Program-made: the position numbers and the translations under genes
Notes under the pieces: model-generated
The model's database searches: none
Seen by the model: the letters and a program-made list of their open reading frames with translations, nothing else
What the model was told of the DNA's origin: nothing
Part shown: positions 1-32,000 of the stretch, in pieces
Numbering within the stretch: position 1 is the stretch's first letter
Layout: the number at the start of each line of letters is the position of its first letter
NCBI GenBank assembly: GCA_035390665.1
Contig: DAOOUC010000002.1
Span: 60,001-92,000 of the forward strand
Direction of reading: 5' to 3'
From: an archaeon
GTDB taxonomy: Archaea; Iainarchaeota; Iainarchaeia; Iainarchaeales; CSSED10-239
Length of the DNA stretch: 32,000 nt

Positions 1-2
1 TT

Positions 3-158
3 AAAACAACTGTTGCTAATTTTTTAGTTAAAGAATATATGGCTGGATATGATAAACAAGTAAAAGAATATAGGGACACAAAAAAAGTAGAAAGTGATAT
101 TGTTGCAAATGCTTATGCTAATCTTGCAATAAGAATATCATTTTTAGAAATGTTATAA
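3..158 (+). CDS. 3' end of an unidentified CDS that continues upstream of the window
   Basis: An open frame runs from the window edge to TAA at 156-158 (…KTTVANFLVKEYMAGYDKQVKEYRDTKKVESDIVANAYANLAIRISFLEML*). I recognise no family. Confidence 0.35.
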   Translation, partial: KTTVANFLVKEYMAGYDKQVKEYRDTKKVESDIVANAYANLAIRISFLEML

Positions 159-212
159 AACAATAACTATTTAAATAAAACTACTCCATAATTATATTAT
201 AATACTTGTTTT

Positions 213-232
213 TAGACAAAATCTTTTGTCTA
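213..232. terminator. Perfect 9-bp inverted repeat (TAGACAAAA-TC-TTTTGTCTA), either a terminator hairpin for the upstream CDS or an operator
   Basis: The palindrome was read directly at 213-232, in the gap between the upstream CDS stop (158) and the S19e start. No T-run follows it on the + strand, so its terminator role is uncertain. Confidence 0.3.
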
Positions 233-316
233 TAAACCAGCAGAAATGCGAAAAGATTTTTTTAAATGGCTTAAAATTTTTAAGTTGTTTAAAAGAGTAT
301 AAAAAACAAAACACTT

Positions 317-323
317 TGAGGTG
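317..323 (+). promoter_or_regulatory. Shine-Dalgarno-like GAGGTGA upstream of or overlapping the S19e start
   Basis: GAGGTGA is complementary to the canonical archaeal 16S 3' end (…AUCACCUCC). The same GAGGTG occurs at 2321-2326, 8 nt before the pfdA ATG. Confidence 0.5.
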
Positions 324-887
324 AATATTTTGGCAAATGTAAAAGACGTACCTGCACAAGTTATGATAGCAGAGATCGCAAAAGATTTAAAAAATAACAA
401 AAAAGTAAAAGTTCCAGATTTTGCAAAATTTGTAAAAACAGGATGTAGTAGAGAAAAAGCCCCACAAGATAGAGATTGGTGGTTTGTAAGAATGGCATCT
501 ATTCTAAGAAAAGTTGCAATTAATGATAAAACGACAGTTAATTCTTTAAGAACCTATTATGGTGGAAGAAAAAACCGAGGAGTAAAGCCAGAAGAATTTA
601 GAAAAGCTGGTGGAAAGATAATTAGAGTTTGTTTACAGGATTTAGAAAAATTAGGCCTTGTAAGTAAATCAGATGAAAAAAAAGGAAGAATAATTACTCC
701 CGTAGGTCAAAAATATCTAGATAAGATGGCAACAGAAATCTTAAAAGACTTTGATAAATATAAGATTGTTAAGAAAGAAAAAGAAATTGTTATGACAAAA
801 GAAACAAAATCTGAAAATACTTCTGAGAAATCAAAAGGAAAGAAGCCACAGAAGAAAAAAACAGAAGAAAGTGAGAGTGAAGAATAA
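321..887 (+). CDS. rps19e: 30S ribosomal protein S19e with a Lys/Glu-rich C-terminal tail
   Basis: S19e hallmarks are present: VKTGCSREKAPQDRDWWFVRMASILRKV, YGGRKNRGVKPEEF, LQDLEKLGLV. The GTG at 321 overlaps the SD-like site. The in-frame TTG at 330, 6 nt after the SD, is a plausible alternative start. Confidence 0.85.
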   Translation: MNILANVKDVPAQVMIAEIAKDLKNNKKVKVPDFAKFVKTGCSREKAPQDRDWWFVRMASILRKVAINDKTTVNSLRTYYGGRKNRGVKPEEFRKAGGKIIRVCLQDLEKLGLVSKSDEKKGRIITPVGQKYLDKMATEILKDFDKYKIVKKEKEIVMTKETKSENTSEKSKGKKPQKKKTEESESEE

Positions 888-1201
888 TGGCAAGAACAAA
901 AACCAGAGAAAAGAAAGAATTTTTAATTGCTCAAAGAGATAAGGTTGGTCCAGGTTACTTAAATACTCCTGTTTGGATTATTCAAAAAGCAGGTAAAAGA
1001 ATTTGGAATAGAAGACAAAAAAGAAACTGGAAACAAACAGAATTTGGAGCAGAGTTTGAAAAATTACAATTAAAGAAGAAAGATGCTGTTTTAAAAATTA
1101 AAAGAACAAGCGGAAAGAGAGTAAAGACAGCAAGAAGAGTTGTAAAGAAAACAAGAAATACAACAGTTGTAAGAAATCCAATAAAAAAGAAGAAAAAGTG
1201 A
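887..1201 (+). CDS. rpl39e: 50S ribosomal protein L39e with a roughly 50-aa basic C-terminal extension
   Basis: The N-terminal half fits the L39e pattern (MARTK..KK..LA…VPVWIIQKAGKRIWN…RNWKQT). It sits in the conserved archaeal L39e-L31e-aIF6 order and overlaps the S19e stop in a TAATG junction. Confidence 0.65.
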   Translation: MARTKTREKKEFLIAQRDKVGPGYLNTPVWIIQKAGKRIWNRRQKRNWKQTEFGAEFEKLQLKKKDAVLKIKRTSGKRVKTARRVVKKTRNTTVVRNPIKKKKK

Positions 1202-1213
1202 GTGTGATATTTT

Positions 1214-1648
1214 ATGCCATGTGAAAACTATATTATACCTTTACAAAAGGTATATGATAATAAACCAAGAACCAGAAGAGCAAATAATGCTATTACTGTG
1301 ATTTATGATTTCTTTAAGAAACATACAAGAAAAGACAAGAAAGACATTATTATTTCTTCAGAGGTTAATGAATATATTTGGCAAAATAGTATTCAAAACC
1401 CTCCAAGAAAAGTTGCAGTTAGTATTAAGATAGATAACGGAAAGGTCTATGTCTTTTTAAAAGACTCTAAAGCTTTTAAGGAATTTGGCAAAGCTCCTGA
1501 GAAAAAAGAAAAGATTTCAAAAGCAAAAACAACAGAAGAAACAAAACCAGTAGCTGAAAAAAAAGAAGAAAAAGCAGTAACTGAAAAGAAAGAATCAAAA
1601 CCTGTTGTAGAAAAGAAAGAAACAAAACCTAAAGTAAAAAAGGAATAG
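1214..1648 (+). CDS. rpl31e: 50S ribosomal protein L31e with a repetitive K/E-rich C-terminal tail
   Basis: The L31e core is IPLQKVYDNKPRTRRANNAITVIYDFFKKHT…EVNEYIWQNSIQNPPRKVAVSI. The tail carries EKKE(E/S/T)KP-type repeats. Confidence 0.8.
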   Translation: MPCENYIIPLQKVYDNKPRTRRANNAITVIYDFFKKHTRKDKKDIIISSEVNEYIWQNSIQNPPRKVAVSIKIDNGKVYVFLKDSKAFKEFGKAPEKKEKISKAKTTEETKPVAEKKEEKAVTEKKESKPVVEKKETKPKVKKE

Positions 1649-1650
1649 AA

Positions 1651-2322
1651 ATGAAATTTGATAGATCTACAATTTACAATTCTTCTTTTTTAAATATTTA
1701 TGCATATTGTACAGAGAAGATTTGTGTTGTACCAAATAGTATTCTTCCAAAAGAAGAAAGAAAGATTGAAGAAATTCTAGATGTAAAAGTTGTTAAAACA
1801 CATATCAATCGTTCTTCTCTTATTGGAGTTTATCTTTCTGGTGTTGGAAATAAAGTTATTGTAGAAAAAAATAGCATCTATCCTGAAGAAATAGAAATTC
1901 TGGAAAAAGAAGGAATAAAAGTTAAAACATTAAGTAATCCAGATAATGCTTTTGGTAATCTTCTAGCTATTAATTCAAATTATGGTTTTGCAAGTCCTTT
2001 GCTCTTGCCTGAGACAGTTAAAGAGATTCAGAAGTTTTTTAATATCACAATTGAAAAAAAAGCATGTGCTGGGTTAGATCTTCCTGGAAGTTCTATCTAT
2101 GTTAATGATTCTTTATTTTTGATTAACCCAAGAGTTGAGTTAAAAGAATTTAATTATATTAAGAAGATGTTTAATGTTCCAGGACTTGCAATAACCACAA
2201 ATTACGGAGATGTTTTTGTTGGTAATGATACTATTGGAAATAAACAAGGGTTATTAGTTGGGGAAATTACAAGTAATATTGAGATGACTAAGATTGATGA
2301 TCTTGTGTTAGACATTAAATGA
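1651..2322 (+). CDS. eif6: Translation initiation factor 6 (aIF6)
   Basis: The 223-aa product has the pentein-like repeated pattern typical of eIF6 (IGVYLSGVGNKVIV, GNLLAINSNYGFASP, GSSIYVNDSLFLINP, VGNDTIGNKQGLLVG). Synteny after L31e supports the call. Confidence 0.82.
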   Translation: MKFDRSTIYNSSFLNIYAYCTEKICVVPNSILPKEERKIEEILDVKVVKTHINRSSLIGVYLSGVGNKVIVEKNSIYPEEIEILEKEGIKVKTLSNPDNAFGNLLAINSNYGFASPLLLPETVKEIQKFFNITIEKKACAGLDLPGSSIYVNDSLFLINPRVELKEFNYIKKMFNVPGLAITTNYGDVFVGNDTIGNKQGLLVGEITSNIEMTKIDDLVLDIK

Positions 2323-2334
2323 GGTGTTAGGAAT

Positions 2335-2817
2335 ATGAGTAAAATTGTTAAATCTGATGAAAAAGCAAAAGTTACAAAAACAGTAAAATTAGATAAAAAT
2401 CAAACAGTTAAGTTATATCAAAATAAAGAAAAAGAATTACAAGGAATAACACAAAGAGTTGAACAAATTGAAGGAATATTAACTGAAATGTTAAAAGCAG
2501 AAACATCTCTTAAAGCAATAGAAAAAATAAAAACTAAAGAGAAGATACTTGTTAATATTGGCGCAGGTATTATGCTTGAATGCGAAGTAACAAATAAATC
2601 TCCAGTAAAAGTTATGCTTCCTGGACAAATTATGAATGAAAAATCAGCTAAAGATGTACTTGCTGATATTGACAAAAGAAGAAAAGAATTAGAAGAAGCA
2701 AGAAACAAATTAATACAATCATATAACCAAACAGCACAAATGCTTGATCAAATATCAAAAGCATTTAGAGAGATGCAATTAAAAGAATCACAAAAGCAAG
2801 CTTCTCCAACCATCTAA
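2335..2817 (+). CDS. pfdA: Prefoldin alpha subunit
   Basis: The 160-aa product has coiled-coil flanks around a central beta-hairpin region (LVNIGAGIMLECEV…VKVMLPGQIMNEKSAKDV). It holds the conserved archaeal position between aIF6 and FtsY, and GAGGTG lies 8 nt upstream. Confidence 0.7.
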   Translation: MSKIVKSDEKAKVTKTVKLDKNQTVKLYQNKEKELQGITQRVEQIEGILTEMLKAETSLKAIEKIKTKEKILVNIGAGIMLECEVTNKSPVKVMLPGQIMNEKSAKDVLADIDKRRKELEEARNKLIQSYNQTAQMLDQISKAFREMQLKESQKQASPTI

Positions 2818-2854
2818 ATCTTTTTTCTAATTTTTTAAAAAAAGGTAATTAGAA

Positions 2855-4345
2855 ATGTTTGATTTATTAAAAAATAAATTTAAGAATTTTACAGATAAAA
2901 TCTTTGGAAAAGCCAAAGAAAAAGCCGAAGAAGAACCAGAACAATCACAAACAATAGAAGAACCTTTAGCACAAGAGCCAATTTCAGAAACAAAGAACCT
3001 TCCAGAAGTTGAAACTATTTCTGTTCCAGAAGTTGAAGAACCAAAAGAAGTTTTTGTTGAAGTTAAAGAAGAACAAAAAGAAAGCACACTAAATCTTGGA
3101 CAACCAGAAATTCCAATTGAAGAATCAATTATTGAAGAACCAAAATTAGTAGTTACAGAATCAGAACCAAAGAAAGAGCATCATTCTATTTTTGAAATCT
3201 TTAAACCAAAAACTAAGCCTCAGCCGACAGTTGTTGAGCGTCCAATAATTAAAAAAGAAATTGAAAGAGCTGTTCCAACACCAAGAGCAGAAATCAGGCC
3301 AACACCTGTTGAATCAGCTAAACCAATTGAAGAAATAAAAGTCCCAAAAATAGAGGAAAGACCAGTTCCAAAAGAACAACCAACACCACCATTGCGCGCG
3401 AGCCCGAGCGAAACCGGCTCTTCTGAAGACCTCACAGTTAAAAAATCAACAGAGATAAAAAAGTCTTTTATTACTTCTGTTAAAAGTATTTTTACAAGCA
3501 AAGTAAAACTTTCAGATAAAGAAATTTCTGAATTTCTAGAAGAGTTTGAATTATCTTTACTTGAAGCAGATGTTTCAATAGTTTCTGCAGAGAATATTTG
3601 TAAAGATTTAAAAGAAAAACTAGTTTCTGCAAGTTTTTCTAAAGATAATCCACTTGAAGATATTAAAGTCCATATAAGAGAGTCACTAAAGACACAACTA
3701 GACATTGATTGTGATATTAATAATTATATAACAAAGACTAAAAAAGAAAATCAACCATTTATTATAATGTTTATTGGCCCAAATGGGGCAGGTAAGACAA
3801 CTACAATTTCTAAGTTTGCTTATCACTATAAAACACAAAACAAATCTGTAGTTCTAGCATCAGGAGACACCTTTAGAGCAGGAAGCATTGACCAGCTTGA
3901 AAAGCACGCTAATACTATTGGTGTTAAAATTGTTAAACAAAACTATGGTTCAGACCCTGCTGCAGTTGCCTATGATGCAGTGACTTCTGCAAAATCAAAT
4001 AAAATTGATTATGTGTTTATTGATACTGCAGGAAGACAAGAAAATAATATCAATCTAATGCAAGAGCTTAAAAAAATTAAAAAAGTAGTTAATCCAAATC
4101 TAACAATCTATATTGGAGAAGCACAAGCAGGTCAAGCAATTGTTGATCAAGTGTCTGGTTTTGAAAAAGAGATAGGTGTTGATGGTGTTATATTAACAAA
4201 GATAGACACAGATCCGAAAGGTGGAGTTGCAATCTCAATTTTAAACGAACTTAAAAAACCAATATTTTATGTTGGAACAGGCCAGACTTATGAAGATTTA
4301 GAAGTCTTTTCTCCAGAGTTTATAATTGATAGAATAGTAATTTAA
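2855..4345 (+). CDS. ftsY: Signal recognition particle receptor FtsY with a long acidic/Pro-rich N-terminal A-domain
   Basis: SRP-GTPase motifs are present: GPNGAGKTTT, DTFRAGSIDQL, DTAGRQ, TKIDTDPKGG, GTGQTYEDL. The N-terminal ~200 aa are E/P/K-rich and low complexity. Confidence 0.92.
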   Translation: MFDLLKNKFKNFTDKIFGKAKEKAEEEPEQSQTIEEPLAQEPISETKNLPEVETISVPEVEEPKEVFVEVKEEQKESTLNLGQPEIPIEESIIEEPKLVVTESEPKKEHHSIFEIFKPKTKPQPTVVERPIIKKEIERAVPTPRAEIRPTPVESAKPIEEIKVPKIEERPVPKEQPTPPLRASPSETGSSEDLTVKKSTEIKKSFITSVKSIFTSKVKLSDKEISEFLEEFELSLLEADVSIVSAENICKDLKEKLVSASFSKDNPLEDIKVHIRESLKTQLDIDCDINNYITKTKKENQPFIIMFIGPNGAGKTTTISKFAYHYKTQNKSVVLASGDTFRAGSIDQLEKHANTIGVKIVKQNYGSDPAAVAYDAVTSAKSNKIDYVFIDTAGRQENNINLMQELKKIKKVVNPNLTIYIGEAQAGQAIVDQVSGFEKEIGVDGVILTKIDTDPKGGVAISILNELKKPIFYVGTGQTYEDLEVFSPEFIIDRIVI

Positions 4346-4359
4346 TAACGGTGAAAATT

Positions 4360-4557
4360 ATGAAAAAAATAATAATATTAGGATTGATTTTAGGACTTAT
4401 TGTTTCTGGAATCTTTCTTGAAAATATAATAGACAATAAAGAGCAAAAAACAATAGAAACAACAGAACCAATATTTTTATCAGGAAAAGGCTGCAGAGCT
4501 TCTACAGTTTTTTTAAGAAATTCAAGTGGTACTACAAAGGTTCTTATTCTAAAATAG
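4360..4557 (+). CDS. Small hypothetical membrane-anchored protein
   Basis: The N-terminus is hydrophobic (MKKIIILGLILGLIVSGIFL). GGTGA at 4350-4354 lies 5 nt before the ATG at 4360. The ORF track starts at GTG 4351. I recognise no family. Confidence 0.4.
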   Translation: MKKIIILGLILGLIVSGIFLENIIDNKEQKTIETTEPIFLSGKGCRASTVFLRNSSGTTKVLILK

Positions 4558-4626
4558 TTTTTCCAGAAATGTTTATATTCTATTTGTTTCTTTAATATAT
4601 ACTAAAATATATTTTATTGATTAATT

Positions 4627-6054
4627 ATGGGTTTTGGAGATAAACTAAGAGATGCACTTGATAAAGTCAAACATTCAATGCATGTCGATAAGGACTTGAT
4701 TAAGGAAGTCATTAAAGAAATTCAAAGAGCATTAATATCTTCAGATGTAAATATACAACTAGTTCTAAATATATCAAAAGAGATTGAAGAAAAAGCTTTT
4801 GTTGAAATCCCAAGTGGAATAACAAGAAAAGAGCACATTGTTAGATTATGTTATGAGACTCTTCTCAAATACATGGGTGGAGAAGTTAAAACTACTTTAC
4901 CAGAAAACCCAGAAACAATTCTTCTTTGTGGGTTGTTTGGTTCAGGAAAAACAACAACAGCAGCAAAACTTGCAAAGTTCTATAAGAAAAGAGGACTAAA
5001 AGTTGGTCTTATCTGTGCAGATACTTTTAGACCAGCAGCTTATGAACAATTAAAACAATTAAGTGATATGGTTGGTGTTGCTTTCTATGGTAACCCAAAA
5101 GAAACTTCTGCTCAAAAGGTAACAAAACAAGGAATTGATTTACATAAGAAGAACGGATGTAATTTAATAATTGTGGATTCAGCAGGAAGAAGTGCTTTAG
5201 ATGATGAACTTGTTACTGAGATTAAAGAGATTGATGAGGTGTTTAATCCAAAGTTTTCTTTCTTAGTAATTTCAGCAGACATTGGCCAAGCAGTTAAAGA
5301 CCAAGCAACTGCTTTTAATAATGCTATAGGAGTTAACGGAGTCATTATTACAAAGCTTGATGGTTCAGCAAAAGGCGGTGGAGCATTAACTGCTTGTTAT
5401 ATCACAAAATCTCCAGTGTATTTCATAGGAACAGGAGAAAAAGCAGATGATTTTGAAATCTTTGATTCTAATAGATATCTTTCAAGAGTTTTAGGATTTG
5501 GAGATCTTGAAAGCTTAATGGAAAAAATTTCTGAAGCAACAACAGAAGAAGAGATGGAAAAAATTAAGGATTTAAATCCTGAAGATATCTTAAAAGGAAA
5601 TGTAACTTTTGGTTTGTTTAAGCAGCAATTAGAGTTTTCTAAAAAACTTGGACCACTAACAAAGGTTATGGGATTTTTAGGTGTAGGAAATAAACTTTCT
5701 GCTGAGCAACAGAACTTAGGCGAGAAGAAGATGGCAAAATACAGAGCGATTCTTTCTTCTATGACAAAATTAGAATTACAGAACGGTCCTGATTTTTTAA
5801 CACGTTCAAGAATGGACAGAATCTCAAAAGGTTCTGGAACAAAACTAGAAGATGTTAAAGAACTTTGTTCTCATGTTAAAAAAATGAAAAAAATGTTTAA
5901 AGGAATGGATGCAAAAAAGATGGAAGGAATGGCAAAGCAATTCCAGGGAAAAGACGGAGATATTGATCCAAATAATCTCGACATGTCAAAGATAAATATG
6001 AATCAATTTGCAAATATGAAAGGAATGAAAAAACAAAAATTAAAGTTTAGATAG
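4627..6054 (+). CDS. srp54: Signal recognition particle protein SRP54
   Basis: Motifs GLFGSGKTTT, DTFRPAAYEQL, DSAGRS, TKLDGSAKGG and GTGEKADDFE are present, followed by a Met-rich M-domain (MKKMKKMFKGMDAKKMEGMAKQF). Confidence 0.93.
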   Translation: MGFGDKLRDALDKVKHSMHVDKDLIKEVIKEIQRALISSDVNIQLVLNISKEIEEKAFVEIPSGITRKEHIVRLCYETLLKYMGGEVKTTLPENPETILLCGLFGSGKTTTAAKLAKFYKKRGLKVGLICADTFRPAAYEQLKQLSDMVGVAFYGNPKETSAQKVTKQGIDLHKKNGCNLIIVDSAGRSALDDELVTEIKEIDEVFNPKFSFLVISADIGQAVKDQATAFNNAIGVNGVIITKLDGSAKGGGALTACYITKSPVYFIGTGEKADDFEIFDSNRYLSRVLGFGDLESLMEKISEATTEEEMEKIKDLNPEDILKGNVTFGLFKQQLEFSKKLGPLTKVMGFLGVGNKLSAEQQNLGEKKMAKYRAILSSMTKLELQNGPDFLTRSRMDRISKGSGTKLEDVKELCSHVKKMKKMFKGMDAKKMEGMAKQFQGKDGDIDPNNLDMSKINMNQFANMKGMKKQKLKFR

Positions 6055-6059
6055 ATGGG

Positions 6060-6893
6060 ATGAAAATGTTTGATACAATATTTATTATAAGGATTATTTT
6101 ATTATTACTTGCTTGTGGCCTTGCTGCTTATTATGATAATAAGACAGGTTACATCTATGACTGGATAAGTCTTCCATTAATTGCAATTGGTCTAATTATT
6201 AATATTTTTACTTTCTATTGGCTTGATGTCTTGTCAATTCTTTTGATTGCTTTAGTAATCTATATTTTTGGTTATATTGCTTATTATTATGGAAAGATTG
6301 GTGGCGGAGATATTAAATTGTTTATAGGAATACATATGATTCTTCCATATCTTATTGGACAACTATTTATTTTGTGGGTAATTATTGCTTCTTCTCTTTT
6401 ATCTGTGTTGTTTGTTTCAGTAACTTATATAATTAAACTATATGGCAAAATTAAAATTACAAAAGATTTGATAAAAAAAAAGAAATGGAAAATAGTTCAA
6501 TCTATTTTTTTCTTTGTATTCTTTTTAGCATTGTGTTTATATGCTGTTTCAATAGAAGGCCTTCCATCTTTAGTTTATTTAACAATTCCTCCAATGTTTT
6601 TTGGTTGTATTGTTATGATTTTAGAAGATGAGATTAAAGAATATATTTACTTAAGAAGAAAACCAATCTCAAAGCTTGAAGAAGGCGATGTTTTAGCAAT
6701 AGAGTTTTGTAATAAAGAACTATTAAAAGAAACAGGTCTAGAAAAAAGAGCAGTTCTAGAAAAAGAAGACATTGATTTACTTAAGAAATTAAAATATAAA
6801 TCCATTCCTATATATGATTATCTTCCAAGATTTGGAATCTATATTCTTCTTGGAGTAATTTCTATTTTGATTTTTAATATATTCATTATATGA
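6060..6893 (+). CDS. A24-family aspartic prepilin/preflagellin (class III signal) peptidase, FlaK/PibD-like
   Basis: The protein is polytopic. One Asp lies in the first helix region (LAAYYDNKTGYIYD), and the diagnostic GxGD motif is present (KIGGGDIKLF). A ~70-aa soluble segment (RRKPISKLEEGDVLAIEF…) precedes the last TM helix. Confidence 0.75.
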   Translation: MKMFDTIFIIRIILLLLACGLAAYYDNKTGYIYDWISLPLIAIGLIINIFTFYWLDVLSILLIALVIYIFGYIAYYYGKIGGGDIKLFIGIHMILPYLIGQLFILWVIIASSLLSVLFVSVTYIIKLYGKIKITKDLIKKKKWKIVQSIFFFVFFLALCLYAVSIEGLPSLVYLTIPPMFFGCIVMILEDEIKEYIYLRRKPISKLEEGDVLAIEFCNKELLKETGLEKRAVLEKEDIDLLKKLKYKSIPIYDYLPRFGIYILLGVISILIFNIFII

Positions 6894-6931
6894 TACATTA
6901 TTTCTTGGACAAAATTGGAGAAAATTAACTC

Positions 6932-8032
6932 ATGTTTAAAATAACAAATGAATCCAAAATCGCAAGATGTGGAGAGTTCAAGACAAGTCACGGCAAGATT
7001 AAGACTCCTTTCTATATGCCTGTTGTCACTAAAGGCGCAGGAAAGTTTTTAACTTTTAATTCTTTAGAGAATGTTAAGACACAGTGTTTTATCTCAAATG
7101 CTTATCTTCTTTATTTAAAGCCAGGGCTTGAGACAATCAAGAAAGCAAATGGTTATCACAACTTTATAAATTGGCAAAAGCCAATTTTTACAGATTCTGG
7201 TGGTTTTCAATTACTTGATCCTGAGTTTTTAATATCCTTAAACGATAAAGGTGTAAAGTTTAGATCTCCATTCTCTGGAGAAACTCATTTTATTTCTCCT
7301 GAAAAATTAATGGAAAATCAAAACATTATTGGTTCTGATATTGCTATGGTTCTTGATCATGTACTTGGTCCAGATCATAACAAAAAAGAATTTGCGGATG
7401 CAACAACAAGAACAATTGCTTGGGCCAAGCGTTGCCTTGACAATCATAAGAATAAAAATCAGAAAGTTTTTGGTATTGTTCAAGGTGGAACATATAAAGA
7501 TTTAAGAAAAGAGTGTGCATTAAAGATTAACGACATGGACTTTGATGGTCTTGCTATTGGTGGATTAGCCATTGGTGAAGAAAAAGAAAAGATGTACAAA
7601 GCTATTGATTATTCTTTAGAGTATCTTGACAAAGATAAGATAAAATATTTAATGGGTGTTGGTTCTCCAGAAGACATGATTATTTCAATTGGTAAAGGAG
7701 TTGATTGTTTTGATTCAATTTATCCAACAAAGATGGCAAGACACGGAGTAATCTTTACAAGAAACGGAGTTTTAAAGATTGGTAAAAGTTATAATGCTCA
7801 CATCTTCAAACCAATAGAAAAAGAATGCGATTGTTATGCTTGTAAGCACCACACCATTGCTTATCTTCATCATCTTTATAGATTAAACGAAGCAGCTGCA
7901 AAGATTCTTCTTTCAGAGCACAATGTTAGATTTCTTCATCGTTTGATGGAAGATGCAAGGAGTGCAATAGAAGAAGGAACCTTTGAGAAGTTTCAAAAGG
8001 ATTTTTTAAAAAACTATTTGAAGAATAAATAA
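6932..8032 (+). CDS. tgt: tRNA-guanine transglycosylase, catalytic domain only with no PUA extension
   Basis: Motifs FTDSGGFQ, VQGG, MGVGSPEDM and CFDSIYPTKMARHG are present, along with the Zn site CDCYACKHHTIAYLHHL and the EHNVRFL motif. Confidence 0.88.
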   Translation: MFKITNESKIARCGEFKTSHGKIKTPFYMPVVTKGAGKFLTFNSLENVKTQCFISNAYLLYLKPGLETIKKANGYHNFINWQKPIFTDSGGFQLLDPEFLISLNDKGVKFRSPFSGETHFISPEKLMENQNIIGSDIAMVLDHVLGPDHNKKEFADATTRTIAWAKRCLDNHKNKNQKVFGIVQGGTYKDLRKECALKINDMDFDGLAIGGLAIGEEKEKMYKAIDYSLEYLDKDKIKYLMGVGSPEDMIISIGKGVDCFDSIYPTKMARHGVIFTRNGVLKIGKSYNAHIFKPIEKECDCYACKHHTIAYLHHLYRLNEAAAKILLSEHNVRFLHRLMEDARSAIEEGTFEKFQKDFLKNYLKNK

Positions 8033-8722
8033 TTAAATCAATCCTTTTTCTCTAAAGCTAAAGGTTTCTTTTTCTGATATTATTATATGATCAAGAAGTT
8101 GTATATCCATTAATTTAGCTGCCTTTTTTAAGATGTCTGTTGCTTGTTTGTCATCCATGGATGGTTCACAGATGCCGCTAGGATGATTATGAGCAATAAT
8201 TATTCCATCTGCTCCTCTTCTCATAGCTTCAAGAACAATGTCTTTGGAAGAGATTAGTGTCTGGTTACTTGTTCCTGTTGTAATTACCTTATAATCAATA
8301 ACATCATTTCTGTGTGTTAAAAAAACAGCAACTAATTTTTCATGTGTTACTCCAAAAAAAACAGGGAATAACAGATTATAAACATCAGTTGGGCAAACAA
8401 TCTTTGTTTTCTCTTCCGGACTTTTAAGTGTTCTAATTTCTTGACTTAAAATTCTTTTAGATATTTCAAAAACAGCTTTAATTTGACAAGCTTTGATTTT
8501 TCCTATTCCTTTTATTTTTTGTAATTCCGTAATAGATACATCGCCAATATCTCTAAGCTGAAATCTTGAAAAAATTTCTTGACAAATATTTAAAACATTA
8601 TTTTCCTTAGTTCCAGTTTTAATAACAAGAGCCAAAAGTTCAGCTTGAGATAAACTTTCTGCTCCAAAAGTCTGTAGTCTTTCAAGTGGTCTATTTTCAA
8701 TTGACATTTCTTTTATTTTCAT
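8033..8722 (-). CDS. radC: RadC-like JAB/MPN domain protein
   Basis: The N-terminal pattern is RPLERL…ELLALVIKTG with the HhH IKGIGKIKA. The C-terminal JAMM motif is IIAHNHPSG…PSMDD. The gene abuts the tgt stop with no spacer in a convergent arrangement. Confidence 0.85.
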   Translation of the reverse strand: MKIKEMSIENRPLERLQTFGAESLSQAELLALVIKTGTKENNVLNICQEIFSRFQLRDIGDVSITELQKIKGIGKIKACQIKAVFEISKRILSQEIRTLKSPEEKTKIVCPTDVYNLLFPVFFGVTHEKLVAVFLTHRNDVIDYKVITTGTSNQTLISSKDIVLEAMRRGADGIIIAHNHPSGICEPSMDDKQATDILKKAAKLMDIQLLDHIIISEKETFSFREKGLI

Positions 8723-8746
8723 AATCGTTTCCTTATATTAGTTGAT

Positions 8747-8983
8747 TTAATTAATATATTCTTGCAGAAACTGGTCGAATTCGACCAGTTTGAAATCAGG
8801 GTTATTTATTTTTTCCCACAATCCTAAAAATCTAATTGTTTCTTTAGATCTAATCCAATTTTTAATAACATCAGCAGGATGGTCGGAATTTTTATATTTT
8901 GCAATATCTGTTAATGATATATAATCGTCTTCATTTTTTGTATAATAAGATATTTTTTTGTTTAAAACACTTATTTCATTCAT
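8747..8983 (-). pseudogene. N-terminal fragment (78 aa) of a KilA-N domain protein, probably a truncated remnant
   Basis: YISLTDIAKYKN…VIKNWIRSKETIRFLGLWEKINNPDFK matches the N-terminal part of bacterial/phage KilA-N proteins as I recall them, which are normally about 250 aa. The frame stops after 78 aa, only 24 nt before radC. Confidence 0.5.
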
Positions 8984-8984
8984 G

Positions 8985-9983
8985 TTAATCTCCTTTGATT
9001 ATCTTTTTTAATTCTTCTTTTGTAGGCAAGAGCTTAATTATTTTTTCAGGAATCTTATATGTAGAAACACCAATTGGTTTATTTGTGTCTCTTAAAGTAT
9101 ATTCTACAATTGTTCTATTCTTGTCTTTACAAATAATTATTCCAATGGATTTATTCTCTCCGTTGATTCTTGCGAGGTCGTCTAGTGCAGAAAGATAAAA
9201 TTGCATTTTACCAACATATTCTGGCTTGAAGTTACCAATCTTAAGATCAATTGCAATTAGGCATCTTAAAGTTCTGTGATAGAGTAAAAGGTCTATAAAA
9301 AATTCGTCTCCACTAATCTCTATTCTATATTGGCTTGCAACAAAACAAAAGTTATTTCCTAATTCTGAAAGTAGATTTTTGATATTTCCAACTAATCCTT
9401 TTTCCAACTCTTTTTCAAGATGTTCTTCTTTTAATTCTAGAAAATCAAAAGTATATTCGTCTTTTACAACAAATTTAGATTGTGCTTTTATTTTAGTAGT
9501 GATTGTTTTATCAAAATTAGTTTGGTTAAGTAAATACTTTTCATAAGTTTGGTTTTCTATTTGGTGTACTAGTACATTCTTTGTCCAGTTGTTAGTTTTT
9601 GTTTGTTTAAGATAAAATTCTTTTTCTTCATCACTTTTACATTTTTCCATAACCCTTAAATTTTTAGTCCAGCTTATTTCTGCAACCAATGGTCGCAGTT
9701 TTGGTTTATTATGATATTCAAAGTAAAATTGGCGCATACTCCACAAATTTCTCTCAGAAAACCCACTAATCCCAGGAAATTCTTTTTGTAAATCCAGAGC
9801 TAACATTTCAATAACTGATTTCCGCCAACCAAGTTGTTTTTGTTTTTCTACAATTCTTTTTCCAATATCCCAATAGAGATTAATCAGTTCTTTATTTACT
9901 GCTCTTAATGCCTCGTACTGCGCAGAAGTAATTCTTTCTTTTATTTCTTTTAAAAAATTTAAATATTCTTTTTGTTTACCCAT
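8985..9983 (-). CDS. DUF1016 / YhcG-family PDDEXK nuclease domain protein
   Basis: There is near full-length resemblance to the family as I recall it: AQYEALRAVNKELINLYWDIGKRIVEKQ, FSERNLWSMRQFY, HQIENQTYEKYLLNQTNFDKT, KDEYTFDFLEL, FIDLLLYHRTLRCLIAIDLKIGNFKPEYVGKMQFYL, KPIGVSTY. Confidence 0.85.
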   Translation of the reverse strand: MGKQKEYLNFLKEIKERITSAQYEALRAVNKELINLYWDIGKRIVEKQKQLGWRKSVIEMLALDLQKEFPGISGFSERNLWSMRQFYFEYHNKPKLRPLVAEISWTKNLRVMEKCKSDEEKEFYLKQTKTNNWTKNVLVHQIENQTYEKYLLNQTNFDKTITTKIKAQSKFVVKDEYTFDFLELKEEHLEKELEKGLVGNIKNLLSELGNNFCFVASQYRIEISGDEFFIDLLLYHRTLRCLIAIDLKIGNFKPEYVGKMQFYLSALDDLARINGENKSIGIIICKDKNRTIVEYTLRDTNKPIGVSTYKIPEKIIKLLPTKEELKKIIKGD

Positions 9984-10169
9984 AGATATATTACTCTATC
10001 AAAACAGGAGTCATTTCCGGGAGGGTAGATGTCCAGTGGGTTGTTTATAAATCTTTGTTGTTTTTTTGAAATTTTACATCGTATTAATCTCAAAATCACA
10101 AAATTGTTTTTCTCGCACTGGACAACTGGTCCCAAAAACTATATATATTCTTTTAATCATAAATCTATT

Positions 10170-11384
10170 ATGAGATACTCACATTCAAGAATTGAAACTT
10201 TTAAAAGTTGTCCAAAGAAGTTCTATTTTCAATATATTGAAAAACCAGAGATAGAAGAAAAGAAAGGAATTGAAGCTTTCTTAGGTTCTATGGTTCATCT
10301 TGCTTTAGAAAAGCTCTATAAAGATTTAAAGTTTACAAAAGTTAATTCTTTAGAAGAAATACTAGATTATTATTCTGAAGAATGGGAAAAGAATTTTGAT
10401 TTAACAATAGAAATTGTAAGAACAGAATATACTCAAGAACACTATAAAGAAATGGGCAAAAGATTTCTAACTGATTATTATAATAAATATAAACCCTTTG
10501 ATCAAGGAAAAACCTTAGGTTTAGAAATGGAAATTAATCTAAGATTCTTGGATAATTTTGGAAATGTTTTTGATTTAATAGGTTACATTGATAGATTAAC
10601 AATGGTAACAGAAGAGTTTTTTGAAATACACGATTATAAAACAAACGCGCACACAAAAACACAAGAAGAAGTTGATAAGGATAATCAACTAGCACTCTAC
10701 ACAATAGCAATAAAAAGAATGTATCCTACAGTTAAAAGAGTAGATCTTGTTTGGCATTTTCTAGAGTCTGGTTTAGAAATGAGATCTACAAGAACAGATA
10801 AGGAATTAGAAACCCTAGAAAAAGAAATAATTGAATCAATAAAAGAAATTGAAAGAAAAACAACAATAAATGATTTTCCAACAAAAGAAAGTGCTTTATG
10901 TGATTGGTGTAGTTATAAAGAATTATGCCCTGCAAAGAATCATCTTTTTATGCTAAAGAAACTACCAGAAAATGAGTATCTAAAAGAAGAAGGAGTAAAG
11001 CTTGTTGAAAGATATCTAGAGTTAACAAAAGAAAAAAAAGAAATTGTAGATAAGATTGATCCAGAGATAGAGAAAGTTAAAGAGGCATTAGTCAATTACT
11101 CAAAAACCCACAATTCGGAAAGGGTCTATGGTCCTTTTGGTAACTCCATTCTTGTTAAAGAATATAGTAATTTTACAATTCCAGAAAAAGGAACAAAAGA
11201 AAGAGAACTTTTTGAGAAGAAATTAAGAGAATCTGGTCTTTGGGAAATAATTGCAGAAGTAAATTCTTTTAATTTTTCTAAAGCAATTTCAGATGGGATA
11301 TTAGAAACAGATTTTTTAAAAACAATAGAGCCACTAATAACTAAAGGAAAAACAACAAGACTTTATCCAAGTTTCAAAAAGTAA
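10170..11384 (+). CDS. PD-(D/E)XK nuclease of the Cas4/RecB/AddB type with a 4-Cys (Fe-S) signature and a C-terminal extension
   Basis: The product starts MRYSHSRIETFKSCPKKFYFQY. Nuclease motifs are GYIDRL, EIHDYKT and QLALY, with the C-terminal cluster CDWCSYKELCP. The ORF-track start at 10029 adds 47 aa of implausible sequence across a GC-rich intergenic repeat, so I trimmed it. Confidence 0.72.
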   Translation: MRYSHSRIETFKSCPKKFYFQYIEKPEIEEKKGIEAFLGSMVHLALEKLYKDLKFTKVNSLEEILDYYSEEWEKNFDLTIEIVRTEYTQEHYKEMGKRFLTDYYNKYKPFDQGKTLGLEMEINLRFLDNFGNVFDLIGYIDRLTMVTEEFFEIHDYKTNAHTKTQEEVDKDNQLALYTIAIKRMYPTVKRVDLVWHFLESGLEMRSTRTDKELETLEKEIIESIKEIERKTTINDFPTKESALCDWCSYKELCPAKNHLFMLKKLPENEYLKEEGVKLVERYLELTKEKKEIVDKIDPEIEKVKEALVNYSKTHNSERVYGPFGNSILVKEYSNFTIPEKGTKERELFEKKLRESGLWEIIAEVNSFNFSKAISDGILETDFLKTIEPLITKGKTTRLYPSFKK

Positions 11385-12551
11385 ATGTTTATAAATCATT
11401 TTTTGTATTATATTTTAGATAACATGGACGATAAAAATCAGATAAATATCCTAAACAGAAAATCACTTAATGTCAAAGAAGAAGATATAAAAGTTAAGGA
11501 AATTTCTAAAAAACAAATAAAGACAAAAATTGATCAAATATCAATATCTAATCCTAAAACAAAAAAAGAAATCACAAAACCAGAAGTTAAAGAAAAAAAA
11601 CCAATAACTATTAAAGAAATTATCTTTAGAATAACTAATTTCTTTGTAAGATTACCAACTTTTTTTGCAAGATTTTTAAGTACTTCTGGAAAGTTTATTT
11701 ATTATTCAATATTAGGAACAATGGTAAGTTTTTGTTTTGCAATTCTTTTATTTCCTGAAAATCCAGGATTATTTTCTGTTTTCTTTTTAACTATTTTTCT
11801 TGCTCCTTTTGTTATAAAAGAAATTAATCTAAATATCTTGCTAGTTGGAAGAACAAAACAAGTAGAACATAAAGGTGTAACAATTACAAGCTTTAAGATA
11901 AAAGACAATGAGCAATTCTCTTTAGAGGAATTCTATGAAGAAAACAGAAAAATGCTTTCTGCTTATTTTTTCTTTTTCTTAGGAATAATGCTTGTTGTTA
12001 TTGCTTTAATTGTTTTTATGCCAATAAGTCATTCATCAATTTTATTTAGTCAACAAGGTTGGAGTAATGCGTTAATGCCAACAAAAGATATTGGTTTTGA
12101 AGGGATAGATAAATGGGGCGTTTTCTTTGAGATTTTTAAAAATAATTTTTCAGTAATGATTGTTAGTTTCATTGTGGCTTTGGTTTTTCCATTGGGTGCA
12201 TTGTTGATGATAGTGTGGAATGCAATGTACTGGGCTGTTGCGTTTACACAATATGCTGTTGTTTATAGTTCTTCATATAATGTTAATCTTTTGTTTATTT
12301 TGTTGCCTTTGTTATTAAGTGTTGCCTTACACACACTTATAGAAGCCATATGTTATTTCTTTGCAGCAATGTCAGGAAGTACACTTTCTATTGGTTTTCA
12401 GAAGGAAAAATTAGATTCTGATAGATTTTTTTATATTTTTAAATATTGTTTAATATTAATGGCTTTTGCTGTTTTTTTCTTGATTTTAGGTTCTGTTGTT
12501 GAGGTATTTGTTTTTGATTTTTTAAAGAATTTTTTCTTTTCTTTTTTCTAA
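11385..12551 (+). CDS. Polytopic membrane protein, possibly SpoIIM/DUF95-like, with a Lys-rich N-terminal region
   Basis: There are multiple hydrophobic helices. The NNFSVMIVSFIVALVFPLGALLMIVWNAMYWAVAF pattern resembles stage II sporulation M-like proteins. An alternative start is the ATG at 11424 (MDDKNQ…). Confidence 0.45.
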   Translation: MFINHFLYYILDNMDDKNQINILNRKSLNVKEEDIKVKEISKKQIKTKIDQISISNPKTKKEITKPEVKEKKPITIKEIIFRITNFFVRLPTFFARFLSTSGKFIYYSILGTMVSFCFAILLFPENPGLFSVFFLTIFLAPFVIKEINLNILLVGRTKQVEHKGVTITSFKIKDNEQFSLEEFYEENRKMLSAYFFFFLGIMLVVIALIVFMPISHSSILFSQQGWSNALMPTKDIGFEGIDKWGVFFEIFKNNFSVMIVSFIVALVFPLGALLMIVWNAMYWAVAFTQYAVVYSSSYNVNLLFILLPLLLSVALHTLIEAICYFFAAMSGSTLSIGFQKEKLDSDRFFYIFKYCLILMAFAVFFLILGSVVEVFVFDFLKNFFFSFF

Positions 12552-12606
12552 ACAAATTCCTTTATATTTCTTTTTTTATATAAATATATTTAGTATTTCT
12601 ATTTTT

Positions 12607-12612
12607 AGGAGG
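12607..12612 (+). promoter_or_regulatory. Shine-Dalgarno AGGAGG 7 nt upstream of the 12620 ATG
   Basis: Read directly as …tttttAGGAGGaataattATG. Confidence 0.55.
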
Positions 12613-12619
12613 AATAATT

Positions 12620-13669
12620 ATGAAACATAAAAATAAAGAATCTGAAGAAGCTATAACAAGCCCACATCATTCTAAGAAAAAATTATTTATTTGGCAAATA
12701 ATTAGTGGAATATTATTTGTTGCATTAGTTATTACAATATTATTAGCCGTTATAAAACCAAATACAGATAATAAACTAGTTAATACAACAGAGACCACTG
12801 AAATAAATCAAAAAATAGTAACAGATACTGTTTCTTTTTTAAAAGATGCTTTTAGTCTTACAGATATAATAGTTAAAGACACAGTAATAGAAGACGGATT
12901 ATATAAAATAACTATATCAATAGAAGATCAAGAAATACCAATATATACAACTCTTTCTGGAGAAAATTTAATAATTCCTGGAATGGGTTTATTAAATAAA
13001 AAAGAAGCATTAGCACAAAAAGAAGAATCAGAAAAACCAGCAGAGGTTCAAAAATCAGATAAACCAAAAGTAGAAGTATTTGTAATGTCTCATTGTCCAT
13101 ACGGTACACAAATGGAAAAGGGATTAATTCCTGTTATTGAAACATTAAATGATAAAGCAGACATAGAAATTAAGTTTGTTGATTATGCAATGCATGGTAA
13201 AACTGAAGTTGATGAAGAATTAAATCAATACTGTATAAACAAAGAAGAACCAGAGAAATATATTCCTTACTTAAAGTGTTTCTTAGAGGAAGGAAAGACT
13301 GCTGATTGTTTAACAAGAGCTGAAATTGATACAACAAAAGTAAATGCTTGTCTTTCACAAACAGACACAGAATATAAAGTTACAGAATTATTTAATGATA
13401 AATCAACTTGGCAAGGCGGACAATTTCCACAATTTAATATTTACAAGGAAGAAAATGAATTATATGGCGTACAAGGCTCTCCAACAACAGTTATTAATGG
13501 TGTAAAAGTAGACAATATGCCAAGAGATTCTGCAGGGATATTAAACCAAGTTTGTTTAGCTTTCAATAATCAACCAGAAGAATGTCAAACAGAATTAAGT
13601 TCAACTGCCCCAAGTGCAGGATTTGGTTATGAAAGCACAGGAACAAATAATGCTGCAAGTTGTAGTTAA
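12620..13669 (+). CDS. Membrane-anchored thioredoxin-fold (DsbA-like) thiol-disulfide oxidoreductase candidate
   Basis: An N-terminal TM helix (LFIWQIISGILFVALVITILLAVI) is followed by a CxxC-type motif in thioredoxin context (VFVMSHCPYGTQMEKG) and a cis-Pro-loop-like GSPTTVING. Confidence 0.55.
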   Translation: MKHKNKESEEAITSPHHSKKKLFIWQIISGILFVALVITILLAVIKPNTDNKLVNTTETTEINQKIVTDTVSFLKDAFSLTDIIVKDTVIEDGLYKITISIEDQEIPIYTTLSGENLIIPGMGLLNKKEALAQKEESEKPAEVQKSDKPKVEVFVMSHCPYGTQMEKGLIPVIETLNDKADIEIKFVDYAMHGKTEVDEELNQYCINKEEPEKYIPYLKCFLEEGKTADCLTRAEIDTTKVNACLSQTDTEYKVTELFNDKSTWQGGQFPQFNIYKEENELYGVQGSPTTVINGVKVDNMPRDSAGILNQVCLAFNNQPEECQTELSSTAPSAGFGYESTGTNNAASCS

Positions 13670-13670
13670 A

Positions 13671-13686
13671 GGAAAAGTATTTTTCC
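13671..13686. terminator. Short hairpin (GGAAAA-GTAT-TTTTCC) plus T-run between convergent genes
   Basis: Read directly. It lies between the stop at 13669 (+) and the stop at 13691 (-). Confidence 0.35.
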
Positions 13687-13690
13687 TTTT

Positions 13691-13951
13691 TTATTTTTTC
13701 TCAAATAACAATTTTAGTGCTTCTTCTTCTGTTATGCCTTTGGCTTTTGCAAATCTTTGAATTATTTCTTTTATTACAAATTTAGTATAGTCTTTATTTC
13801 CTTTTCTTAGTATAAATTCGTTTCCATGTATATCTTTAAACTTTATGTGCTTGTGATTTACTTCATCTGCCTTAAATCCATTTCTTTCAAATGCTTTTCT
13901 AAGTTGAACAGTTGTTATTACAGGAATTTTTGCGTAATTTAGTTTAGGCAT
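13691..13951 (-). CDS. Small hypothetical protein, weakly HicA/YcfA-like
   Basis: In this 86-aa protein, LRKAFERNGFKADEVNHKHIKFKD loosely resembles the HicA L..L…GF……GSH pattern. No HicB-like partner is adjacent. Confidence 0.3.
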   Translation of the reverse strand: MPKLNYAKIPVITTVQLRKAFERNGFKADEVNHKHIKFKDIHGNEFILRKGNKDYTKFVIKEIIQRFAKAKGITEEEALKLLFEKK

Positions 13952-13957
13952 AATTAA

Positions 13958-14512
13958 TCATTCTAATTTATAGTTTTTTTTAATTTCTTCTAAAGTTATT
14001 TCTATAAATTTTTCAATAGGTAAATCAAGTGTTTTTTCACACAAATAGATTTGTTCTCTATTAACACCACAAGCAAAATACTTGTCTTTTAGTTTTTTAA
14101 TTATTGATTTTGTTTCTGCTTTTGTAATATCCTTATCTGGTCTCATCAAGACATAAGCCCTAATGATTCCAGTTAAACCATCAAGAGAATAAAGAGCATG
14201 TTGTAATTTTGTTTTTCTTTCAACACCAACCGCTTCATTATGGCTTTTGATGTCGTCAATCAGCTCTTGGTTAATTCCTTTTTTCTGAAGAATCTTTTCA
14301 GCAACAAGTGTATGTTGGTTGATATCTCCACCAAAACACTCTAAATCAAGATCATGAAGTAAGCCCACAACAAACCAATAATCTTTATCTTCTCCAAAGT
14401 AATTTGCAAGTCCTTGCATACCAAAACCAACAAGATAGCAATGTTCAAGATTTGCTTTTTCTTTAAGATGTTCTTTAAGCAAAGTGATTGTTTCTGTTCT
14501 GTTAGGAATCAT
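13958..14512 (-). CDS. HD-domain metal-dependent phosphohydrolase
   Basis: The 184-aa product has an early His (LEHCYLV) and the HD doublet (VVGLLHDLD). It lies 11 nt downstream of the giant gene stop and 6 nt upstream of the next gene. Confidence 0.68.
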   Translation of the reverse strand: MIPNRTETITLLKEHLKEKANLEHCYLVGFGMQGLANYFGEDKDYWFVVGLLHDLDLECFGGDINQHTLVAEKILQKKGINQELIDDIKSHNEAVGVERKTKLQHALYSLDGLTGIIRAYVLMRPDKDITKAETKSIIKKLKDKYFACGVNREQIYLCEKTLDLPIEKFIEITLEEIKKNYKLE

Positions 14513-14523
14513 AATTAATCAAA

Positions 14524-17500
14524 TTAATTAGTAAAAGGGTAAGTTAATCCATTTCCATTATTATAAAGCGTTGATATCTCTTCTGGAGTTAGTGTTCTTG
14601 TCCAAATACCAACTTCATCAACAGATCCATTTAAATCATAAGAAGAACTATCTTGCATACGCGCAATTCTTGTAGCAGTAGAATCTAAATTAAGCGAGGT
14701 TCTATTTACAGAGATCTTTTCAATACCATTAACAAATACTCTAATTGCACTTGTTGTGGAATTATAAGTCATAGCAATGTGAGTCCATTCTGCAATAGTA
14801 TTAACTCCTGTTGCCAAATCATATGCATAAAATCCTCCAGAATAAGAATTATTTGCGGTATTACTATTTGCATAATCATATGCTCCGGCGCCACCAATAA
14901 ATCCAATATGTGCTCCAAGATCAGCAGTAGATTTACCAATAGCAACAGCACCTTGTGTAGTATTTGTATTTAATTTAACCCAAGCACTTAATGAAAAATC
15001 AGTATTACCTGTAATTGTATTATTTCCAAGATTGACATAGTCTCCAGCTCCATCAAAGGTATATGCAGTTCCTATTTTTCCTGTTTGATTCTGTAATGTG
15101 TTACCTGCAATTGTTCCATTTCTAAATCCAGTACTATCTAAAACTGAACCAGAAGTTTCATCAAGATTATAATATGATAAAAGTCCAGTAGTAAGATTAC
15201 GATCATTATTAGAAATATTGTAATCTAAATTAACTGTATTAAACATCTTGTTGATGTCTTGATCATCAAATGATCTATTGTATAGTCTGAAATATTTCAT
15301 TGATCCTTTTGTATTTGTTATATCATCTTTTGAAGCAATACTCATTAACCAAGTTTTTGTATCAAAATTAAAGCAATTAAGATTTACAGAAATATCAATA
15401 CAGTTTTCTTTTTTACCATTAATATAATAACACAGATTCTTTCCTTTTCTTTGAATAACAAGATGTGTTGGTTTATCTTGAGAAATAGGCACAACTGAAG
15501 CAAAAGAAAATGGTAAATAACTATATCCAGAGGCATAACCATTATTTTCAGTTAACATATCTGATTTATTTCTTCTAACAACCCTGTTATTTAAGGTATC
15601 TCCAACATATATGTAATCATTATCTACAGAAACACTGGCAGGGTTATAAAAATTTAAATAGCCTTGACCGTAATTTCCAATTTTTCCTATATAAGATAAA
15701 TCTCTTTTATCAAACACCATTATTCTATTATTTGCATAATCTGCAGCATAAAGATAGTTCTCATCTAAAGCAAGTTCATATGGCGCACCATAGACATATT
15801 GATTATAACTTTGTGTAAAATATCTTCCATCAAAATAATTTTGATCATATCCAGTTATCTTTGCAACAACTATATAATCGCTTTTCCTTATTTTTTTAAT
15901 AGAAAAAGACAATGTTTCAGAAACATAAAAATAATTCTCATCAACGGCCACACCGTATGGTCCATAATAACTATTTCCGTGCATTCCATAATCTCTTGCA
16001 ATAAATGATAAATCTGATTTATTGTGTATCTTAATACTTCCAGAAGAATAATCTGCAATAAACAACTCATTTCCAAAAAGATTAATACCGTATGGGCCAT
16101 AAAATTGATTATTTCCCGTACCTGCACTTGTTCCTCCAATACCGCTCACAAACGACAAATCACTGGCTAATAATTTTTTAATTCTATGATAACTTGCATC
16201 TGTAACATAAACGTTTGTCCCATCAGAGGCAACACTATAAGGATTATAGAACTTATCGGTTGTGGCTCCAAGAAGTGGACCACCGAAACGTGCAAGAAAT
16301 GAAAAATCGGTTTTATTTCTTTTTACTACACTATGATTTGCAGTATCTACGACATAAATAGAATTATCATCTACAAAAACCCCTCTTGGATTAAGATATT
16401 GATTTTCTCCAAATGATCTTTCTCCATATGTTCTTAAATAATTAAGATTAGTATCAAGTACTTGTATTCTGTAATTGCCAGTATCAGGAACATATATCTC
16501 TCCATTACAAATACTTAATCTTCCGGGACTATAGAAACTGTTGTTGTCGTTATTATATGTCGTTCCTCCAAGCTTACCAATATATTGGTATGTAAACTTA
16601 TTATATTTAACAATTCTGTGATTAGTATAATCAGAGACATAAATATAATTATCATCGACAGTAATCCCATCAGGATTTCTAAAATAATTTGCGTCTCCTG
16701 TTCCAGAAGTTCCAAACATTGTTACATAAGCATACGGAGAATTTTTATTATGTATTTTGATTCTATTATTTGTATAATCTGCAACATAAATATAATTGTT
16801 ATCTACTGCAACATCTTGTGGACCATTAAAATTTGCAGTTCCTGAGCCAACGGTTCCAAATTGATTAACATAAGATAAATCTGATTTATTATGTATCTTA
16901 ATTCTATTGTTACTGGTATCTGCAACATAAACATAAGTACCATCTACTGCAACACCTCGGGGGTATGTAAAATTTGTGTTTCCAGTACCGGAACCACCAA
17001 TAGCAGTAATTTTAGATAAATCAGATATATTTCTTTTAGTTAGAATGTGTGCTGAATAATCAGTTTGATAAATATAATTTTCATCAACAGCAATTCCTGA
17101 AGGTGTAGAAAAATCATTTGGATAAGTAGGGGATGCAGACAAATATTGTCTTCCATTTACTACTTCTGCAGTTCCCGTAGTTTTATTTAATTTTACTAAT
17201 CTGTTATTAGCGGTGTCTGTAATATAAAGATAATTCGTATCACAAGAAACAGCATTTGGTTGGTTATATTGATTATTATTCATTGCACCGAAGTTATTAT
17301 TGTCATATAGAGCCCCACTAATTAAAACATTTTGATCAATTAAATTTCTGTCATAAACAACAATTCTTCTATTTGCTGTGTCAGTAACATAAATTTTATC
17401 AGGAGAGACAGCAACACCCCAAGGGCCATATAATTCTGAAGGCATATACCCTAATGTTCCAAAAGTTGCCATGTCACTTAAAAAGAAATTATTTTTGTTA

Positions 17501-19947
17501 ATTTTTTTAATTCTATGGTTACCACTTTCTGCAACATATAAATCATTCCCATCTAATGTCATAAGATAAGGAGTATTAAATGCTTCTGTTGTTGTTGTTG
17601 CATAATTCCAGCCATAGTTTGCTACAAAAGAAAGATCTGATTTATTTAATACTTTTATTCTGTGACAACTTGCATCTGTAACATACACATAATTTTCATC
17701 AACAGCAATTCCGGTAGGATAATTAGTTTGTGTAGCACCACATCCATAATTAGTATAATTACTATCTGTGGTTTTTGCAACAAAAGCAAAAGTATTTTTA
17801 TCGTGTTTCTTCACTCTGTGGTTTCTGCCGTCGGTAATATAAATATAATTTTCATCAACAGCAACCCCCCTAGGTAAATAAAATCCTTCATCTGTTGTAG
17901 TACTTGAAGTACCAAAAGCAGTTGAGTAACTTAAATCTGATTTATTTAATCTTAATATTCTTGAATTTCCATAATCCACAACCCAAAGATAATCTCCATC
18001 AACAGTAAGATCATAAGGACTATTAACTCCTGTAGTTCCACTTCCTGCTGCAAGAGATTTTAATCCAAACATAGCAACAGTTTCAAGATTATCTGCTCTT
18101 TTCTTAATAATTCTAGAATTACCGTAATCAGAGATATAAATATATCCATCCTCGTAAGTTATTCCGTATGGAGTTAAAAGATTATCAGGATCAGCAATTC
18201 TTAGATTATATTGATTTTCTGGAAATCTTGAAACAAAATTAAGATTTTCATCTGATTTAATAATTCTGTGATTTGAAGAATCTGCAGTATAAACAAAACC
18301 ATCAGAATCAGCGGCTATAGAAATAGGATAAATAAATCTATTAAAATCGTTTCCAGAAGTGCTTCCACTTGAAGGTCTTATAGATAAAAGTGTCCATGTG
18401 CCTTTTTCATATTTTTTTATTCTGTGGTTTCCATATTCTGCAACATAAAGATAATTATTATCAACATATATTCCAACAGGTGTATTAAAATTAGTTGCAA
18501 CATTATTTGCGGTGCCTGTTGTTCCAAGATGAGTAACATATGTTAGATCATATTTATTTCTTATCATTACACGATGGTTTCCGCCATCTGCAATATATAA
18601 ATAATTATCATCAACATCTATTTCTCTTGGAGTACTTAATTGATCTTGTCCGGCACCAGCAGTATATCCGCCATAATGATTGACATAACTAAAATCATCC
18701 AGTTTTCTTACCATAATTCTATGATTTCCAGAATCAGATATATATAAATTATTGCCGTCTGTTGCAACGCCACGAGGATAACTTAAACCATTTATACTTG
18801 TCGTACTTCTTGCAACACTTAGTTTTCTAACAAATGACAAGTCATCTTTTCTAAATATTTTAATTTGTGCAAGACTGGAAGACCCATAATCAACAACATA
18901 TAAATAATCTCCATAAATTGCAATTTGAAAAGGATTAATAAATTCATAATCTCCTGATGAATTCATAGGAAATCCAATATGCTTAACATAGGAGTAATCT
19001 GATTTATTTAGTTTAATTAATCTAAAAAAAGAATCAATGTAATAGATATAATTATCATCTACATTTATGCTTAAAATTAAATAAGGGATTTCTATTCCTT
19101 GAGCATAAGTGTTTATTATTCTGTTACTATCTATATAGATATCCAGTCCACCAATTCTGGCGGTTTTACTAAAAAGATATCCAGAATAATTATTATCAAT
19201 TAATGTTTCAATTGTAAAGTCATTATTTCCAAGCATTAAATCTTTATCAATTTCTATTTTTGAAGATACCCCGTTAAAATTTGCACCATTACTATCAAAA
19301 GTGATATCTTCTACAATTTGTCTAAATGATTCTGATCCTTGATTAAAGTTATTTCCTTTAGTAAAATCAAAATTTAAAATAAGATTTGAATCATAATTTT
19401 CAACAACAAATAAATTTTCATCAGATTCATTTTCAAAATAATAATTTGGATCTAAGTTAGGGGACATTTTTTCAATATTAATAATAGGTATATTAGTATT
19501 TTCTGAAATAATTAATTTTAATTTTTGATTATTATTTACTATAAGACTCTCATTAAGATCTATAATCCCATTTAAATTTAATTTATATTCAATATCTGTA
19601 TTTTTTTTAGTAATTGTAATATTTTCAAAAATTTGTTCTTTAAATTCTTTAGATTCATTTTTAAGTGGTTGAATTATTGTTATTGTATTTGTAATTGCGT
19701 CAAAATTAATTTCATGATCTGTTTTTATATTTAGGTAAATAAAAGAATTATTAGTTAATCCTTTTAATTCTAAAAATTGTTGATTTATATAAAATAAATT
19801 TTCCTTGTTTTTTCTATAATTTAAAGAATCTGTAAGGTTATTAAAAAAAGGAGAAACTAATGCTAATATACTAATCATAACAACTACAGATAATACTAAA
19901 ATCAGTATGCCGGTAACGAGAGAGGTTGCCCCTTTTTTAGTTTTCAT
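14524..19947 (-). CDS. Giant (1807 aa) pilin-like surface protein: class III signal peptide, a LamG-like domain interrupted by about 24 NHL repeats, and a C-terminal LamG domain
   Basis: The N-terminus is MKTKKG|ATSLVTGILILVLSVVVMISILALV. There are 24 repeats of about 48-50 aa with the NHL signature (e.g. LYISDSGNHRIMVRKLDDFSYV, VYVADTSNNRIKIHNKSDLSYV). The C-terminal LamG reads FSLSAWVKL…WTHIAMTY…VFVNG…GSVDEVGIWTRTLTPEEISTLYNNG. Confidence 0.88.
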   Translation of the reverse strand: MKTKKGATSLVTGILILVLSVVVMISILALVSPFFNNLTDSLNYRKNKENLFYINQQFLELKGLTNNSFIYLNIKTDHEINFDAITNTITIIQPLKNESKEFKEQIFENITITKKNTDIEYKLNLNGIIDLNESLIVNNNQKLKLIISENTNIPIINIEKMSPNLDPNYYFENESDENLFVVENYDSNLILNFDFTKGNNFNQGSESFRQIVEDITFDSNGANFNGVSSKIEIDKDLMLGNNDFTIETLIDNNYSGYLFSKTARIGGLDIYIDSNRIINTYAQGIEIPYLILSINVDDNYIYYIDSFFRLIKLNKSDYSYVKHIGFPMNSSGDYEFINPFQIAIYGDYLYVVDYGSSSLAQIKIFRKDDLSFVRKLSVARSTTSINGLSYPRGVATDGNNLYISDSGNHRIMVRKLDDFSYVNHYGGYTAGAGQDQLSTPREIDVDDNYLYIADGGNHRVMIRNKYDLTYVTHLGTTGTANNVATNFNTPVGIYVDNNYLYVAEYGNHRIKKYEKGTWTLLSIRPSSGSTSGNDFNRFIYPISIAADSDGFVYTADSSNHRIIKSDENLNFVSRFPENQYNLRIADPDNLLTPYGITYEDGYIYISDYGNSRIIKKRADNLETVAMFGLKSLAAGSGTTGVNSPYDLTVDGDYLWVVDYGNSRILRLNKSDLSYSTAFGTSSTTTDEGFYLPRGVAVDENYIYITDGRNHRVKKHDKNTFAFVAKTTDSNYTNYGCGATQTNYPTGIAVDENYVYVTDASCHRIKVLNKSDLSFVANYGWNYATTTTEAFNTPYLMTLDGNDLYVAESGNHRIKKINKNNFFLSDMATFGTLGYMPSELYGPWGVAVSPDKIYVTDTANRRIVVYDRNLIDQNVLISGALYDNNNFGAMNNNQYNQPNAVSCDTNYLYITDTANNRLVKLNKTTGTAEVVNGRQYLSASPTYPNDFSTPSGIAVDENYIYQTDYSAHILTKRNISDLSKITAIGGSGTGNTNFTYPRGVAVDGTYVYVADTSNNRIKIHNKSDLSYVNQFGTVGSGTANFNGPQDVAVDNNYIYVADYTNNRIKIHNKNSPYAYVTMFGTSGTGDANYFRNPDGITVDDNYIYVSDYTNHRIVKYNKFTYQYIGKLGGTTYNNDNNSFYSPGRLSICNGEIYVPDTGNYRIQVLDTNLNYLRTYGERSFGENQYLNPRGVFVDDNSIYVVDTANHSVVKRNKTDFSFLARFGGPLLGATTDKFYNPYSVASDGTNVYVTDASYHRIKKLLASDLSFVSGIGGTSAGTGNNQFYGPYGINLFGNELFIADYSSGSIKIHNKSDLSFIARDYGMHGNSYYGPYGVAVDENYFYVSETLSFSIKKIRKSDYIVVAKITGYDQNYFDGRYFTQSYNQYVYGAPYELALDENYLYAADYANNRIMVFDKRDLSYIGKIGNYGQGYLNFYNPASVSVDNDYIYVGDTLNNRVVRRNKSDMLTENNGYASGYSYLPFSFASVVPISQDKPTHLVIQRKGKNLCYYINGKKENCIDISVNLNCFNFDTKTWLMSIASKDDITNTKGSMKYFRLYNRSFDDQDINKMFNTVNLDYNISNNDRNLTTGLLSYYNLDETSGSVLDSTGFRNGTIAGNTLQNQTGKIGTAYTFDGAGDYVNLGNNTITGNTDFSLSAWVKLNTNTTQGAVAIGKSTADLGAHIGFIGGAGAYDYANSNTANNSYSGGFYAYDLATGVNTIAEWTHIAMTYNSTTSAIRVFVNGIEKISVNRTSLNLDSTATRIARMQDSSSYDLNGSVDEVGIWTRTLTPEEISTLYNNGNGLTYPFTN
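15553..19080 (-). repeat. Coding tandem array of about 24 NHL (beta-propeller blade) repeats, period about 145-150 nt
   Basis: I counted 24 occurrences of the blade signature [GSTA]-N-[HNSR]-R-[IV]-x-[KV]… followed by D-L-S-[YF]-V between residues ~290 and 1465. Neighbouring blades 15 and 16 (about 16740-16940) are still visibly similar at the DNA level. Confidence 0.8.
19852..19947 (-). other. Class III (type IV pilin-like) signal peptide of the 1807-aa protein
   Basis: A short basic N-terminus is followed by KG|A and then a ~25-residue hydrophobic helix. Confidence 0.65.
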
Positions 19948-19996
19948 AATATTATCATATATTATATACTAAAATATATTTATATTTCTTTTTAAT

Positions 19997-22900
19997 TTAA
20001 GAAAAAGTATAAAAAAGATTAGGAGAATATTGATTTATATATTCTGCATTTTTCCAAGCATCTGATCTTATTGTTTTTTCAACTCTTATTTCATCTACAT
20101 ATCCATCCCAATAATAAGAGGAAGTTCCACAAATGTATGGGAAATCAGTAGTATTTGTCCACACAAAACCATTAGTATCATAAACAATTTCATTATTAAC
20201 AAAAAATTTGCTATTTGTTGGAGAATTTTTGTTAATTGTTAAAACTAATTTTGTCCAATTTGTTGTTGCAGGAGAAGAAGAGGCTGCCTGAACAGTGTCT
20301 CCGATTCCTCTTGACCAAGTAGAGTTAGTTGTTCCAAGATAAATTCTTGCAGCCGCAGGAGTAAAAGAAGAAAAAGGTAGTGCTAATTTTGAAATTATAT
20401 TTGTTTTTGCCCAAAGGCTTACTGTTAATAAATTATTATCGTTTATTTCTGATAAAGATATTGGTGCAATAATATAATCATTAAATCCATCACAAAGTAC
20501 AGAATCACCAAAAAAACCTTCTGTTTTAAATTTAGATTTTGGAGTATTATCAAATAGATAAGGCGTTGCTATTACTTTACCTGTTGAATCTTTCAAACTT
20601 GATTGATTATTTTGAATAATTTCATCATCAAAATGTTCAACATAAAGATAATTTTCGTCCCAAACATCTGTGGAATTGTCTTCAGAAACATCGCTACCAA
20701 AATACATATAGATATTCGTATCTTGTGTTGATGAAAGATTAGGGATCTTTACCCATGCAATCACTCTAGTATTTGTGGTATTTGTTGTGCTATTTGGAGT
20801 AGGTGTCGTAGTATATTCTATCTTTAAACTTTCGGATTTAGAAGTAATTGGAATTGTAGTGGTTGGTATTTTTACTTGATAATTGTTTAAATCATCACTT
20901 GTTGTATTTTCAATTGTAATTGTATAGTTGTCTCCATTATCAATCACATTTACTGTTGGCTCAACAGGAACATATTTTCTTACATAGATATAATCAAATT
21001 CTGTATCTCCTATATCTGTTGCAGCACCACTAAATTGTCCAAGATGAATATAGTTTATATTTCTTGTAAATGTAGTAGTAGAAGGATAACTATAAATTGT
21101 GGAATTGTCCATATTTAAATCAAAGGTATTAGTTTTTGTAATAATATCAAATAAGTAATATTGATCTAAAGTTATTACACTTGCAAAAGAAGTATTTGTG
21201 ACATTGTGACTTCCTGCGGTTCCATTTCCTGCAAAAACATGTAAATTTAGATTGTTTACTCCTTTCATTGTTTCAATTTGCGCTTCTGAGGTTGTATTAC
21301 CGCTTGCAGTAAAAGTTGCTGAAGAAATACCTGGCATTGTTCCACCGTAATTAGCTGTTTGATTTATATTTTTAGAGCGAGATCTAATAATATAATTGTC
21401 TTGTAAATTGATGGATAATGGATTAGTTAAAGTTACAGCACCTACATTAATTCTTAGAGTTTCTCCAGAAGAAACATAAGTTGGTGTAGTTCCATTTGTC
21501 CATTTTCCTAAATCTAATTGTGCAGAAGTAAAATCATCAAAAAAATCAAACACACGGTCCCCATTAGGAATATATCCACTTTCTTTTGTTATTTTTAAAG
21601 TTCTAGTGGTATTAGCTGGAATTGTTTGTTTAATAAAAATAAATTTATTTGTTCCATCGTCTTCAATGTAGTAAGGAATTGTTCTTTCTTCTATAAACCC
21701 AATTGCAGTTAATGGTAGTTCTTCTACTTTTAGACTTTCTGTTTTGGTTGTAATTCCAATAATATTATTAGGTATAGACACCTGGTAATCTGTAAGATTA
21801 TCAGAAGAGCCATTAGTTATAACAATTTCATAAAAATTATCATTATCATAAACATCAACCCAAGGCACTTTATATGCATATTTTCTTACAAAAACATAAT
21901 CCACATACATCTCAGCAGCAGCTGGTTGTGTTCTTAGATTAAAATATCCTGTTTCATTAAAACAACGTTGGGTGTTTGTGGTTAAAAATCCACTATCATT
22001 AACTAGCGCTCCATTATCATCATAAACAACTTGTCTTACCTTATAAGTATTTTCATCAGTAATTGTTGCATCAAAATTTAAATATCTTCCATTTGCTGAA
22101 GATATTGTGCTTGCATATATTGCCGCCGCGCCACAATAATTACTTGCAAAGATTTCATAATTTGTAGTGTTTATATTTGTTCCAAAACCAATCCCTTTAT
22201 TATAAGTATATCCACAGGTTGCGCAATCAGCCATTACATGCATTGCACAATCTAGACTGGATGTGTTTGTTACAGGATACATTCTCATCTTAAATATTTT
22301 ATTATAAGAATTTAATTTATTTTTTGAAACAATATAAGCCGTTGTTCCATTTAAATAAATGTTTTGATCATTTTCTGCAGGTAAAGGAAATCCATTAATA
22401 TATCCCCACTTATTTGGGTCAATAGACCAATCATCAAAATCATCAAAGAATTCAAAAACATAATCTCCATTTGGAGAATATCCCGGAGTCTTTGTAATTT
22501 TTATTTTTCTTGTAGTGTTAGCAGGAATACTTGTTTTTATCCAGATTTTTTTATCTACATTAAGATCTTCAATATAATAATCTATTATTTTTGAATTAGA
22601 GGTTAAAGCTAAACTAGATGGTTTAATTACTTTTTCAATTTCTCTGTCTAATTTATTTCCAAAAGAGTCAATAAAGATTATATCTTTTCCATCATCTTTT
22701 GCTATTAGAAGTTTTAAATCACTTATATCTATTAACATTGGAAAGTTAGTTAAATCTTCAGTAATATAATCTTTGTTTATTGTTATTTTTAATCTATTTG
22801 ACCAATTTGAAGAATACCACGAATTAACTTCATCAATATCGGTGTTTTTATAAATATCAATTGATATCTCATCTAAATCTTCATCATATGCTTGATATTT

Positions 22901-23338
22901 TAAAGCTATTTGATTTTTTCCTAAATTAAACATTATATCTTTACAATTCAATTGTATTCTTTCAAGATTATCTAAATCTTTTTCAAAATAGATTTGATTA
23001 TTTTTCTTATAGGTTACAATATCATTAATTACTGTTTCATCTGTTCTATATTCTCCAGAATAATTAATTTTTCCAATAATCTGGTTATTTGTACAATCTA
23101 TTTCTATTTCTCCGGGATTATAAAAATTAAACTCAGTAGTTTGTTTATTTGAAATTGTGTCATTAAGTGCAAGATTAAATTTATCAAAATAATCAATCAT
23201 AGTTTCATAATTTGCTTTTTCTTTGCTTTTTGAGATAAGATCTATAGCAGAAGTTGTAACCATTGCTATGATTACAAAAGAGATTAATAGATAAGCCATT
23301 GTTGTAATAAGATTTGCTGCACCTTTTTGATTATTCAT
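19997..23338 (-). CDS. Pilin-like surface protein (1113 aa) with DUF2341-like modules, a duplicated ~290-aa ConA-like module and a C-terminal LamG domain
   Basis: The N-terminus is MNNQKG|AANLITTMAYLLISFVIIAMV. The DUF2341-like segment is NWSNRLKITINKDYITEDLTNFPMLIDISD…DGKDIIFIDSFGNKLDREIE. The duplicated segments are YYIED…IPANTTR.(I/L)KITK..GY.PNGD.VF.FFDDF … Y(V/I)(F/Y)VRKY. The C-terminus reads VIAWVKIPNLSSTQDTNIYMYFG…VWDENYLYVEH … DGYVDEIRVEKTIRSDAWKNAEYINQ. Confidence 0.86.
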   Translation of the reverse strand: MNNQKGAANLITTMAYLLISFVIIAMVTTSAIDLISKSKEKANYETMIDYFDKFNLALNDTISNKQTTEFNFYNPGEIEIDCTNNQIIGKINYSGEYRTDETVINDIVTYKKNNQIYFEKDLDNLERIQLNCKDIMFNLGKNQIALKYQAYDEDLDEISIDIYKNTDIDEVNSWYSSNWSNRLKITINKDYITEDLTNFPMLIDISDLKLLIAKDDGKDIIFIDSFGNKLDREIEKVIKPSSLALTSNSKIIDYYIEDLNVDKKIWIKTSIPANTTRKIKITKTPGYSPNGDYVFEFFDDFDDWSIDPNKWGYINGFPLPAENDQNIYLNGTTAYIVSKNKLNSYNKIFKMRMYPVTNTSSLDCAMHVMADCATCGYTYNKGIGFGTNINTTNYEIFASNYCGAAAIYASTISSANGRYLNFDATITDENTYKVRQVVYDDNGALVNDSGFLTTNTQRCFNETGYFNLRTQPAAAEMYVDYVFVRKYAYKVPWVDVYDNDNFYEIVITNGSSDNLTDYQVSIPNNIIGITTKTESLKVEELPLTAIGFIEERTIPYYIEDDGTNKFIFIKQTIPANTTRTLKITKESGYIPNGDRVFDFFDDFTSAQLDLGKWTNGTTPTYVSSGETLRINVGAVTLTNPLSINLQDNYIIRSRSKNINQTANYGGTMPGISSATFTASGNTTSEAQIETMKGVNNLNLHVFAGNGTAGSHNVTNTSFASVITLDQYYLFDIITKTNTFDLNMDNSTIYSYPSTTTFTRNINYIHLGQFSGAATDIGDTEFDYIYVRKYVPVEPTVNVIDNGDNYTITIENTTSDDLNNYQVKIPTTTIPITSKSESLKIEYTTTPTPNSTTNTTNTRVIAWVKIPNLSSTQDTNIYMYFGSDVSEDNSTDVWDENYLYVEHFDDEIIQNNQSSLKDSTGKVIATPYLFDNTPKSKFKTEGFFGDSVLCDGFNDYIIAPISLSEINDNNLLTVSLWAKTNIISKLALPFSSFTPAAARIYLGTTNSTWSRGIGDTVQAASSSPATTNWTKLVLTINKNSPTNSKFFVNNEIVYDTNGFVWTNTTDFPYICGTSSYYWDGYVDEIRVEKTIRSDAWKNAEYINQYSPNLFYTFS
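23249..23338 (-). other. Class III (type IV pilin-like) signal peptide of the 1113-aa protein
   Basis: MNNQKG|AANL is followed by a hydrophobic helix. Confidence 0.6.
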
Positions 23339-25830
23339 GATTTTTCTAAGACTCCGACTTTAATAAATGCTTCAGGAATAGATTGATTATTAAATTCTGT
23401 TTTAATCCAGGAGTCAGATCTTGCAACATCTGATACTTTAAATTCATCAATAATTCCTGAGAATGCAAATGAATCTGCATAACCTAGTCTTAATGGGCTG
23501 GTATTTAATTTTATATTTACGTCTCTGTTTTTTTCTTCTTTTTGTCCATTAACAAAAATATATTCTTTATTTTCATCTATATTGTATCTATAGACAATAT
23601 GTGCAAATTCATTTGTTGGAACACGATTAGAGGAAAATAGGTTGCTTGTTGGTTGATTTTGTATTAAAATTGAACCAGGTCCATTTAACACAAATCGGCC
23701 AAAATTATTATATCTTTCATCTCCAAAAATCAAAGCATAACCTCCATTTGTTTCTCCAGTAAAATTTACCCAAACAGAAATTGTTTGATAATTCCAATCA
23801 TTGTTATATATTGTTCCAAATTCAACATAGTTACTACTTGCTAATGAAGGATAACCTCCGTCTAAAATAATTTTATGTTTGTTTGCTCCTCCAATTTGTC
23901 CATCTGTACTTGTTGTTGAATTAATATTATCAAATCCTTTTGCTATCCCTGTAAAATTATTTTTAGTAGAATCTATAAATCCATTTTCATCATTATTTGG
24001 ACTTTCATTTAGATGTTGTACCATAATAAACCCATCATCCCACACATCTTTGTCATTACTTTCATTTGCAGTTTCATTTCCAAAGTACATATAGATTGCA
24101 GTATCTTCTTCTGTAGTTAACTCAGGAATCTTAACCCAAGCAAATACTTCTGAGTGAGGAGTTAAAATTGTTTCTAATTCTCCAATAGAGTAAAAGTTTT
24201 CAGGAGCTGATTGATTATTGTATTCTGTTTTTATCCAAGATTCTGATCTCGTAATATTTGAGATACGTACTTCGTCTATTGGGCCATTATAATAATATCC
24301 ATCATTTCTTTTTCCAAAGAAAGTTATTCCTATGTTTGTGCCATTAGTTCCAGCAGTAGCTACCCCCAATAAATTTCCATCTATATAGAAATTATAGTCA
24401 TTAGAATTTACTTTTGTTATAGTTAGATATTTCCAGGCATTTTCCTTTGTCCAATTAAGTGTAACATAACCAGCGCTTCCATTATAAACTAAAAAATTAG
24501 TTCCATTATATCTTATACCAGTACCAGACCCCCCTAAAAAATATTGAATGTCAGTAACTGAATTTAAATTTGTCCACAAAGATGCGGTTTGAATAGAGGA
24601 TGTTAGAATTGTTATGTAATCATCTCCAAGATAAGCTTGTGCTTTCCCTATTTTTCCAGTAGTTTCAATAGGATTATTTGCAGATACTTTTGTTCCGATG
24701 TTATTATTCAAAGTACTATCTGCAATTGTTGTACTGTTATAATCGTTACTATGCCACACCCCAACATAATTACTATCCCAAACATTTGTGTCATTTGTGT
24801 TATTTTCCTCTGAGTTTCCAAAATACATGTAGATGTCTGTATTTTCTATTGAAGAAAGACTTGGAATCTTTACCCAAGCAACAAGCGAACCTGTTGTTGA
24901 ATTATAATCTTCTATTTCTCTTTTTAATCTTGTTCCATCACTACTAGTAAAATAAATATCTCTTCCATCACTTTGAGCATAGGTTTTAAGATCAGAATCT
25001 AGTAAAGAAACAAGCATTGGAAAATCTGTTAAGTCTCCATCTACTTTATCTTTGTCAATAGTTATTTTCTTTCTATATTCATAATTTTCTCTTAGAGAAT
25101 AACTTTCAATTTCTCTTTTTAATTTAGTTTTTCCGTCCTTAGAGGTAAAGATAATATCATTTCCATCAGAATTAGCATAATTCTTAAGATCTTGGTCTTC
25201 AAGATATATTAAAGCAGGAAAGTTTGTAAGATTGCCGTCTACTTTGTTTCCATCAATTAATATTTTCTTTCTATATTGCCAAGTGCTTGGAGTTTCATCA
25301 TACAACCCTAAGTTAGAAGCAGTAAACCAGTCATCTTCGATTACATTTTCTAAAAGTATAGTTATTTTATCTTTGTCTGTCTTTCTTAAATAGATTGTTG
25401 CATTAAGTTGATTTTCAAGAATATAAGATCTTACTAAATCAATATTACTTAAAGTAAAACCAGCATATAGTTTTTGTCCATTTCTATAGGTGTATTTCTC
25501 TGAGGTGTCGTCTAGTCTTAAATTATCTTTATAAAAGTCTCCATTAATTATACTATATACTTCAATTGTATTTGTATTTGAATCAATAATTAGAGTTAAG
25601 TTTTCTAAACTTAGTTCAATTTCTTTAGTATAACCAATAGGGCTATTATAAACTTCTTGAATATTATTGTAAAGATTATCTCTTAATCTTTTTGATTCTT
25701 CAAATTTCAGCTGAGATTTACTTGTTGTTATTTGCGGAATTAAAGCAGTTAATATTATTCCAATCACAACTACAGTTATTAGCATTAATAATATCTGACT
25801 AATTATTTCTGAAGTTCCTTTATTATTCAT
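23335..25830 (-). CDS. Pilin-like surface protein (831 aa) with tandem DUF2341-like modules and two LamG domains
   Basis: The N-terminus is MNNKG|TSEIISQILLMLITVVVIGIILTAL. Two tandem copies read (W/Y)(Q/E)YRKKI.ID..KVDG.LT.FP…SDG.DI.FTS.DG…LKREIE. Two LamG ends read IDEVRISNITRSESWIKTEYNNQ and IIDEFKVSDVARSDSWIKTEFNNQ. The stop overlaps the next gene's start in an ATGA at 23335-23338. Confidence 0.86.
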   Translation of the reverse strand: MNNKGTSEIISQILLMLITVVVIGIILTALIPQITTSKSQLKFEESKRLRDNLYNNIQEVYNSPIGYTKEIELSLENLTLIIDSNTNTIEVYSIINGDFYKDNLRLDDTSEKYTYRNGQKLYAGFTLSNIDLVRSYILENQLNATIYLRKTDKDKITILLENVIEDDWFTASNLGLYDETPSTWQYRKKILIDGNKVDGNLTNFPALIYLEDQDLKNYANSDGNDIIFTSKDGKTKLKREIESYSLRENYEYRKKITIDKDKVDGDLTDFPMLVSLLDSDLKTYAQSDGRDIYFTSSDGTRLKREIEDYNSTTGSLVAWVKIPSLSSIENTDIYMYFGNSEENNTNDTNVWDSNYVGVWHSNDYNSTTIADSTLNNNIGTKVSANNPIETTGKIGKAQAYLGDDYITILTSSIQTASLWTNLNSVTDIQYFLGGSGTGIRYNGTNFLVYNGSAGYVTLNWTKENAWKYLTITKVNSNDYNFYIDGNLLGVATAGTNGTNIGITFFGKRNDGYYYNGPIDEVRISNITRSESWIKTEYNNQSAPENFYSIGELETILTPHSEVFAWVKIPELTTEEDTAIYMYFGNETANESNDKDVWDDGFIMVQHLNESPNNDENGFIDSTKNNFTGIAKGFDNINSTTSTDGQIGGANKHKIILDGGYPSLASSNYVEFGTIYNNDWNYQTISVWVNFTGETNGGYALIFGDERYNNFGRFVLNGPGSILIQNQPTSNLFSSNRVPTNEFAHIVYRYNIDENKEYIFVNGQKEEKNRDVNIKLNTSPLRLGYADSFAFSGIIDEFKVSDVARSDSWIKTEFNNQSIPEAFIKVGVLEKS
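25738..25830 (-). other. Class III (type IV pilin-like) signal peptide of the 831-aa protein
   Basis: MNNKG|TSEI is followed by a hydrophobic helix, with Glu at +3 after the predicted cleavage site. Confidence 0.6.
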
Positions 25831-25918
25831 ATTAAAAATATATTTTAGTTAATTATTACTATAATATATAATATATTTAGTCTTTTAAATGTTTTGGATA
25901 TTAAATATTATAGAAAGT

Positions 25919-25991
25919 GGTCCGAATAGTGTAGTGGTTAGCATAGAGGACTGTGGATCCTCTGACTCGGGTCCAAATCCCGGTTCGGACC
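25919..25991 (+). tRNA. tRNA-His (anticodon GTG) with encoded G-1 pairing to C73; no encoded CCA
   Basis: Folded by hand. The acceptor is GTCCGAA/TTCGGAC with an extra 5' G opposite C73. The D-arm is GTGT/GCAT. The anticodon arm is GAGGA-CTGTGGA-TCCTC. The T-arm is TCGGG-TCCAAAT-CCCGG, and the T-loop reads TCC where TTC is expected. Confidence 0.85.
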
Positions 25992-26015
25992 TATTTTAAT
26001 AAATATAGAACTATC

Positions 26016-26567
26016 ATGTCTTGGGAAATTGCTGAAAGGCCAGGGTACTTAGGAAAGAAAAGAGACGAAGTATATGCCATTTGGGATAATCTTTATGGTA
26101 AAGACAATTGGAAAATTGCATATCAGTGGGGTAATCAAATAATTTCTAAAGAAGAAGGCATTCAGGTTTATGAAGATGCCTATTATGAATATTTAAAAAA
26201 TAATCCATTAATACTTGAGTGGTTGACAAAAAGGGCATCAGATATTTTTGATACTGCACCAACAAATACAAATTCAGGATTGGATTATAATAATCAAGAA
26301 ACTCCAAATAACCATATACACGACATAGCAATAAAAAAAGCAGTTATAAGAAATAACACAACATTTCAAGGAAATCAGGTAATGGAAGTCAGATGGACAG
26401 ATAGTGAAGGATTTTTTCTTAATCCCGGAATTGTTCCATTTCACAAACCCGAAATGATATTAAAAGAAGAAATAAAAGATTATGGAAATAAAGGAATTTG
26501 GTGGAAAGAAAACACCATAGAAGACTTTTACCAAAGAAATAAAGTATTATTAATGAGGAAAATTTAA
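26016..26567 (+). CDS. Hypothetical protein (183 aa)
   Basis: The open frame has typical local codon usage (MSWEIAERPGYLGKKRDEVYAIWDNLYGKDNWKIAYQWG…). The ORF-track start at 25953 lies inside tRNA-His, so I trimmed to the ATG at 26016. I recognise no family. Confidence 0.5.
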   Translation: MSWEIAERPGYLGKKRDEVYAIWDNLYGKDNWKIAYQWGNQIISKEEGIQVYEDAYYEYLKNNPLILEWLTKRASDIFDTAPTNTNSGLDYNNQETPNNHIHDIAIKKAVIRNNTTFQGNQVMEVRWTDSEGFFLNPGIVPFHKPEMILKEEIKDYGNKGIWWKENTIEDFYQRNKVLLMRKI

Positions 26568-26860
26568 TGAAATATAATAAAATATGGATATTTCTTTTAA
26601 TAGTTATTTTTATAGCAGCGATAATAATTATACTTACAAACATTTCAAAATTAAAATCCCCTTGTAATGAATTAACATTACCTGGAGGGTACACTTGTAC
26701 AAACTTTAAAGTTGTTAAGGTTTTAGAAAACACAACTTGTAATGGGTATAGAGAATGTACAGATAAATTGCCAATAGAATATGCAGTTATGTCAAGTTGC
26801 CCACATCAAGCAATATGTTTAAGCAATAAATGTACTGTAGTTTGTCCAAATCACAAATAG
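26567..26860 (+). CDS. Small signal-anchored/secreted cysteine-rich protein (8 Cys)
   Basis: An N-terminal hydrophobic helix (IWIFLLIVIFIAAIIIILT) is followed by 8 Cys in 65 aa. The gene is joined to the upstream stop in a TAATG, and its own stop lies 1 nt before tRNA-Thr. Confidence 0.5.
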   Translation: MKYNKIWIFLLIVIFIAAIIIILTNISKLKSPCNELTLPGGYTCTNFKVVKVLENTTCNGYRECTDKLPIEYAVMSSCPHQAICLSNKCTVVCPNHK

Positions 26861-26861
26861 T

Positions 26862-26935
<74 letters not shown>

Positions 26936-27007
26936 TGATTTCTAATTCTTTTACAAAATTAACATTGTTTATATATTTTTTGTTAATAGATATATTTGTG
27001 ATAAATT

Positions 27008-27814
27008 ATGAAACTATTATTTTTAGGAACCGGTGGCGCAATGCCAACTCCAAGGCCTTTTTGTCAATGTGAAACTTGTAAAAAAGCAAGAACTATTGGT
27101 GCACCATATAAAAGAAATAGTTCATCTCTATTTATCAAAGACATAAATACAGTGATTGATTGTGGAGAAGATATTGCAAGTTCATTAAATAGAGAAAATA
27201 TAAAGAAAGTTGAAAATTTATTGATTACACATTGGCATCCAGATCACACTTTTGGATTAAGAGCAATAATTGAAGCTAATTTTAATTTTAGAACAGGAAA
27301 ACCAAATCAAGTAATAAATCTATATATCCCTAAAAGAGTATACATTATGCTTAAAGAAAAATATCCTTCAATTGATTATTTTATTTATGGTCAAAAAACA
27401 GCAAAATTACATCTAATAGAAGATAATCAAGAATTAAAATTTAAAAATATTACAATTATTCCAATAGGATTTACTGGAAAGAACTCAGAAACTTATGGAT
27501 ATTTGCTTAAAGAAAAAGGCAAAAAAATATTATATTCTCCATGTGATACAATTGGTTTTAAAAATTATAAAAATCAAAAACAATTAGATTTATGGATATC
27601 TGAGTGTGGATTATTTTCAAAAGTTTCAACAGAGATTTCTTTTGAAGAAGCGACAAGAAGAATAAAAGAAATAAAACCAAAAAAGGTAATATTCACACAC
27701 ATAGAAGAAATAGAAACTAATATTTGGAAAGAAAAGCATTTCTTAGATCAAAAGAAGAAATATCCAGATATTGTTTTTGAATATGCAAAAGATGGGCAAA
27801 TAGTTAATATTTAA
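27008..27814 (+). CDS. MBL-fold metallo-hydrolase (PhnP/COG1235-like)
   Basis: The HxHxDH motif is present (ITHWHPDHTFG), as is the N-terminal Cys cluster CQCETCKK typical of PhnP-like members. Confidence 0.75.
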   Translation: MKLLFLGTGGAMPTPRPFCQCETCKKARTIGAPYKRNSSSLFIKDINTVIDCGEDIASSLNRENIKKVENLLITHWHPDHTFGLRAIIEANFNFRTGKPNQVINLYIPKRVYIMLKEKYPSIDYFIYGQKTAKLHLIEDNQELKFKNITIIPIGFTGKNSETYGYLLKEKGKKILYSPCDTIGFKNYKNQKQLDLWISECGLFSKVSTEISFEEATRRIKEIKPKKVIFTHIEEIETNIWKEKHFLDQKKKYPDIVFEYAKDGQIVNI

Positions 27815-27863
27815 TTTTTTACAAAAAATATTCTATTTAAAACTATTTGTTTCTATTTTATTT

Positions 27864-28337
27864 ATGAACTATAGACACGGAGTTTCGGCTTTTATTTTAA
27901 ATGATAAAAAAGAATTTGTAATGGTGCTTGGTCTTAAGAAAAATCTAAATGACCCAGATTACTGGAAGATTCCTGCTGGTGGCGTAGAAAAAGATGAAGA
28001 TTCAATAACTGCATTAAAGCGAGAATTATTTGAAGAGATTGGAATTACTGAAAATGATTATGAAATAATAGGCAGAAGCAAATACACGGATAAATTTACT
28101 TGGCCAAAAGAAACAAGTCAAAGGAAGTTTGAAAAAAAAAGCATTTGGTATGATGGTCAAGAAAGAGAAATATTTATTTGTAAATTACATGATTCTAATT
28201 TTAAATTTAAATTACAAGAGGAAGAAGTTGCTGGAATAAAATGGTTTAATAAAAATAATTATGAACCGATTATCTTGTTTCCAATACAGGTAGAAGTTAT
28301 GCAAAAAGTAATCGAAGAATTTAAAGAATATTTTTAG
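27864..28337 (+). CDS. NUDIX hydrolase
   Basis: The Nudix box is GGVEKDEDSITALKRELFEEIGI (GX5EX7REUXEEXGU). Confidence 0.82.
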   Translation: MNYRHGVSAFILNDKKEFVMVLGLKKNLNDPDYWKIPAGGVEKDEDSITALKRELFEEIGITENDYEIIGRSKYTDKFTWPKETSQRKFEKKSIWYDGQEREIFICKLHDSNFKFKLQEEEVAGIKWFNKNNYEPIILFPIQVEVMQKVIEEFKEYF

Positions 28338-28345
28338 GGAAAAAT

Positions 28346-28825
28346 ATGATAATAAAAAACAAATCAAAACTGAAAAAAATAATAGAACAAGCAAAATCAG
28401 AGAATAAATCAGTTTTAATCAAAAAAGGAGTTTTTGATCTAATCCATCCAGGGCATATTTTTGCAATAGATTTATTTAGTAAAAAAGCAGATATTGTAAT
28501 AATATTAATACAATCAGATGAATTTACGAAAAAAAAGAAAGGAAAAGAAAGACCAATAAATCCACAATTACAAAGAGCACAAGTAATTGATGGAATTAAG
28601 GGTGTTGATTATGTTTATTTGGATAAATCTAATTCTAGAGAAGAATATATTACATTTTTAAATTATTTAAAACCAACCATTTTAGTAGTAACTGCAGAAA
28701 GCAAAGCAAAAGATAAAGCATATTCAAGTAAATATTGGAAACTAATAGCAATACCTGATAAAAAAGATTATTGTGTTTCGACAACAGAAATAATTAACAG
28801 AGTCCTTAAAAATTATAGAAGATAA
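28346..28825 (+). CDS. Cytidylyltransferase-like (HxGH) nucleotidyltransferase, possibly RibL-type FAD synthase or a related adenylyl/cytidylyltransferase
   Basis: GVFDLIHPGHIFAI carries the (T/H)xGH motif. The ~159-aa size and the downstream RP.NP..QR pattern resemble archaeal RibL/TagD-like enzymes. Substrate cannot be assigned from sequence alone. Confidence 0.62.
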   Translation: MIIKNKSKLKKIIEQAKSENKSVLIKKGVFDLIHPGHIFAIDLFSKKADIVIILIQSDEFTKKKKGKERPINPQLQRAQVIDGIKGVDYVYLDKSNSREEYITFLNYLKPTILVVTAESKAKDKAYSSKYWKLIAIPDKKDYCVSTTEIINRVLKNYRR

Positions 28826-29668
28826 TTATATATCTTCCATCACTGGTTTTCCTGGAATGAATTCACAAGGTAATCCCAACTTTTTAAAGTATTCAACCAT
28901 TGCAATACAAGCAAACTTTTCTGTGGAATAATGTGTTCCACCTAAAACATTTAATTTTCTTTTCTTTGAAAAATCATGTGCATTTTTTGAATAATCGTTT
29001 TTTGCTGTAATTCCAGTTATAAATAGATTACAATCTTTTGGTATTTTTTCTAGAATATCTAAATCGTTTCCACCACCAGCAACAACAGCAACCTTGTATT
29101 TATTTAATTTATCTGTGCCGTACTTATAAAGCATAGACTTATGTCCTAAGATTTTTTCAAATCTTTTCTTAATGTCAGAAATATTTTCTAAATCAATTGT
29201 TCCAACAACTCCACATAATGCTCCAAAATATGGAGCAAATTGTGTTTCTACTTTTATATTTAATTCTTTACAAAGCGTGTTTGTTGTTGAGTATTTACCA
29301 AAGTTATCTAAAGGAACATGTAGATTATATACCGAAATTCTTCTTTTTTTCATCATCTTCAAGTCTTTTTCAGATATTGAAGTAAATATTGATTTCTTTG
29401 TAATATCCCACACCATTGGATGATGAACAAACAATAACACATCTGTTTCTTTTTTAGAAAGTATTTTTTTTAATACTGCACTTTCTGGAAAAACAGCAGT
29501 ATATACTTTTTTTATTTCTGTATTAAAATCATAGACAATACCCATTGACCTTTTCTTAAAATTGGGAGAAAGATATTTGTCTGTCCCGATTTCTTTCCAG
29601 TCATCGCTAAGACCACGTCTTGCAATAAAATCAATTTCTAATTTGTCATATAAATTTTGTGCATTCAT
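28826..29668 (-). CDS. NIF3-family dinuclear metal centre protein (GTP cyclohydrolase 1 type 2 homologue)
   Basis: Motifs LLFVHHPMVWD and GGTHYSTEKF are present. I trimmed the start to the ATG at 29668 (MNAQNLYDKL…). The ORF-track extension to 29806 adds a hydrophobic leader and overlaps the divergent GNAT gene. Confidence 0.75.
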   Translation of the reverse strand: MNAQNLYDKLEIDFIARRGLSDDWKEIGTDKYLSPNFKKRSMGIVYDFNTEIKKVYTAVFPESAVLKKILSKKETDVLLFVHHPMVWDITKKSIFTSISEKDLKMMKKRRISVYNLHVPLDNFGKYSTTNTLCKELNIKVETQFAPYFGALCGVVGTIDLENISDIKKRFEKILGHKSMLYKYGTDKLNKYKVAVVAGGGNDLDILEKIPKDCNLFITGITAKNDYSKNAHDFSKKRKLNVLGGTHYSTEKFACIAMVEYFKKLGLPCEFIPGKPVMEDI

Positions 29669-29720
29669 AGTTAATAGTATAATGCTAATAATTTTAAATG
29701 CTTTGTAAATTAAATAAATT

Positions 29721-30248
29721 ATGAAAATCAAGATAAAAGATAAAATTTTTACTTGCCGTTTCGCAACAGAGAAGGATATTGATGCAATTAATAAATTTGA
29801 TATCAATATTTATAGAAAAGTAAATCACGACTTTTATTTTAGACACACAAAAACAAAACTAAAGAATATGATGTCTAATGGAAGAAAAATATGGCTAGTA
29901 TTTTACAAAGATAAACTAGTTGCCTGGGCAGGTATTGTTCTTAATATGGATGTCAATTGGGCAAGTGATTATAATCTTTCTGAAAAGCAAATGCTAGATG
30001 TTGGGGATATGGTGGCAACTGCGGTTTCTCAAAGATTTAGAGGATATGGTCTTCAAAGATTTTTAATAAAAGAAAGAGTAAAATATTTTAAAAAGATAAA
30101 AAAGAAATATGTAGTAACTGATGTTAATCCAAAAAACAAACCATCGGAAAATAACATTCTTGCCTGTGGGTTTAAATTTACTAAAAAATCAAAAAGTAGA
30201 AGAAGAAAAAGTAAAGTGATGTTAAATCATTATATTTTAAAACTATAA
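29721..30248 (+). CDS. GNAT-family N-acetyltransferase
   Basis: Acetyl-CoA binding motif A reads VATAVSQRFRGYGLQRFLI (Q/RxxGxG/A), and the 175-aa size fits. Confidence 0.6.
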   Translation: MKIKIKDKIFTCRFATEKDIDAINKFDINIYRKVNHDFYFRHTKTKLKNMMSNGRKIWLVFYKDKLVAWAGIVLNMDVNWASDYNLSEKQMLDVGDMVATAVSQRFRGYGLQRFLIKERVKYFKKIKKKYVVTDVNPKNKPSENNILACGFKFTKKSKSRRRKSKVMLNHYILKL

Positions 30249-30322
30249 TTATTTAAAAACAAACAATTATAAATAGTTTAATTCATAAGTATTAAGCTAT
30301 AATTAAAAAGGGGGTTTTAAAA

Positions 30323-30505
30323 ATGGCATTATTAGAAACAATTTTAGGAATACTTGCACTTGTTGCAGCAATATGGGTAATATATGATGTATTCACAAAC
30401 AACAAGAAATTAAAAACAGAAATGAAAATATTATGGACTGTTCTTGCAATTGTTTTTAACATCATTACAGCAATTGTTTACTATTTCATGTACAAAAGAA
30501 AATAA
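30323..30505 (+). CDS. Small two-helix membrane protein, PLD-nuclease N-terminal (PLDc_N)-like
   Basis: The 60-aa product has the pattern LVAAIWVIYDVF……KILWTVLAIVFNIITAIVYYFMYKR. A GGGGG-containing SD-like site lies 8-12 nt upstream. Confidence 0.5.
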   Translation: MALLETILGILALVAAIWVIYDVFTNNKKLKTEMKILWTVLAIVFNIITAIVYYFMYKRK

Positions 30506-30514
30506 GTTATAAAT

Positions 30515-30547
30515 TGCCCAAACTTTTGGGCATTTCTTTTTTATTTT
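30515..30547 (+). terminator. Intrinsic-terminator-like hairpin (TGCCCA-AACTTT-TGGGCA) followed by a T-rich run
   Basis: Read directly, 10 nt after the stop at 30505: …ttgcccaaacttttgggcatttcttttttatttt. Confidence 0.5.
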
Positions 30548-30616
30548 AAAACCTTTTATAATGGTTTTGTCTCATAAATATATATTCTATTTTTAGAAAG
30601 GAGAGAATGATTTAAT

Positions 30617-31192
30617 ATGAGTGTTAAAGAAAATGATTGGATTTCTGTAGATTATGAAGGAACATTAAGTGACGGGCAATTATTTGACTCAAGTAAAGGC
30701 AGAGAACCATTAAAATTTAAAGTTGGAGCAGGGATGGTAATTCCTGGTTTCGATGACGGAGTTGTTGGAATGAATGTAGGAGAAGAAAAAACAATTGATA
30801 TTTCTGCAGAATTAGCATATGGTCCAAAAAATAATGAAATTGCTAAACTTCCAAAAGAACTTTTAAATGGTATAAGCGACCTTCAAGAAGGAAAAGAAAT
30901 AACAGTAATGTCTGGAGTTGGTCCATTATCTATATTTATTTCAAAGATTGAAGAAACAACAATTGATGCAATCTTGAATCATCCATTAGCTGGAAAAGAT
31001 TTAAGATTTAAAGTAAAACTTTTAGAAATCTTATCTCCAGAAGAAGCCGAAAAACTAGAAGAAGAAATGCAAGCACATAGTTGTGGCGGACATTGTTCAA
31101 GTTGCCATTCTGATTGTTCAGAAGAACACGGAGATGAGTGCGATTGTGATGAAGACGATTGCGATTGTGACGATGAAGACGACGAAGAATAA
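30617..31192 (+). CDS. FKBP-type peptidyl-prolyl cis-trans isomerase, SlyD-like, with a Cys/His/Asp-rich C-terminal tail
   Basis: The FKBP core is DGQLFDSS…PLKFKVGAGMVIPGFDDGVVGMNVGEEK…YGP. An insert-in-flap segment follows, then HPLAGKDLRFKVKLLEI. The tail is HSCGGHCSSCHSDCSEEHGDECDCDEDDCDCDDEDDEE. Confidence 0.85.
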   Translation: MSVKENDWISVDYEGTLSDGQLFDSSKGREPLKFKVGAGMVIPGFDDGVVGMNVGEEKTIDISAELAYGPKNNEIAKLPKELLNGISDLQEGKEITVMSGVGPLSIFISKIEETTIDAILNHPLAGKDLRFKVKLLEILSPEEAEKLEEEMQAHSCGGHCSSCHSDCSEEHGDECDCDEDDCDCDDEDDEE

Positions 31193-31204
31193 TTTCTTCT
31201 AAAT

Positions 31205-31323
31205 CCCAAGAAAAATTCATTGATTTTTCTGGGCCCAGAAAACATTAGTTTCCCAAAGAAAATTATTAATTTTCTTGAGCACATAAAAGCTTTGCTTTTA
31301 TTGTGTCTTGGGTGTCTTTTTTT
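31205..31323 (+). terminator. Cluster of three bulged hairpins ending in a T-run, forming a compound terminator between the FKBP gene and serS
   Basis: Hairpin 1 at 31205-31233 is CCCAAGAAAAAT…ATTTTTCTGGG. Hairpin 2 at 31254-31277 is CAAAGAAAATT-ATT-AATTTTCTTG. Hairpin 3 at 31280-31305 is CACATAAAAGC-TTT-GCTTTTATTGTG. TTTTTTT follows at 31317-31323. Confidence 0.45.
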
Positions 31324-31388
31324 ATTAAAATAAAGCTTTTTATATTCTTTTGTTCTTATTTTATCTATAATATATATTGTGATAAATT

Positions 31389-32000
31389 ATGTTAGAATTA
31401 AAATTTATTAGAGAAAACACAAAGAAAGTTAAAGAAAATATAAAAAAGAAAGGAAAAGATTTCCTTTTGCCCTTAGTTGATGAACTTATTTCTTTAGATG
31501 AAGAGTATAGAAAAGGTATCATTCTAGCTAATGATCTTAAACACCAAAGAAATTCAGTAACTGAAAACATTGCATTAAATAAACAAAAAGGCCTTCCTGT
31601 TGATGATTTATTAGAAAAAGCAAGACAATTACCTGAGAAGATTAAAGTTGTAGACGAAAAACAAAAAGAACTTTATGAAAAAATAATTGATATTCAAAAA
31701 AAAATACCAAATATTATTTCTAAAAAAACACCAATAGGTAAAGACGATACTGAAAATAAAGAAATCAAAAGATTTGGAGAACCAGAAAAAAAAGATTTTC
31801 CAATAATTAACCATGGAGAAATTGCAGAAAAACTTAATGTTGCTGACTTTGAAGCAGCAAGAAATGTTTCAGGAAAAGGATTTTATTACTTAAAAGGCGA
31901 TCTTGCACTTCTTAATAGGGCACTAATCAACTATGCTCAAGACTTCTTAAACAAGAAAGGATATATTTATGTGCTTCCACCACAGATGATAAACAAAAGA
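31389..32000 (+). CDS. serS: Seryl-tRNA synthetase, N-terminal 204 codons; continues beyond the window
   Basis: My own translation from the ATG at 31389 gives MLELKFIRENTKKVKENIKKKG…DELISLDEEYRKGIILANDLKHQRNSVTENI… (the tRNA-binding coiled-coil arm), then FPIINHGEIAEKLNVADFEAARNVSGKGFYYLKGDLALLNRALINYAQDFL. The frame is open to the window edge. It is absent from the ORF track because no stop is reached. Confidence 0.85.
   Translation, partial: MLELKFIRENTKKVKENIKKKGKDFLLPLVDELISLDEEYRKGIILANDLKHQRNSVTENIALNKQKGLPVDDLLEKARQLPEKIKVVDEKQKELYEKIIDIQKKIPNIISKKTPIGKDDTENKEIKRFGEPEKKDFPIINHGEIAEKLNVADFEAARNVSGKGFYYLKGDLALLNRALINYAQDFLNKKGYIYVLPPQMINKR

Follow-up and report, generated by a model that had tools for sequence, protein, structure and literature searches.

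Three Large Archaeal Proteins with Pilin-like N-terminal Modules and Lectin or Propeller Cargo: Candidate Minor Pilins of a DPANN-like Archaeon

Why would three very large proteins that carry lectin or propeller domains begin like type IV pilins? The question is raised by an operon in a stretch of 32,000 nucleotides of archaeal DNA, which we call the window (GenBank assembly GCA_035390665.1, contig DAOOUC010000002.1, positions 60,001 to 92,000). The host, an archaeon with a small genome, is judged from sequence to belong to DPANN; its SRP54 is closest to Iainarchaeum/Diapherotrites. On balance, and with some hesitation, we favor the view that the three proteins, here A, B and C, are paralogous modular minor pilins that are cleaved by an A24 peptidase, cap or prime a pilus-like fibre and display lectin and propeller adhesins. 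The argument depends on their N-termini, on a module they share with a family found in pilus operons, on their cargo, and on what is conserved in related loci.

The operon and its signals

The features needed here are these:

23335-25830, minus strand: gene A, an open reading frame of 831 aa
19997-23338, minus strand: gene B, an open reading frame of 1113 aa
14524-19947, minus strand: gene C, an open reading frame of 1807 aa
25831-25918, minus strand: AT-rich region of 88 nt between gene A and tRNA-His, a putative promoter
25919-25992, plus strand: tRNA-His, adjoining 25918
6060-6893, plus strand: A24 (FlaK/PibD-type) prepilin peptidase, 277 aa

The original prediction described three co-directional minus-strand genes of these lengths, with an ATGA start/stop overlap joining A and B at 23335-23338 and an AT-rich spacer of 49 nt between B and C. 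The open reading frame calls and the sequence bear this out. It placed the region at 13691-25918; to this we add that the upper end directly abuts the tRNA-His gene, and that the last 88 nt are presumably the operon promoter. The idea that the region is a misassembled repeat is contradicted by independent assemblies (JGI 3300009838, JGI 3300025706 and Logan SRR4244739) in which the A and C proteins are identical to those here.

The translated leaders read MNNKG/T in A, MNNQKG/A in B and MKTKKG/A in C, the slash marking the expected cut, so the N-termini are as first quoted: K-G and then a hydrophobic helix. Each has K at -2 and G at -1, followed by at least 20 uncharged hydrophobic residues. 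Class III signals are defined by G/A/S at -1, a charged residue at -2 and a site before the hydrophobic domain (PMC4371748), and all three N-termini fit that definition. We scanned every open reading frame of at least 40 aa in the window, from every possible start, for [KRDE][GA] close to the N-terminus with a long stretch of uncharged hydrophobic residues behind it. The only proteins with this motif were A, B and C, the sole further match lying inside the peptidase gene.

The peptidase itself had been predicted, and the gene at 6060-6893 does match Pfam Peptidase_A24 (43 bits, where 26.5 is the cut-off) and has the D26/D34 and GGGD84 motif. It may be the enzyme that processes A, B and C. It is also syntenic with the triad: the neighbourhood SRP54-A24-TGT-RadC-PDDEXK-SpoIIM-triad is shared by the window and a related locus, L018.

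The pilin-like module and its family

It had been proposed that these proteins carry lectin-type domains instead of a small pilin domain. This is not so, since each has a discrete, pilin-sized module of about 165 residues that stands alone in relatives:

25342-25830, minus strand: pilin-like module of A, residues 1 to about 163
22814-23338, minus strand: pilin-like module of B, residues 1 to about 175
19453-19947, minus strand: pilin-like module of C, residues 1 to about 165

Each module is predicted to consist of a long hydrophobic-to-amphipathic N-terminal helix and a beta domain. A is the protein that was modelled. AlphaFold2 gives its residues 1-170 a pLDDT of 83.5, with a helix at 4-61 and then eight strands; the full-length model (pLDDT 85.9) has a helix of 57 residues at 5-61, a beta module to 159, and between module and cargo a linker at 164-181 that is predicted to be flexible (pLDDT below 50).

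One could argue that these are ordinary Sec signal-anchor (type II) proteins, unrelated to pilins, and that the K-G has no meaning of its own and simply follows from the positive-inside rule in an AT-rich genome. On A, B and C every curated pilin model stays below its cut-off. For A, Pilin_N (PF07790, cut-off 25.2) gives 14.7 bits and TIGR02537 arch_flag_Nterm (cut-off 20) gives 16.8 bits, and its module scores 24.6 bits (E 2e-5) on DUF7289 (PF23960, gathering cut-off 27). B and C match none of these three models, their weak pilin-model matches being ComGD and UpsA only. Solved pilins give no significant structural match to the module, and the DUF2341-LamG homologues of other lineages mostly have ordinary Sec signals. 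These points favor a plain Sec anchor. The weak matches among curated models and PDB entries are all pilins, however: TIGR02537, ComGC, ComGD, UpsA, PilA, PilE1 and geopilin.

The modules belong to a larger family. Searched against 1.84 billion representatives, a profile of the A and B modules recovers 385 proteins; the majority are 160-190 aa long, and about 16% are long proteins with the module at the N-terminus. The C module matches this profile, and its ortholog P0011 does so with E 3.7e-6 in the full library. Pilin_N is matched by 6 of 145 family members at E below 0.01, and DUF7289 by 31 of 145 (best E 1.6e-49). Since A stays below the DUF7289 threshold while those relatives match it, the modules are divergent relatives of DUF7289 and not scored members. 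A rule-based screen for cleavage sites, restricted to G/A/S at -1 and polar or charged residues at -2, was passed by 132 of 145 members; within that pre-restricted set K/R occupies -2 in 112 and G/A occupies -1 in 125. Q is found at +1 in 65 of the 132 and E at +5 in 61 (as in KG/QVWIETV), and both residues occur at these positions in known archaeal pilins.

In archaeal type IV pilus operons, family members are also found immediately 5' of the T2SSE ATPase gene, with T2SSF platform genes coming after it. The member ends no more than 150 nt from the ATPase start in 58 of 64 such loci, and a profile built from triad-clade modules alone matches open reading frames in 67 of 80 pilus loci. The locus search gives matches to ATPase-adjacent proteins with E down to 1e-14. 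An incidental K-G is hard to reconcile with significant homology of this kind, with a family that mostly has K/R at -2 and G/A at -1 and whose distant members have Q at +1 and E at +5, with a motif limited to A, B and C among the proteins of the window, or with a syntenic A24 peptidase. We consider a plain Sec anchor very unlikely.

Cargo, downstream genes and conservation

The prediction of lectin and propeller domains holds for DUF2341, Laminin_G_3 and NHL, all of which score above Pfam gathering cut-offs, but no Laminin_G_3 is detected in B at the Pfam level. A matches DUF2341 (PF10102) with 62.2 bits and Laminin_G_3 (PF13385) with 78.1 bits, and its cargo is two DUF2341 plus Laminin_G_3 units after the linker. 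B matches DUF2341 with 71.8 bits in 3 stretches, and behind each of them comes a beta-rich domain of about 230 aa; the first two of these beta-rich domains have no family assignment, and only the C-terminal 250 aa of the protein resemble the DUF2341-LamG unit of A (BLAST E 3e-20). C matches NHL (PF01436) with 285.4 bits and Laminin_G_3 with 90.9 bits. By iterated self-HMM its NHL array has 24 blades (residues 292-1476, nt 15520-19074), and the array splits a LamG-like domain into residues 176-291 and 1477-1577. Spliced together, the halves match Laminin_G_3 positions 2-150 of 151 (27.8 bits), while the C-terminal half alone covers just 69-150. A further domain follows:

14572-15054, minus strand: C-terminal Laminin_G_3 of C, residues 1632-1792

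The overall layout, with a module from residue 1 to about 165, a linker (at 164-181 in A) and DUF2341, Laminin_G_3 or NHL cargo, is that of a modular pilin as the term is defined for bacteria (PMC8179133). In Foldseek the modelled cargo of A finds laminin LG, sialidase lectin domains, neurotoxin Hc and the CBM-like domain 4 of GH43; its predicted folds match receptor- and glycan-binding jelly rolls.

Could these be secreted or surface enzymes for polymer breakdown and not adhesins at all? The ConA-like superfamily includes glucanases, so the lectin-like domains might be such enzymes, and the NHL arrays might be of a lactonase/arylesterase type or peptide-modifying. C has a weak Pfam Arylesterase match of 36 bits, with no single passing stretch, and the cargo of relatives includes the chitobiase-associated CHB_HEX_C_1 and Fn3_assoc domains. 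However, the last two are accessory and not catalytic, and the Arylesterase and TEN_NHL matches would be expected from generic similarity among NHL propellers. Pfam and NCBIfam show no family of catalytic domains in any of the three proteins, and the structural neighbours are binding modules. An enzymatic role is to our minds the least probable of the readings considered here.

Two short genes lie downstream of C:

13958-14512, minus strand: HD/HDIG phosphohydrolase, 184 aa (Pfam HD 28.7 bits, TIGR00277 31.6 bits), 11 nt downstream of C
13691-13951, minus strand: small open reading frame of 86 aa, 6 nt downstream of the HD gene

The gaps are as predicted, and co-transcription with the triad was suggested for both genes. 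For the HD gene this is plausible, given its conservation in 4 of 5 related loci. Besides the window, L005/L009, L010 and L008 have it after the triad, and L018 does not. The 86-aa gene is not conserved, being absent downstream of the HD gene in L005, L009 and L010, and in assembly L002 it is fused in frame to the HD gene (273 aa). Calling it HicA-like is not justified, since it scores 17 bits on HicA_toxin against a cut-off of 27 (on B3, 20 bits against 30), and no HicB-like neighbour was identified. A distant HD homolog in a Pacearchaeota MAG has no adjacent pilin genes.

The order A-B-C, whose conservation was a matter for checking, is retained in L005/L009, L010 and L018, and probably in L021. 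Cargo is present in some of these loci and absent in others, with lengths of 185-999 aa for A, 165-1113 aa for B and 633-1807 aa for C. B-module orthologs stand alone at 164-171 aa (P0121, L005, L010 and L018), and cargo-free versions of 165-185 aa occupy the same operon position in relatives; L005 and L010 each have one small subunit and two modular ones. Since the modules keep their order and often stand alone, the cargo is optional and swappable. Between genomes the pilin modules are 40-45% identical, whereas the HD gene is 73-76% identical and neighbouring genes are 61-92% identical. The triad of pilin modules is the conserved core, and its cargo is exchanged fast between lineages.

Fibre or anchor

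The most serious alternative is that the pilin-type N-terminus is an anchor only. A, B and C, processed or not by the A24 peptidase, would never be extracted into a fibre. The helix would hold them singly or as a bindosome-like raft, forming a lectin and propeller coat on a cell that possibly has no conventional S-layer. None of the three proteins has a hydrophobic segment other than the N-terminal helix, so this helix must anchor the protein at least transiently. Class III signals on archaeal substrate-binding proteins are an established use outside filaments (PMC4371748; bioRxiv 10.64898/2026.04.22.720090), and the roughly 1,640 residues of cargo on C would be hard to move through the envelope on a fibre. 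The absence of a pilus ATPase or platform gene from the window was correctly predicted; no T2SSE or T2SSF gene occurs there or in the approximately 4 kb readable beyond it, none accompanies the triad in the related loci, and none could be tied to the host genome or its relatives. Pilus-type machinery is not encoded by all DPANN archaea (bioRxiv 10.64898/2026.04.22.720090). None of the 80 pilus loci examined has a family member with large cargo, so the modular forms are never seen beside the machinery.

Yet two features would be superfluous in a plain anchor: the conserved beta domain, about 100 residues long, that comes after the helix, and the three different paralogous modules whose order does not change from genome to genome. 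In pilus operons, this module family is a constant part. The cargo-free versions make no sense as adhesin anchors and good sense as minor pilins. We regard the anchor as a possible but rather doubtful explanation.

If A, B and C are minor pilins, they would work as follows. The pre-proteins would be inserted via SRP/Sec, and the A24 peptidase encoded 7 kb away would cut after the Gly. Through their N-terminal helices the three pilin modules may then form a heterotrimer that serves as a cap or primes assembly, much like GspI/J/K or the PilA/PilB/PilC complex of S. sanguinis. This complex would be raised to the tip of a fibre or short stalk by a type IV pilus ATPase and platform, whose genes would lie elsewhere in the genome, and there the cargo could bind glycans or proteins on a host cell or substrate. 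The core of the surface display idea is supported by the cleavage motifs of the family, by members upstream of the ATPase, by the syntenic A24 peptidase and by a DPANN-like organism; incorporation into a pilus is a step that we infer.

It was claimed that no characterised system has this composition. This is overstated, since a characterised tip complex exists in PilA/PilB/PilC of S. sanguinis, where one pilin is small and two are modular, and one of the modular pilins has a ConA-like lectin (PMC9934059). Like A, B and C, all three have a class III signal and begin with a small pilin module (PMC8179133, PMC9934059). Their bulky modules are joined by linkers, the lectin of PilC belongs to the superfamily of the LamG cargo, and adhesion is the proposed role. 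One small plus two modular subunits is exactly the pattern of L005 and L010. However, the S. sanguinis proteins are bacterial, have an N-methylation-type motif, are encoded within the pil locus beside the machinery, and carry cargo of about 300-400 aa where that of the triad reaches about 1,640 aa. In the window all three subunits have cargo and the operon lies apart from any ATPase. The likeness seen is one of architecture.

Propellers are also known at pilus tips. In bacterial type IVa pili the tip adhesin PilY1/PilC has a beta-propeller and sits on the assembly-priming minor-pilin complex PilVWX (HIJK). C would resemble it in placing a propeller adhesin at the tip by way of minor pilins. 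But PilY1 is not a pilin and its propeller is of another family (no PilY1/Neisseria_PilC propeller domain is matched in A, B or C with Pfam or NCBIfam), whereas the NHL-type propellers of C are covalently part of a pilin-like subunit.

Bacterial modular pilins in general combine, as A, B and C do, a pilin module with domains that are not pilus-specific, and Laminin_G_3 is listed among their additional, carbohydrate-binding modules (PMC8179133). The most extreme multi-domain case in that survey has 860 residues, and NHL arrays nested in LamG, as in C, are not described there (PMC8179133). The survey started from the bacterial signature IPR012902 and so leaves out archaeal proteins of this kind (PMC8179133). 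In archaea that signature is not expected. Among archaea, large DUF2341 proteins (arCOG03508, MJ1470-like) in methanogen type IV pilus loci are predicted tip adhesins, which gives A and B a precedent for cargo domain, pilus context and proposed placement (PMC4858521). Those proteins are encoded within the pilus loci themselves and were modelled on PilY1, as accessory adhesins and not as pilins (PMC4858521), while in the triad DUF2341 is fused to a pilin-like module and its genes lie apart from the machinery. Bindosome and other class III-signal (SPIII) substrate-binding proteins likewise put non-pilin domains on the archaeal surface and require a PibD-type peptidase (PMC4371748; bioRxiv 10.64898/2026.04.22.720090). 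They differ in binding solutes for uptake and are not a conserved triad of paralogous modules. To our knowledge they also lack a full pilin beta domain.

If we are right that A, B and C are modular minor pilins, they would be an archaeal version of a pilin-adhesin design already known in bacteria, and the fast exchange of cargo on a conserved core would retune its binding specificity.

The three genes and their setting

The window is AT-rich (GC about 28%) and archaeal, its genes including those for S19e, L31e, eIF6, prefoldin, FtsY and SRP54. The original prediction placed in it three co-directional giant genes, here called A, B and C, and their open reading frames were reproduced exactly. 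The junctions are also as claimed, with A and B overlapping by ATGA and an AT-rich spacer of 49 nt between B and C, and so are the downstream gaps of 11 nt from C to an HD gene (13958-14512, minus strand, 184 aa) and then 6 nt to an 86-aa ORF.

The three genes and two tRNA genes
14524-19947, minus strand: gene C, ORF of 1807 aa
19997-23338, minus strand: gene B, ORF of 1113 aa
23335-25830, minus strand: gene A, ORF of 831 aa
25919-25992, plus strand: tRNA-His (GTG), directly upstream of gene A, bounding the locus
26862-26935: tRNA-Thr

Misassembly of the NHL repeats was considered and ruled out, since identical A and C proteins are found in independent assemblies (two JGI metagenomes and one Logan). 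The ORF at 25953-26567 (GTG start) overlaps tRNA-His and its N-terminus is therefore probably spurious. The genes 12620-13669 (plus) and 13691-13951 (minus) converge on a gap of 21 nt. Here, at 13667-13695, an inverted repeat with perfect 9-bp arms (AAAGGAAAA / TTTTCCTTT) and a loop of 4 nt precedes a T-run; this hairpin is likely a shared transcription stop for both genes.

The HD gene encodes a genuine HD/HDIG protein. We rejected a general functional link between HD proteins and pilins, since a Pacearchaeota HD homologue adjoins LysRS. The description of the 86-aa ORF as HicA-like turned out to be weak (17 bits against a cut-off of 27), and a functional HicA link was dropped on account of this score and of the gene's lack of conservation. 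In the independent assembly L002, gene calling joins the HD gene and this ORF into one product of 273 aa (6181-7002, corresponding to 13691-14512 in the window), a variant that would be fused or read through in frame over the 6-nt gap.

A pilin-like module and its family

An archaeal class III signal is recognised by G, A or S at -1, by charge at -2 and by a cleavage site ahead of the hydrophobic domain (PMC4371748), and A, B and C each show all three features. Each protein has one hydrophobic segment, which is N-terminal. When every ORF of at least 40 aa in the window was scanned from all possible starts, the pattern [KRDE][GA] plus a long uncharged hydrophobic run near the N-terminus was found solely in A, B and C, apart from one match internal to the peptidase gene.

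It had been claimed that these proteins lack a small pilin domain. This is wrong: a shared N-terminal profile and an AlphaFold model of A reveal a pilin-sized module of about 165 residues at the start of all three, and we refer to the large domains behind it as cargo. A and B are alike over roughly the first 240 residues (27% identity), C-type N-termini match a profile made from the A and B modules, and a C-type ortholog (P0011) was found at E 3.7e-6 in a profile search over 1.84 billion proteins. For residues 1-170 of A the model (pLDDT 83.5) shows an N-terminal helix of 57 residues and, after it, eight strands, and the full-length model of A (pLDDT 85.9) has a low-confidence linker at 164-181 between module and cargo.

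The exhaustive profile search yielded 385 module relatives, mainly of 160-190 aa, with a long minority in which the module is N-terminal; a word-indexed homologue search with the B module returned one protein only. A rule-based screen passed 132 of 145 members. Among these, K or R stands at -2 in 112/132 and G or A at -1 in 125/132, fractions that are partly built in because the screen had preset -1 to G/A/S and -2 to polar or charged residues. In about half of the screened members the site reads KG|QVWIETV, with Q in position +1 and E in position +5, which is the motif of Methanococcus Epd pilins. Pfam finds DUF7289 in 31 and Pilin_N in 6 of the 145 relatives, and their cargo is diverse (Laminin_G_3, DUF2341, CHB_HEX_C_1, Fn3_assoc, DUF285, fibrinogen-C and others). 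No curated pilin model reached its cut-off on A, B or C. A Foldseek search of the module model against the PDB gave no significant solved pilin, only non-significant beta-sandwich matches; the PDB matches of the module profile are pilins, weak and confined to the helix.

Two relatives, P0172 and P0148, lie directly upstream of a pilus ATPase (T2SSE), and at the P0172 loci small Pilin_N genes come before the ATPase and two platform genes (T2SSF) after it. Among the 80 loci listed by a metagenome scan with an alignment of this pilus ATPase, 64 have enough upstream sequence, and in 58 of these a family member ends at most 150 nt from the ATPase start. A module profile built from the triad clade only, that is from the A-B-C sets, matches ORFs in 67 of the 80. 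Within the 80 pilus operons none of the family members seen bears cargo, and no contig of the window's relatives is among the 80 loci listed. We conclude that the modules of A, B and C are probably divergent members of this pilus-operon pilin-like family.

As originally noted, the window holds no pilus ATPase or platform gene, and none lies in the few kb beyond it. The A24 prepilin peptidase (6060-6893, plus strand; 43 bits, D26/D34 and GGGD84) is about 7 kb from the nearest operon gene, a position kept in the related locus L018. FtsY, SRP54 and the peptidase are adjacent and co-directional, in the window at 2855-6893 (plus) and in L018 at 10439-14509. Type IV pilin precursors reportedly depend on SRP (PMC4371748), so genes for class III targeting and processing are clustered here. 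In two DPANN-type pilus loci (L015, 2233-10000, and L022), five class III-type small genes stand in a row, together with a single T2SSE ATPase that contains a UCP018868 domain and a pair of T2SSF genes. This layout matches the one with two platform proteins described for archaeal system 1/4A (bioRxiv 10.64898/2026.04.22.720090).

Cargo and its variation among relatives

Of the predicted lectin-type and propeller domains, the following pass Pfam gathering cut-offs: DUF2341 and Laminin_G_3 in A (two units), DUF2341 three times in B, and NHL (285 bits) with Laminin_G_3 in C. The C-terminal 250 residues of B are similar to the DUF2341-LamG unit of A (BLAST E 3e-20), and B has two further domains of ~230 aa without a family match. 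By an iterated self-profile, C has 24 NHL blades, at residues 292-1476. The C-terminal flank of this array by itself covers just the second half of the Laminin_G_3 model, and the two flanks spliced together match positions 2-150 of 151 (27.8 bits). The NHL array is therefore nested in a LamG-like domain, and the same nesting is found in the C orthologues of L010 and L008. The structural neighbours of the A model are laminin LG, clostridial neurotoxin receptor-binding, sialidase lectin and GH43 carbohydrate-binding domains, so the cargo resembles binding modules. No catalytic family was detected in the cargo of A, B or C, and phmmer found nothing significant for full-length A and B among PDB sequences.

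A scan of genome contigs with full-length A gave no relative; related loci were reached through the conserved HD neighbour. The three-gene order proved to be conserved, with the same modules in the same order and chromosomal position, next to SpoIIM, PDDEXK nuclease, RadC, TGT, A24 peptidase and SRP54.

Triad proteins at related loci
L005/L009: A 991 aa, B 167 aa, C 633 aa
L010: A 999 aa, B ~170 aa, C 1726 aa with an NHL array
L018: A 185 aa, B 165 aa, C 1057 aa

L021 also has three consecutive genes by RadC and PDDEXK. The first encodes an A-type protein of 1085 aa and is the only one with an assigned module type; the second product is a LamG protein of 475 aa, and the third has at least 625 aa. 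From modules in the same order with such different lengths it follows that the pilin-sized triad is invariant and the cargo optional. Divergence is rapid. The modules are 40-45% identical across genomes whose neighbouring genes are 61-92% identical, and close relatives with SRP54 92% identical still differ in cargo architecture. In L005, 497 nt of DUF2341 repeats (10835-11329 and 14220-14714) are common to A and C at 81% DNA identity, and the pilin modules of these two genes are far more divergent than the repeats. The sharing suggests a recent cargo duplication, exchange or gene conversion within the operon. In the window, A and B share only a 64-nt DNA stretch (81%).

Conserved genes beside the triad
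8033-11384: RadC, YhcG/DUF1016 PD-(D/E)XK nuclease and PDDEXK_1/Cas4-like nuclease, a conserved block
11385-12551, plus strand: SpoIIM-family membrane protein
12620-13669, plus strand: membrane-anchored thioredoxin-like protein (weak GILT/Thioredoxin_2 match, CPYG motif)

The thioredoxin-like and SpoIIM genes flank the triad in all related genomes, and a role in the folding or export of Cys-containing surface proteins is possible. In relatives the RadC/nuclease region has variably acquired PIN/RHH, Fic, KilA-N and integrase genes as well as, in L004 and L005, restriction-modification genes upstream of gene A, and the triad may therefore border a variable stretch of the genome. The TGT homologue (6932-8032, plus) has only 366 aa (Pfam TGT, 442 bits); archaeosine TGTs usually have additional C-terminal domains. 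Among named proteins, the window's SRP54 is most similar to those of Candidatus Iainarchaeum (63%), Diapherotrites (50-54%) and Micrarchaeota (53%), and one relative has its triad on an 813-kb contig, which together point to a small-genome DPANN archaeon.

Proposed display or anchoring, and the meaning of the triad

Starting from the architecture, family relationship, synteny and rapid divergence that the data establish, we infer the following route. The precursors of A, B and C would be inserted via SRP/Sec and cut after the Gly by the A24 peptidase. The three modules would then join as a cap or priming complex, to be displayed by a type IV pilus-like fibre whose machinery is encoded elsewhere, and the LamG/DUF2341 and NHL cargo would bind glycans or proteins. 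The earlier interpretation as a surface adhesin system is largely right, with processing and assembly as its inferred steps.

The main rival holds that the pilin-type N-terminus is a membrane anchor only, in a bindosome-like or coat-like arrangement. Class III signals do occur on non-pilin archaeal proteins, as in the bindosome and a recent survey (bioRxiv 10.64898/2026.04.22.720090), and both the sheer size of the cargo and the lack of linkage between machinery and triad suit an anchor. However, the A-B-C order is fixed and subunits without cargo occupy the same slots, which speaks for a complex.

The most far-reaching form of the complex model, which we consider unlikely, makes the triad a dedicated and rapidly re-armed DPANN organ of host recognition. 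It would be a universal three-subunit pilus cap with subunits as sockets for interchangeable cargo, cargo swapping (much like phage tail-fibre exchange) and gene conversion within the operon setting the host or substrate range. An archaeal type IV machine would then be able to pull out and present subunits as long as the 1,807 residues of C, with its four six-bladed propeller equivalents (24 NHL blades). To our knowledge, no pilin of anywhere near this size has been shown to assemble.

The statement that no characterised system has this composition was too strong. The closest is the PilA/PilB/PilC tip complex of S. sanguinis, in which a single small minor pilin joins two modular ones and PilC bears a ConA-like lectin (PMC9934059, PMC8179133). 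Bacterial modular pilins are widespread, PF13385 being among their listed extra modules (PMC8179133), and a tip-adhesin role was already predicted in 2016 for large DUF2341 proteins of methanogen pilus loci (PMC4858521). What is new is the direct fusion of DUF2341/LamG/NHL-type cargo to archaeal pilin-like modules, the conserved three-module operon apart from the machinery in DPANN, the plug-in cargo that differs among close relatives, and C itself, extreme in size and with its NHL array nested in LamG.

DPANN archaea are believed to need contact with other cells, and as far as we know few of the molecules behind this contact have been identified. The locus is a concrete candidate: a conserved three-gene pilin-like set with variable cargo and a peptidase gene nearby. 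If the anchor-only reading is right, it would be a second non-filament use of archaeal class III signals, after the bindosome. If display in a complex is confirmed, it would parallel the recent evidence for type IV pili in host binding by ultrasmall Saccharibacteria (PMC12206443), the modular-pilin principle established in bacteria would reach the archaea, the upper range of cargo size would be shown, and the module profile and the K-G leader would become handles for finding host-recognition genes in uncultured archaea.

Follow-up and report, generated by a model that had tools for sequence, protein, structure and literature searches.

A LamG domain predicted to be interrupted by 24 NHL blades in a large, pilin-like candidate surface protein of an archaeon

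The 1807-aa ORF at positions 14524..19947 (minus strand) of the window, the 32,000-nucleotide stretch of archaeal DNA that was analysed, was assigned with a probability of roughly 85% to a nested-domain surface protein made up of a pilin-like anchor, an N-terminal module, a LamG domain split by an NHL insert, and a second LamG domain (Table 1). The split layout itself is real, conserved and rare; its parts, and the way in which they are combined, are of kinds already known. The first-pass annotation of this DNA had described an 1807-aa protein with an NHL array of about 1,180 residues between two LamG halves. The reading frame was unbroken over 5.4 kb, all of the peptides quoted in that annotation were present in the ORF, its length was verified, and approximately 1,187 residues were counted between the halves. 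The layout of the halves also stood, with the exception of the start of the second half at residue 1490, which was moved to about aa 1470 because one to two strands (GYASGYSYLPFSFASVV) come before PTHLVIQRKG.

Table 1. Features of the 1807-aa protein and of its neighbourhood, in residues of the protein and positions of the window.
Feature	Residues	Window positions	Strand	Evidence
Type IV pilin-like signal region	aa 1-35	19843..19947	-	Read from sequence
N-terminal module	aa 36-186	19390..19842	-	Common to wider set of pilin-signal proteins
LamG first half (last strand IINTYAQG)	aa 187-282 (~96 aa)	19102..19389	-	hhalign, family conservation, AF2
24 tandem NHL blades	aa 283-1469	15541..19101	-	Blade HMM, Pfam NHL
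LamG second half	aa 1470-1573 (~104 aa)	15229..15540	-	Pfam Laminin_G_3, hhalign, AF2
C-terminal complete LamG_3 domain	aa 1586-1807	14527..15192	-	Pfam Laminin_G_3 1-151/151, E 8e-23
Type IV prepilin-like leader peptidase (Peptidase_A24)		6060..6893	+	PF01478, E 6.8e-11, 43 bits vs cut-off 26.5
Gene pair upstream, same direction (831 aa; 1113 aa)		19997..25830	-	Pilin-like N-termini, DUF2341

In the native protein, the region following the NHL array (C-flank) matched only positions 67-150 of the 151 positions of the Pfam Laminin_G_3 profile (25.4 bits, E 1.8e-5). The half-match started directly after the last NHL blade, and there is no space upstream of the C-flank for the absent first half because that blade ends at aa 1469. 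A deletion construct was created in silico by joining aa 186-287 to aa 1466-1573. The construct was matched by Laminin_G_3 in a single stretch covering positions 2-150 of 151, and its 29.3 bits exceeded the gathering score (27.6). A match to the whole profile thus needs the reconstituted domain, although addition of the N-terminal half raised the score by only about 4 bits. Joined halves from 7 of 11 family members were likewise matched by Laminin_G_3 in one stretch (E<=0.01), and BLASTP aligned the joined halves of the query with the protein's own complete LamG domain colinearly over the junction (E 1e-4).

Searched alone against Pfam, neither the region preceding the array (N-flank) of the query nor the N-terminal halves of the family gave a LamG match. 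As an 11-sequence profile, the N-flank was aligned by hhalign with columns 50-108 of a profile of 14 unsplit LamG domains, that is, with its first half (score 28.5), and the C-flank was aligned with columns 134-215, in the second half (score 53.0). The joined halves scored 75.1 (97% probability) over 160 colinear columns, so that the two half scores were roughly additive as well as colinear. In 150 column shuffles of the N-flank the mean score was 11.9 (sd 2.3, maximum 20.7) and none reached 28.5; the reversed N-flank sequence scored 9.6. An earlier hhalign comparison, against five LamG domains only, was weak (18% probability), and the spliced alignment, used as a profile against PDB sequences, retrieved no significant match. 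The family alignment was shallow, with 12 sequences for AlphaFold2 (AF2) and an HH-suite Neff of 2.3 on the 11-sequence alignment A1.

AF2 predicted that the deletion construct, with the 12-sequence family alignment, would fold into one compact all-beta domain of about 15 strands (pLDDT 76.5, pTM 0.79). The residue blocks of the first half had pLDDT values of 58-92 and those of the second half reached 94; confidence was low around the splice point (104-111) and in two further loops. The unsplit LamG domains of the window were left out of this alignment; when they were included, MAFFT placed the junction region of the query on the first NHL blade. For an initial splice design run as a single sequence, the AF2 model was uninformative (pLDDT 33). 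Foldseek returned 342 PDB matches for the deletion-construct model at E<=1e-3, the best of which were lectin jelly rolls of the concanavalin A (ConA)-like type from botulinum toxin Hc and T. rangeli sialidase chains; these alignments spanned 200-240 columns, equivalent to the whole query (E ~1e-9, TM 0.6-0.69). The proposal of the first-pass annotation that the two flanks belong to one LamG domain was therefore upheld by all three checks that it had suggested: an orphan half-match that became a nearly complete one on joining, a predicted single jelly roll resembling ConA/LamG-like domains over its full length, and homologues that share the split, alongside unsplit domains that span the junction. 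These data support co-folding of the two halves into one jelly roll, as modelled on an artificial deletion construct.

Alternatively, the flanks could be independent partial beta-sheet caps or extensions of the nearest propellers that never meet, and the LamG likeness of the N-flank a weak convergence. This reading accommodates the silence of Pfam on the N-flank alone and the fact that the AF2 construct placed the flanks side by side artificially, but it was considered very unlikely. The homology of the C-flank is clear and confined to the second half of LamG, and half a jelly roll would leave both sheets incomplete. The N-flank falls on exactly the complementary profile columns with a score well over the shuffle control, the half scores are additive and colinear, the pTM is that of one packed domain, and natural unsplit LamG domains span the junction.

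The same split was found in P0001-P0010, P0133 and locus L002, amounting to at least 12 archaeal (DPANN-like) proteins; bracketing of the array by two LamG halves was examined in P0001-P0010 among the 120 listed proteins. Identity within the family was 25-82% over at least 12 independent assemblies, and 23 columns were invariant across both halves. P0001 was 82% identical over the spliced domain. At approximately 33% identity, P0005 lies in a syntenic locus and is therefore a positional orthologue; the syntenic locus adjoins SpoIIM/PDDEXK/RadC. P0133 (938 aa) carries half the number of blades (~12), with the break at the same profile position, 67, and its two flanking segments lie at about residues 170-265 and 840-925. 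P0002-P0010 end with the second LamG half, and in them a complete chitobiase/hexosaminidase C-terminal (CHB_HEX_C) domain precedes the first; from this context, neither half can be completed from adjacent sequence. Completion of the N-flank by upstream residues was ruled out on the same grounds. The complete C-terminal LamG_3 domain was confined to the query, P0001 and the fragment P0122 and was missing from P0002-P0010 and P0133. In unsplit LamG domains of Bacteroidota, a single HSP ran straight over the junction. Precomputed Pfam lists for the 120 listed proteins showed Laminin_G_3 for P0001 alone, and a literature search found no published description of this split-LamG/NHL architecture.

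This conservation also bears on whether the architecture could be an artefact of chimeric assembly, of a fusion of adjacent genes by sequencing error, or of a decaying pseudogene with a repeat-disrupted LamG domain. The source organism is uncultured and P0121 is a truncated N-terminal variant, as such an origin might lead one to expect. An artefact is nevertheless extremely improbable given an uninterrupted ORF of this length and the identical order of parts, with both halves conserved, in divergent assemblies and at syntenic loci.

When the single spliced query was searched against 1.84 billion representative proteins, 19 relatives were retrieved at E<=1e-3, and the best-scoring stretch was the N-terminal module (aa 36-186) in 17 of them. 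Proteins sharing this module carry differing C-terminal payloads, namely DUF2341 with LamG, fibrinogen-like domains, or an unsplit LamG_3. P0121 (198 aa) is a shortened variant of the N-terminus of the protein.

An HMM built from the protein's own blades detected 24 consecutive NHL blades at aa 293-1469; the first was partial in the HMM, and its start was placed near aa 283 by eye. Blade spacing was 38-56 aa and the largest gap was no more than 25 aa. Pfam NHL (PF01436) matched the 1807-aa protein in 14 stretches (E 5e-88). Blade-to-blade similarity had weak peaks at lags of 6 and 12, and the blade numbers of the query (24) and P0133 (~12) are multiples of 6. In P0008, an additional domain of about 180 aa lies between detected blades 6 and 7. 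The 24 blades would probably form four six-bladed propellers.

The N-terminus (MKTKKG|ATSLVTGILILVLSVVVMISILALV), as read by eye, has a short basic stretch, a KKG|ATS motif and then a hydrophobic helix of about 25 residues, and resembles the class III (type IV pilin-like) signal peptides of archaea. This layout recurred in neighbouring proteins and homologues. No pilin HMM (Pilin_N PF07790, TIGR02537) matched the N-terminus of the query at E<=0.1; P0133 matched Pilin_N (E 4.5e-4, 21.5 bits) under the cut-off of 25.2, and the neighbouring 831-aa protein matched TIGR02537 (E 0.023, 14.2 bits) under the cut-off of 20 and DUF7289 with E 3.5e-4. The 831-aa protein additionally has LamG payloads, and the 831-aa, 1113-aa and 1807-aa genes form a three-gene cluster of predicted displayed proteins. 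The Peptidase_A24 protein encoded in the window is the enzyme expected to process class III signal peptides. No pilus ATPase or platform gene was seen within the 32-kb window. The window also encodes S19e, L31e and eIF-6, and is archaeal. Given a pilin-like N-terminus together with a prepilin peptidase gene in the window, the 1807-aa protein is most likely a displayed adhesin.

The split LamG domain could also be real in a protein that is not a pilus-associated adhesin but an enzyme or scaffold anchored in the membrane or associated with the S-layer; its NHL propellers might, for instance, be of the lactonase or lyase type and act on polysaccharide. Enzymes do exist among NHL and SMP-30 propellers, and weak partial matches to the Arylesterase and ScyF models were obtained. 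These fell far under the cut-offs, however, and reflect generic blade similarity; HMM searches found no catalytic domain in the 1807-aa protein. The CHB_HEX_C domains of the orthologues and a window devoid of pilus assembly genes would suit an enzyme or scaffold, whereas the relatives of the N-terminal module bear lectin-type payloads (LamG, fibrinogen-like). On balance, an enzyme or scaffold was regarded as rather unlikely.

In the nested-domain model, one LamG hairpin, between the strands IINTYAQG and SYLPFSFAS, would be opened to hold the 24 NHL blades. The halves at aa 187-282 and 1470-1573 would fold together, which would oblige blade 24 to end where blade 1 starts. The propeller array would then leave the lectin domain and return to it as a closed loop, held together at its base by that domain, which may serve as a scaffold presenting the propellers, as the first-pass annotation had proposed. 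We infer both this closed geometry and the count of six blades per propeller. The protein would be anchored by its N-terminal helix or, once cleaved by the prepilin peptidase, would become part of a pilus-like filament; displayed in this way on the surface, it would likely bind multivalently and adhere to a partner cell or polymer surface. Further, the split LamG domain may act as a clasp that ties the first and last blades of the four-propeller array into a closed and rigid multivalent head on a type IV pilin-like stalk, with which a small lineage of DPANN-type archaea attaches to host cells, and modular variation may tune specificity. The variable parts would then be the 12 or 24 blades, the additional inter-propeller domain and the exchanged terminal lectins. 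This extension of the model is tentative and was thought doubtful.

For annotation, these results indicate that two half-domain matches flanking a long array of repeats can be parts of a single discontinuous domain. Here, Pfam gives only a sub-threshold half-match to Laminin_G_3, and public names ('LamG-like jellyroll fold domain-containing', 'chitobiase C-terminal domain-containing') omit the split. A host of about 200 aa carrying a multi-propeller guest of about 1,190 aa is an extreme domain insertion, and the layout constrains the arrangement of the propellers because both ends of the insert must meet. The proteins constitute a rare, syntenic family of large predicted displayed proteins in small-genome archaea, for which cell-cell attachment is thought to be central to their lifestyle. 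If the split LamG domain does act as a clasp, the family would be a class of archaeal adhesin not described before, and would rank among the largest natural domain insertions known.

Several known systems share single features with the query. Tandem NHL surface proteins from bacteria and archaea (e.g. P0011-P0120) and the NHL domains of teneurin and TRIM proteins belong to the same blade family; the arrays of P0011-P0120 are flanked by complete domains (PKD, RHS, SLH and others), unlike that of the query. In bacteria, beta-propellers occur in adhesins associated with type IV pili (PilY1/PilC), and minor pilins with large payloads are also known. The idea of a propeller adhesin displayed by type IV pilus machinery is common to PilY1/PilC and the query, for which such display is putative and which has a pilin-like N-terminus and a prepilin peptidase gene in the window; the propellers of the query are of the NHL type with 24 blades in total, and the likeness is not based on a sequence relationship. 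TafC, the tip subunit of haloarchaeal Tat-fimbriae, is Tat-exported, is assembled by donor-strand exchange and carries a LamG domain that faces outward and is proposed to have an adhesive role (PMC11821415). It thus offers a precedent for such a domain on an archaeal surface filament, but unlike the query it lacks propellers, a split domain and a class III signal. The C-terminal LamG domain of the query weakly matched the TafC model (NF052521) in the LamG part only (E 1.8e-8, 33.9 bits, cut-off 410).

ConA-like and LamG domains are usually carbohydrate- or protein-binding modules of secreted proteins. The split domain has the same predicted fold as Laminin_G_3 (PF13385)/ConA-like jelly rolls such as the trypanosomal sialidase lectin and clostridial neurotoxin HcN, and matches the same profile once its halves are joined. 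Ordinary Laminin_G_3 members are contiguous, including the protein's own C-terminal LamG domain and those of its neighbours, whereas the query domain is interrupted by the whole NHL array. Nested domains are known in the split PH domains of syntrophin and PLC-gamma, in the I-domain within the integrin alpha beta-propeller, and in the lectin or beta-prism domains inserted into the propellers of V. cholerae sialidase, Bap1 and RbmC. In these, likewise, a domain is interrupted at a surface loop by a complete domain, the termini of which must be close. The known cases carry one small guest; that of the query is unusually large, probably comprising four propellers. In the sialidase, Bap1, RbmC and integrin, moreover, the propeller is the host, and in the query the relation is reversed, with the lectin as host and the propellers as guest.

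The interval 15238-19335, in which the first-pass annotation had noted a 24-blade NHL array apparently inserted within a LamG domain, corresponds to aa 205-1570 of an ORF encoding 1807 aa. Pfam analysis of the encoded protein identified NHL repeats (E 5e-88) and two stretches of Laminin_G_3, the better of which was the complete C-terminal domain at aa 1632-1792. The blade count was right: an HMM made from the protein's own blades identified 24 in unbroken series at aa 293-1469, with all gaps between neighbors ≤25 aa; blade 1 was incomplete in this search and by eye starts near aa 283. Blade-to-blade similarity was slightly raised at lags 6 and 12, and in the relative P0008 an additional unannotated domain of ~180 aa (aa 727-910) separated detected blades 6 and 7 of the array. 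The two observations fit six-bladed units without proving them; the additional domain would constitute a second level of nesting and may mark where one propeller ends and another begins.

The sequence following the array (C-flank, aa 1465-1585) matched only positions 67-150 of the 151-position Laminin_G_3 profile when analyzed alone (25.4 bits, E 1.8e-5), and positions 1-66 could not come from the sequence directly upstream, which is occupied up to aa 1469 by the final NHL blade. The distant homologue P0133 gave the identical half-match (aa 840-924, profile 67-148), and the break at profile position 67 is therefore a property of the family.

The sequence preceding the array (N-flank) gave no LamG match in Pfam, either as aa 170-295 alone or in nine homologous N-flanks. 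Joining aa 186-287 to aa 1466-1573, by contrast with the native half-match at 67-150, produced a single Laminin_G_3 stretch that covered profile positions 2-150 of 151 and exceeded the gathering score (29.3 against 27.6 bits); 7 of 11 family members gave such a single-stretch match when joined (E≤0.01). A joined construct also aligned by BLASTP with the protein's own complete LamG in one colinear alignment spanning the junction (E 1e-4). For hhalign comparisons, 14 unsplit LamG domains, some encoded in the window and others present in retrieved proteins, were combined into one profile. The N-flank profile scored 28.5 on its columns 50-108 and the C-flank profile 53.0 on columns 134-215; the joined profile scored 75.1 over columns 50-215 (97% probability, 160 columns). 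The N-flank score exceeded those of 150 column shuffles (11.9 ± 2.3, maximum 20.7) and of the reversed flank (9.6); by these profile alignments the N-flank therefore resembles, significantly though weakly, exactly the part of LamG that is missing from the C-flank.

The split was conserved in homologues. A full-length search returned P0001, a protein of equal length and 77% identity annotated as 'LamG-like jellyroll fold domain-containing protein [archaeon]', and P0002-P0010 (31-33% identical, 1550-1897 aa), one of which is annotated as Candidatus Diapherotrites. All ten share the order pilin-like N-terminus, N-module, 0-2 CHB_HEX_C, LamG first half, ~24 NHL blades and LamG second half. In P0002-P0010 a complete CHB_HEX_C domain precedes the first half and the C-terminus directly follows the second, and neither half can therefore borrow adjacent sequence. 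Both halves were well conserved, with 23 invariant columns across them in the family alignment. The loci of P0001 and P0005 are syntenic with the window, with SpoIIM, PDDEXK_1, RadC and a downstream gene of 184 or 191 aa in common, making them positional orthologues. When the N-module plus joined LamG was searched exhaustively with HMMER against 1.84 billion representatives, just 19 proteins reached E≤1e-3. One of these, P0133 (938 aa), contained the same LamG split with only ~12 blades between the halves, and P0122 was the C-terminal fragment of an orthologue; the remaining matches had the N-module alone in common and carried DUF2341 plus LamG, fibrinogen-like or unsplit LamG_3 (P0131) payloads. 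Scanning a single genome for each species added two further archaeal MAG loci, and in the archaeal MAG locus L002 the LamG halves lay 3.4 kb apart. A database entry, P0121 (198 aa; homologous to aa 1-184), matches the target's first ~180 residues at 97% identity, continues with 18 unrelated residues to a stop, and probably represents an assembly variant of the target gene with a frameshift or truncation.

An unsplit counterpart bridged the junction. The Bacteroidota LamG at locus L004 aligned with the spliced query in a single HSP at positions 34-161, its sequence '...LLMELAEGGTPGYNVV...' lining up with '...IINTYAQGIE' and 'TENNGYASGY...' on the two sides of the junction. The strands flanking the junction, at 94-103 and 112-120 of the spliced construct, correspond to a hairpin in unsplit LamGs.

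Without an alignment, AF2 modeling of a spliced construct was uninformative (pLDDT 33). With a 12-row alignment of the spliced query, full-length P0001-P0010 and P0133, in which the query row was verified as correctly aligned to both LamG halves, the mean pLDDT was 76.5 and the pTM 0.79, and all five models were within 73-76.5. The predicted structure contained ~15 strands and a C-terminal helix, and confidence dropped under 50 in three places alone: residues 20-23, the splice loop at 104-111, and residues 174-180. Foldseek returned 342 PDB matches at E≤1e-3, the best being clostridial neurotoxin receptor-binding domains and Trypanosoma rangeli sialidase, with query-normalized TM-scores of 0.6-0.69 for the top matches over 200-240 alignment columns, the whole construct. 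The matched parts of these chains are their ConA-like lectin jelly-roll domains.

The analysis confirms the observation of a LamG domain split around an NHL array and supports its interpretation as a nested architecture in which the array would be inserted within the LamG domain. Domain insertion is a known phenomenon, LamG and NHL are common modules, and lectin domains inserted into propellers are already known. No description of propellers placed inside a LamG domain was found in the literature. The guest, comprising several propellers and ~1,190 aa, is of unusual size, and members of the family are rare.

Features of the target gene and its neighborhood
Feature	Position	Strand	Remarks
Peptidase_A24, type IV prepilin-like leader peptidase	6060-6893	+	HMM match
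RadC-like JAB	8033-8722	-	
YhcG/DUF1016 PDDEXK nuclease	8985-9983	-	
PD-(D/E)XK/Cas4-like nuclease	10029-11384	+	
349-aa protein	12620-13669	+	N-terminal transmembrane segment, weak GILT/thioredoxin-like match
Target ORF	14524-19947	-	1807 aa
1113-aa neighbor	19997-23338	-	Pilin-like start, DUF2341
831-aa neighbor	23335-25830	-	Pilin-like start, DUF2341, LamG payloads

The window has a G+C content of ~28% and contains the archaeal markers S19e, L31e (ribosomal proteins), eIF-6 and prefoldin. Upstream of the target gene and co-directional with it are the genes for the 1113-aa and 831-aa proteins, which contain two or three DUF2341 repeats; the latter has two Laminin_G_3 stretches in Pfam, and the former a C-terminal LamG-like domain found by a local profile and missed by Pfam. 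A 4-nt overlap between the end of one gene and the beginning of the next suggests an operon. The genes for FtsY and SRP54 (2855-4345 and 4627-6054) immediately precede that for Peptidase_A24, which lies ~7.6 kb from this three-gene cluster with pilin-like N-termini. At the syntenic locus L008, the region matching 8033-11384 also contains AbiEii, Fic, KilA-N and Schlafen-AlbA genes, and this segment beside the putative adhesin gene may represent a variable island of defence or mobile genes. At the syntenic locus L001, the 349-aa protein is conserved, with the SpoIIM-like gene beside it.

The N-terminus of the target, MKTKKG followed by ATSLVTGILILVLSVVVMISILALV, is typical of archaeal class III (type IV pilin-like) signal peptides; matches to pilin N-terminus HMMs were sub-threshold and occurred only in relatives. 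The ~170-aa N-module (pilin-like signal plus beta-rich domain) recurs in P0124, P0128, P0130, P0131, P0134, P0136 and P0137 ahead of varied C-terminal payloads (CHB_HEX_C, DUF2341, LamG, fibrinogen-like); the pattern resembles a cassette system through which these archaea would display binding proteins. HMM searches of the target for a catalytic domain found none, and matches to enzyme families were far below cut-offs and reflected generic blade similarity. We infer that the target is a displayed adhesin, in which the propeller array, clasped by the two LamG halves, would form the binding head, with a second LamG at the end. The C-terminal LamG weakly matched a model of TafC, the tip subunit of haloarchaeal Tat-fimbriae, whose own LamG domain faces outward and is proposed to be adhesive (PMC11821415).
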